From Schmidtea polychroa (lineage: Eukaryota), in the NCBI GenBank assembly GCA_044892525.1, contig CM097887.1, positions 8,308,001 through 8,372,000 of the forward strand: a stretch of 64,000 nt of DNA, written 5' to 3'. The position numbers and the translations under genes were made by a program. The notes beneath the pieces were generated by a model. The model was not told where the DNA came from. It ran no database searches and saw only the letters and a list, made by a program, of their open reading frames with translations. Within the stretch, counting starts at the first letter, position 1. Each line of letters opens with the position of its first letter. Below, in pieces: positions 1 to 64,000 of the stretch.

Positions 1-49
1 AGCAATAGCGAAAGCGGATAACGGAGATAACAACAATCAAGAACCGAAA

Positions 50-3000
50 ATGAATCAATTTATACCAGGAGCGCACCAAATTTTCAAACCACCACAAGGA
101 CGATCAAACGGGAATAATGGTAATCGTAACAACCCGAATAATGAGAACAATTTCAATAATCGGCGAAATATGAACGATAACAAGCAGTGCCGAACATGCG
201 GTAAACCAGGACACTGGGACAGAGATTGTTATAGAAATTCAAATTGTAATCGTTGCGGACGGCGTGGACATACCGAAAATGTATGCCAATTGCGAGGCTG
301 TTTTAACTGTGGTCAGCCAGGTCACATCTCCAGAGATTGCCGAGAAAGGGGCCAACAACAACGACCACCACAGCGAAATAATAATTATATAGCGAATCCG
401 CAACGACAAAGTAACCCTAACGAAGGAAAACAAATGAACGTTATGCAGGAAATTTCGCAGATGAAACAGATGATGCAACAAATGATGAGACCAAGACAAG
501 AATCAGCACCACAACAAACCCAGAATATACGTATGATGAGGAGTACCGAAAATCTCAACAATTATGAAGTGCATCAACATGTACAAGAATGGCAAAGGCT
601 ACAGGCCGAGGAAGAGAGGATAAAACAAGAACGCAACCAACAACGACAAGAACAACCATTGCGAATAAATATGATGAAGTTAGTAAAAGACATGAAGAGC
701 CAGTATTGCTACAATTACGGGAAAAGCCCAAGGGTAGTACCCATGACTGAACCAGAAAAAGTAAAGGAAATAACAACGGAAATGAAAACAGAGAATTCAA
801 CCACGATTTCAAAAGGAAACCAGAGAATTCAGAAAATATTCTGGAAAAAGATAAAGGATAAAATCGAAAAAGAACATAATAAAGCGAAAACCGAGACAGA
901 AGATGAAAATAACAAGAGCAAGGAACAAACCAGTCAACTAAACCACCAAATGCTACAAGAATCAGAATCAGAAGAAACAACAATATTCGAAAGAAAGAAA
1001 CTAAAGAGAGTACCAAGGATGAGAAACTTGCAAATCAATATGATGAAAAGGACAAAAGATGAAGCATCGTCAGACGAAGAAGAAGATTATGTAAGTAGTT
1101 TGGGTGGAGAAATACTACAGCCGAATGAAATAAGCGAACCCCCAAAAGGGGAAATCAAAGAGGAAGAAAGCGGAAACGAGATAACCAGTGAAAGTGAAGA
1201 CGAAGATATCGAAATAAAGTTGAGAAAAGCAAGGGAGGAAGCGATAAAACAGGTAGCCGAAATACTCCCAGTAGTAGTGAGAAACCAAGAGTTCATCGAC
1301 GTAATACCATTCAGGCGATTCGTGCAAAAAGTGATGAAATTGGAAAGAAACGAGAAAGATCTAATACCAAACGAGGAAAAATCAATTATAAAAAATTATA
1401 TGGAAAAAATGAAGCAGGCCGATACCACGCGGTATGTAATAAAAATTGGAACGAGTAGAGGACTTGAAAGAATGTGGATAAAAAATACAGTCACCGACGA
1501 ACTTTTCGATTGGATACGAGAACATTTGGGAAGTTCGAGAAAGAAAGAATATCTGTATCAATACCAAGGAGAACAGATCAAACCAGATATGCACTTAGTA
1601 GATGCACTAATATGGCCAGGAGAAACGCAAATACTGAAGTTGCATAAAGAAAAACAACCAGCCAACCTTTACGATTGGGCTAAAGATGCCAAGGCAGAAT
1701 ATGATTTTAATATCAAATTGAAATTAGAACAAATAAAACAATGTACTCTGAGACGAAACCTGGATAAGCTGATCAAACAAATTCAAGAACAAGTAGAAGA
1801 CAACTGGGATTTACTCATCACCAGACGAGCCCCAGCCATGTACGAACTAATGAGCCGGTTGCGAGATACAGAAATGCTCCGAATGAGTGATTGGAGAACC
1901 ATAAATTTGATCCACAAATATGGAAGGTTAAAAGAAACCCAGCCACAGAGGTTGGAAATAACCATATGGTTACCGAACGAAGAAAAACGACGAATAAAAA
2001 TGAGCAATCAGAGTACAGTGGATGACTTGGTATCAAAAATAAACCAAGAGATAACGGAAAAGGTACGTAGCGAAAGTAGTGATGGTATGGTGGATGATGT
2101 AGTCATGATGTACGATAAGATAATATTACGAGCGGAGGACGACACCTCGTTAAGCGAAATGGGTATGTGGGACAATCATCAGATAATCAGGATAGTACCA
2201 ATGGATGAATTCCGAACAAGAGATGTAACATATCAAAAAGAAATACGAGACCGGATGAAAACGTTATATCAAAAATCTACAGAAATAATTGAAATCCACC
2301 AACAATGGTTAAAAGAAAAAGAGCTACAAGGAAAAATCACGAAATTAAATACCAGATCCTGCAGACGAACCCCATGGGAAAGAGTGTGGAATGCAGAAAA
2401 TAAGGAATGGGAAATCCGGAAAGGAATCTTCGTAGAAACAGACATTGGTGAGACAGAAAGTGAATCGGAGGAAGAAGAAGAGGAACCCCCAGAATATGAA
2501 GAGGAAGCAAGGGGACAGACATCAGATGACGAAAGCGAGACGGATGTCACATCAGAAAGCGAAAATGAAGCGAGACATATTCATGCAATGAGGAAAAAGG
2601 AACGTGAATATGCTGATATGGACGGCGAGGAAGCGACGGAAGCAAGAGAACGAGAAGAGAAAGAAAGATATAAACAATTAGGCGATATTTTAGCAATGGG
2701 AGCGAAAAATCAAAAACGCCAGGTAGTAGCGTTGGCTAATATCATCTTAAAAACATCAGAGAATATCCACAATCTGAGAGGAATGGCAAAGGCAATAGAG
2801 GAATACCGGCAATATAATGAATGGTATCCAGAACAGCTAGAACAAATTATTCGAAAATGGAGAAATCAGGAATGGGCACAAGACACCCAGGAGAGGTATC
2901 ACATCCGAATCAAGTATCCGGACAAGAGCATCGAGGAACTAGAGGTGCATCCAACAACAAAAATTAGAGAATTAAAAAAGAAATTAGCATATGAAACTCC

Positions 3001-6000
3001 ATTCCATCTGCAACTGTTCGGAAAATCACTAGACGATAATGCAGACGTCGGGATAACACCCATGAGATTGGAAGAGACAAATGTATTAACAATGGCAGAA
3101 ACGTTGGGAAAACCGTTAAAAAGGAAAAGTAAAATTATTAAACCAACAAAAGGCAGTTTGAGTACTCCAAGTCCGAACAAAGCACCAAGTAAATCTAATG
3201 AAACTGAAGAAGTTGAAGAGATAATCCTGGAAGATAGTGACGATGAACCAGGAGAAAGATCACCGCTATTAGTGAGATGGCCGACAGGAGCCGAAATGTG
3301 GACTAATAACCAGCCATCAACGAGTTATCAACAACCAACGAAACTGAACATCAAAGAAATCATCGACAATACTACGGAAACCGAAACGGATGAACAATTC
3401 CAGAAGCAAAGAGAACCAACGAAAGTAACACCAGAAAGTCAAACCGACAAAATAATAGACGAATGGAATGAGTGGCTAAGAAATAACGATAGCTCATTAC
3501 CCAGAACGGATAACGAAAGAAATCCGAATTACGAAAATACCAGAGAAGCCGGAACGATGATGGAAAAACGGGCAAAAGGAAGACCGAAGAAACAAGGAGA
3601 AAAGTCTGAGTTCAAAACCAAAGAACAATTAAAGCAAGAACAAGGGCAAGTTCGATTAGAAAAATTGGATAAAATAGTATGGGATCTAAAGGAAGCCCAA
3701 CCAACGATCGAAAGAGGAGAAAAATGGATACGAGAATTGTTAAAAGATATGTTAATAATAACAAACCCACAACTTCGACGTTTGTGGCAACGGAAAGTAG
3801 CCAGTACGGAAGCTAGACAATTATGGCACACCATTTCGGGGATAATCCCAAAGTTAATCAAAGAGAAAACGAAAACCACCAAAACAGATTGGGACGAAAC
3901 AAAGAGAGTGATTGAGCAGCTCACGACAAATGCAAATGATGACGAGCATCACCTAGTGGTAATCACTTATTTGATGTATAATTTGATGGGACTAGCTGCG
4001 AGGAAAATACCAAATAAACAGTTTGCAAATCATGTGGAAATGACCGTTTCAATCATAGAGAATACTATTGAACCACATATTATTCGTGCCGGAGGATGGA
4101 AAAGACTTATACAAGCGCCACGGAAAAATGAGCAAGAAAGGTCGATGCAAGTTAGATTGAAAAAACTATTAAATGAACTAGAATGGGAACTACCAATGAA
4201 AGATCCCGCAAGCAGAAAAGCATCAATAAATTCGTTAATGATGACTATGATGATATGGATGTTGTGCACAAGTGGAGCAACAGGCTTCACCATCTACGAT
4301 TGTGATAATATGATAATGAGAGATAAATACTCATTGAGAGACATAGAAGAATGCAGACAAGCCTCACCCAACAAATTGGACATCGTGAGAACAAAAGTTA
4401 CTTACCATGTATATCAAGAATCAGATTTCATCAGAACGCAAGCAAGGGAATGCGTAGTATCAAAAAAGGTACTCGCATATTACTGTGGACAATATTCGTA
4501 TTCGACTCTTATACTACCCGGTCTGGATAAGGAAATCGTATCAATACAACGAGAGGATTGTAAAGAGCTATTTAGAACCGGAGCGCTAAAAATGCATAAC
4601 GGAGTGACAATTCACGGACAAACTGGAATGATTAAAACCGAAAGTGTTTACGTATCCGGAAAAGTAAAATCATCAGATGGGTCATGTAACGGGGGGACGT
4701 ATACGATCCGAGGCGAGGTAATATCGGGAGTTGTAGTGATCGAGTCTTACACGGTCGAATTAAAAGAATACGAAGCGCAATTTGACGCAAATAATTACCA
4801 AATGAAGACCAACCCAGCGTGTAAAGCTACAGAAAACGTATGCAGGACAGGAGTATCAACTATAATCTATGAAGCTAATACCCAAAAATGCCGACTCCAA
4901 CTGTTAAAAAGTGCTTTGTTCAATGAAGTAAAAGGAGAAATATATGAGAACGAGAACGACGAGGATGGAAACGACAGAGTGAGAATGCGAAATGGAAAAC
5001 CAATGCCACCATCTCCCAGAGAAAAGAGACTTTCAACGCAGAAGACACCAACAGCATTAATCACAGACGATCCAGATCTAGGTATGAGATTTATCAAAGA
5101 GAAAGAAACCACCAAATGTGACAGTATAGTATATAAAACCAATTACGCAGGTATCTACATGTCGAGACAAATAATCGATAGAGCAGTGGGAAAGATAGCA
5201 ACGGAGGACGTAAAACTGTACTTATATGCAAATAATAAAATGGATTTTCTATTTCATCGCGGACAAACGACCTTGCAAAAAGTATATTACGATCTGATAC
5301 AAAACGATTGTTCATTGAATAAAGAAATATTGAAAACAAAGCTAGCTATTGCGATAACGCACCCAGATAACACGATGCCATCACTCCCATTACCAGATGG
5401 ACACTTTGGTAGAATGGTAGGAGAAGTGATGTACACATACCAGTGTACCAAGACGTATGCACGAATGCCAGAAAAATCCATACTACCCGAAAAGAGATGT
5501 GCAAATGAATTAGAAATTCGTTATAAAGGACAAAATCGATTCGTCCAACCAGTCACTAGAATTATGAATCCAGTGGGTTTCTACCCAAATCTCTTTAACT
5601 GTTCTAATGCATACGGACCTTTGTATGAAAGACCCGATGGGAAATGGATGATGTTACCGGGAAAAACCATATCCGAGGAACCCAAGAAATTTGGATTAAT
5701 AGAACTCGCCACAGAGCTGGATTTCAAACCTATAGACGTGTCAAACGGTGGTATGTATTCCCCAGAAGACCTAGAAACAGCACGACTTAACGTACTCTTC
5801 CCAGCCAGACGAGAATCCATTTTGTCAAATATGGTCACAATAACTGGGGGCACAAACTATCAATCAGGCCCGAATTACGAGCTGCTATTATCACCAGACC
5901 ATTTTCAACAAGCTACGTCAAACATGATGAAAGCAATGTGGGGAAGATTCTTAGTTTTTGGACAAATGATGGCCGGGATATTAGGGATCATACTCATAAT

Positions 6001-9000
6001 TCAGATAGTCAGAGTAATACTAACACAAATGTTAGCTTGTTTCGATATATACAAGCGGGAAAAGAAAGTTAACTGGAAAATGATAGTAGGTTTCTTACCA
6101 TTTTTAGCTAAGACCATGGTATTACATGGCCACTCAAAAGACATTCATCGGATAAAGCGATTGATTAAAATATTAACAAAGATTAAAGGAACCGACGAAG
6201 AAGTAGGCAGACGATTCCGGAAAGCAATGTACGATGAAGCAACAAGACGACAATTGAAAAAGAATAAGCCAAAATTCTTGGACCGATTTAGAAGCCAATC
6301 ATCTAACAGCGATAGTGACGACGATGATAACGGGAACGATAAATGTCTTTATCCAAACAGAAACCCAAACGAAAAACCAATGGAAACGGCACCATATTGG
6401 GAAAAGGAAAAGACAAACACCTGGATCGCCAATGGAAGCTATATACCACCGGATATCGTGGGACCACAAGCAGCTTTGACCATGACACAAAATATGTATC
6501 CGCAATTACCGAGTCAACCCGGTATGCATTATATGCCAACACGACGTACCAAAAGTGTAGATCAAGCAGATGACGTAAGAACAATAGCAGCGATGAGTTT
6601 ACCTGGAGGTCCAGCAGTAACAGTTATGATTCAAATCAATGGTAAAGAAACCAATGCTATGATAGACACCGGAGCTAATGTATCAGCGATAGCGATTAAT
6701 CAAATTCCCAGTAAACACTGGAAAGATATCGAATCAACAACAATTCACATCATAGCATGTAGTAAAGAAACAGTGGACGTGGTCGGAAGATGGTGGACTA
6801 CATTGAGATACCAGGACAACGAAATTGAAACGTATTTGGCAGTAATACCAAAACTTAGCGTACCATGCATAATCGGAACGGATTTGATGCCAGAATTGTT
6901 AAAAGAAGTCGTAATTGACTTAACAACCATGTGTTTAAAAGACAAAACCGGTAGAATATGCAAAATGAATGCAGTCATCAGATGTCCAGAAAAAATAATA
7001 GTACCAGCAAAATCGCAGATGATTTGTCAGATAAAAGTGGATACGGGTATGGAAGGAGAAGTTATCTTTGAACCAAGCAAGTCATTTGAAAAGCGACGAG
7101 AATTACCACTCGCAAGAGAAATAATCACAATAAACCAAGAAGGAGTGATACCGCTCAACATCACGAATTTCGAAGAGGAAGACAAAATCATTTATGAGAA
7201 CGAAAAATTGGGAAGATTGACCCCAATGATGGACATAGAATTACCGAAAGTGACCAACGAGATGATCAAAGATGATGAATTATGGACAATAGATAGTATG
7301 TTGTTGACGAATGATGAAAAGAAAAAATTACACCGATTGTTGGTAGAATATAAAGATATATTCGCCATCTCAGATTTAGACTTGGGTACATGTGATGTTA
7401 CCTTACATGCAATACCACTCATAGACGAAACCCCAATTGCATTGAGACCATACAAGCTAGCAGAAATGCAGAAAGAAATAGCCGAAACAGAAGTACAAAA
7501 GATGCTAGACGCAAAAGTAATCGAACCAAGTTGCTCACCCTGGCAATTCCCAGTGGTCATGGTAAAAAAGAAAGATGGCACCCAACGATTCTGTATCGAT
7601 TATCGGAAGTTAAACGCAGTGACCAAGAGAGATACCTATCCATTGCCGGACATCAATGAGATGTTATTGATGTTGCAAGGGGCAGCATATTTTACTTCTT
7701 TAGATCTAAAAAGTGGATACTGGCAGATTAAAGTCAAAGATGAGGACAAAGAGAAAACAGCTTTCACGTTGGGACGAGATCTATATCAATTCAGGAAAAT
7801 GCCATTTGGACTGACCAACGCACCAGCATCATTTCAACGGTGTATGAACTTTGTCACCCATGGAATCAAACAATGTATGGTATATATTGATGATTTACTA
7901 ATCTATTCAGCGACATTTGAACAACATCTGGAAGATATCCGAAACGTATTTATTAGATTAAGACAGTGGAAACTCAAACTCAAACCATCAAAATGCGATT
8001 GGGCAAAGGAAAAAGTCACGTTTTTAGGACACATAGTGTCAGCTAAAGGAAAGGAGCCAGATCCAAGAAACATTGAGAAAATAAAAACATGTCCAGCACC
8101 GAAAACTGTCACCCAAGTTCAGGAATTTCTAGGATTATGCGGATACTATCGCAAATTTATCAAAAATTATGCAGGAATTGCAAAACCAATCCAGGAATTA
8201 GTAAAGAAGGATATTTCGTTCATTTGGGAAAAAGAACAACAACAGGCGTTCGAAACGCTGAGAGATAAACTAATCGAAGCACCTATCCTCGTACACCCAG
8301 ATTTTAAGAAGCCATTTCTATTGGCAACGGATGCAAGCGGGTACGCGGCAGGCGCGATTCTGGGACAATTAGACGATGAGGGAAAAGAGAGAGTAATCGG
8401 GTATTACAGTCGAACATTCAAAAAGCACGAAAAGAACTATTCGGTAACAGAACGAGAAGCATTGGCTATAATACAAGCTATCAAACACTTCCGATATTTA
8501 CTATGGGGACATGAGATATGCATAACCACAGATCATCAACCATTAGTGTGGTTAGGGCAACATAAAGAAGCGTCCAGTAGACTGATGCGATGGGCCATGC
8601 AATTGCAAGAATACTCCCCATTTATAAAATTCAAAGCGGGAAGAGCAAATGCCAACGCCGATTGTATGTCAAGATTTATTTTCCCAGATTTGGTGGATTC
8701 AGAAATGCAACGCATATGCTTAATAGTAGCGGAAGATTTGGATTTCTGTCAATTACGAAAGGACCAACAAGAGGACGCGGAATTAAAACAAATTATCGAT
8801 TATGTAAAAACCGGAAAGACAGAGGTATATGCGAAAGACCAAAAATTAAAAGAACATATGGATAAACACCGACACCGATATATTATAGAGAAAGATTGGT
8901 TGCTGATAATGGATGGGGAAAAACGATTAATGTGTATACCGGAAAACCGACGAAAAGAGTTACTAACGCAATATCACGATGGGAGATTGGGAGGACATAT

Positions 9001-10162
9001 GTCATCGAAAAAGACGTTAGCAAGAATGAAACAGAAATATTTTTGGCCTACGTTAACTGAAGATGTAACTGAATGGGTAAAAAATTGTCTAACTTGTGCA
9101 ACCAGGAAGAATACTGGATCGAAATGGAAAGCACCTTTAACGCCAATGCCAGTACCAATAGAACCAATGACAATGATATCCATGGACGTAGTTGGTCCAC
9201 TACCAGAGTCAGATAAAGGAAACGTTTACATTCTAGTGATCACAGACTTTCTTACGAAATTCCCAGAAGCATTCGCGATGCCAGACCAAAAAGCTAAAAC
9301 AATCGCAAAAATTTTGGTAGAAGAGATATGTTGCCGATATGGAACACCAAAACAAATCTTAACCGATCAGGGAACTAATTTTATGAGTGAGATAATGAGC
9401 GAAGTAACAAACTACTTCAAAATAGCAAAACTAAGAACATCTCCATACCACCCTCAAACCAATGGGATGACGGAAAGATTTAATGGAACACTTATACAAA
9501 TGTTATCAAACTACGTTGACCGTCACCAACGAGATTGGGACGAATATATAAACCTATGTCTTATGGCGTACAGAATGTCGATTCACGCATCAACGAAAAT
9601 GAGCCCATTCAAATTAATGTACGGAAGAGAATGTAATATGCCAATGGACCTAGAATACCAACCACCGATATCGCAGTATATGGAGATCGATGATTATGTT
9701 ACGAAATTCAAGGAAAGAATGCAAGAAATTTGGGAAACTGCGGGATTAAATATCAAGTTCTACCAGGAAAGTTATAAAGATTTACACGATCGAAAGAAAA
9801 ACGTGAAGCAACATACGTTCCAAACAGGTGATTGGGTAATGATAGAAACCCCGGAATTGATTCCAGGAACCACAAAAAAGTTACAACGCAACGGAAAAGG
9901 ACCATATGAGATCTTATTCGTAGGCGAAACTAATGTAAGAGTGAAATTGGTAAATAACCCCTTTACCAGACCAATATACGTAAACGTGGCACGATGCAAA
10001 TCAATTCCAAAAACAGCCACTAGTCAACCAGAAGGCCGTACATTAACCACACGTTCGCAAACCTACCGAATGAACATGATGCAACAACTCGCAGAACCGA
10101 TCACTGGACGATTAGGTATCCAACCATCAGAAGCGGAAAAGATTGTAAGAGGTAAAAATTAA
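50..10162 (+). CDS. Gag-(UBL x3)-(Bcl-2-like)-Env-Pol polyprotein, >3370 aa, 5'-truncated by the window (frame open back to position 2)
   Basis: CCHC knuckles 188-340; protease AMIDTGA (D at 6665); RT YIDD (7883-7894); RNase H TDAS/TDHQPL/NADCMSR (~8315-8670); integrase H-x6-H...CLTC, DVVGP, TDQG, NGMTERFN, GPY motif (~8975-9990). No stop codon in 10.1 kb. Confidence 0.97.
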   Translation: MNQFIPGAHQIFKPPQGRSNGNNGNRNNPNNENNFNNRRNMNDNKQCRTCGKPGHWDRDCYRNSNCNRCGRRGHTENVCQLRGCFNCGQPGHISRDCRERGQQQRPPQRNNNYIANPQRQSNPNEGKQMNVMQEISQMKQMMQQMMRPRQESAPQQTQNIRMMRSTENLNNYEVHQHVQEWQRLQAEEERIKQERNQQRQEQPLRINMMKLVKDMKSQYCYNYGKSPRVVPMTEPEKVKEITTEMKTENSTTISKGNQRIQKIFWKKIKDKIEKEHNKAKTETEDENNKSKEQTSQLNHQMLQESESEETTIFERKKLKRVPRMRNLQINMMKRTKDEASSDEEEDYVSSLGGEILQPNEISEPPKGEIKEEESGNEITSESEDEDIEIKLRKAREEAIKQVAEILPVVVRNQEFIDVIPFRRFVQKVMKLERNEKDLIPNEEKSIIKNYMEKMKQADTTRYVIKIGTSRGLERMWIKNTVTDELFDWIREHLGSSRKKEYLYQYQGEQIKPDMHLVDALIWPGETQILKLHKEKQPANLYDWAKDAKAEYDFNIKLKLEQIKQCTLRRNLDKLIKQIQEQVEDNWDLLITRRAPAMYELMSRLRDTEMLRMSDWRTINLIHKYGRLKETQPQRLEITIWLPNEEKRRIKMSNQSTVDDLVSKINQEITEKVRSESSDGMVDDVVMMYDKIILRAEDDTSLSEMGMWDNHQIIRIVPMDEFRTRDVTYQKEIRDRMKTLYQKSTEIIEIHQQWLKEKELQGKITKLNTRSCRRTPWERVWNAENKEWEIRKGIFVETDIGETESESEEEEEEPPEYEEEARGQTSDDESETDVTSESENEARHIHAMRKKEREYADMDGEEATEAREREEKERYKQLGDILAMGAKNQKRQVVALANIILKTSENIHNLRGMAKAIEEYRQYNEWYPEQLEQIIRKWRNQEWAQDTQERYHIRIKYPDKSIEELEVHPTTKIRELKKKLAYETPFHLQLFGKSLDDNADVGITPMRLEETNVLTMAETLGKPLKRKSKIIKPTKGSLSTPSPNKAPSKSNETEEVEEIILEDSDDEPGERSPLLVRWPTGAEMWTNNQPSTSYQQPTKLNIKEIIDNTTETETDEQFQKQREPTKVTPESQTDKIIDEWNEWLRNNDSSLPRTDNERNPNYENTREAGTMMEKRAKGRPKKQGEKSEFKTKEQLKQEQGQVRLEKLDKIVWDLKEAQPTIERGEKWIRELLKDMLIITNPQLRRLWQRKVASTEARQLWHTISGIIPKLIKEKTKTTKTDWDETKRVIEQLTTNANDDEHHLVVITYLMYNLMGLAARKIPNKQFANHVEMTVSIIENTIEPHIIRAGGWKRLIQAPRKNEQERSMQVRLKKLLNELEWELPMKDPASRKASINSLMMTMMIWMLCTSGATGFTIYDCDNMIMRDKYSLRDIEECRQASPNKLDIVRTKVTYHVYQESDFIRTQARECVVSKKVLAYYCGQYSYSTLILPGLDKEIVSIQREDCKELFRTGALKMHNGVTIHGQTGMIKTESVYVSGKVKSSDGSCNGGTYTIRGEVISGVVVIESYTVELKEYEAQFDANNYQMKTNPACKATENVCRTGVSTIIYEANTQKCRLQLLKSALFNEVKGEIYENENDEDGNDRVRMRNGKPMPPSPREKRLSTQKTPTALITDDPDLGMRFIKEKETTKCDSIVYKTNYAGIYMSRQIIDRAVGKIATEDVKLYLYANNKMDFLFHRGQTTLQKVYYDLIQNDCSLNKEILKTKLAIAITHPDNTMPSLPLPDGHFGRMVGEVMYTYQCTKTYARMPEKSILPEKRCANELEIRYKGQNRFVQPVTRIMNPVGFYPNLFNCSNAYGPLYERPDGKWMMLPGKTISEEPKKFGLIELATELDFKPIDVSNGGMYSPEDLETARLNVLFPARRESILSNMVTITGGTNYQSGPNYELLLSPDHFQQATSNMMKAMWGRFLVFGQMMAGILGIILIIQIVRVILTQMLACFDIYKREKKVNWKMIVGFLPFLAKTMVLHGHSKDIHRIKRLIKILTKIKGTDEEVGRRFRKAMYDEATRRQLKKNKPKFLDRFRSQSSNSDSDDDDNGNDKCLYPNRNPNEKPMETAPYWEKEKTNTWIANGSYIPPDIVGPQAALTMTQNMYPQLPSQPGMHYMPTRRTKSVDQADDVRTIAAMSLPGGPAVTVMIQINGKETNAMIDTGANVSAIAINQIPSKHWKDIESTTIHIIACSKETVDVVGRWWTTLRYQDNEIETYLAVIPKLSVPCIIGTDLMPELLKEVVIDLTTMCLKDKTGRICKMNAVIRCPEKIIVPAKSQMICQIKVDTGMEGEVIFEPSKSFEKRRELPLAREIITINQEGVIPLNITNFEEEDKIIYENEKLGRLTPMMDIELPKVTNEMIKDDELWTIDSMLLTNDEKKKLHRLLVEYKDIFAISDLDLGTCDVTLHAIPLIDETPIALRPYKLAEMQKEIAETEVQKMLDAKVIEPSCSPWQFPVVMVKKKDGTQRFCIDYRKLNAVTKRDTYPLPDINEMLLMLQGAAYFTSLDLKSGYWQIKVKDEDKEKTAFTLGRDLYQFRKMPFGLTNAPASFQRCMNFVTHGIKQCMVYIDDLLIYSATFEQHLEDIRNVFIRLRQWKLKLKPSKCDWAKEKVTFLGHIVSAKGKEPDPRNIEKIKTCPAPKTVTQVQEFLGLCGYYRKFIKNYAGIAKPIQELVKKDISFIWEKEQQQAFETLRDKLIEAPILVHPDFKKPFLLATDASGYAAGAILGQLDDEGKERVIGYYSRTFKKHEKNYSVTEREALAIIQAIKHFRYLLWGHEICITTDHQPLVWLGQHKEASSRLMRWAMQLQEYSPFIKFKAGRANANADCMSRFIFPDLVDSEMQRICLIVAEDLDFCQLRKDQQEDAELKQIIDYVKTGKTEVYAKDQKLKEHMDKHRHRYIIEKDWLLIMDGEKRLMCIPENRRKELLTQYHDGRLGGHMSSKKTLARMKQKYFWPTLTEDVTEWVKNCLTCATRKNTGSKWKAPLTPMPVPIEPMTMISMDVVGPLPESDKGNVYILVITDFLTKFPEAFAMPDQKAKTIAKILVEEICCRYGTPKQILTDQGTNFMSEIMSEVTNYFKIAKLRTSPYHPQTNGMTERFNGTLIQMLSNYVDRHQRDWDEYINLCLMAYRMSIHASTKMSPFKLMYGRECNMPMDLEYQPPISQYMEIDDYVTKFKERMQEIWETAGLNIKFYQESYKDLHDRKKNVKQHTFQTGDWVMIETPELIPGTTKKLQRNGKGPYEILFVGETNVRVKLVNNPFTRPIYVNVARCKSIPKTATSQPEGRTLTTRSQTYRMNMMQQLAEPITGRLGIQPSEAEKIVRGKN
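188..340 (+). other. Three tandem CX2CX4HX4C zinc knuckles (nucleocapsid)
   Basis: CRTCGKPGHWDRDC, CNRCGRRGHTENVC, CFNCGQPGHISRDC. Confidence 0.97.
1430..3091 (+). other. Three ubiquitin-like domains in the polyprotein (~1430-1645, ~1952-2200, ~2897-3091)
   Basis: The third aligns by eye to ubiquitin: LEVHPTTKIRELKKKL...FGKSLDD vs LEVEPSDTIENVKAKI...FAGKQLED. The second has I.LP..KRRIKM...STVDDLVSKI...DDTSLSEMGM. The first is SUMO/UBL-like (YQYQGEQIKPD) and weakest. Confidence 0.65.
3770..4108 (+). other. Bcl-2-like domain in the polyprotein
   Basis: BH2-like PHIIRAGGWKRL (GGW at 4091-4099), preceded at the expected spacing by a helix pattern matching the BH1/alpha5-6 region (TKRVIEQLTTN...HHLVVITYLMYNL...HVEMTVSII). 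The NWGR motif is not conserved. Confidence 0.65.
4226..6130 (+). other. Chuvirus/mononega-like class III fusion glycoprotein (Env) with internal signal peptide and C-terminal TM
   Basis: Hydrophobic signal (LMMTMMIWMLCTSGATG) then FTIYDC..YSLRDIEEC, DGSCNGGTY, CDSIVYKTNY, YANNKMDFL...YYDLIQNDC.L.KEIL, GEVMYTYQC, CANEL..F.QP.TRI, GMYSPEDL...FP.RRESIL; TM ~5948-6022. The motif series matches my recollection of chuviral glycoproteins. Confidence 0.85.
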
Positions 10163-10214
10163 AATACCTGGATGGGCAAAAGATCGATTAGATTTCGAAA
10201 TATTAGGAGGATTA

Positions 10215-13200
10215 TTGACGATGATCGAGAACTATGCAAATAGAGAAAGGACACACCCATTATTGCGAGTAGTCAAAAGCCAATGGCCAATATTATTTAC
10301 AATAACAGATCAATACGGAGACACACCATTACACAAACTCATGAAAGTAGGTAACAACGAGCAAATACTAGAAACAATAGAAGCATTTCACGACTGCAAG
10401 CGATCAACAGAACAAACAAACAACCAAGGTTACACACCATTAATGATAGCCGCAAACAGAGGCAAAACCAAAGACATTATAACCGCATTACTCGATACCG
10501 GATCGAAAATAACTACACAAGACCACGAGCGGAAAAACGCTCTACATCATGCCATCGAAGGGAGAAGTACCGAGGCGTTCACGTCATTGATGGAACTACT
10601 ATCATATGAGGACAATCGGGAAGTCGGAAACATGTATGATGGATTGTTAACAGCGATCAAAGAAAAACTGACGACAATTACCGGAATATTAATTACATGG
10701 AGAAGTCCAATTCAAAACGATTATATGATCAACGTAAACGAAGCGTTCACGAGAGGAGAGAACACGCTGATGAGAGAAGCTATGAAAGGACATCATTTAT
10801 TCGAAATCCCGAATCAATTACTAGAACGAGGGATAAAATTCACAAATCACAAAGACGAACAGTTAACAAAAAAGCGAATCGACACATTCGAAAAATCACT
10901 ATTCCAATTTACTAACCAAGTACGAAATAAATATTGGGAAACGGTAAGTGTGTTATATATGATGGACACAATGAATAACATCCGCGAGAATTACCTGGAT
11001 ATTATCCAAATACTTACAGCAGAGGAACGAATCAATAATCCAAACGGAAAGAAAACGAAAATAAGGTATGAGAAATCCAGGGAATCAAAGTCAACAACGA
11101 ACCAAACGGTCATAAACAACGTCATCGAAACCAAATCAATGAGTATAGATCAGGAGGCAATAATACGCAAAGCGAAAGAGGTATTCTTTGAGGAAATGCT
11201 AGAGTTGTCAGACGAAATAATATTGTCAAAAATAATAAAAGCTGTACATACATACGCAAGAGATCAAACCACGGGTTTAGATATCGGGAAAATCAAAACC
11301 TTCTTGCCTCGAGCATTTACGATGGTAACGAAGGATTCCAGAACACCCCTACAACAAGCAATACTAGCAGCGAAAGAAAATAGAGCAATAACGATCGTGA
11401 GAATCCTTGGAGATATGGGCGAGGAAACCAACACGAAAAATGAACAAGGCGAAACCGCCATGATGTATGCAGCTATAACAAAAATACACCCAAAAACACT
11501 CCACATCCTACATCAATCAGGATCGAAACTAGACGAAAGGTCCAATGAAGGAAATTCCACCTTGGACTGGGCAACCATACAGCCAAACCTAGAAATGATC
11601 AGATTTATTTGCAAAAATGCGACAAAAGAAGAAGTTGAAAATATGTGCAAAAACACATCTCAGTTTCAATGGAATACGGTACGGAAAAATCTAGAAGCAA
11701 TGAAATTATTATTAACCTGGAGAGTACCACAAAATAATAAATATGCGATAAATGTAAACGAATTCTACGAAAACGGAGAAAATGCGATGGTAAAGAATAC
11801 CCTAACGAAGGGGGGGACGCCTAAAATCATTTTAGTAGTATTAAATAGAGAAGACCTAAAATTCACGCAAAATCAGAACGAGCAACAACGAATTGGGAAA
11901 CATCGTCGTATGCAATTGAGAGAGTTAGTCAAAGAATGGAATAGAAAGAGGCATGCTGCAACGGGCAGGAAGGAGTTTGAATTCGAAGCAAAATTAGCAA
12001 GAAACAGAGTGCTAACAGCATATCGCAGATTATTGAACGATATAAATGTCGAGGACGACATTTTAAACGACAGCGGGGGAGATAAACACGATGACAATAA
12101 CGGAAAAGGCCGAAAGGAGGATAAAGAGAAAAGAGAACCGGAGGAGGGTAAACCGGAAAACAAGGATTCGGATACGAAAAGAGAGGGAAACAGCCCGGGA
12201 ACTAAGACCAAAGAGGAGGAAAAATCGAATAATGGAAAACAGAGGGTATGCCTACCTTTCACTAACAAAGAAATAGAGACAAATATGATATTAATGATAA
12301 TTATGCTTACCATGATAGAGTTAGTAACAGCTCATGGAGGGACGAGGACGATAAAAGAAACCAAAGAAGCGGAGAATCAAGATAGCAAAGAGGACGAACT
12401 AAAACAAGAAAAGAAAAAGCAAGCACAAGAGCAGCAGTGGGATTTAAAGGAAGAATGGGACTTAAAGGAAAGGTGCATACTAGGAAGATGCATGTCTAGA
12501 GCGTATCAGAAACTAGTACTGATAAATGAGGACACAGAACCAATAACAGAAGTAAGAATACAAGAAGCATACCGAAACCGAGACGGGAAAAGAATAACGA
12601 ACGTTAAAGGAAAAGAGGTACACCTAGGAAAAGGTGGCGAAGTAGTAATAACGCAGCTCCAACCAAGAAAAGAGCACAAAGTCTGTATTTCAAGATTAGG
12701 ACCGGGTGAGAGATGCCATCAATATGTGACGCAGCAGCAGCCTCCGAAGGAATATACGGTTTGTATCTGGAGAAACGAATCAAAAAGAGAATGCCGACGA
12801 TACCCGGGGAAAAGAGGAAAGAAAAGGAAAAACCACGACGAAAAGGACGAAGGAGGAAAGCACAAGAAAACTGGTGAGGAAGCTCAGGACAACTATGTTT
12901 CGGAGGAAGAGATGGAAAAAATACAAAAGATGGCAAAGGAGGGTATGAACGAGGAAATAGCAAGAATACGGGAAATGATGAAAGGAAATGGCAAAAGAGG
13001 AAACGAGAAAAGTACAGAAGCGATATCAACATTAACAAACAAGGAAAAACCAGAGAGTATAAGCGTGAAGCAGATGATGTGGATCAGTGGGATAATAATA
13101 ACAGGGGCATTCCTAATCATAACGGGGGGAACAATAAAAATAATTAAGGATAAACGACATCGCGGAGAACTAGAGATGACTCGAATCAGAAATTTCCAAC

Positions 13201-13286
13201 ATCGAGTGAAACGACCAAGTGATATCAAACAAGAACAGTGGGTGGAGGCCTGGAACGCTCAGCGCCCTCCAAACTCACGTATATAG
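10215..13286 (+). CDS. Ankyrin-repeat protein (two ~340-aa-spaced ANK modules) fused to an internal signal peptide, FN3-like ectodomain and TM; first ATG 10221, frame open from 10149
   Basis: ANK motifs GDTPLH, GYTPLMIAA, KNALHHAI, RTPLQQAI, GETAMMYAA, GNSTLDWA; duplicated TWRxP..Y.INVNE motif (10695, 11715); hydrophobic segments 12285-12332 and ~13074-13145. Confidence 0.85.
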   Translation: MTMIENYANRERTHPLLRVVKSQWPILFTITDQYGDTPLHKLMKVGNNEQILETIEAFHDCKRSTEQTNNQGYTPLMIAANRGKTKDIITALLDTGSKITTQDHERKNALHHAIEGRSTEAFTSLMELLSYEDNREVGNMYDGLLTAIKEKLTTITGILITWRSPIQNDYMINVNEAFTRGENTLMREAMKGHHLFEIPNQLLERGIKFTNHKDEQLTKKRIDTFEKSLFQFTNQVRNKYWETVSVLYMMDTMNNIRENYLDIIQILTAEERINNPNGKKTKIRYEKSRESKSTTNQTVINNVIETKSMSIDQEAIIRKAKEVFFEEMLELSDEIILSKIIKAVHTYARDQTTGLDIGKIKTFLPRAFTMVTKDSRTPLQQAILAAKENRAITIVRILGDMGEETNTKNEQGETAMMYAAITKIHPKTLHILHQSGSKLDERSNEGNSTLDWATIQPNLEMIRFICKNATKEEVENMCKNTSQFQWNTVRKNLEAMKLLLTWRVPQNNKYAINVNEFYENGENAMVKNTLTKGGTPKIILVVLNREDLKFTQNQNEQQRIGKHRRMQLRELVKEWNRKRHAATGRKEFEFEAKLARNRVLTAYRRLLNDINVEDDILNDSGGDKHDDNNGKGRKEDKEKREPEEGKPENKDSDTKREGNSPGTKTKEEEKSNNGKQRVCLPFTNKEIETNMILMIIMLTMIELVTAHGGTRTIKETKEAENQDSKEDELKQEKKKQAQEQQWDLKEEWDLKERCILGRCMSRAYQKLVLINEDTEPITEVRIQEAYRNRDGKRITNVKGKEVHLGKGGEVVITQLQPRKEHKVCISRLGPGERCHQYVTQQQPPKEYTVCIWRNESKRECRRYPGKRGKKRKNHDEKDEGGKHKKTGEEAQDNYVSEEEMEKIQKMAKEGMNEEIARIREMMKGNGKRGNEKSTEAISTLTNKEKPESISVKQMMWISGIIITGAFLIITGGTIKIIKDKRHRGELEMTRIRNFQHRVKRPSDIKQEQWVEAWNAQRPPNSRI

Positions 13287-13446
13287 AAAGGAATATGACT
13301 GTATATAATTGTAAAAAGTAAGTATATCTTATGTATATAACAGTACTATATCTTTATATAAGCGCGGTATCAATATTATACGATAACGGGAATCATAAAA
13401 TAAAATTAAATTTACATAAGAGTTGAAAAGTGTATATAAATTAGGA

Positions 13447-13806
13447 ATGGATCAAGGAAATAACGAAATGAACCACAATACAGTAACTGAAGAATTATGG
13501 AAGCAACAATGTGCCGTATTAGCACAATTAGTGTCCAATTTGCAAGAACAAGGACTGACGATGCACAGAAACCTGATCGAGAGTATGAACAGAGGATTTA
13601 GTTATTTGAAGATAATTGAAGACCAGAGGTTAAAAATCGAACAAATGCAAAGAGAGATAGAGAGGATAACCCAATATAGCCGTCGACAGGAAATTGAAAT
13701 AGACCGAATGAGGGAGGAAGCAGAACAGATAGAAATAGAAGACTGGTCGGAATGGCTAATGAATAGAGAGGAGAGCGGACACGAAGCCGACTCTTCCGAA
13801 CCCTAA
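13447..13806 (+). CDS. Small coiled-coil protein of unknown function (accessory ORF)
   Basis: Intact ORF with heptad-like segments; ATG at 13447 preceded by TTAG|GA; same composition as the element. Confidence 0.6.
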   Translation: MDQGNNEMNHNTVTEELWKQQCAVLAQLVSNLQEQGLTMHRNLIESMNRGFSYLKIIEDQRLKIEQMQREIERITQYSRRQEIEIDRMREEAEQIEIEDWSEWLMNREESGHEADSSEP

Positions 13807-13891
13807 ACCAAACCTAGCTTAAAATGTAAATAAGTGTAAATAAAATATCGAACCTGTATCGATAAGAACTACTTGTACATATAATTATAGA

Positions 13892-15280
13892 ATGGATAAA
13901 CGACAAAGAGAAGAGTTCAGAGAGATTGTCGAGCAAGTCCGAAAATCTACAACGATCAGAATACACAAACATGTTATGTGCGGAATATGTGAAAAGTTGT
14001 TAAAGGAACCTCACCAAACGCAATGTGGATGCCGAGCATGTAAAGAATGTATCAGTGAAGCAATAAAGAATAGACCACAGAGGTGCCCGGTGTGCAAAGA
14101 GACACTAATATCGAGTTTAGAAGACACTAACGAGGATAAAGCCGCAGTGAAAGACATGTTAAACACCAACCTGGGATGCAAAAATGCCCCATGCGAATGG
14201 AAAGGAGTAATATGGAAGGTAGTACAACATATGGGAGAATGTATGTACAGAATTGGCCAGTGTGAAAGGTGCCATAAAACCATTCGAGCAAGCGAAGGAA
14301 AAGAGCATCAAAGGCAGTGTGAAGAGAGATTAGAAAGATGTGAACACTGTGGAGAAATAGATACGTGGATAAATCTCACCCTCAAACATCACAATGTCCC
14401 AGAGGAGAGAGTATGTGCAGAGTTCAGTGGGGAATGCCCAAACGGATGTAACCAAGGGGAAATAATGAAGGTGGCACAGCATCTAAGAGAATGCGAAAAG
14501 AAAAGAATGACATGCGTACTAGGTAGATGGGGTTGTCAGAAATTACTACACCGAGGTGAGTTACCACATCATTTAGTAGAAAATGCTTCAACTCACGCAG
14601 AAATGTGGTCGACTGCGTTACGAGAAAGCGAAGAGAAAGTAAAACAAATGGAGATAGAGATAACATCGTTGAAAGTGTTAGTCAAAGAACTACTAGAAGA
14701 AAGGGAAGCGTTCGAAGAAGCCCGAGCAAACATAAAGATGCAAATAAACCGAATAGAAATCAGTAATAATCAGGCCAAGGAGCTACATCAGAAAATACGG
14801 GAAATAAATCTAAATGAGATAACCCCAACAGCACCCTACATATGGAAAATAACGGGAGTAAAAGAAAGAATACGAAAAGCAAAAACCGGAGAAGAGACAA
14901 GAATAACAAGTCCTGCATTCCATTCTTGGAAAAATGGGTACAAAATGAAAATGAAGATATATCCCAACGGGGACGGAACCGGATTAGATACGCACTTTTC
15001 GATTTTCTTTCTGTTATGTAAAGGAGAATACGACGAAATATTAGAATGGCCGTTCCAGGCAAAAATCGATATTACTCTGATGAACAACCAAAGTATACAT
15101 GAGCAAAGCTTCAAAACAACGGGGAATCAAATAGCTTACCAGAGGCCCCTCAACGAAGAAGGATCAGCAACAGGAGCACCTACGTTCATCTCACAACAAA
15201 GAGTAGAAGATATGGCGAGAAATGATACCATATATATCAAGATGACCGTGAGGAAAGAGGAGAAGGGTAGAACGGAGTAA
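13892..15280 (+). CDS. Intronless TRAF-like protein (RING, TRAF zinc fingers, coiled coil, MATH)
   Basis: RING CGICEKLLKEP.QT.CGCRAC..C...CPVC; zinc fingers C.N..C.WKG....VQH..EC; MATH YIWKI...SPAF..W.NGYKM.MKIYPNGDG.GL.THFS.FF.L.KGEYD.IL.WPF. Confidence 0.95.
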   Translation: MDKRQREEFREIVEQVRKSTTIRIHKHVMCGICEKLLKEPHQTQCGCRACKECISEAIKNRPQRCPVCKETLISSLEDTNEDKAAVKDMLNTNLGCKNAPCEWKGVIWKVVQHMGECMYRIGQCERCHKTIRASEGKEHQRQCEERLERCEHCGEIDTWINLTLKHHNVPEERVCAEFSGECPNGCNQGEIMKVAQHLRECEKKRMTCVLGRWGCQKLLHRGELPHHLVENASTHAEMWSTALRESEEKVKQMEIEITSLKVLVKELLEEREAFEEARANIKMQINRIEISNNQAKELHQKIREINLNEITPTAPYIWKITGVKERIRKAKTGEETRITSPAFHSWKNGYKMKMKIYPNGDGTGLDTHFSIFFLLCKGEYDEILEWPFQAKIDITLMNNQSIHEQSFKTTGNQIAYQRPLNEEGSATGAPTFISQQRVEDMARNDTIYIKMTVRKEEKGRTE

Positions 15281-15473
15281 CCAATCGAATAATGTTGTAT
15301 ATAATAATCTGTATATATCGGTGTATATAACCAATAAAATATTATATAATAATAGTATGAAAACCCTAAATACGAAAACCCAAAAATGATGCGAAAATTC
15401 CCCAAGAAACAGTAAATAATGAATAAATTCCTTTTTCATAATAAAAAGATTAATCGATGTCTATGATTTAGAG

Positions 15474-16529
15474 ATGACACAAGAGAAAATAACCGAAACT
15501 GCGATAGCCCCAACCAATGTCAACAAGACACAAATTCCCCGAGAACATAACAAAAAATGGAACAAAGTAATGTTCCAACTAACTAATCTCACCCGAAACC
15601 ACATCGAAGAAACTAGAGAAGATGAGAATAGTCAATACCAATGGTTAATACACAACTTAAGAGCGGAAGCAGAAGCATGCAAAAGAGCATCAAAATGGGC
15701 GTCACTAGAAAATACCCGCCAAGAAGCACACAGCCACTACTTAAAGCAGCTAGTGCAGGAAGCGAGAAAGAGACTTACCGATGAGAACACCAAGCGCGAA
15801 GCGGAAAAACAAATAGAAGACAGGAAAATGATGCACTTAGTGGCAGAAGCGAGAAAATGGAAAAGACAAAACAGAGAAATGAAAAAAGAGATGAAAGAAT
15901 TGCCCATGAGACTCGGATATGAGAGCGAACAGGGCAAATGGGAGGAGAATTTAATAATAAAGGAAGAATTGAAAAGGTTGAGAAAGGTCGCCGCCCGAAG
16001 CCAAACCTGGCAAACAAAGGCTATGGAGTTTGAGCGACATTTGGCAATGAAGTGCGACATAAGAGAGCACGAGAATGCCGCAATGGAAGAGATGATAACC
16101 CAACAAGCGGGACGGGTTGTGGAATTAGTAAATCAGGTAGAAGAGATGAAAAGAGACCTTAATGGATTACAAGGATCGCTGGAACAAAGAAACATGGTCC
16201 TAGCGGGAAAAAACAAAAAATTAGAAAACGAAAGGAAAATGTACACCGAAAATATTAAAAACTTAGAAATAGAAATTGAAAAATGGAAGGGCGACGAGAA
16301 AGTCAAGGCCCTAGACAAACAGATAGAGGCGAAAGATGAAGAGACAAGGTATCTCACCTATCTGCTCGACGAGGAATTGAATATCACTCGAGCTCTAAGA
16401 GACGAAATTAATGAATTGAGAGCTCAAATCCCCCAATATTACCTACCATACGACCCTATTGCGATACAGTTACATTCCGCGGTCGATAGTGATGAAGGTT
16501 ATGTAGGCCAGGAGGAAACCTTCGTATGA
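15474..16529 (+). CDS. Long coiled-coil protein of unknown function (accessory ORF)
   Basis: 351-aa intact ORF, E/K/R-rich heptads. Confidence 0.7.
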   Translation: MTQEKITETAIAPTNVNKTQIPREHNKKWNKVMFQLTNLTRNHIEETREDENSQYQWLIHNLRAEAEACKRASKWASLENTRQEAHSHYLKQLVQEARKRLTDENTKREAEKQIEDRKMMHLVAEARKWKRQNREMKKEMKELPMRLGYESEQGKWEENLIIKEELKRLRKVAARSQTWQTKAMEFERHLAMKCDIREHENAAMEEMITQQAGRVVELVNQVEEMKRDLNGLQGSLEQRNMVLAGKNKKLENERKMYTENIKNLEIEIEKWKGDEKVKALDKQIEAKDEETRYLTYLLDEELNITRALRDEINELRAQIPQYYLPYDPIAIQLHSAVDSDEGYVGQEETFV

Positions 16530-16699
16530 GGGTGGATGAAAAGATGAAAAACTAAAAACCGGGACGTATATCCCAAACAAAAAAAATTAAAGTACAGTAA
16601 AAGTATTTGAGGGACTGTAACCCTGTGTAAATAAAAACGATATAAATGTATAAGTATAAGTCGCACTGTAGCGCATGATTAATTGTAAATATTATAGAT

Positions 16700-17398
16700 A
16701 TGAAAATCGAGGAAATGATAGAAATTATGAGCGACGTAGAAGAGGGAGAGATTGAGGCAGAAACAACAGAAACACAAACGCTAAAGGCCGAGTTACGGGA
16801 AGAGAAATACGAAAACGGGAGATTAATAAACAAATACCTGGAGGACCGGAAAATGATAAAGGTGTTAAAGAAAGAGTGCGAAGCGTTGGGGGAAATAAAA
16901 AGAGAAACGGAAGAGGAAAATGAATGGCTACACGAACAAAGGAAGCGAGGGAAAAACTGGGAAAAGATAGCGGGAGAACTATGGAAAGAGAGGGCAAGCT
17001 TCAAAGCAAAGGAGGTAATCCAAGACTACTGGAAAACTGAGGCGAAGGAGCGCCAAACAGCTATAAATAAATTAAAACGACAACTAGAAGAAAACCAACG
17101 GGAAAGTAAAGAAATGAGGAAGTGGGTCCGCAAATATAGAGAAATAGAAAGAAAACATCAACAACAAAATTACCTGCAAGAAAACGAACAAGATCTCCTA
17201 CAAATCGAGCTAAAAAGAAACCTTGAAAAGAAAAGGGAAGAAATTAGACGCTTGGAAAAAGAAATTAGACATCTAAAGAGAGAAGCCCGTGAAAAAGACC
17301 GACAATTGGAAATGCTGCCCGAGTTAAGACACAGGGTAATTAAAGCAGAGTCCACCTTGATGAGAATCGGCGAAAATAATCCAAATCAGAACCATTAA
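16700..17398 (+). CDS. Coiled-coil protein of unknown function (accessory ORF)
   Basis: 232-aa intact ORF, E/K/R-rich heptads. Confidence 0.7.
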   Translation: MKIEEMIEIMSDVEEGEIEAETTETQTLKAELREEKYENGRLINKYLEDRKMIKVLKKECEALGEIKRETEEENEWLHEQRKRGKNWEKIAGELWKERASFKAKEVIQDYWKTEAKERQTAINKLKRQLEENQRESKEMRKWVRKYREIERKHQQQNYLQENEQDLLQIELKRNLEKKREEIRRLEKEIRHLKREAREKDRQLEMLPELRHRVIKAESTLMRIGENNPNQNH

Positions 17399-17438
17399 AT
17401 TAAGGGTCATTAAAACCAATTGTAAATAAACATAATGA

Positions 17439-18107
17439 ATGTATAATAGTATCATGCGAGGCGAGATGATGATAACAATGATGGTATTGATGATTCTGAT
17501 GGAAAGCAAACAAATAGACGCCCAACCGAAAATCGTACGAGATTACCGAAATCAAAATCAAGAACCTAAACAAGAATCCAGTCAATGCACATACCCGATG
17601 ACCGTAAAAACCCATATCATCCAAACCATTCAATCAACCCGATCACACATCAACAACATCCAAACAATGTGTAAAAAGAATCCCATTTGTAAAATGATAA
17701 ACAAACAAATCCTCGAACAAATCCAACAATTCGACCAGTTGGAACAACAAATGCAACAAGAGAATTTTGGAAATCTGGTAGAAAAGCCAAAAATACCTCC
17801 CGAAATCAATGACACCCATTATCTCATATATGTGGTGATCGCAGAAACCCTCCTCCTATGTCTACCAATATTCATGAAAATTTACGAAGTTCGAAATAGA
17901 TGTAGAGTCTCGACATCAATAAGAGTAACCTCGAACCAAAATCCTCAAGAAGTGCCCCTGACAAATCTTAACCCATCCCCATTCCGACCTCGAACCCCGA
18001 GTAATCAACCAATCCAGCCGAAATCTAATAGTCAGACCTATCTCAACATCAATACCCAAACCAACCAACAGCCGCCAGCAGAAGCATCAATGGTTAACAG
18101 TTCATAA
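17439..18107 (+). CDS. Putative small type I membrane protein (accessory ORF)
   Basis: Signal-like MMITMMVLMILMES..IDA, Gln-rich ectodomain with 3 Cys, TM YLIYVVIAETLLLCLPIFM, Pro/Asn-rich tail; AATAAA follows at ~18214. Confidence 0.65.
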   Translation: MYNSIMRGEMMITMMVLMILMESKQIDAQPKIVRDYRNQNQEPKQESSQCTYPMTVKTHIIQTIQSTRSHINNIQTMCKKNPICKMINKQILEQIQQFDQLEQQMQQENFGNLVEKPKIPPEINDTHYLIYVVIAETLLLCLPIFMKIYEVRNRCRVSTSIRVTSNQNPQEVPLTNLNPSPFRPRTPSNQPIQPKSNSQTYLNINTQTNQQPPAEASMVNSS

Positions 18108-18669
18108 ACTCTAACTCAAACATTTGTGTTATTATATGTGGAAACTTTTATTGTATGTACAAACTATCACCTTAAGTGATACTTGCTTGATCTTGCTTTG
18201 ACCTTGATCTTACAATAAAAATTTTATCATTGTTGTATAATTTTCGTGTTCGTGTTATATTTTTTTTTGAATGAATGAATTAAGTTAATTATGCAATTGC
18301 GGGACGCAATTTTGATGGGTCCCCGAGTGATTTGTTGGGCTGAGTCGAAAATTTAATCGTTGAAAAATAAGAAAGTAGGGAAGTAGAACATTAAGAAAAA
18401 TAAAAATAAAATAAATAAAATCAGAAATAAAATAGAATAAGGTATAAGGAAAATAATAATTAAGACATAAGAATTAAAACAAAAAATAAAATTAAGAAAA
18501 GATTAAAATAGAACAAGTTGACAAATAAATAAAGAGGAATTCAAGAAATAATAAGGAAATTAAGGAAATAAATAGAAAAACATATTAAAAATAAAGAAAA
18601 TAAGGAGAAAACAACCTAAAAACAAGAAAATTATATTAAATTAATAGAAATAAGCGGTACTCAACTCTG

Positions 18670-18703
18670 ATTGGTCCGCACAAATAAGAATTTGATATAT
18701 ATA
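18670..18703 (+). promoter_or_regulatory. LTR core promoter: inverted CCAAT box (ATTGG 18670) and TATA (TATATATA 18696-18703)
   Basis: Both motifs are conserved in the solo LTR (25166, 25192); a conserved AG|GTAAGA donor lies ~50 nt after the TATA. Confidence 0.55.
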
Positions 18704-19220
18704 CAACTACCAAAAACATTAAATTTACTGTTAACCCCGAGCATTTCATAGGTAAGAAAAAATGTTTACTGTTTCTACTGTTAACCCCGAGCATTTCATA
18801 GACATCTACAACTCACGGAGACTTATTTCAAGGATCAGCAATACAAGTAGAGCAACAGTTAATTCGAAAAACTTCACAGCAATTCGAACTCAGTCACAGC
18901 AATCGACATTCGACGAATTATCATCAGACTAATTTGGAACGACTAACGTTAATTTTCCGATTCAGCCTAATTCCATAGTAAGGGATTTTTATTTATGATA
19001 TTGTTTTTCGAAGTTAATAGTAAATATGTATATTTAATGAGTAATTAAACTTTTAAATTTAACCAGACTCTCTTTTCATTTGATCCTGAATAACGATTTT
19101 GATAAAGTAAATAATTTAAATGTTTAAAAGTATTTATTGGTAACAGGTGAACTCTTACATAATTTTTATGGATATTTATTTTGAAGTGATAGTTTTATGA
19201 TTTCTAATATTAACGAGAAA

Positions 19221-19350
19221 CGTGGCGTTGAGATACTCCATGTCATGGTGTGAGGTGCCTTCGGGAGCTCAGCCGGTGGACATGGAGTATTTCAATCACG
19301 CAGCTAGATTGGGCCGAAATGTGAAGGCTTCTTCACGGGTCCAATTGCTG
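19221..19350 (+). ncRNA. Conserved structured RNA element (two adjacent hairpins) in the LTR
   Basis: 17-bp stem 19228-19244/19279-19295 with 5 compensatory pair changes versus the copy at 25740-25807; cUUCGg apical loop; second hairpin 19301-19350. The strand is assumed from LTR orientation and G-U pairs. Confidence 0.75.
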
Positions 19351-21209
19351 AAGGACTTAAAATCTGTCAGAGTACCGAAATATAGACCGAAAGGAAACCT
19401 TATGAAATTTTCGAAAATAGGATATGTGCTTCACAGCGACTGAGGGAGTTCTCCTATTAACTCTGTATTGTCCAGAGTCGTCTTATAAGACATTCATGCC
19501 ACTTCTGTCTATAAATCCGAACTTACCATGTGGGGGAAGATACCATTAAACATCCATCGCTGGTTTTTCTAACATATCGAGAAGTTGAAATTGCATTCGG
19601 TAGATTTTTGAAAAAGTAAATCTAATTTAGGTCATCTCTTTCAGATGCGACATCCAAATCTTAGCATATGATGAGGAATTTACAATAAAGGAAAAGTAAA
19701 ACATAAAACCACAATAATACTGTATTCAATCACATATATTAACAAAATCTGGTAATACCCATTGAATAATTTTCATGCTGTCGCGTCGAAATATCCACTA
19801 CTGAAATATGCTTCATAGAGTCTAGTTGGCTGGTTCGTAGAGATCTTCCATCGTTCAAAAGCATCCAATATTGAGGAAATTACGAGTCGTAGTAAATAAA
19901 TCCAACATCATAAGCTCAGATGGGAATCGACACGCGATGTAACATTTGCAGTTCGCTCAGTACGGTTGATAGTTACAGATAAAATTTCCATCGAATAGGC
20001 ACCCATACATACAGACATACTGCTAACATAACTATGAGTAGCGTCATCCGGTCAGAAATATGCATGAGAAACAGCAGAATCATTCCGAATGCCTCTCACC
20101 GCAGGGAATGCCGCCATGTGTCACCCTCTCTAAGATTCTTAGTGTGTGAGTAGTAATCAGTGGTCCTATTAGATAATGCTGACATGAGATGTGACTTCCA
20201 GATGACTGACTCTTAAATTTCACTACTGATAAAGGTCATTCGTACCACTAAAAAGATAAGCCAAAATAACCAGTAACCGACTACTAAGATAAGAGACTCT
20301 CTAAAGTGCACTCATTAAAGATAATTTTGCTTAAATTAAATATTCTAAATAAAAATCGAAATTGTTGAAGGGGTATTTTAATTAATAACCGAAAATTCAA
20401 ACCAAACTTTATAACTAAACCATAGGAAGTTTCACCTAAGTGTTGTAGAGGTTTATCGTAATTCTGATTAGATGTTACAAATAATAGTAGTAGCCTTTGA
20501 GCCAAATTTAAATTAACTAAAGCATCCACAGGAATTTTTGGGTTATAAAATAGCTAGTAATATTGTACTTAAATTTCTCATATTCCATGTAAACTACGTA
20601 TCGCAATAGAAAACTAAATCCGATAACAAATTATTATGTAATTACAATGTTTTTTTACGATGCCATATTTCTACGACGATATCACCGTATGGTATGGATA
20701 AGGGGTGATCATAAAATAGTGACGTATAGTTTATACGAAATTACGAGTTGTTACTTATTCCGCTACTCGAGGTAAGGGTGCAAGTTTTTACTAGTCGCAT
20801 TTGGTCCAAAAACCTTATTTTGCATTAGAATAACAACAAATAATCAGCGAAATTTAAACGAAGTGTAGTATAGTGTATTTGTAATGAAATAGGTTTATTC
20901 ACTCCGGCATGAACAAATCCGTAAATTGCCTTTATGTGCGATAGATAGAAATCCAACTCGAACGCGATAGACGAAAATTAAAATTTTTACAAATAATTTG
21001 CATTCGTCAGGGAAGCAATCAGGGCGTTGAGGAATAATTTTTGTAAAGGATACGTAAAATATTAGTAATCAAGGGTGAAGGGAAGGATCCTGTTTCATCG
21101 ACTCGTCTTGTTTTCTTCCAGCACTAAGTATCCAATAGCGAATAAACCGTATATCTGATCCGAAATTTTTAGATATAGTCACCATAGTTTTCTTCTTTAG
21201 CCATCCATT

Positions 21210-21962
21210 ATGTTATCAAACAACAAATCAGCTTTACGTCCCTGCTTCTCCTGCTCAGATAAAAATGCAGTGATTAAAGATCTTCAAGCCCAGATCGGTC
21301 GATATAAACGAAAAATCGACGAGCTGGAAGGGACATGGTTTAGTCCCGCTCGGATGAAGGAGATCCAAAAGAAGCTCGATCGTAGCGAGCATTGCCGGGA
21401 CGCGCTAATATCTGAGAGCCGTGCCCAAAGAAGTCTAATCAGAGAACAATCCGAGGCACTGCATAAGGTTTACGTGCAGGCGGCTACAACCCGAAAGATC
21501 GTGCAGATTCCCATCCGAGAGGCCGATGACATCTTTCCGCCTCATCACAACCTTTCCTCGAATCCATCTCCACCGTTCAAGAGACCGTGCCGAGACTGCG
21601 TCGAAACCGAATGGTCCCCCAAGCGTCCAGATGTTGTCATCACGGGTACCAGTAAGCCCCCCACTGCTAGTCCATCTGTATCAGTCACCCTTCTACAAGT
21701 GGCATCTTCAAACAAACCCAAGCGCAAACAACTCTCTCGAGCAGAGCGCAAGAAGAGACAGCGCGAGCGCGCCACTGCAAAGCCAAACATCCCATCAACA
21801 GAGGACTCAACCAACGGTGGTAACTCTCACGTGTCCATCGACCTAACAACGGGACCCTCAGCGCGAATCATATCAGCCGCTGGCGTAAGGTGGGAAGAGA
21901 ACGCTTCCGAGTTTTTCAACCTCGACGAATTATTCGCCGACACTGAATGGGAGAAACAATAA
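21210..21962 (+). CDS. LTR-encoded 250-aa protein (CxxC, coiled coil, Arg/Lys-rich motif, acidic C-terminus)
   Basis: Intact in both LTR copies, ~84% aa identity by manual count with many synonymous changes; polypyrimidine splice acceptor TTTTCTTCTTTAG just upstream; AATAAA at 22086. Confidence 0.85.
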   Translation: MLSNNKSALRPCFSCSDKNAVIKDLQAQIGRYKRKIDELEGTWFSPARMKEIQKKLDRSEHCRDALISESRAQRSLIREQSEALHKVYVQAATTRKIVQIPIREADDIFPPHHNLSSNPSPPFKRPCRDCVETEWSPKRPDVVITGTSKPPTASPSVSVTLLQVASSNKPKRKQLSRAERKKRQRERATAKPNIPSTEDSTNGGNSHVSIDLTTGPSARIISAAGVRWEENASEFFNLDELFADTEWEKQ

Positions 21963-22085
21963 AACCCCAGTGGCGGTCAGGATGAGGAACAAGGATCCGA
22001 TCTATGTTGATTATGATGTTTTCTCTTCTTTCGACAAACATTAGTAAAGTGTACAGCTGAATCCTGGTGTCATAACGTTGAAATT

Positions 22086-22091
22086 AATAAA
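22086..22091 (+). terminator. Polyadenylation signal of the LTR transcription unit
   Basis: AATAAA followed by a TTGTTGTCTT GU-rich element, conserved in the solo LTR (~28351). Confidence 0.6.
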
Positions 22092-22226
22092 TCTTGTTGT
22101 CTTACACGTTTTCGTTCATGAATAATTAGACTTTAATTAAGTGGGTTGAGTAGAGAACCCGCAAGATCTAGTGAGAATTTCCCAATTTGCATTCAGCGAA
22201 TTCCTGATAGGTGGTTGTGTAAGGAA

Positions 22227-22410
22227 ATGGACGTAAGCCCTTCTATCGGCAGTCGTGAATGGGAAGTCGAGGCCTCAGCAAGGAGTAGTTTTAAGGCAGA
22301 AGCTCACCTGCTTGCTGGCGTCTCGCCTGCATAGTGCAGTACCAACGTGAAGTGATTCACGGGCACTATGTTGGAAGAAAGTTATGTGGGGTTTCACTCC
22401 AGGTTGACAA
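22227..22410 (+). ncRNA. Near-invariant structured block near the LTR 3' end (U5-like region)
   Basis: 184 nt with 2 differences versus 28491-28674; helices CATAGTGC/GCACTATG, CGTGAA/TTCACG capped by GNRA (GTGA vs GTAA), CAGCAAG/CTTGCTG. Confidence 0.5.
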
Positions 22411-22812
22411 ATCGGTGGCACCTTTTATTCGAGATGGACAATCAACCCTTAGACCCGCCAACATGGTAGAATGGTCAGCCGAGGTGTGACCCCAACATCA
22501 ACAACAATAACGAATTCCAAACAATATAACTTTATTGAATAACGATTGTAATGACACAAATTACTCAATGCAACTCAAACGTATTCGGGTGCTTATTAAA
22601 ACCCTTTGGAAGGAACTTTGGGAACACTTTAATTATACGACCACTCAAGATGACATTGAAAAATTACAAACAAACGAGAGTTTACATTACGTAACTAAAT
22701 GTAAAACGATTGTAGAAACTATTGTAAATAAATTCGGTCAAAATACACATGTCAATTTTAAGAATGATTTTAAAATACCATTTTTTAATGTTATGGATTA
22801 GATGTTTTTATT

Positions 22813-23140
22813 TGAGAATCTAGTATTGGCATAAAAAAACTTCGCATTAGCTCATTTCAAAGGCACCTGTAAATATAAAGCATTTGCAGATGCTTAATCG
22901 GAAAACATTTGATATCGAAAAATGTGACGACATTGTGATTGATGACTTATATTTTAATAAGTAACGCATTGAAGAATTTTTATCTCTTATCGATTGTGGC
23001 TTTGAAAATGCCATAAACATTAAGTATAGTGTTGCTATCATTCCAAAGGGATTGCCAAGGTTATTTTGCATCAATGAAATTGATTTATTTTTGCCAGAGA
23101 ACGCATCTCAGAGTATTATGGATGCTTACAGAAGGAGAAG
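22813..23140 (+). pseudogene. Degenerate SF3 helicase resembling the C-terminal half of a CRESS-DNA virus Rep
   Basis: With frameshifts: (G>stop)ESSIG(K) Walker A 22813-22840, IVIDD Walker B 22932-22946, KY...IPKGLPRLFCIN motif C ~23061-23075, DAYRRR Arg finger 23121-23138; in-frame TAA at 22962. Confidence 0.65.
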
Positions 23141-24687
23141 AAAAGGCAATCTTTTTAAAACTTACAAATCTGACCAAATATTATTATTATTATTCAGACT
23201 ATGAACTACCCGTATTTTCCAATAAAATTTGTTTGAGTTATCCTTTAATTTTTCAAAATACTTTTAATTGGTAAGAAACAAAATATATAGCTCAAGCAAA
23301 TTACTCAATGAGAAAAATTACAGCAAAATTAGGATAAGCTAACTTAAACTGGTATTTATAATTAAATACAAAAGAATATTACCATGACTTAGTAATTTTA
23401 TCTAATACTTAAATGTTATTATATAAAAAATAAATTAAAATTTTACAATAAGAATGTTTAATATTTATAATTCATTATATGACATAAAATGAAATTGTAA
23501 AATAAACTTACCCATTTTGCAATTAAATAAATTCATTTATATGTTTCACATATTACTCAATACTGAGGAAAAAATATAAAGAATACTTGCTTTTAATTAC
23601 ACGAAAAATGATTTATTGTGCAATTTAATTATTTCCAAAAAAGTCATTTTTACATAATTTACAATAGTTAAACAAAGGCAAAAGAAATTATTTATTTGAA
23701 GGATTTTAAGAAATCACATTTTTCCAAATTCCTAATATTTTCAACAGTTATTTGATTTTAATTGTTCAAATGTTCAATATTTAGCAGGTTTTATAAAAAT
23801 TATCTTCAATAATATTAATTCATTCATTTTATATTAATGTAATGGTTGTGTTATTTAAATGTTACAAAGTTTCTTATAAATATGGCATTAACTTTTCCCT
23901 AATCGCCATAAAGATTATTTTACCTTTCAGCATCCGTGTACCATGGTGCTTCTATTGATTATATCTTCAACTGGAATTCCCAGACATTTGAAAAATTTTC
24001 CACGATATTTCATGAAATGCATATCTTTATGAGTTTTTGTGAAATTCATTAAATTCTTAGATTTGAGTTCACTAAATTAAACTTGTCCATTGAGACTCAA
24101 ACCAATTAGTCAACTGCTTCTCACTTTTTTTCAGTGAATTCCAATTGATAATTTCTCCGTTCAACGAGTCAATGATTTAATCACTAAAAATGTTTTATAT
24201 CAGACTTCTTCGATTTTATCTTCACTAAAGTTTCTGCTATATTTATAAAGTTTATAAATATAATAGTTAATTTTTTAAATGATATAACAGTAAAAATTGC
24301 GTAACGATTAGAATAATTTACGAATTTTTTATAAATATTTATTTAATATTCTGTAACAACAACAATAGTCACTGGCCGTCAAAACCACTCAATTACAAGG
24401 TACGTTTATTGATTTTTCTATTGCTTAGATACGAGAATGGCTATTCTTCAAATGGTCTCGCAATAAGCTCTGTATGATTAATTGGTTTAGAGTTAATTGG
24501 TTGAAATCGCAACTTGTACGATCTATTGTGAATATTAATAAAGCTTCTCTTGTTCGGGATTGTTAATTTGTGAATTAATAAACACGCTTTGGAGTGAGAG
24601 TAAAAAAATTGAATTTACAAATATTTTCACCTATCCAATAACTCAACACACAGTAAATATTGGAAGCAGCTAACCAAGTCGAGAGGG

Positions 24688-24824
24688 ATGAATCAAAGGT
24701 CCAAAGATATCGAAGAATCGAAGTGTCAATGTCCTGTCCAATACATGTGCGCAATTAAAAAGCAAGGGTTCGATCCAATCGAGAAGTCGCAAGTCAAGGA
24801 TCATGGGATCAATTATGATCCCAA
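24688..24824 (+). pseudogene. Probable decayed LINE RT C-terminal fragment, split by the solo LTR (continues 28766-~28840)
   Basis: Removing the LTR and one TSD restores the frame VKDHGINYDPKITILEHAQKLIK, resembling the non-LTR motif VKDLGIxxDxKLxFxxH. Confidence 0.45.
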
Positions 24825-25732
24825 TGTTGGGCTGAGTCGAAAATTTAATCGTTGTAAAAATAAGAAAGTAGGAAAGTAGAACATTAAGGAAAATAAAAAT
24901 AAAATAAAGGAAATCAGAGATAAAATAGAATAAGATATAAGGAAAATAATAATTAAGACATAAGAATTAAAACAAAAAATAAAATTAAGAAAAGATTAAA
25001 ATAGAACAACAAGTTGACAAATAAATAAGGAGGAATTCAAGAAATAATAAGGAAATTAAGGAAATAAATAGAAAAACATATTAAAAATAAAGAAAATAAG
25101 GAGAAAACAACCTAAAAACAAGAAAATTATATTAAATTAATAGAAATAAGCGGTACTCAACTCTGATTGGTCCGCACAAATAAGAATTTGCTATATATAC
25201 AACCACCAAAATCATTAAATTTACTGTTAACCCCGAGCATTTTATAGGTAAGAGAGAATGTTTAAAGTTAACTGTTAACCCCGAGCATTTTATAGTAAAG
25301 ACATCCACAACTTACGGAGACACATTCAAGAATCAGAGACACTAACCGAGCAACAGTTCATTCAGAGAATTCCTAGCTACTTACAATCAATTCGAAGCTA
25401 AGAGATTTGTCACAGCAATCGATATTCCATCAACAAACTCAGTCAGAGCGACTAACATTAATTTTTCGATCCAGCCTAATTCGACAGTAAGGGATTTTAT
25501 TTCATTTATTTATTTAATTTCGAAGTTAACCGTACTATGTATCTTTAATGAATAATTAAAAATTTTTGAAAAATAACATTGACTCTCTTTTCATTTGATC
25601 CCAATAAATGATTTCGATAAAGTAAATAATTTAAAAGTCTAAAAGTAGTTATTAGTAATAAATGAGCGATTGCACAATCTTTATGATTACTGTTATGAAA
25701 TACCTTTTTATGATTTTTAAAGTAACGAGTAA

Positions 25733-25862
25733 CGTGGAGTTGAGGAACCGCAGATCATGGTGTGAGGTGCCTTCGGGAGCTCAGTCGGTGGATCTGAGGT
25801 TCTTCAATCACGCAGCTAGATTGGGCCGAAATGTGAAGGCTTCTTCACGGGTCCAATCGCTG
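25733..25862 (+). ncRNA. Second copy of the covarying double-hairpin RNA element
   Basis: Stem TTGAGGAACCGCAGATC/GATCTGAGGTTCTTCAA; apical part and second hairpin nearly identical to 19221-19350. Confidence 0.75.
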
Positions 25863-27473
25863 AAGGATTGACGCAAAATTAGACAAAATGAGAAAAACGA
25901 TTTAGATTAGTGACATGAATTTAGAACGAATACCGAAATGTACAGTGATTGAGGTGGACGTTACATCTGCAGTGAGTTTATTTCCATCCTGAGGAACCAT
26001 GCGATCCTGAGACTAACTCTTCGCTAGCATCGTCGTAATCAGTCCAATTTGACTCTAACATCGTACTAAATTCCACACTTATGTTCGGTTAATTAAAAAT
26101 TAGGACGAATTCTATATTTCTTCATTTTTCAGTTAAAAATAAATAAAGCTCTAATGTATAAATAACATTTATTAAAATTAAAGTAAAAACATAACTCCTG
26201 GTAATCATTTTATTTAACTTATACTTACTAGTAAACTAGAAATACCCGTTCAGCAGTTTCCACACCATCACATCAGGATGTCTATCATCGAAATAATATC
26301 CACCTAGAGTAGGGAGTTGAATTGTAGAACTTTTTCATCAAGTAATATCTAGAATTGAGGAAAATCTCCAAACATAGTAAATAATTCCAAAAAATCCAAG
26401 CGAGAGAATTGTCATGAAAATTGAACGGTTGAGAATTTGTCCATATGATGTGCGAGTGCAGATAAATTTTCCATTGAGTAGGCACACTAGCATGACTATG
26501 GGTAGCAACACCAGCGTTAGAATTACCTGAGAAATACACACGAGGATAGATGATAATCACGCAGCGAGTGCATGGCTAATCATAGTAATCCGTGTTCCAT
26601 ATGTCGTATCTAGCATAGATTCTAGCATTACGACTGATAACGGCGGGATATTGATTAACCGTCATAGTAGCTCCATGAATAGCAGATGATGGCTCTCATA
26701 GATTTTGTGTTGAAATGCGATTAACGAAAGATAACTACGTGCAGTAACATTTCACAAACCACTCATCTGGAAAATTTTCGAATGAATTAAATTTAACTGA
26801 TAATAGAATGACTAAATGGATAATTATAGACAATTATAATTTGAATTAAATAATTTAAAGGATAACCGAATGACCAAGTGCGTAATGGTAGACCAGTATG
26901 AGTTAAACTAAATAATTTAAACGGTAACGGGCATTGTTAAATTAAGTGGGGATAATTGGGACCTGCTAACTAATGATGGAAAACTAAAGCCAAGCATTAA
27001 TGATAGAGTCGGAAATTGTCAATTCGAGTGTTACGAGTGATCTAACGAACAACTAATAGTAATTTTGAATAATAGGTAAATTAATTCGAGTTCGTGAATA
27101 ATAACATTTTGAATAACCATGGTAAATATTTTAAATGATAATTAAGAGTGTTTTAAAAGCTACTCAAATGTACCATTTAACAATCAGATATGTTTATAGA
27201 CCAACAATCATAGGGCAATTTAGTAATTAATAAACCTTCTCAATTTCTAAGTTAAAGATCTATTTGCATTCGTCAATGCTATCCCTTTAATGAACTCTTC
27301 GTTAAATAAAAGCGATGTTACAAAATCGTCTAGAAGGGAAATACATTCCCCTACTTGTTCCGAATACCCGCTAACTGCTGACAGTGACTAACCAACCTCA
27401 TTCGACCTGCGATCTTATTCATATAAAAGATTTACTAAGTCGTTATAGTTCCTTATTTTACAGTTGATCAATT

Positions 27474-28223
27474 ATGCTGCCAACTACGAAATCCACCTTA
27501 CGTCCTTGCTTCTCTTGCGCGGACAAAAACGCGATTATAAAGGATCTTCAGGCCCAGATCGGGCGCTACAAAAAGAAGATAGATGAGCTGGAGGGCACTT
27601 GGTTTACCCCCGCTCAGATGAAGGAGACTCAAAAGAAGCTCCATCGTAGTGAGCATTGTCGGGACGCGCTCATCTCTGAAAGCCGTGCCCAGAGAAGCCT
27701 TATTAAAGAACAGTCAGAAGCGCTGCACAAAGTCTACGTGCAGGCAGCTACCACACAAAAAATCGTACAGATTCCCATCAAAGAGGCCGATAACATCTTC
27801 CCGCCTCATCATAACCCCTCATCAAATCCATCTCCACCGTTCAAGAGACCATGTCGAGACTGCGTGGAAACCGAACTGTCACCTATGCGACCGGACGTTG
27901 TCATCACAGGTACTAGTAAGACCTCAACTACTAGTACCTCTGTATCCGCTGCGCTTCAGCAAGTCGCATCTACGAGCAAACCCAAGCGCAAACAATTATC
28001 TCGTGCGGAACGTAAGAAGAGACAGCGTGAGCGCGCATCCACAAAGCCAAACATCCCATCGATAGAAAACTCAACCAGTGGTAGTAGTTCGCGCGTGTCC
28101 ATCGACTTGACAGTAGGACCCCCAGCGCGCATCATCTCAGCAGCTGGCGTGACATGGGAGGAGAACGCCTCCGAATTCTTTAATCTGGATGAGTTACTCG
28201 CCGACACCGAATGGGGAAAGTAA
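27474..28223 (+). CDS. LTR-encoded 249-aa protein, second copy
   Basis: Colinear with 21210-21962 without internal indels; acceptor TTATTTTACAG ends at 27463. Confidence 0.85.
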   Translation: MLPTTKSTLRPCFSCADKNAIIKDLQAQIGRYKKKIDELEGTWFTPAQMKETQKKLHRSEHCRDALISESRAQRSLIKEQSEALHKVYVQAATTQKIVQIPIKEADNIFPPHHNPSSNPSPPFKRPCRDCVETELSPMRPDVVITGTSKTSTTSTSVSAALQQVASTSKPKRKQLSRAERKKRQRERASTKPNIPSIENSTSGSSSRVSIDLTVGPPARIISAAGVTWEENASEFFNLDELLADTEWGK

Positions 28224-28490
28224 GAGAACCACAACGGCATTCCCGAAGCCTGTTGCGAAGTCGAACTACATTTGTTGGGGAGTTTTTCTTTTCCTTCGAC
28301 AAACGTTCGTGATGTGTACAGTTGAATCCTTGTGTCTAAATGTTGAAATTAATAAATTTTGTTGTCTTATATATTTTCGTTTATGAATAGCCAGACTTTG
28401 ATTAAATAGGTTAAATAAAGCGTCTTCGAGACCTAAGGAATAATCCCCGATTTGCTTTCGCGAAATTCTGACTAACGGTGGTGTAATGAG

Positions 28491-28674
28491 ATGGACGTAA
28501 GCCCTTCTATCGGCAGTCGTGAATGGGAAGTCGAGGCCTCAGCAAGGAGTAGTTTTAAGGCAGAAGCTCACCTGCTTGCTGGCGTCTCGCCTGCATAGTG
28601 CAGTACCAACGTGAAGTAATTCACGGGCACTATGTTGGAGGAAAGTTATGTGGGGTTTCACTCCAGGTTGACAA
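28491..28674 (+). ncRNA. Second copy of the near-invariant U5-like structured block
   Basis: 182/184 identical to 22227-22410. Confidence 0.5.
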
Positions 28675-29934
28675 GGCGGTAGCACATTTTATTCGAGATG
28701 GACAATCAACCCTTAGACCAGCCAATATTGTAGAGTAGTCAGCCGAGGTGTAACCCCAACACCAAAATCACGATCTTAGAACATGCACAGAAACTCATCA
28801 AAATTGTTACAGAGATCCACACGGATGCAAGAGTCAGGTGAATACCAATCTATACGGAGATCCAGCTATTTCTGGCAATTGCATCGATAATATCAAAAAT
28901 TCTAGGTATTGGCTCAAATAACAAAAAGCCTTGCAAACCAAGGTCAGGAAATTTTAGCGAAAGAGATTTCAAGAATTGAATATGAGTCGGAGATCTCAGT
29001 AGAAAAAATGAGAAATCTTTTTTTTCAATGTGCTTTATTTTATTGATTGCATTCATTTGTAAAGTGGCTATTTAATATTATCCTTATTGTTTGACTTTAG
29101 TTTTTCGAAAATTTATTTCAGTTGCATTCAAGTTAATAGTAAATAAATGTAAAATCAAACAAAATGTCAAATCAGTTTTTCATAATATTGGAACCATTTT
29201 AAACCTAAAAGAACATGAGTTGATTATAAATTATTAGCGACTCTATAAAATTTATATCTGTGTAATATAAATGACTCTGACATAATATATTAGTGTAATC
29301 GCGAGTGATTCGAATGAAAGCATTTATCATAAAATCTCGTATTTCTAGAAATCTATAAAACTTGTATTTCGTGAAAGTTTTTAATATAGAAGTCCCAGGT
29401 AGATAGCACCAATTAAGTGATAAAGTAAAATAAATCGCAGAACCAAAGACGCTTGCGACGGGCGTTTAATGACTGATTATGATTATTATGTGTGGTTGCT
29501 ATTCGAACGTGAAATTAATGAAAGTGTTGATCAGATAAGCAATTAGAAGTGAAAGATTCTCCACACATGTAACCACCACATGTAACCTTTTCTTACTTCC
29601 TGTCTTAATTACTTTGATTCAATTGATGTATTATCGTGAATTTGATTTGGCCCATTTACACAATGTTAAAATCCCCTGTGTTTCAACATAACATTATACT
29701 AAATTATTTTTAGTTTTCTAATTGTACAAATCTATTCAATTTCATAAATCGTGATCTTAAGTATTTTTTAACTTATATTTAAAAAAATAAAATCTCTAAA
29801 AAATTAACTTATTTCTATTATTTCACTATTTTTAAAAAAAAAATTTAAAATTCAATTTGTTTTAAGAATAATTAAGAATTTGTTTTAATAATAATTTTAA
29901 TAATTTCTTTAGATTTAAATTTTTACAAAGAGTT

Positions 29935-31786
29935 ATGTCTAAAAAATCTATTGAAACAAAATATGCTAAGCGGAAACTGCTTAAAAAATATTTAGAAGTG
30001 GATGAAAAGGTTTTTAATATATGTTTAAATTAACATTTAATTATGTATTTAGATAAATATATTATTTGCGATTGGTACTAGTTCCATCGAACAAAGAATT
30101 TCTTATATGATAGCCAATTATAAAAAACAGGAATTTAATCTACAAGATTGTAATGACGATCTTAGTCAGCATAAAGTGTGATAGTAGCGATAACTTTTAA
30201 TAGTTTCATTTAATTGTAATTAGGAGCTTTTGAAATGGATAATTAGTCAACAATCACAAAATCAAATGGAGAAAGATGAAATTTTGCGAAAAGTGTTGCA
30301 GGTATTTGCAGTTTATCATTGATGATCGAAATTAAAATTGTTAATCAAGGAACCATTTTCCAAAGAAACGAGTCGAGTTGAGCGACTACAAGAAGAGCTT
30401 AATTCCTATCAAAACGAGCAATTGAAAACTCCTATCAAAGTCCAACAGAAATTATCTGCATTCTCGCCCTCCGTGACTCCAATGAAGAATTCAATGATGG
30501 AGAAGATCATGAGCCAATCATTGAATGAATCCTTATGCACCAGCATGGATTCCAGCATGGATTGCCCCACCTCATTAACAATACCATCGATCAAGTTCCG
30601 TCTGTCCGAGCAGCACCAATGGGAGGATAAAAGCGCCTCAAATGAGATCTGTAATGATTGCATGCAGAAAGTGTCCCCATTGGAACTCAACGACAAGAAA
30701 CTGCACCATTGCTCGCGCTGTGGGTTCCACATGCACTCGTCATGCATTAGATTGTCCGCAAGGCGCAAGCTGTGCATCCCGGTGCACAAGGCGGTGGTGG
30801 CAGCCAATGCTGGGGCGCCCGTGAGGGTGACTGGGGAGCGCACGGTTGACATAAGGGACCTGTTGCGGTATGGTGACAAGCGGGATGCTGCTGCTTGCTA
30901 CTGGAGTGCTAGTGAGTGCTCCATGCAGCCTGCGGTGCCCTCGGTGCTGCTGTTGCTTATGCACCACGTGCACACATTCGGGTACGGCCATACCAATCTG
31001 TACCGCAACAGCGCTATCGGCAACCCCGGCGGCACGCACGGGTTCAGCAAGGCTGTCAAGGAATTGGCTGAGAAATTGATGAAGGGCAAGGCCAAGGCCA
31101 TCGGCAGGTTTGATATCGTCACCGTGTGTGACTGCATGAAGCTGTTGCTAGGCAGCCTCAAGGATCCCCTGCTCTCTGATGCTAATATCAATCAGTTCAT
31201 GGCGGCCACCGCCACCGCTGGCACCGCCTATCCAGGTAGCACTAGCAACGGCACTAGCAACGGCACCAGCAGCACTAGCAACGGCACCAATTTCACTGAC
31301 CTCCTCAGGAACATCCTAAACACCAGTCACAGGAACAAAGCCACCATCGCATATTTACTTGTCCATTTAAAGGTAACCATGGCGCCCATTATCTTATTAT
31401 TTTTATTGGTTAATGATTATTTGTCTTCATTGTTGATTTTTTATATTATCGATTTATCCCATTGATTATCCCCACTGATCAGATATTGATTGATTATAAC
31501 ATTTAGGTTGTTGCTGGTTACAGGCGGGGAATGCGTCGGCATGATGTGAATGAGTTAGCAAAAGTTTTTGCTCCTATCCTAATCAGTGAGGAGGCAAGAG
31601 GTAAATATTTGCCAGCGGCTATTGAAGTAATTCTATTGGTTGAATTATGTTGTCATTTGATTGGTGTAATTTATTCAGCTTCTAGAAGGCCTCATCAAAG
31701 TTGAATATGAAATATTCATCGATTATATCACAGATATTATGCTGTTCCAACACGTGACTCAGTTGATGAGGGATCCTTCTGAATGA
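29935..31786 (+). CDS. RACGAP1: Host RacGAP1/MgcRacGAP/CYK-4-like protein (coiled coil, C1, RhoGAP); predicted exons 29935-30009, 30053-30175, 30224-30301, 30350-31372, 31507-31626, 31679-31786 (~508 aa)
   Basis: All five GT-AG introns (43, 48, 48, 134, 52 bp) keep one frame; C1 H..C..C..C..C..H..C..C; GAP NLYRNS (Arg finger), VKELAEKL, LKDPLL, NKATIAYLLVHL, ELAKVFAPIL. Orthology is inferred from architecture and motifs. Confidence 0.8.
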
Positions 31787-32483
31787 TTTCTATTATTTGT
31801 TATTGTAATAAATATTTGTTATTTTTGACTGGTTCAATTGGTAACATTATACGAGAGCTGGTTAAATAAATTTTTTATTTTTCATTATTTATGACAAATC
31901 AAAATGTATTTATTGAAATATTGCTGCGGTTGCGATAATTTTAGAAACCAAGTCATCGAAAATTGATGTACTGAGTCAAGGAAAAAAGACCATAGAAATG
32001 CACAACCGTTTCAGGATACTCGCACTAAACAAATACTATTTGATAATAGGAAATTTGATTTCATTGATTACATTGGAAATTCTCTATTCAAGCAATCAGA
32101 AATTAAATCGATATTTTGGAAATTCATTTCGCTCAAATTACGGGATTAATAAACCTTAAGGAATTCGTTCAGATAGTGACGTAAATTGAATCATTGATTT
32201 TTTAAGAGCACCAGTATTTACATTTAGTACTGTAATGCTCTGGGATTAAATTTTAGCAGATCCACTATTAGGAAAAAGTATTGTCCGATTTCTGGGACAA
32301 TAGTATAGGGAGTAAATTTAAGGAATTACCCTCATCTTTTACAACCTTGACTCTCAGAAATATTTTTCAGGGCGGTTTGAATAACCAATTGACTTTCTTT
32401 TGCAGCAACTGGGTTGTTGATATTTGTTTTTAATCAGTTGTAAGCCTTTGTTTATTTAAATAAAGTTCTAGTATTAAACGATA

Positions 32484-33464
32484 GGGGTCATTGCATAATT
32501 ACGTCACGCTTGAAGGTGGGTGGGTGGGTTCCTTCAAAACGTGACGAGACGTGGGTGGGTGGGTGAGTTGAGCTGAACGTGACGTCACGCTAGTTGTATT
32601 TATTAGTCTATATTTTAATATAAATAAATCTTTAAATTAGAATATTAAAGAAAACTTTTTAATATCGGATGACTACAGACATGTTCAAGAAAAGTAAAGT
32701 TAACAAAATGCCAGATCTATACCAAGATCTAGTGAATACGTATGCTCTTGCACATCCTTCTTCTTCAAGATATTCACCCGGATGTTACGAATCAAACCAA
32801 TCTCAGAAAGCCATACCCATTTGATCTGTATTGTCCATCAATCTCTATTGTGGATTTGGAAAAAAGACAATGTCAAGTCTGTGGCATTAATTTATTAACT
32901 GTTGTTGCCAAACAAATCATTATCGCATCTGTCGTAGACAAAAAACGAATGCCACATTAATTTTTACGGAAGTAGTTGAAGAAGAAGTAGCAGAAGTCGC
33001 AGACACCAGCGACAGTCAGATAAACACGTCTGTTCACCCATTTGTGTGAACCGGAAACCGCTGTTTGGATCTTTTTTAGTTTTACCTTCGGAACAACGTG
33101 GTAATTCTCCATGGTTTCCTGACCTCGAAGAACCAGTTGATTAAATTAATTTTACTTGGTCCACTGTTATGATTTTGAAACATTTTAAAACGAATTCTTG
33201 CTTAATTTAAGCATCTTGAAACAATTTTAAAATCCTTATATAAATTTCATTTTACTTTTTGTTTGAAACATTAAATTGTTACAACTGTCTGTAAATTTGT
33301 AATTGGCATTGTATTAGTGTACCATTGGGCTACCCCCATTTCGTGAATAATAAAATGACGTCACGATTGGGGGTGGGTGTAGGGAAATGTGACCAAACGT
33401 GATAAGGTGGATGGATGTGCCAAAAATGGTTATTTTTGGCGTGACGTAATTATGCAATGACCCC
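32484..33464. mobile_element. Non-autonomous DNA transposon (Zator- or Harbinger-like) with 26-bp perfect TIRs
   Basis: GGGGTCATTGCATAATTACGTCACGC at both ends; flanks ATA/TTA (imperfect TWA-type TSD); internal transposase-like remnant PFDLYCPS...RQCQVCG. Superfamily uncertain. Confidence 0.75.
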
Positions 33465-36228
33465 TTATTGTTATTTATTCATTTATAACCCTGTAAATAG
33501 AATTTGGAGTGAGAAATTTTCTGTGTTAGTTCGAAAAGATACGAACTGAATACGTGTATGTGTGTGTTTTATTCGATGCATTTAAACAACCTCTAAATCA
33601 AATTTGAATATCATTGAATAAATTTCCATCGAATAAAATGAATTTGATTTTATTATATTTATTAACTAATGTGCCAAAGAGAATAGAAATTCAAACATCT
33701 AGATTATCACCAATAACCCGGAGCAATTCAGCGGGATTAATTTCCCATTTCATTAAAACAAATTTGTCTTGATATTTATTATCGCTCGCTAACTTCTTGA
33801 GAAGGCAAATTTTTTCGGTCTCACTGAAACATGTAAGTTTGGAATGACTCGTTAGCTACAGTTACACAACTTAATTGAATATCTATCACAAAAAATAAAA
33901 ACTTTGATAATTAATTGAGAGACAAGAACGGCAATATTATGTGGCAAGTCGGAAAGAGAATGCTGAACAAACCACACGGAAAATGATCGCCAGAGATTTG
34001 ATGTGACTGAAAGATTAATGGCTGAACTTGTCGACTCGAGCAGCTTGAAACATGATTATAATTTCTCTAAGCTATGAATTAGAAACCTGAATAAGAAACT
34101 CGAGGCATGTTTCGTCATATATGAAATCATTATTCTCATTTCCGGTGGATTCACAGAGGAGATTCTGTATAATGATATCTATCCAAATGCTACCAATGAT
34201 TTGCTCTTCTGTGATTGGAAGTATTATACAAATACAAGAAACGAACATAAAATAACCCAAATGACAGTAGTCATTCGAAGAAGAACAAAACTGTATGATT
34301 TTTCGGAATATTTTAACTGCCAAGTGTCTAGTGACAATCTCAGAACGATCGACAATGATAGTGTAGAGAATAGATATAATCTAATATGAACTTAAATCAA
34401 ATTTAACAAAATGTAATTCAGAATTTTAGAAATGATCCACACATTCATAATGCCGCCTAAATTCAACAAAAATTCCTACATATTCATATGCTCCCTGTGA
34501 TTAATTATGGATATAAATCCCACAAAAGGATGTTGAAGACCCTAATAACTGTCAAAGATTGAATACATTAATATTTCAATAATATGAACCAAAAAATCAC
34601 TATTGTTGGGTTATTATTTAACAAGTCGGTTAGTTTCTGGTTCCTCGTGTCCTTTTCCAATCAAATAACTCACACCCAATACAAAACATCTTTATTCAAA
34701 CTTTATCAGAATTACAATTAGACACTCGATTTGAACCTTTCTTTCGTAGACAATCGATATCGTTAGGAAGGTTACCAAGGGTACGATAAGTTATAATTTC
34801 CTTTAATTTTACTTGAATTATTTTCTCTTTGGATTTCTTTGATTTCTTAAACACTATCTAATTTTGTTTCTTAAACCAACTAGCAACTAGCTTTTCCTTT
34901 TATACTTTTATTAATTTATATTAATTTATTAATTCCTTGGCGGATTACCGACATTTACCCAATATTAGGTAGCATTATTTTAATCTTTTTGGGGGTTATC
35001 TGCATTTCCCTAACGCATTGGTTACCCATTATTTCCATTCTTCTGGAAGGGAACATTGAAATCCTACCAATTTCATTCCTAAACGGGCGCTCGATCGGTT
35101 TTCCTCATCCTCCAGATTTCCCGTTGACTGGGGCTTCTCATTAGATCGCGCATTCCATTAATTAATTTGTTATTTTACTATAACCTTTTCTAGAGGCCCC
35201 TCCCTAAAATTTTATTTTTGCTTCTGGATTTGTCTCATGATTAAGCATTCAACCATACCCATTTCACCCGATCGATATTATTTATTACATTTTTATAAAT
35301 TTTTAATTATTTTCGCACTTTTGCTATTTTGGTGTTTTTATTGATTTTTATTCTACTTCCGTTTCATTTTATGTCTCCAGGGAAATTCTTTGACTATTCT
35401 AAGCAGATAAATCTCGACATTTAAAAAAATCCCCATTCTAATTTACAGGATTATCCGAATCTTAAAATTTCTTAATTTATTTCCGGTTTTTATAATCAAT
35501 AATCTCGAATTGAAAATGGAAATTAGCGAAAGAAAGCGGCGGAATATTAGAATAAAACCTGCAATAAATATTCAGGATTCATTAGACAAGGATCCCGAGT
35601 ATCAACCAATGCCTGGCTGTCGAAAATACCATGCAAAATAATAAGTCCACTAATTTGTGAAAGACTTGTTTTCATTTTACAGCAATGATCAATACATTGC
35701 AATAAAAACCGACCAGAAATGTGAACCTATTAACATCATTTATAAAATTTACATTTAATGGGAATCTGAAAACCTTTTCCGCATGATCGAGCTTAAAAAC
35801 AGCAGAAACATCCAACATAAATGTGGAAATAATCACTAATTTCAAATATTTAACCGAGAAAGAATCATTTTCTGTCATAGACAAACACAGCCTGCCTTCT
35901 CCACTATTACATAGCAGAGTTATCACTGAGAATATTAAATAATTATATCCAACAGTAACAATAATAATAATAATAAAAAATAATAATAATTATTATTATT
36001 GTAAGTATAAAATAATGATTTCTTGGTAGCAGCATTAATTCAATATTAAATAAGTAAATAATAAGATAAGCCTTTTGCTGCAATGTATATATTGAATGAA
36101 ATGAAATATTTTCGATTATAAAAATTATTCCATTTCAGTCAATATATACTTTGCAGCAAATTGATTATCTTATCATCTAGTTGCTTACAATTATAATTGT
36201 ATCTATTAATAAAACTAATAATAATAAT

Positions 36229-36230
<2 letters not shown>

Positions 36231-36282
<52 letters not shown>
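36231..36282. repeat. (AAT)n microsatellite, target of the hAT insertion (resumes 38978-39000)
   Basis: Direct observation. Confidence 0.95.
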
Positions 36283-38977
36283 CAGTGCTCGAAGTGAGGC
36301 GGGATAGCCGGGATATTATCCCGGCATTGATTATGTAGGCGGAATTGCATCCCGGCACTTCATTTCATATAATCTATAGGTTTATCCCGGTACTTATTTC
36401 ATTTTATAGGCACACAAATACTGCAATTAAGGTCACACATAGTACATCCATATATGTATGTATATATATATTCTTTATTCTCTATTCTCTATTCAATTAA
36501 GAATTTCCCAAGCAGCAGTAATGGATAGGTAGGTATATTCTCTTATTTATTTTAGTTAAACCAGCAAGTTGTTTGTTGAGTTATTTATACTGCGACCCCC
36601 TCTATATATAATGTGTGCATGATTTCACATGCAGAGAGCTGTTATAATTAACGTGATAAGAAAACATATATGTGCTACGCAGATATACATACACATGCAC
36701 ATATTGACAATCACAATATGTAAGAGATAGGACCGCTTCAATGCCTTTATCGTACTTCTTATCCACTGTATATAGTATGAGTTTTGATGTATTAAAGGTG
36801 TGTGTGTGAAAGTGTAGGCATGAGTTTCTTGTCACGGGCACTGCGTAGCTTACACAAAGGGTGTGTTATTACGTATTTTGTGTCTATGAAATGGACCAAT
36901 TAAATTAATAGCAACTCATAATCACGACCACATAGTCTAGCTCTTTCTATCCCTCTATTCTTATCTCACACATTTGGACTGTCCACTCACATTCTCTATT
37001 GACACTATTGCTTGTGAGCCTTTTGTCTGAGTTACTCTTAAATGAGTGAAACGGATTGATGATTTTTTTAAGCCGAAGGCTCTGAAAATGCAACGAAGTG
37101 ATTCTCCATCTATACCTGATTGTTGGACAGTGGAAACCTGGCTGAAATACAAAAGCAAATATGATTGGCTGATTGTTTCTGCTAAGAATTTAGGATGTTC
37201 CACGTGTCACAAGGTGAAATTGCTTGGTCCGCATAAAAGTCGTGGCGTCAAAATGTCAGAGGAATGGATGTCGGCAAATGTTACACACTATGGTGACACT
37301 CTTGCAAAGCAGCAACAGTCTCTCCGCAAAAAGATGCTTGATCACTTGAATAGCTCAGCACATAAGACAGCATGTATGATATTGAATACTCAGAAATCTG
37401 CGATTATGGAAAATCTGGCAACTATTCATTGTAAAGCTTATGAGGCATCTACTGAAAGAGTTTTCCGAACGGCATATAAACAGGCCAAGTTAAACAGGCC
37501 TTTTTCGGACATGGAGATGGAAATCGACTTGCAACGGCTCAATGGAATAGACATGGGAAGGATTCTCCACAGCGATCATGCATGCGCCAATATAATTGAC
37601 CACATTGCAAAAGAGATGCGTAAAAGGATGTTGGAGGAAATTTAGCACAATTTAGCTGTGATGTACGATGGCTTACAAGAGCTAGCAGACCTTTCACTTT
37701 CTCTACAGCGCCGGGACATGAGCATTCCAGAGGCACACAAACTCATCAACCGTGAGCTGCTTGTCCTAGAGTCCCTAAAAAAAGGAAGAGGAGAGCATTT
37801 GTGTGAAATCTCTGAAAAACCAGCGTTCAAAGGAATTACCCTGCACGAGGGCAGCAAATGCGATGTACTCATTAATGCTAATCGGTTTTTCCAAGCCTTA
37901 CGAGACAATCTGGAATCGCGACTTCTCCCAACACATCATTCCAGCAACGTAACATCCGCACATTCTACAATCACCTTAAAGTGTTATACCCATCCTTCTG
38001 GCCGGATTCAATGGATATTTTATACGGTGATGACAGTATCCGGGCGCTTTGCACCCGATTCAAAATCGACACTGCTAGCTCTCTCCAGGGGATGCGGGAA
38101 TTTATTGAAAATGGTGGCAAGCGCATTTCACAACAACTGCTGCCACTTCTCCGTACAATAGAATGCATTCCTGTATCAACTGCCGAGTGTGAACGTGGGT
38201 TCAGTGCCATGAATCTAATTGTTACTGACTGCCGCTCAAGCTTATCCATATCGCGTTCTTCTGCACTAATGATGATTCGCCTTGTGGGTCCCCCATTAAG
38301 ATTATGGAAGCCCTCTGCTTATGTGCAAAGTTGGCTAACCAGTGGCCACAGACATGCAGACGAAAAGAACTGCCTATCGCGAATTGTCCGTGATGATCCC
38401 GTTAGCGAAACATCAATGTACTCTCTCTGCAAGTTATGAGGGTTTGTTAGTGTTATTCCCACTCTGTTGACGATATGTTCTCAACATGTTTGACAGCATT
38501 TAGTGCTACCAGTTCTTTAATATATTTTACTGTAATTAAATGTTGAATAAAAGCACGTAGAAAGTTAAGTGAATTTGCAGTTTTTTTGAGGTAATGTGAG
38601 AAAATGGGCTATCACCAAAAGGACTATCAGAGTAAGACGTTGACGCTTTATATTAGAAACAAAATTTCCGATTATTTATCAGACAAATTTACACATGCAA
38701 AAAATCTCTGTCATTTTGCTTGGTTAAAAATGAGAATCCCGCAGGGATTTACCCACCCCCCAAAATTGTTAGACACCCCCCCCCACATTAAAACAGGTAC
38801 ACCCCCTGAAACTTATGATTAAATGGGTGGACACCCCCCCCCCCCCAGAAAAAATTTGTTGGACACCCCCCAAAGTTTTGCAACACACCCAACTGAAAAT
38901 TTCTGCATAAAAGCCTGGAATCCCGGGTGCCACAGCATGCCTATCCCGGCACATATTTTGTTCCACTTCGAGCACTG
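36283..38977 (+). mobile_element. hAT transposon (internally deleted, ZNF862-like transposase)
   Basis: 14-bp TIR CAGTGCTCGAAGTG, 8-bp TSD ATAATAAT, subterminal ATCCCGG repeats. Confidence 0.92.
37046..38439 (+). pseudogene. Disrupted hAT transposase (N-terminal Zn finger and hATC dimerisation domain kept; catalytic core apparently deleted)
   Basis: W...Y.WL...GCSTC; IPVSTAECERGFSAMNLI; stop at 37643-37645 and a frameshift near 38000; no DxSTD motif seen. Confidence 0.8.
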
Positions 38978-39002
38978 ATAATAATAATAATAATAATAAT
39001 AT

Positions 39003-39451
39003 AAAGTAATGGTGTAAAATATTTTTGTCGGATGTCTCACTTGAATAAAATAAACAGTACAAGCTTTGTGATACCCAGTGCAAATCCCAATAGTAGACTA
39101 GTTTCGAGCTTTTGGCTCTCATCAGTACTATGCGGGAGACACGAAGATATCTCTTCGCGCCAGGTAAGTATACAATATTGTTGATTCAACTCTATTGCAT
39201 ACTTTCCCCGGTACACTGGAAATCACATCGCTTGCAAAATAGCTTGGTCACAGAAAAAATCTGTAAACTTGTAAACATGGCGTATGAAAAATCATAATCA
39301 CCTCTGCGGACTAAATAATTAGTCGATACACAGAAACTGTTTACAAGTGCATCCGATTACCTTTAGCATTTTTAACTTACAAAGTAATGGTGTAAAATCT
39401 TCTTGTCGGATGTCTCACTTGAATAAAATAAACAGTACAAGCTTTGTGATA
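39003..39451 (-). mobile_element. Penelope-like pseudo-LTR remnant: 71-bp direct repeats (39003-39073, 39381-39451) bracketing a hammerhead
   Basis: The repeats differ at 2 positions; a minimal hammerhead lies between them. Association with Penelope follows from established knowledge of minimal type I HHRs. Confidence 0.55.
39090..39131 (-). ncRNA. Minimal type I hammerhead ribozyme
   Basis: Minus strand: AUAGUA-CUGAUGA-GAGC caaaa GCUC-GAA-ACUAGU-C-UACUAU; stem I 6 bp, stem II 4 bp, palindromic stem III ACUAGU, GUC cleavage triplet. Confidence 0.88.
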
Positions 39452-39465
39452 ATAATATTAATATT

Positions 39466-39467
<2 letters not shown>

Positions 39468-39551
<84 letters not shown>
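39468..39551. repeat. (AAT)n microsatellite
   Basis: Direct observation. Confidence 0.95.
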
Positions 39552-39554
<3 letters not shown>

Positions 39555-40192
39555 CCATGATGAGGATAACTGAATAAAAAAAAAACTAAATAATGCTCCA
39601 AAATTAATAATAATGATCGGGGGAAAAACGGTTAAAACTAATGATGACATGCTCTCCAATTCTGAAAAAATGAATGAAATGGAAAACGAAAAAATATATA
39701 GCAAAAATCAATTAAATCGAATAATGAAATGTATCAAGATCGGTTTTAACTAATAAGTGCAAATGAAAATGAAAACGAAACAATTTTGGAATAGAAATCC
39801 CTTATTTTAAAAGTTACACGAGATAATTAATAAATTACTGAAACAGTCGGAAAAATTAAGAGGAAAACGAAATAAAATATTGACAGATGTCAGAGACAAT
39901 GAGGGAATTAGGAATATCCAAAGGCATATGCTGGAAAACAATTTAATTATCTACAAGTGTCAGGAAATGACAATATATAAAAGAAAGACACTAATTGCAA
40001 AAGACAGAAGGAAATTTATTTGCAGAAGCAGACTTAGAGAGGAGATTATAGAAGACAGAATATTGAGAATTTGAAAAGAGAACTGAAATCGAAACCATAT
40101 TTAATAAAAGTTAAAACGAAAGAGCAAAACAGAAATAGAAATATAATCGGTAAGTCAATAAACCAGTGATAATCAAATTAACAAGCAGAAAT

Positions 40193-40474
40193 TGTTAAAG
40201 TCCTATGTCAAGACAGGAAAGCAACCGGACCAATTGTGCGAGGTGTCACTAGCTAGCAGCATCTGAGTTGTCGTATAATTAAAGTGTTCCCAAGTGCTAT
40301 TCCTTCCTAAGGGTTTTAATAAGCACCAGAATACGTTTGAGTTCCATTCTATTATTGAGTAATTTGTGTCATTGTAATCGTTTGGAATTCGTTATTGTTG
40401 TTGAATAAAACCCGATCGGAGTCAGACAGTAGTTATTGATTTGATAAATTACCGACAACCAACTAACCCCAACA
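40193..40474 (+). repeat. Possible short LTR remnant
   Basis: TGTT...TAACCCCAACA (same last 11 nt as the solo LTR), internal AATAAA; no TSD found. Confidence 0.3.
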
Positions 40475-42714
40475 CATAATAATAAAACTAATTATAATAT
40501 TAACACCAGGTCACGAATCATTGTGTGTTTTAGTTCCATTTCAGAATAATATGCTTTAAATTAGCAACTCACAAATTAAAATCCTATAATTCATAATAAT
40601 GTAAAGTTTCCAAAATCCCCGGAAATATCAACTAGATTGCAAATACCAAAATATACCTGGCCTTATTATGTAGCACAATGAGTCAAGTAGTGATTCAGAA
40701 TTGTGAGTCCTAAACCGATTCTCAAAATCGATTATTTAGACTATTAGACTATTTTATTTCTAAGTGCTTAATTTCTTCCCAAAATCAGAGTTAGATATCA
40801 TTCATAAGGTTTTTATTCAAATTTGGATAATTCATTTAATATTTATAATTAACAAGTAACTGCTTGTTGATTGTCCTTTCTGTTCGGTTGATTTATCAAT
40901 TATAGTTCTATAAACAAATGGATTTGATTCTCCTAACTTAAATTTTAAAAAAATGGCATGGAACCTGTTACAAGATAAATTATTCCAACCCTTGAAACCT
41001 AATTTTCATCAGTATTTCTCAATCGGAGTTCAGTGAGAAATAATGATAAGGCGAACTGACCTGATGCACATTTCCATATTATCGTGGTAATTAATGGTTT
41101 TAACGCATTTTCTCTGCAAATTGTGATTGATCTTAAATAAGAGATTTTAAAAACAATTTCTTTCAAAAACCAAAGTAAAAAGAGAGGCAAAGAAAGTCAC
41201 AACGAAAGACATCTAATTTTGGTGATTTCTTAAGGTATAATTTTAAAAGTAAACATGTAATGAGTTAGACTTCATAGCATAAATAAATAAAATTACATTG
41301 CGATCGAACGTTTAAACTGCCATCTTTCAAAGACGCTTTCAACATTAACTTGAAAACCATTTCTTTTTCGATCTCATGGATTAATGCTCGCTTTATGAAC
41401 TCAGAAACTGAACATAAAAGAATAATATATAAATCGTTTAAACCAAAGACTTTCTTTCTGTGATATTTTAAATGAATGGTAATCGTATATTTTTAACACA
41501 TTATTTATCAAGAGTTACAAGGATATCATAAATCTAGTTTCCCCGGTTGAAAATTTCAAACAAAATGATATAGCAATTGTTAGATAACAATTTGAAATAT
41601 GATATTAAAATTAGATAAAAAGAAATTTAAAAAAGTTTTTTAAAAAGTTATACGATTTCTTATTTTCTCTCATCGGTACCATGTAAGAAACACTGCTCAT
41701 GCGCTTGGTTTGCAAAATATTGATATCACTGGATTCAGTTATATGCTTAATAGAGTTTCTTACATGATACCGATGAGAGCCAAATAAGCTTTTTCAAAGA
41801 AATAATTATATTAAAAAAATAGCGAATGCTAATTTTGAAGAACTGTGAGCGAGTTTTAAATATTATTGAGGATCAATGTTTATTTATTTTACAGAAATTT
41901 TTAGAAAGTTTTTATTCAACTGTTTTGCATTAAACAAAAATATTTGACTTCTATATTTTCAGATTTATTTCGAAGTCAAGGGTTACTAAAACGGGAAATA
42001 TATGATAAAACAATCTAAATAAAAGTTATGATTATAATTTCCAACTGGATAATGTTAACCTCTTAAGTGGTTTATTTCGTCATACGAAATGCGCTTCTCA
42101 GCGGCGAGTTTTGTTATCCGCTAGTGCATATATACGCCTTGGGCATAGTGTTACAAAAAATAAAATAATATCTTATTGGATAATATTTATTAGGATAATA
42201 TGTTAACAAAAGTAATATTTATGATATATTTTTATGTTATATTTTAAAGTAATAAAAATCTTAGCAACAATTGTAATACTAATAAAGGATACTAATAATA
42301 ATAATGATAATAATTCTTTCACAGCAACAATAATAATAATAATAATAATATTAGTTAAAACTAATTAAAAAATTGCTTTAAGAGGAAAATTTTTTTCCAT
42401 TTCCAATAGCACTTATGTGCTTTTTGACTTTTGGTCGCTATCTGGACGGACGTCCAGATAGCGAATTTCTTTTTGCATAATCTGGCACTTTGTGCTCCCA
42501 TTTAATTGAATTATCTGGAAATTTGTTTGGCACTTTATGCATTGACTTAATTCTAATTTGCCTAATCCCCGAAATGCCAATTGATATTCCGTGTTTTTTT
42601 CATATATAAAAGTTTTAATAAATTTTTATTCATATTTTAAAAACTTTTATATGCCCCGTCTCATGTAAGTTCTTAATTTATTTTTTTAATCTATTTTATT
42701 TAATTTAATTTATT

Positions 42715-42773
<59 letters not shown>

Positions 42774-45199
42774 TTTTATTTTGTTTTTCCTATCATAATT
42801 ATAAAAATTATAAAATAATGATACCAATAATAATACTTCAATATAATAATAATCCTATTCTGCTATATTGGTTTTGATGTTACTTTGATTTAGCCCACTG
42901 TTTTTATTGAATATATTTTTAATTTTGTTGCATTTTACTTTATTTTTATTTTCTCCCATATATTTTATTTGATTCACCACTAACCCTAGGCATTTAACAT
43001 TCTCAAAATTATCATATCCGCTGGTTATGTTACTGCTGCAGGCAGATATATTATTTTGCCATGAAGGTCTCATATCCCAAAGTTCGAGATCTGGGTCCTC
43101 CAAGGCCTTTAACCAACATTTATTAATAATTCATATATATATAATTATATATTTTATTTATTCATATTTGAATGATTTTGAATCTATCTCAGAGGAAGCT
43201 GAATAATTGGGATAGTATTTATTTGAATAAATACAGAGTGCGTAAAAAAGTATTTTGACCTATCAGGAAATTTGAAGTTCATAATGAATAACGAATCCAT
43301 TCAGTTGCAACATTAATGTTATTGTGATAAGAAAGAAGATCTAAGGATTTATCATTCACATTCTCATGAAAAAAGAATGGACAATAAACACGTGATATGG
43401 AAGCAGGTTTAGAACTGGAATGAGTTTCTTTAAATATTGTAGATATGTTTTACCATTTCAACTATTATAAATGTATTTTAATTCAAAGTTACTGATTCAA
43501 ACTGAAAAACTATTTGAATATTAAGTTATTAAAAACAAATATATTGCATTTATTAAAAAGAGCGTGAAGACTATAAATCAGTAAATATATCAACAAACAT
43601 CGATATATTACTGATTTATAGTCTTGAAGCTCATTTTAATAAATTCAATGGAAAAAAAATCAGTGGTGAAATTGGAAAAAAAGTTCGTATAAAAATATAT
43701 TTGATTCTAAATAATAAGTTTTGCTGTGTTCCATTTAGCCACATTTTACCTCCCTTCTTAAGACTTAGTAAATACCATTTCCTAATAAATATTTTACTTT
43801 TATTACAGATCTTGAGTTATTTTATATAGTTTGACAAGTTTGACTTGCTATTCTGAATCCATGTTCTCTTGATCAAGTAATACTAATTCAACACAATTAA
43901 CTTTTATTAACTTTTTTATATAGGTAACCCATGTAGAAGGCGGTCTAAAATTTTCTCAAATTTTTGTTGATAATAAAAAAAAGCAATTTATATTGATGCC
44001 ACATACACTGGAATGACTGCGCGTCATATCCGTTTTCAAGTTCCTGATCACTATCGATTGAAGGAATTGATTAATATTGGTAAACACATTTTGAATTGAA
44101 AAAACAGAATTTTGTGAATTTTTAGCGAAATTAATTAAAAAAAATTGATTAATTAGTTGATAAGTTTGTTTAAAAAATAGCAATTTATATTGATTTAGTT
44201 TGATTTTTAATTCTACCTGAAGATGACAGTGATTCTGTCGAAATATATTGTAGTAAAATATATACATTGGATTTGGTGCTTTTCGTTTTATAATATTTGT
44301 ATTTGTTAATAACTATAATTAGAAAAAAATTTAAATATAGTAATTTTAATATATTAAATAGTAATAAATTATTGCTAAAAATAATAATTAAGAAAGTTAA
44401 TTTTAATATAAATATTGATTAAAAATTTAGGATCGAATAAAATCGATAATTATTTATTAATCTTCTTTTTATAAATTATTTATTTACAAAAAGTTCGCGA
44501 AACCCCTGCTATCAGTCCACGGAACAAACTTTGGGAAACGCTGAACTAGATATTTGTTTAGCCCGACCCTGTAGTATGTTGTCAACTCAAAGTGTTCGAT
44601 GGGCCGTCCTCTGTCATTTAATATTTGTAATGATTCGGTCCACTTATCACAGGAACCACAAATCGGAAAGAAGCGATGTTGGTGTCGTTGGTCATTTCCC
44701 ACAATGAATATTAAGCCAAAAAATTGGAAAGAATTTTCGCCAAGATGAGTGGAAAGGGTTAACTATTGATTTTTAATTATCAACTATTTACCGTGTGACA
44801 TATTTTACAGTAGATAAATTAGGCAAATACCTATGGCACCAAATCTTCGATAAATATTTTTCCTCTTTAAAATTGCAAAGCCGTTAATGTTTTCGATTCA
44901 CATTAATTGTCGTGTTCTTGGATTTGTTCAGAGGTTGATAATTCTATTATTTGACATGTTTGATAAAATACTTTATTGATTTCATTTGTTTTTTGTTATT
45001 ATTTATTATGTTGTGCTTGTGTTGAGTTTTTTTGTTGTCAGTAGTATTTTTTAGTAAATCAATATTTTATTGAAAATAAGTAACTATTTTTTACATTCAT
45101 AAATTTTAATATTTAATTATTTTTATTTTTTTAACGTTTTATGTTTGATATTATCCATTGAATGAATGCCAAGACAGTTATGTAGGAACATAAAACTAA

Positions 45200-45530
45200 T
45201 TCGTACAATATATTTATTGAAAGTGACACCAAATTCACCGATCATAGAAATATATGCTCCAACATTCATGAAAGCATTGATACCTGATCTGACGATTAAT
45301 GAATTCAGCTTTGGTCATATCTATTCCAGTATCGTGCAATGTCAAAGTAATGGAATCTTTATCTGGAATAACTTTAATAATTTACTCCTTTTGGGTATCC
45401 AAGACTATTGAGCTCTAGTAACGAACTTTATCAAGTGCATCACTAGCACTGGAAATCAATCCCATAGGAATGTCTTTGTTTGAATAGAAGGTATTGATGA
45501 ATCAACTAAGAGACCCCAGCATCTCGAATG
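45200..45530 (-). pseudogene. HSP90: HSP90 N-terminal ATPase-domain pseudogene fragment
   Basis: FINTFYSNKDI...LISSASDALDKVRY*S...DTGIDMTKAEFIN...SG.NAFM...ISMIGEFGVTF, with stops and a frameshift. Confidence 0.88.
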
Positions 45531-45599
45531 TTTGACATTCTTTTAATAGATTTTAAACACTGGCCTAGAGTATAACTATGGCATAACGCAAAAACTGCC

Positions 45600-46011
45600 T
45601 TTAACTGTGATTTTAATTTTATTTAATACCGGTCAATCTTTTTCTGGTTAGCTTAAGCTTCTTTAACTTTCTAGAAACCTTTGATTGCGTCGTATTTATT
45701 CCGAATTCGTTGCTCAAGAGGGTTTTTACCTCATCCTGTATAAGTGAGTTGTTTCAGCTTATAATGTTGAGTATTCCCCTCTCTTCCGGATTAAGAGTCT
45801 ATGACCTTTGACGACAGGTCCTCCTACACTTCTCAGCGGCCGGTACAAACTCGACTTTATTCTCTTCGTCTCTTAGGATCTTTCTAACAGTCTTTCTATC
45901 CAGTTGAAAGGTTTCTGAAAGATCCTTAATGGTAGAATTTGGTTTTTTGGAAGAATTTATTACACGATCTCTAAGTTCTTTGTTGAGTGTTGTCCTTGCT
46001 TTGCGACCCAT
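45600..46011 (-). pseudogene. Tc1/IS630-like transposase N-terminal HTH fragment
   Basis: TIKDLSETFQLDRKTVRKIL HTH, then QSKVSRKLKKLKLTRK after a stop. Confidence 0.6.
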
Positions 46012-46704
46012 ATTGTGGGGTTATTTTTTCAAAACTTTTAATTAAAAAGGTATATAGATTTGCATAACCCTGTAATTGTGAATGCAGTCATATAGTGCCG
46101 CGGTAACAATATTTTAAGTCTCTTTAATTGTGAATTTTTTTCTTAATTATGTATATTTTCGTCGCTATAAATTTGGTATAATAGCATGACCCATATATGA
46201 CATTTTTTCGTATAACGTCGCGCTTTCTGGAACCATTTAGCAACGGTAACCGGTGTATGACTATATATGATTATTCTTTTTATTAATTTCCACTGTTTTA
46301 TTATCATAATTATTTTAAATGTTGATATTTTTTAATAATTATAAAACGTACATACTTTACATATGACCTACTTATCTTTAGACTTGACTTATATATTTAT
46401 ATACTACTTAATTTTAGACAACCTATTATTATATATTCTAATTAATTTTGAGCTAAAATCAACCTACTTTCCTACATCTATCTACTATTCAGTTTATTTC
46501 CACCATTTTATTTTACAGTGTTATTTTGTATTATAAATTAATTTATAATTATGAATAATTAGTTATGTTTAAGAATAAGCAATTTATAATTAATTATAAT
46601 AAACACTATGATGGCGAATATCCCTGTAAAATTATGAATATACGAGAAAATACAGTTGCGTAGTCAATGGGGGGGTGGGGTAAGTGGATATGCCTATACA
46701 ACAT

Positions 46705-47349
46705 CAGAGCTGTAGCTAGGGGGTGGCGAATGGGGCTACCGCCCGGGTGCCGAGTTGTAGGGCGCCAAAACTGTGAAATGATCATTTAAATTTTTTTTGC
46801 TTTTCTTTCTTTTTTCATATTAAATTTTATATTCTGCTTTCCATGTTTACTGTTTTCAAAAGTTAAACTAAAACAAAACTGTTTTTCTGGTCTATCTAAA
46901 GGTTTTTGCAAACGGGCGACTAAATCCGGAGGTGGCTGATCATGAAAACAGTTTAAAAGAAGGAAGGACAATTGATGATAATCTTTAATTTAATTTATCT
47001 TTAATTTCTTTTATTTAGAATTCAATGTTAAATGCTAAAGTTGATCACTTGATCTTCTCAAATATATTATAATAGTAACCTTAACAGGAACTTAATGATC
47101 AAAACTCTGAACTTAGGTTTAATAAATACGGAGTAAATAAATTTTCAATATTAATGTATAATATAACATGTATAATAAATATTTATAATTAATTGGTTTT
47201 CGCTATAATATAAGTTTGGTTAAGCATTGTATAGCTTTGCATCTTAATTTGACTCTTCAAAACCAATTCCATTCCTGTAAGTACATAATTAATGGGGGTG
47301 GTAGATTCTTTTGGCACCAGGGGCGCCATTTTCCCTAGTTACGGCTCTG
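46705..47349. mobile_element. hAT-type MITE
   Basis: TIR CAGAGCTGTAGCTAGGG / CCCTAGTTACGGCTCTG (15/17 match), 8-bp TSD TACAACAT. Confidence 0.88.
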
Positions 47350-48065
47350 TACAACATGCCTATACAACCATCGATATAATTACTATAATCAGCTTCATTA
47401 AAGATTATAATCAAATATTTTATAGAGGAATATATTCTAATTATAACAAAATATAATTTATTTAACCAATAAACATACCAAGGAAAGTAATCTTTAATAA
47501 AGGAACCGTTTCGCTATATACTGATGAGCACAGAAAAACTACGCTTAAACTTTGCCAAAGAATAATTCTAAAATCTAGATGAGAAATAAAAAGTTCTTAG
47601 TGAACAGATTCGTTACCATCACTTTGAAAAATCTCATCTAAATAGAGTTTGTCAGGAATCAACCAAAATTTCTCAATTAATTTTTTAGTCATGATTTCTG
47701 AGAATTCAAATTGTCCTCCATTCAAATTTGAATTCTAAAATAATATCACAACTATCATAAGCGAAGCAACAGTAACTCAATAAGCTTGCGCAACAGAGAA
47801 CAAATTATTTAGTTTAATTTAGTAATCGGTTGGCGTTGGTGGTAACATTATTTCTAGTTCAAAATTGTGTTTTACCCGTATATTCAACCATCAAGTAAGT
47901 ATATTTATTTATTGTGCGATATTTAAATCTAATTAAAACTTTTTTTATTAACAACATATAACAACATGTGTAGATAAAAATTTTATTTAAGTTATCAACA
48001 TTTGATGAGAGTCTTAAATTTTCCGGTTATTTTAATTACAGATATTTTAATTTAGATTATCCATT

Positions 48066-49783
48066 ATGTCAAAAAAACTTAAAAGAACACTTAATGAGGA
48101 AAACAGAGCTTTTAATGAAGAATGGCAGCTGCAATATTATCTTATTTCTATGAAAGATAAAATGGTTTGTTTGTTATGTAATTATGTTACTGACAACTTT
48201 AAAAAACTATAATACGAACCAGCATTATATATCTCACAAATATCGCAAATATGTTAAACTCGAAGGCCAACCTCGTAAATCTGCACTTCAGAAAATGAAA
48301 AAAGAAACACAGGATCAAACACTATCTTTCAGTGCTTTTACTAAGCAAGGATCCGCTTCAACTGATGCCACATTCAAAATAGGGTATATAGTTGGAAAAA
48401 GAGGTAAGCCATTTAGTGATGTTGAAATGATAAAGATCCTGAAAAAATTGAAATATATAAACAACTACGTCTTTCAAGAAGGATAGACAACACGAATTAG
48501 CTTACAATGTAACAGAACAGCTTCGCACAATAATTCAAGAAAAGGATGTATATTTTTCAATAGCATTAGATGAATCTACTGATAACACTGACTCAGCTCA
48601 GGTATTATATTTTATTCGTGCCATAACTGAAGATTTTCAATGTTATGAGGAACTGCTCGGTTTGGGCACTCTCACTGGAAGAACTCGTGGAATAAATATC
48701 CATGATAACTTTAAAAAAATATGTCGTGAAGCAGGACTAAAACTTGATAATGTGATTAGTGTGTGCACTGACGGTGCACCTTCCATGAAGGCAAAAAAGA
48801 GGGATTTGTTTCATTGTTAAAAAAACAATTTAAATTTACAAACATTAATTTCATTTCATTGTATATTGCACCAACAAAATCTTTGTGCTTTAAGCAATAC
48901 TATAGAGAAAATTATTGTACTTGTTAATTTTATCCCAGCAAATGCAACACGACATCGAAACTTGCTTATATCAGATGCTGAGACATATAGTGTAGATTTA
49001 CCGTATCATTGTAAAGTGCGCTGGCTATCAAGAGGAGAGGTTTTAGTCAAAGTTTTATCATTGCGAGAACAAATAGTGAAATTTTATGAGGAACAAAACG
49101 AGCATTGCGATTTACTAGATGACGAATTTGGCAGAAATAGTGCATTTTTGTGTGAAATATTTCTTTGCAAGGTAAAACAAAAAATATTTATGATGTGGCA
49201 AAAAATCCAGGCATTTCGAAAAAAATTATTATTTTTCAAAACTATTTTATCTCGATCGGAAATTTCTGGAGAACATTTTCCGCAATTAGCAAAAATATTA
49301 AATGAACAAGAACCTAGAAGTTTCATATCTCAAGATTACATAACTGTTTTGGATTCATTAATTGAAGAATATAAGGCACAGTTTTCTGATTTTGAAGAAG
49401 ATACTCTGACAATGAAATTAGCATTTGAACCACATCTAGTTGATATCTCAAAAGCACCTAGCGAACTATAAATGGAATTGTTTGAGTTATGTGAAGATAA
49501 TATTATAAAGTTTCTTTTTGATGCAAAGAAAGATCCGATTGAAATATGGAAGAATGCAATTGAATACCCATGTTTACGCGAACATGCTCGTAGACTTCTT
49601 TCTTGCTTTGGAAATACTTACTGCTGCGAATCAACTTTTTCATATTTAACACAAATTAAGACCAACTTAAGGACTCAGATAACTGATATTCACTTAGAAG
49701 ATCAACTTAAGTTACGTGTTACTAAGCTGGAACCTGATATCAAATTTCTTTCCAATAAAAAGCAGACACAAAAGTCCCATTAA
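48066..49783 (+). pseudogene. Decayed hAT (SPIN/Buster/GTF2IRD2-like) transposase
   Basis: FNEEWQLQY...CLLC, ALDESTD, CTDGAPSM, HCILHQQNL, VRWLSRG, FGNTYCCESTFS; multiple frameshifts. Confidence 0.9.
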
Positions 49784-50399
49784 ATTGGTTATGTGGACTT
49801 GTATATATCTTAGATCTTTTTATATTTTTAAATGGGCTATGCATGTGTTTTATATCGAACTAATAAAATAAATTGGATTTGTGAAATTATCATTTATTGT
49901 TTTAATTTTTATTTTTTGTGCTTCCAGAAAAATAGTAATATTACGATCTACAAAATTATAATTGGCCTTTTATGGTAAAAAGGTTCTATTATCAACTGAA
50001 TAAACTCTTGGTGCTTCTCTTTATTTCTGTTTTCTCTTTAATTTTCTCTGCTTCAATTTTATTTAAATTTGGTTCTTCCAAACTGTTCGCTAAATTGTTC
50101 TCTCACTTGTTGTCTTAATTCTTTCTAAATTGATCATCTCAAGACTCAATTCTAATAATTGTAATTCCGCAGTATTTACTTTAAACTTGCTCCAAAAATA
50201 AATTTTCAAGGTCTTCCGATATTTTAGAAATTTAATAGTTTTTTCTATTTTTTAATTTTAACATAATTGATTTAATTTATCAAAATCTGTAATAACAAAG
50301 AATTTTCCTAAACATAAAGAACTTAACTTTTTGATTTCTACTCAGTTACTCACTTTATATAAATATTTATATTGCTCTAATATTTTGATCAGTTGGTAA

Positions 50400-52150
50400 G
50401 ATTTGGTACCGTTTTTTCAAAATACCATTTTTTCGAAAATAAATTAATAATAAAACTATGAAAATTTTATAAAATTTTTGTAAGATATTAATTTATTAAG
50501 CTATAATTAAAAAATAAGATTATGAAAGATTTTTAGACAGCGGAATTTATTATTACAATTAGTGAGTTGATAAAGTCTTTAATTAAATCAGTAATCTTAT
50601 ATTTAGACTTTAATTAGCAAATTAATTTTTATACTGATTTTTATTGATTAAATTCTCCTAAATGCTTGAATTCCTACATACTAATAAGAATAAGAATGGG
50701 AAGCTGATATTGGAAGGACATATTTTTTATATGGACAAGAAAATCGATAGTGTGGTCTATTGGAAGTGTATGCGGGCTTTATAGATGTAAAGCAAGAGCG
50801 GTGACTGATAATGATGTATTGGTGAAGCGAATCAAAGATCACAACCATGTTTTTGATTTAGTAACTTTGGAAGTAGCCAGATCTATCTCGCAATCTAAAT
50901 AACTGGCTCTGGCTTCCCGTGAAACGCCCCAAAATATTGTTTCGAGAAGCCTGATTGAAGCTCCCAGAATTATTTATTCAAATCTTTCAACACCACATAA
51001 TTTAAAAAGATCTGTCCGAAGAATTCGAAAATCAAATAGCCTAAATGTGGTGCTTCCATTGGCTATTGCTGATATAGTAATCCCCGATGCATATAAACTA
51101 ACATTTAAAAATGAAGACTTTTTTTAGCTTCAACAGGAGAATCTAATGATAAAAGTTTTACTTTTGCGACATTGGCAAATTTAAGAATTCTAGAAATTTC
51201 TAAAGAGTGGTATATGGATGGAACATTTAAAATTGTTCCACTTTTATTCAACCAGCTTTTGACAATAAATGTAATACTACATAATGTGTCAATTCCTTTA
51301 GTATATGTGCTTATGCCAAATAGAACGATAGCAGCATATAAAGCTGTTTTGGAAAAGAAAAGCGCTTTTAGGGAAAATGATTTCTATAGATAGTGGATTC
51401 TCTGAAGATTTATCCACTCTATTCCATTATAAAACATTTGCTGCTTTAGCATATTTGCCTACGAATCTTATTGTTCAAGATTTTGAATTGATTGCTTCTT
51501 CCTTAGAACCTAATGAGTCATTGAATGAATTTTCATTATATTTTGAAGAAAACTTCATTGGGTGTATTGGAATAAATAATTTACGGCACTCACCAAGATT
51601 TCCTATTTCAATGTGGAGCATCTATGAAAATATTGTTGAGAATATGCCTAAAACCAATAATAACATTGAAGGTTGGCATAGGGGATTTTCAGAGATCAGT
51701 CAAGGATTTATAAATCTAGTCAGAAATCGGTCAAATCTAACAAGGATCACATCATTTAAGACTCACTATCATCCTAATCTTTGGAGTATTTTAGAATCTA
51801 TTAAAACTGAGCAAAACCTTTCTGAGGTAAAAATTGATCAGTTGCAAAGCGGGTTAAAATTCCCTTCTCAAACTCGTGCTATCAGCCATAATACAGAACA
51901 AATTTCAACTATAGTGTCTGAATTTAGCCTCGAGCCTTATGATATTAATAGTTATCTAACCCTTATTGCCTCCTTAATTTGAATAAATATTCGATTAATA
52001 TTGTTGATTCTTAACCGTCTTTTTAAATTGTGTAAATCTAGTCATGATTTTTAATAAATATTTTTAAAAATTGTTTATCAAATGTTAAAATTTCATTAAA
52101 AATGAATTGTTTTTCGAAAAAATGGTCATTCGAAAAAACGGTCCTCTACC
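50400..52150 (+). mobile_element. Mutator/MULE element with FLYWCH transposase remnant (~50700-51982)
   Basis: ~40-bp imperfect TIRs (ACCGTTTTTTC...ACCATTTTTTCGAAAA), 9-bp flanks AGTTGGTAA/AATTGGTAA; WYMDGTFK, PLVYVLM, KTNNNIEGWH. Confidence 0.85.
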
Positions 52151-54499
52151 AATTGGTAACTGTAATATTTAATATTTACGTATCAGATTTTAATCCAGCT
52201 TTCGTGATGAAGCTAAACGGACTAAGAAGAAATTATTTTTTCTTTTCTAATAAAGTTTGATTTTAAAATTTTTTCATTTAGATATTACTAATTTGTACAC
52301 TGCACTGATTTTTATTGTAACATAACCAATATAACCAAATATAAATTCCTAACAACCGTGTAGAGAATTTCAAAATTTACCTTGACAGATTTATCAACGA
52401 GTTTCAATAGGGAATATAGAGAATTTATAATATTCACATCTTTATTGAGTATGACTTTGAAGCATAATATCTATGAAACAAATGGGGTAAAAACGCTACC
52501 GTTTCATCTATCAACTCACAGTAATGTTCACCAAATCGAGCAGATTGCAATTAAAAATTACAGACACATTCTTACCGTTCACAATAGTTGAATCAGTCAA
52601 AGATTTATAAATCTAGTCAGAAATCGGTCAAATCTAACAAGGATCACATCATTTAAGACTCACTATCAACTGAGTCGCTTCCATACAAACCAACGACTCG
52701 CTATTGAGCATTTTCATTATGGAAAATTCAACTAGAAGATTATTCAACACTTCTGGAATCATAAGATTTGGTGACAAGCACAAACGGGCTAAGTAATCTA
52801 ACATAAACATTCGATATGGTCTCACTAAATTATAAATTATAATAATTACCCTTATAGAAATTGCCGATATTAGAGGTCGATTTGTCAGACGTCTCCAATA
52901 ATATCTAGAATTTATCAGCAATTTTAACTATTCCTTTCATTAATAAAATACATTATTTCTACAATTTCCCGATTTGAAAGTGGCAAGTAAAAGTTGTACA
53001 AGAAGGTAATTAATACCAAACTATTCATTAATTAATACAAATATTCATTAAAACTTTATATCTAATAGAATTTTCTAATTTTCTATATTCTAAAGTGTTA
53101 TTTAAATGAAATTTCAGATTCAAATTTAATATTTTTTGAATATCGGTAAATCAGCCAGTAGATGGATGTGTCCATTCTCCACCACTACCACCCCACCCTC
53201 CCCCGGAAAATATCTAGGTCAACTCAGAATTTAATGTAGGACACGAACATATATAGTGTGTATATACAAACAAATGCTTAGTTTCCACAAAAATGAGCTC
53301 CAAAGTTTCTAAATTAAAATGTAGGTCATGCCATAATATAACAACTTTCATATATAAAATATATCAAACATAGAAAATCTTATATTATAGAAAATAATTC
53401 AAAAGATTCTCGTCACTTCTCGTTTCACTCTGTTCTGAATTCTGTTTAATTATATCTTTAAATGTTCTTTTAAATTCTCCTTATGATTCTTTTTTTAACT
53501 CTCAAACTTTAATTCTCCTTTTTGCTCTCGTTTTCTCGGTTTTGTCTCTAATTTTGTTCCACTTTTGTTTCTAATTTCATTCTATTTTTGTTCTGATTTC
53601 TCGGTCAACTGTTCTGATTTATATAGCCTGTTTCATTTGTGGCACTGGCGACAGATTGTGTTTTCCATTTTCCTTTTCCTTTTTTCTTTCTCCTGCTTTC
53701 CCCGACTGTACCATTTTTATCTCTGACAGCTGTCAAGTTGTTTTCCCTTTTTCCTTTTCTGTTTGATCGCCTTCCCCCATTAATTCTGTTATCACTGACA
53801 AGCTGTCGAGATAAGGATATTGTTGTTTTCCTTTTCCCATGATTTCAAAATTCCTTTCCCTTTCTGTACTAATTAATTAGTACTGACCTTGGTTTTTATT
53901 TTCCTGTTTGTTTCCTTTTATTTTCTTTATATTTCTCATTTTTAATTTATTTTTACTTCCGTTTTCTTTTCTGAGTTCCAATAGATCGTCCCGTTTGTCA
54001 TGGCGATCTTCCCCTCAGGTAATTTTATTTATTTCTATAAATTGTTATTTAGGTATCCTCAACAAATTTACAATCAATTCAAAATGTCCACAAATCTATT
54101 AATTGTTCTTGGGAGAAAATGGTAAATTTAATTTTATTATTTACTTTAGTATTATTATTTAGAAAGTAGAGCAGTTAATGCCCAAATATTTTATTAATAT
54201 TATTTTAGATCTTTCTATCAGAGATTGGTATGAGATCAAGGAGAATGAAGATCTCCTTGATGTTTCCAGAATATTTGAACACGGTAAATTGTTAGTTTGG
54301 TCCATAAATTTGTCCTGTCTTTTAGAACAAAATGAAACTAAAAATTTATTTATTAAAAATCCCATTTAATCAGTAAAATATTTTCCATTATGTTCTATTA
54401 CCTTTCTCCATCTCTCCAGCAGTTATATAATCCCGCGCTCATAGAAGCTCTGAGGTTTCTGGATGAAGAAATGTTTACAGGTGACTTTTCAACTCTTTC

Positions 54500-54840
54500 A
54501 AGGAATACAATATCTTAACCCCTAAGCTATTTTGAAGTGATCTAATAATTGGTAATCGGAAAGTGCAAGGTCGGAAGAGTATGGTCGATGTTCCAAATCA
54601 TCAAAATTGAGTTGTGATAACTTGTCCCGGTGGCCAAAGATATACATGATTCTCTGCAAGAGATTTTCCTGCCGTAAACCAAGATTATTTGAGCTTAGAA
54701 TTAAAATACAAAATCCATTTTTCATCTCCTGTGACCAAGCACTTTAAAAATGGATCTATAATGTTCCTATTCAATAGAGTTTTGTATGCATTAAAGCGTT
54801 CTTTCAAATTTTTCCTGTTAAATCATGCGGTAACCATACA
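54500..54840 (-). pseudogene. mariner transposase fragment
   Basis: VTGDEKWILY and HRPYSSDLALSDY (YSPDLAPSD-like), with the intervening region deleted. Confidence 0.85.
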
Positions 54841-55879
54841 TCGACCTTGCTGACCAAATTTCTAATTTCATTTCATTGTATTATTTTTTCCTGCATTATC
54901 CATTCTCATCAAGTTCTCGGGTTACACATACAGAATCAAATAACTACTAGTAATCGTCTAACTCAAATCCTTTATACGTTAGGAAAATTATTCCCTCGTT
55001 TCCCATGATTTCTTTTCACATTTATTTCATAAAATGGGGCACATAGTTCGATAACTATTTCAGTTTTCCCTAAACTCAAAGGCATCTTACTCAATTTCGT
55101 TAAGATTTCAATAGGTTTTTGAAGACTTTCTTCTGGATCTTAGGCAGTGTACAATAACAGTAATTGCACGGTAGTAATAAGAAAAATAAAAAATGATCAC
55201 AGAATGCCGAACGAATTCAACAATCTTACGATACAAATGAATAAATTGTCATGTGTGATAGCTATCGAAATACTGTATATACCGACCATCTCAAATCCTT
55301 TCCGAGAGTTGAAAGATATCAAATCCAAAATCCAAACACAAGAAGATCTAATCAACAGATGGATGTATTTCACACACCATGTTCTATCACCCGCAGAAAA
55401 GGACCAACTCATCATGTTCGTAGAGGCAAGAATGATATGTGACATCAATAACAATCAAAGACCTATGGGAATGTGTATTCGAAATTTCAAAGAAACAGTA
55501 GTCAGGGATAAAAGGATCACACACAGAACAAAGAAAACATCATCGGCAATGAAGACGAGTATCGAGCACTTGTGGAGATTCAAGAACTTCTGTGTGAACA
55601 AACAAGAGTGGGGTATGACATCATAAGCTAACTAAAAGCCTTAATACTGGACTTGGATAATATGATGCGAGTAAGAGAGATGGCAAATGAAATCATTCGT
55701 AAAAAACGTGGCTCCTCACAAGATTAAATTGTCAAACTTGGAATACAAAGTCATGAAGCATCATAACACGAAAAAGCTTGCTCACAGATGTATGTGGACC
55801 CAAATAATGACAAAACTTTAGCGGTAAAATTTTTGAAGTGTGGAAATGTAGATTTTCCAGGGCCAAATAAGCTTCTGCA

Positions 55880-56800
55880 CTAATTGGCGAACTTAGATAT
55901 TAAATATTCGTTCCAAGCTCTTGAAGCCTTTGAACCTAATTTCAAATTCCACCAACAAGATATCCAATTGATCCTTGTATATGTCATTTATTATAGAAGA
56001 AATTTTTTGTTTTAACAAAAGGAAATGACTAAACAAGGAGTTTTGCCTGAAATGATTTATCGTGTATTTACATTTCATGTGCAAACAACTTATTGCCCTG
56101 AAGACTGACTGTAGTAAATAATAGCATAATGTTCATTTCCCAAATTTTGAAGCAGTACCTTAAACTGCCTGTGATTAAGCGCCCTTTCTCTGATAAAGTT
56201 TATCACACCTGATAACAGGGTCAATAACATGTTTTATATTCAGCGCAGCCTTACACAGATTTTCCTGGTGAATAACACAATGGATAGGTAACAGTGTATG
56301 ATCAGGATATTCTTGTTTAATTTTATTATTTTTTAACTTCACCGGACCCACTTTTCAACAGTCAAAGCACCCACTCCATCGACAGTACACTTACCATATT
56401 GTTCCACGCCAATCCATTTTTTCAACACTCAAATCGGTAAGCTGGAAAACGAGTGTTAATTACCTGTATAAATATCAACAATTGTTCAGTATCCTGTACA
56501 TCGGTACTTTCGCTCAATGCAAGAGAGTACCACAAAAAATCCTTGCTTGAATCTCAAAGTTGGTGCATCAAATTACCATTTATAGTTTCAGCACGCCGAA
56601 CTTGATAGAAAAATGCGGTCAAATTTTATTCTCTGTTCTGGACACAATATTTCCTGATTTTGACAAGCACTTCTTGATGAACTCACCATCAGAAAAAAGC
56701 TTGTTCCGCTTTACAATCTTATGGGCCAGTATCAAGCTGGCTCCAGTTGCAGCATCTTGTATTTAAAACTGTTTAGTGAAATATTTTGCTGCTTTTTTAA
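55880..56800 (-). pseudogene. Decayed hAT (GTF2IRD2-like) transposase
   Basis: FSDGEFIKKC, CVIHQENLC, VINFIRERALNHRQF, EFEIRFKGF. Confidence 0.8.
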
Positions 56801-56898
56801 AATTATTAACTAATTCTTGTCATTTTCTTCGTTCCTTAAATTTTGTTCGAAATCTAAATGTTTTGTTTGGCAGTGTCTTTTTAAATTATACTCTTTAA

Positions 56899-57105
56899 CC
56901 CTTACAACACTCCTGGGATATTATATATCCCAAACATTTTTGAAAAATTATTTCTATGCCATCTTTTTTATAATGAGAAAATGGGCGGTGTAGACCTCTG
57001 TGACCAACTTGTGGCCGTTTACGACCTCAATAGAAGGTCAGCTAAATGGTGGAAGAAAGTCTTATACAAAGTTCTAATGATGTCAGTAACAAATAGTTTT
57101 ATTAT
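56899..57105 (+). mobile_element. piggyBac fragment
   Basis: TTAA|CCCTT terminus at 56895-56903; YNEKMGGVDLCDQ...KWWKK from 56969. Confidence 0.8.
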
Positions 57106-57405
57106 AAAAAATTAATCATTTTCTGAAGAAATAAAATTCAGTGTTGACACAGTAAACAAGCTGCTTTGCTCTCAACGTTCGTGAAACAAAATTTTGCAGT
57201 CCACTTGTCATTAAAAATGCGACATTCGTTCTCAATCTTTCTTTTTTAGCAGCACATTTATAAAAAATTTATTTTAAACTTTATTAAAAATATTAAAATA
57301 TATACCTAATTTTGATAATTATTATTCACTAATCAATTCTAGTGAAAATTATAGTTGAATAAAATTGACATATACATAGAATTATAAGATGTACGTACTT
57401 GCGGG

Positions 57406-57409
<4 letters not shown>

Positions 57410-57496
<87 letters not shown>
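57410..57496. repeat. (AT)n microsatellite
   Basis: Direct observation. Confidence 0.95.
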
Positions 57497-57500
<4 letters not shown>

Positions 57501-58920
57501 TCAAAATACTGATTGGTTTGGCTTTGCGAATTAACAAGAAATTAAACTGAAACTTTGATAGATTACGAGAAAATTAGATTATTCAGGAATCCTCATAAAT
57601 ATATCAAAAATGTTATAATAAGTAATTATTTTTTAATTCGAGTAACATACAAATTTATCTCAATGTCATTTTTCTTTCGAGGCTCTACTGGGCGGAAAAA
57701 GATTTTTCAAACAAAAGAAATTTCAGCATGACTACATATAATTCTGCAGTTTGAAGATTTAAAAATTCCACTGGGATATATTTTATACGTAAAGATGACA
57801 TGAAAAAGAAAATTCAAGACGCGATGAAAAGAAGAGTGATTGATTCAATGTCAAGAATCAAAATAAAAGCATAATAATGGGGAAATTATAATAAAATATT
57901 AAAAATTTATTTTACCTTTATTAATTTGATAAATTTAACTGAGAACATTACTGGGCTACAATTAAGGCTTTCTAATAATTTCGATGTGCATGCACTTTCG
58001 ATGCTTTCCAACATGATAAGTTTCTCATTGTCACTAGATGTAACACAAATTTGTTATTTAAATTATCTTTATTATTTAATATTATAGTTTTCTTTTACAA
58101 CGGATGCTCAATATTCAATCATATAATAGGCATTTTGATATACCATTTACGAAATCTGTAAATGTTACACCCGTAACAAGGATTTAATTTTTCTTTCAAA
58201 ATATCATATTAGAAATAGAAATATTTAGAAGCGCTCTGGACAACAAGTTTTGTCCGATTTTTTTTCTAAAGAAGCCGAAGTCTGGCGAAGATTTAACCCC
58301 AATAACAAACTGCAATTTAACTAATATTGTACAAACAGCAGAAACAGAATTAATTTTTAATTTTTTTGGGTGATTGCGATCAGGTTCTCAAATGTTTCGA
58401 GGGTACGAACTGGTTATTAAATATTTTGAATCACACAACTGATCCTAACCGATAGAAAATGTAATTAATTGGTAATCCGCTTTGAAAAATATCGAAAATA
58501 TGGAAGTAAATTTGTCAAAGCATTTTTTCAAAGAAAAATTTGAAGGAGTTGAAAAAAGAAGTTGTCTAGAGGTCAATTAAAGGAAGCTTTTAAAACCTAT
58601 GAATTTAATTGGTGATTTAAGCAGAGCTCTTTAATAATGACAAAAGACTTGAGTAAAATGGAAAAATTTGCAAATGAAGATTTATGGAAATGTTTAATTT
58701 TTCAATCCATTAAAACAGTGTTTTCCGACATTTAGTCATCAAAGGATCAACAATCTTAATCTAGAAGAGTTACACGGAAAGAGTTCATCAGTAGCCCATA
58801 TCTCAATTCAAGACCTGTTTTATTCCGAAAGTTCGCCGAAGCTGAATCATACTGAGAAGCAATAATTGATAATATGTTGAAAGAAATCTAGTCGCAATAT
58901 TGCCATTTACACAAGTTTAA

Positions 58921-59121
58921 CCTTCTTAAGACCATGTGAGGTAATTGTGTACCACAGCATCATATTTTTTGAAAATTTTGTTAAATCTAGAACCAATCAC
59001 ATTCGCTCTTAAGTTATTCCAAGTGCGATCATTTAAAACCTTAGTACAGTGAAAAAGTATTGTGGTACCAATTAACCCCAAGTGGTCTTTCATGTAATAA
59101 ATTTGATCCGGCCTAGGAAGG
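58921..59121. mobile_element. Small piggyBac-type MITE
   Basis: TTAA flanks on both sides; imperfect TIRs CCTTCTTAAGACC / GGCCTAGGAAGG. Confidence 0.5.
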
Positions 59122-61759
59122 TTAATAATACGCTTATTTTCAAATTAACTCATTTATTCATTTAATATGAATAGAGAATTGTAATTGTTGTAATGATTCA
59201 ATTAATTCAGAACCCTATGTTGAAGAATATGTCCTCGCAAAGAAAAGGCTGACATATCCATAAATTGTTAATTTTTTTATAACAGTAAATAACCTAATTT
59301 GCGGAAAATCTAATTTGAAAGCTTTAAAATCTTTAACATTTAAAATTAATGAATCAATCTCATCGATTAGGAAATAAATCATTTGCAAATTATTAATTTT
59401 GGTTCAATGATATATAATGCAAAACTTTTAATATATATTTGTTTGCCAATTTTTTAATTTTAATTATATAATCAACACGGTTTCGATATTACACATTAAT
59501 GAAAATGCAGGAAACCCTCTTATAATTCTGAGTGTATGTAATATTTCAATAACACGATTTTTATTCCAAACATTTACAAAATTACGTTTTGTACTATGGT
59601 CATCGTTAGTAGGAAACTTGCTTAAATGTCTAGATTCTAGAAAATAGGATTCAAGAATTATGGAACTTGCTAAATCGATCTGAGAGGATGGTTTTGTAGA
59701 TACATATTTCTTTGTTTCACAGTCCTTTTACATGTATAACAAGGCCAAACCCGAACGCTGTAGATAATTTTTGTTTTACAACGGAGTTAGAGGAAGTAAC
59801 TTGAAAAAAACTTTCAAATTTGTAGATTATTATTTGGAAAAATAAACGTTCATTTAAAATGGATTTTCATGTTTATTCATTACCTATGACCACCAAAGTC
59901 AGTAATATATATAATATAAAAGTAGTATGTTAACACCAAAGAGAAAATCCCACCCAATCTCATAATAATATCGCCGTCATTAACAATGTAAAATCATATT
60001 TACGAATAAATCAATCAAATAAACAAATTTCAGTAAATTGTTTGATCAAATACTAATATAAAAATTATTGAATTTTGGAAGGTCACATTATAATCCTCAA
60101 TTAAAATTAATCAGGTTTGATGGTCAGTGTTATGTATTAGTATTACGTTTTATATTGTTGTAATTTCGACCATATGAGAAATGAGGGAAATTATATACAT
60201 ATATTGTCTACATGCTCGGGACGTAGACTTTTTGATTCCCCACACCTTATTTATTTTTGTGGAAACAATAATTATCTAATATACATGAAATTCAAAGAAA
60301 AGAATTTAAAAAGGAATAATTCAAGAATAATTGGATAAACTTTATAATTTAACAGCAACAGAATTATTTAAAAGCAAGAATTCAAATTATATAAGAAAAG
60401 CCAAATGCAAGCACGAAATTACTAGCATAGAATGTTTGAGATACAGTACGATACTGATACACGAATATTCAAACATCCCAGCCGTCCCGAAACAAGTTTT
60501 TAACAGATAACTCTGTTATGTCCATCAGTTTTCATGAAAACACACGACTATATTTCACACACAATTCGGTTAGGGTTACATTTAATCAAACTTATAAGGT
60601 GACCTTCAACAGTAAGTATAAATTCCATGGGAAATAAGCACACTAAGTGTGATCATAACAAGTGATTTATATCATTCAGATATCAATTATAAAATTGATA
60701 ATAATTTATTTAAAATTATGTGAATCAGTTATACATTTTTATTCTTTATATGCATTTTATTTATTTTTTTAATTCAGTGTTTTTATTTTAATTTTGGTAA
60801 CTTCTTGCTTTTTCTGCCGTATGTAACTCTCACTTCGTCAGCCTTCGGCAATGCTTATACTTTTATTTAATCAATTTTGACGCATCAGCAGTCCGGCCCA
60901 ACACTATTTAGCAAACTCAGGATATTTATGAATATTTGGTAGAAGTATAAATATATCTGATAGAAATATATGGTTATATATGGTACTTTCTTCATATTTT
61001 ACGCCTTATGAATTGATATAATAAATATATTCTGTGGTTATTATTATTACTATTTGGTGATTTTATATTTACTATTCGAAATATTCTAAAAAATACATTT
61101 ATACATGGAACTCATCTACTTATTACTATGCATCAAGAAGAAATGTCTTTATTAAAAAAGATAATTGAAAAAATTAATAAAAGTCAAGAATAAAAAAATT
61201 ATTTGCAAAAAATCTGCGGAGGAGATTGATAAGAAAAATAATTAATTGTTTGATTATTGTATAAATAAATTCCATTGATTTATTTAACTATTTTAAATCG
61301 ATGTAAACAATTTGTAGAGAATATTGCTACGAATCGAATGAAATCCATTTCTCTAGTAAATCATTTAAATCTGACTTATTTGAGAAATATTTGGTTTTTA
61401 TTAGTTTAAAATCTCATTAAAATTATTGATTTTAGTAATGACAGGCTTTGTCTTTGAGATGTAGTTTGCATTTTGCTATCTATGTAATCGATCTTGATAA
61501 AATTAGCTTCTGTTTACCCTGTTCGTTAAAGTAAAGATTAACCTTATCATTGTTTTCAAAACAATTCGTAAAATAATGATAAAATTTAATATTATAATAC
61601 ATTTTAGAGTTAAAATTTTATATTGTGTTTTAATTGTTTGTTAGAATTCCGACGGGAGGAATCGCACTTTTATTATCTATTTTATATCAAGAGCAGAATT
61701 TATGTTGAGCAAGCGGTATCGAATGACCCAATATAGAAGGAATTCAAGTATTATAATGG

Positions 61760-61980
61760 AGGTTGTGATCAGAATTCTTTTACGGCGGAAGATAATAAAT
61801 GGAAGTACAATTTTTACCGATGAACACAAATCTTATATTTCATTGGTAAAAAAGGTCATATTCATACAACTGTTTGCCACAAGTATAACTTCATTGATAA
61901 AATTACGGGAGCACATACACAATCTGTAGCCAGTTTTAATACTGAATTAAAACCTGAGATAAAAAGACGTAAAGGTGTTT
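61760..61980 (+). pseudogene. Merlin/IS1595 (ISXO2-like) transposase fragment
   Basis: GSTIFTDEHKSY..L / GHIHTTVCHKYNFID..TGAHTQ (frameshifted). Confidence 0.8.
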
Positions 61981-62746
61981 TTACTTGGAAATTCAAGAAC
62001 AGAAACAAAAGATTTCAAAAATTGCTTGATTTAATTAATTTAATTGATATTTTTTTATCTATTCAAATTTTATTAATATAGATTTAATTATTGGGATTAA
62101 TATTCATATCAATATTTTTTAATTTTTATATTTATATTTTTGGGACGTAAGACAATTCTGATCCGGAGGTTGGTTTGTGAATCAAATGAGCAGTAAATAT
62201 TCGAAATCCGCCGATAAGATTAATGTTAAATTAAAAAAGAAAAAATTTTATAGAGCGGGTTAGTAATATGATCTAGGGAGGTTGACGGCATTTTCCCTTT
62301 AGTGTTATGGGCTAATTATCTATATGAAGAAGTTAAATGCATGAATCGACTATGCACCAGAATTGTGTTAATGATTGAAAATTTGAGTTGCATGGAAAAT
62401 TAATTTTTGATCTTTCATTATAACTTTTTTTGGAAAATAAAGGACATCGAAAAAAATAAAAAAATACCTTATAAAATTCATAAGTTTATAATATTTATTA
62501 CGAAAACAGCAGTCAAATAAAGAACTGTCTGTTATGGTCATTGTAGTTATAACAGATCAGAGATGACAAAAATGTGTGCAGGAATGCTTAGCTCATTCCA
62601 GGTCGTTTAATTTATTAAAATTTCTATCAATTATGTTAAAGATCACAAAATTTAGGTTTACTCAATAATTAGGGGAGTGATAGATTTTATTTTAATGATT
62701 TTGTTTCAATGAAGTCGTTATTTTATTATTTTAAAAATTAACTTTA

Positions 62747-63478
62747 TTATAAATTGTTATTAAATAAAATATCAGACCACCCTATTGAACAACTGGAACT
62801 GCTGACATTCAATTCTACTAAGCTACCGAGTAACCAAAAACATGTCAAGCGGGTATTCAAGTCCGTATGAGGAGCACTACATAATACAATCAGGCCTTCA
62901 CGGGAACAGTCTATGGATAATTCTATAGCCGGAATAATAATAAATAACGAACCAGTGATTGATAAAATTCCCTTGAAAATGACCTTTCTCCAGTTCTGCT
63001 CATCAGATTTGAGCAAATCCGACATAGTACATATTTCAATTAGGTCTAATATCACTGTTTCCAATATGTCATTAGTGAATGTGCAATTTTCTGATCTATT
63101 GAAAGGCTTACAAATAGCCCAATAAAATAATTAGTGAACCTGATTTCTGATTTCAAAATAAACAGTGCATTGATTAACTGAGGGAAAATCATTTGCAGTG
63201 ACGGCCTGGTAGCAACAAAATTGTATGAGGAGCATAGTACAATACGAGTCACTTCAAGGAATTTGTCAACAGACAAAAGATTAAGGTATTTCTTTCGTTT
63301 AATTAAACTCTTATTTAAATATGAATAATGAGTGCATCATATCTGATTGATTGGACTTACCAGCATATATCGTAAATAAGTTGAGAAGAAAATAGAATAG
63401 GCAAATCCATGGATAGAATTGATTTGCTGAATGGTTTCTTTTGATAGCACTATATTAGATCGGTCAAGGATAGCAAAC
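62747..63478 (-). CDS. Probable host exons of an unidentified helical (HEAT/ARM-like?) protein
   Basis: Exon 63478-63361 is bounded by ACAG| and |GTAAGT; further open Leu-rich frames lie downstream. A full model could not be assembled. Confidence 0.3.
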
Positions 63479-63902
63479 CTGTCATTACATCATTTTTTGA
63501 TATATTATGTAATTAAGTGATGTATTACAATTGACATTTTATCAAAGGATTTAGTGATGTATTTGATTTCCAACATTAACAGTGAGCATTTATGCGAAAC
63601 AATTTTGGATTTAACTGGTATTTTTGTAAATTATAACAGATGCTAATAAAAATTATCTAGATTATATTAAATGGAATTATCATTTATGGGTAACTGATTC
63701 GGTATATAATAGTGGACAGGTTGGAATTATCATTTATGGGTAACTGATTCAATACTACCTTTAACTACCCCCTAACTATTACCCTTTGAATACCACCCTT
63801 AACTTTCACCTTTAATCTTCGTATCTCGACCACTACCACCACCTACTAACCAATACCTATAATCCTACCACTACCACCTTTCATTTTCTACCTACCTCCA
63901 CC

Positions 63903-64000
63903 CAGTGCTCGAAGTGAGGCGGGATAGCCGGGATATTATCCCGGCATTGATTATGTAGGCGGAATTGCATCCCGGCACTTCATTTCATATAATCTATAGG
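63903..64000 (+). mobile_element. Left end of a second copy of the 36283 hAT element (cut by the window end)
   Basis: 98/98 identical to 36283-36380. Confidence 0.92.

Follow-up and report, generated by a model that had tools for sequence, protein, structure and literature searches.

The long terminal repeats (LTRs) of a giant, Burro-like Gypsy element contain a protein-coding gene of their own, and it is under purifying selection. We found it in a window of 64,000 nucleotides from Schmidtea polychroa (the window is the whole stretch of DNA that we analysed; Table 1). Giant elements of this class were already known. The LTR gene is real and family-wide, and it encodes a member of an unnamed protein family. 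As to its role, our leading but tentative reading is a regulator in the manner of Rev or CERV, which may let the element's unspliced RNA escape splicing and leave the nucleus.

Table 1. Features of the window and of the protein encoded in the LTR (nucleotide positions, except where residues, aa, are given)
Feature	Position	Strand	Details
Internal region	50..18107	+	polyprotein, then ankyrin, RING-TRAF, and three ORFs without assignment
3' LTR	18333..22497	+	4,165 bp; TGTTGGG...CCCAACA (TG..CA ends); TSD TCAA
Predicted promoter	18669..18703	+	reversed CCAAT box (GATTGG) and TATATATA; putative function
Predicted splice donor	18749..18756	+	TAG/GTAAG; putative intron start 18752
RNA element 1	19221..19355	+	two long hairpins inside the predicted intron
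Hypervariable LTR middle	19356..21187	+	unalignable between subfamilies; predicted intron or enhancer region
Predicted splice acceptor	21188..21200	+	pyrimidine tract and TAG, 9 nt before ATG
LTR ORF	21210..21962	+	250 aa, 250-codon frame
Basic motif	21714..21770	+	KPKRKQLSRAERKKRQRER; predicted helix 177-189; predicted NLS and/or nucleic-acid binding
Predicted poly(A) site	22086..22115	+	AATAAA, CA at 22105-22106, U-rich downstream
RNA element 2	22230..22380	+	short helix round GUAAG donor-like site; G-G mismatch/CAC-bulge stem; AGUACCAA-loop stem
Solo LTR, another subfamily	24825..28761	+	3,937 bp; TSD CCAA
Intact ORF copy in solo LTR	27474..28223	+	249 aa, 84% identical to the ORF at 21210..21962
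Protein layout (AlphaFold2 and sequence)	aa 12-130		CxxC 12-15; helix 13-40; GTWFSP kink 41-46; helix 46-99; FPxHH 109-113; CxxC/H 127-130
Protein layout, remainder	aa 169-246		basic motif 169-187; acidic hydrophobic tail 234-246

A sequence-only reading had noticed that the window holds two copies of the ORF and that the differences between them look like those of a protein under selection. Its counts were correct: the copies differ at 40 of 249 residues and contain no internal indels, and exactly 12 synonymous codon changes and 1 non-synonymous one fall in codons 22-44. Across the whole frame, there are 82 synonymous and 40 non-synonymous codon changes, 103 of the 150 base changes are in third positions, and the pairwise dN/dS is 0.07 (NG86). 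The remaining two forward frames have dN/dS of 1.9 and 2.1 and contain 6-16 stops. In antisense, the frame with which third positions are shared has a dN/dS of 0.13, yet it contains 5-8 stops. For a formal estimate with more copies, we took 60 loci from two genome searches, which gave 41 unique coding sequences, and dropped 2 with premature stops. (Because the 60 loci are the best-scoring matches, their intactness is not a fair sample.) For the 39 remaining copies, a GY codon model gave a dN/dS of 0.184 (2dlnL = 441 against dN/dS = 1). By region, dN/dS is 0.08 in the N-terminal domain, 0.12 in the basic motif, 0.14 in the tail, and 0.30 and 0.47 in the linkers. Synonymous sites are saturated between families. 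In 19 presumed 5'/3' LTR pairs, we counted 8.5 synonymous and 14.5 non-synonymous differences (pN/pS of 0.54), which are too few to decide about decay after insertion. Overall, the LTR frame is a selected protein-coding sequence.

The ORF does lie in an LTR, as had been proposed. The matching 5' LTR is upstream of the window (G000:C3:8300097-8304261) and has 0 differences from the 3' LTR, so both LTRs of the 30.4-kb element carry the same ORF; the element is very young. The second copy in the window does not lie in the partner LTR; it sits in a solo LTR of another subfamily. The two LTRs are 81% identical across the ORF and the 3' end, and their middles cannot be aligned. Intact frames persist within solo LTRs. 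The LTR end is followed by a 7-nt spacer and then a primer-binding site (PBS; L031:5263-5290), which resembles a tRNA-Pro PBS. The TG..CA ends, target site duplications, and PBS exclude a Penelope pseudo-LTR, DIRS, or a tandem duplication. Beside the 3' LTR (22500-23200) are broken frames, including two fragments without a Pfam match, which resemble a superfamily-3 helicase of small circular DNA viruses. A host-like C1/RhoGAP frame follows the solo LTR (30482-31465).

The polyprotein is a single ORF with the order Gag-CCHC, mononegavirus-type fusion glycoprotein, PR, RT, RH, and IN (PF24664, at aa 1663-2002, precedes RVP, RVT_1, and rve). The RING ORF and the N-terminus of Gag are upstream of the window. 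Burro and GYPSM1 are giant Gypsy-like elements of planarians, about 30 kb long, that carry domains of host pathways as cargo (PMC6431247). Our element, judged by its sequence, matches Burro as that source describes it: it is of similar size with long LTRs, a fusion-glycoprotein env lies in frame between gag (with CCHC) and PR-RT-RH-IN, and the cargo includes TRAF/MATH, ankyrin, and RING domains (PMC6431247). The layout differs from that of Burro-1, which has MATH within ORF1, as does a sister family in this genome, while TRAF is in a downstream ORF in our element. The published Burro text, in the part available (PMC6431247), names no ORF inside the LTR. More broadly, we found no description of an ORF inside Burro LTRs in the texts that we searched, though earlier annotation, for instance in a figure or supplement, is possible.

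To see how widespread the gene is, we used the PBS as an anchor. Our PBS pattern has 670 matches in the genome (a looser 15-nt pattern has 2,709). Among the first 30 consecutive PBS-anchored loci, 14 have the ORF at the same position in the LTR, ending about 540-570 nt before the PBS. The other loci are 14 copies of family D, which lacks the ORF, 1 locus with a deleted copy, and 1 with a broken copy downstream. Identity to the window's protein is 80-96% in family A, 64-67% in family B, and about 32-37% over the full length in family C; there are also many older, decayed copies. The families that we counted are few and related, so counts such as these are not independent events.

A distant homologue is found at the same place in LTRs of the Burro-1 type: among matches of the looser pattern, 14 of the first 20 loci that were not already listed have it (profile E from 1e-10 to 7e-8). 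One of these elements, which we scanned downstream, has MATH inside ORF1, which is the Burro-1 layout. These LTRs (G000:C1 loci L200-L212 and L217-L219) are 4.3-5.2 kb long and contain two selected frames (e.g. L204:2109-2471 and L204:1429-1896, both on the minus strand). The coiled-coil homologue has a dN/dS of 0.12 and lacks an initiating AUG; it begins at a conserved YAG/TG, which points to splicing. We looked for the upstream coding exon that such a frame needs and did not find one. The neighbouring frame, a 121-aa ORF with an AT-hook-like PRKRGRPRK end, has a dN/dS of 0.18; its AT-hook-like match, at E = 0.056, is below the cut-off.

Family D (L092-L097, L156-L175) has the same PBS and 3' junction as the ORF-bearing families. 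Its LTRs are about 1.55 kb and its interior is 10.7-13.6 kb, and one pair of LTRs is 99.8% identical. Most copies have a gag-like ORF of up to 877 aa, and pol of this family is missing. These are young, non-autonomous, gag-only satellites. We also noticed a second ORF-less lineage, with LTR ends of the Burro-1 type (L205, L211, L213, and L216); L205, the sole copy that we aligned, keeps the 3' RNA element.

Outside this genome, 16 database proteins (P0001-P0016) match, and most are chimeric gene models. In the one chimeric model that we tested, the host exons are 81-94% identical to this genome and the LTR part is about 40% identical, so these proteins come from a related species. In most of them the homologue is fused to host gene models, and several enter it just before the same methionine. 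This is the pattern that would be expected if a solo LTR with a strong acceptor lies inside a host intron; as these predictions illustrate, host gene models can take in the splice acceptor of the LTR.

The ORF is accompanied by predicted signals for its own expression. We scored the layout in 40 5' LTR ends (20 hand-picked to cover the families and the next 20 in genome order), of which 21 bear the ORF. A GATTGG..TATA promoter motif (by regular expression) is found in 16 of these 21 and in none of the 19 ORF-less ends. The pattern missed three copies of family B, and the two that we aligned have AATTGG. In 14 of the 16 LTRs, there is a predicted splice donor within 50 nt of the promoter match. 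AATAAA or a variant lies 370-470 nt before the PBS in 21/21 ORF-bearing ends and in 0/19 ORF-less ends. Thus, promoter, splice, and poly(A) motifs co-occur with the ORF. The family-A promoter pattern was not found in LTRs of the Burro-1 type.

For the acceptor, a strict test upstream of the ATG was passed by 15 of 25 sequence classes, compared to 31 of 675 background positions (4.6%). The window copy's class fails solely because of an upstream AG; this class and three other intact ones that miss still have a pyrimidine tract and YAG, and the other six are old copies. Upstream of the ATG, the classes cannot be aligned with each other. A 50-nt tandem duplication surrounds the predicted donor in the window (18725-18802), so that AG/GTAAG is followed by a second copy; similar, independent duplications around the donor are present in families B and C. 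A gapped-motif search for an intron-less genomic copy gave 0 matches. The 18752-21201 joint was not among the matches listed in contigs of runs X1, X5, X6, and X7, whose RNA status is guessed or unknown and which, as contigs, cannot show absence. From the sequence, it is likely that the ORF is expressed as a short spliced mRNA. All of these parts (promoter, intron, ORF, and poly(A) signal) are predicted to lie inside a single LTR, so they would survive in solo LTRs.

What is common to the protein families is a coiled coil, a kink of the [GS]TW[FY]xP type (TW-x-x-P), a second helix, a proline motif near residue 110, and the basic motif. AlphaFold2 is confident at helices 13-40 and 46-99, moderately so at 177-189, and not elsewhere (mean pLDDT of 60). 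The coiled coil described by the sequence-only reading is kept, and both the AlphaFold2 helices and the dimer prediction agree with it. In that prediction, two chains of residues 1-135 pair in parallel and in register as a homodimer, and C12 and C15 sit at its interface; the parallel coiled coil would span residues 12-87, with both CxxC motifs at the interface. The dimer score is 0.58 (0.00 for the best control), runs agree in at least 61% of contacts, and the pLDDT is at least 66. Of 30 solved pairs from microbes, 21 reached our mark for a dimer, and none of 23 single chains did; the eukaryotic figures are 17/29 and 0/30. The score supports binding as a prediction.

Other motifs that had been called invariant are so between the two window copies only. 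In place of CRDC, family B has CHGC; family C and older copies have Cxx(H). We find CFSC only in families A-C and in older relatives, and the acidic Phi-x-x-Phi-Phi tail only in families A-C; the Burro-1-type homologues have neither. The tail takes the form LDEL[LF], LEDLL, or ID[AE]ML, with a net charge of -4 to -10 in 12 of 13 full-length members, and we take it to resemble an activation motif. The basic motif is conserved, as its low regional dN/dS indicates, and it varies in composition: it is KPKRKQLSRAERKKR in family A, RKRKRPTRAEKNQKRR in family C, and KPKRKRLGRNIREKLKK in the Burro-1 type. The description of this motif as Rev/Tat-like held in part. In the window, it is a mix of lysine and arginine (6 R and 5 K per 22 residues scored) and resembles a nuclear localisation signal, starting with KPKRK. 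In homologues from another species it is a run of arginines (RRPNRNRRRRERRR or HNPSKNRRRRERRR), and RRPNRNRRRRERRR is far more Rev-like. Arginine runs are more typical of RNA binders.

Kinship with Rev or Tat was not borne out. Neither sequence nor fold searches gave a significant match of the protein to Rev, Tat, Rex, or Tas. One of 12 proteins that we scanned, a homologue from another species, matched Pfam's REV below the threshold (E = 0.0013, 19.1 bits vs. a cut-off of 22), and a model of SIV Rev was only at rank 50 (E = 0.34). Pfam has no family for either window copy, and the alignment gave only sub-threshold matches; the protein family lacks a Pfam model. A word-indexed database search with a single sequence and a search with alignment A4 found nothing, no homologue was found in viral contigs, and no PDB sequence matched below E = 1. 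Foldseek returned generic helical matches, and no transcription-factor family or fold matched. The delta antigen was rejected (0.77 in the ESM Atlas, which is below the level of a lead, and without support from Pfam). We also searched 14 members with 8 classes of regular expressions for leucine-rich export signals; none matched at a position common to families A, B, and C, although such expressions miss atypical signals.

The LTR has two RNA elements. RNA structure in 19221-19350, which had been suggested from the sequence, is well supported: this RNA folds far better than shuffled sequences (z of -6.7), and 10 of 53 pairs have compensatory changes among 7 sequences. The evidence is more mixed for the structure suggested for the 3' end of the LTR. 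By folding energy, windows over 22225-22497 have z of only -2.0, -1.0, and +0.5, but covariation supports the region: 17 of the 36 pairs in RNA element 2 show compensatory changes and 95.5% of cells are paired, compared to 36-48% in slid controls. Its loop columns are invariant, and the G-G mismatch is kept in 17/17 and 16/17. LTRs of the Burro-1 type keep its stems and loops and lack GUAAG. The loops CCUUCUAUCGG and AGUACCAA (the latter with a single bulged G opposite) are near-invariant in families A-E and in LTRs of the Burro-1 type. At a place similar to that of RNA element 1, the long hairpin of family C is a different one. Neither element matched Rfam (with E up to 1 in the window and up to 0.5 in four loci), and we rejected identification of these RNAs as a ribozyme, CTE, RRE, or RxRE for want of an Rfam match. 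Of the 19 ORF-less LTR ends, 11 contain the motif of RNA element 1 and 18 retain RNA element 2. That ORF-less elements keep these structures could be explained equally well by a role in packaging.

How might these parts work together? In the reading that we favor, transcription would begin at the CCAAT/TATA site, the RNA would be spliced from 18752 to 21201, and poly(A) would be added near 22106. The product would be a dimer, probably nuclear and imported through KPKRK, and its basic helix would bind RNA element 2 or 1. Its target would be the element's intron-containing RNA, which could then escape splicing and exit the nucleus, following the logic of Rev and Rex (PMC7776567, PMC12789967) and of CERV (PMC10309623). 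As RNA element 2 lies between the donor-like GUAAG and the PBS, only RNA that stays unspliced would carry it. The early mRNA, itself spliced, would in this way turn on the full-length RNA, and satellites that lack the ORF would make use of the borrowed protein in trans. Given the many downstream ORFs and the donor before the PBS, we infer that the element must both splice its RNA and export it unspliced.

In favor of export, we count the selection on the protein, the shared position in the LTR, the enrichment of acceptors, the co-occurrence of promoter and poly(A) signals, the predicted dimer, the arginine runs in another species, and the precedent of CERV in an invertebrate LTR element (PMC10309623). 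We also count the G-G mismatch of RNA element 2, because Rev attaches to the RRE's stem IIB where non-canonical purine pairs widen the groove (PMC7776567). Several observations argue against export. No export-signal pattern is conserved, the window's basic motif is K/R-mixed and NLS-like, and the acidic tail resembles an activation motif. A role as packaging or priming signals could account for both RNA elements. LTRs of the Burro-1 type lack GUAAG, the search for intron-less copies came up empty, and no upstream coding exon was found. The AT-hook-like end of the neighbouring Burro-1-type frame points to DNA instead. Since neither significant homology nor a conserved export signal was found, the protein is not a member of the Rev/Rex family, though it may work like Rev or CERV.

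Nearly as likely is a regulator of transcription or chromatin that acts on the element's own LTR (like Tas of foamy viruses or Tax or HBZ of HTLV), or an anti-silencing factor. The predicted parallel dimer would offer a pair of basic helices to DNA or to nascent RNA, and the acidic tail, whose three forms are under selection (dN/dS of 0.14), would recruit co-activators. We consider this a serious contender because an export signal is not conserved, the tail is activator-like, packaging could explain the RNA elements, and the Burro-1-type LTRs have a second selected frame with an AT-hook-like end. Yet those same LTRs encode homologues without the tail, the basic motif in families A-C is about 70 residues past the coil, unlike in bZIP proteins, and no transcription-factor family or fold was matched. 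The arginine runs of the other species are also more typical of RNA binders. In a precedent for the proposed circuit, Tas of foamy viruses is expressed from a second promoter and goes on to drive the LTR (PMC12789967).

It is improbable that the protein is directed at the host, as a suppressor of piRNA/RNAi or of cell-death defence, with its site in the LTR giving early, high-copy expression (solo LTRs included). The element does bear several domains of host pathways (RING, TRAF, and ankyrin; PMC6431247), Burro RNA is under PIWI control (PMC8532177) and rises on knock-down of smedwi-2, and intact frames persist within solo LTRs. But every structured part is under strong purifying selection, arms-race divergence is not seen, and we found no host homologue or known suppressor fold. 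We give a low probability, too, to an accessory in the virion, in packaging, or before integration, in which a basic dimer would serve as chaperone of the 26-kb RNA or bring the complex into the nucleus. The basic motif, the predicted dimer, the very long genome, and the location of RNA element 2 just upstream of the PBS (a site that is typical of packaging signals) would all suit it, but Gag already has CCHC knuckles, and a separate promoter, intron, and poly(A) signal suggest an early regulator rather than a stoichiometric part. Finally, one could cite the fruitless contig and word-indexed searches in favor of a frame that chance has left open, or that is conserved for reasons other than coding. 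Such a frame is ruled out by the codon-level pattern (low dN/dS in the ORF frame only, with saturated synonymous sites between families) and by the homologues in another species, so we put almost no weight on it.

If export of unspliced RNA is the protein's role, it would address how a retroelement RNA of 26 kb, laden with introns, avoids splicing and retention in the nucleus. The sole tested precedent from an invertebrate in the literature that we searched is CERV. Our analysis offers one protein as a candidate, two RNAs that covary as its possible targets, and natural controls that lack the ORF, in an animal where these elements are already amenable to RNAi and in situ hybridisation. Because the gene lies wholly inside the LTR, it outlives the element in solo LTRs, and its action in trans may persist well beyond the loss of the internal genes. 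It is possible, though we lean against it, that Burro LTRs, intact solo LTRs included, are self-contained modules, with a promoter, an intron, a Rev-like switch gene, a poly(A) signal, and the RNA element that its product reads, and that young ORF-less satellites retain the RNA and parasitise the protein. If so, the planarian genome has been seeded with many stand-alone copies of a viral regulator, and the early/late circuit of complex retroviruses has evolved independently in a flatworm Gypsy lineage and been packed into the LTR.

Among known regulators, Tat has a cysteine-rich domain that binds cyclin T, followed by a basic motif. The LTR protein differs in having only CxxC pairs, which are absent from homologues of the Burro-1 type and from those of the other species. 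As for regulatory genes near LTRs, sag is located in the LTR. MMTV sag, Tas/Bet of foamy viruses, and HBZ of HTLV resemble our gene in their accessory or regulatory nature and in their place at the genome's LTR end. Tas has its own promoter (PMC12789967). Sag is a membrane superantigen, though, and the Tas promoter is in env, while the promoter of the LTR ORF is predicted within the LTR. LTR retrotransposons of plants (Grande with gene23, RIRE2, and Retand) have extra, family-wide ORFs of unknown function, some with nuclear products, which are proposed to act like accessory proteins of retroviruses (PMC7264820). Those ORFs are mostly between pol and the 3' LTR and often antisense, while ours is sense and inside the LTR.

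With HIV Rev, HTLV Rex, and MMTV Rem, the protein shares a small size, a predicted basic helix, predicted oligomerisation, a predicted spliced mRNA, and an RNA structure in the LTR region; of their response elements, RexRE is located in the 3' LTR, with which RmRE overlaps (PMC7776567, PMC12789967). It differs from them in the lack of a conserved leucine-rich export signal or significant homology, in a gene that is wholly inside both LTRs, and in a long coiled coil, predicted to be parallel, in place of their helical hairpin. Another likeness by features is with CERV, from Cer1 of C. elegans. CERV is made by splicing, its helix-hairpin carries a zipper, it contains a KRKK NLS along with a Cys loop, and it is needed for export of the genomic RNA (PMC10309623). 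In both cases, an LTR element of an invertebrate encodes an extra protein from a spliced mRNA (predicted here), with a helical zipper domain, a basic NLS, conserved cysteines, and a predicted multimer, and CERV likewise is reported to have no outside homologues (PMC10309623). CERV has 517 aa, a zipper that is shared with Gag, a candidate export signal, and a tested function; the protein described here has 250 aa, is encoded wholly in the LTR, and is likened to CERV by its features, with a predicted function.
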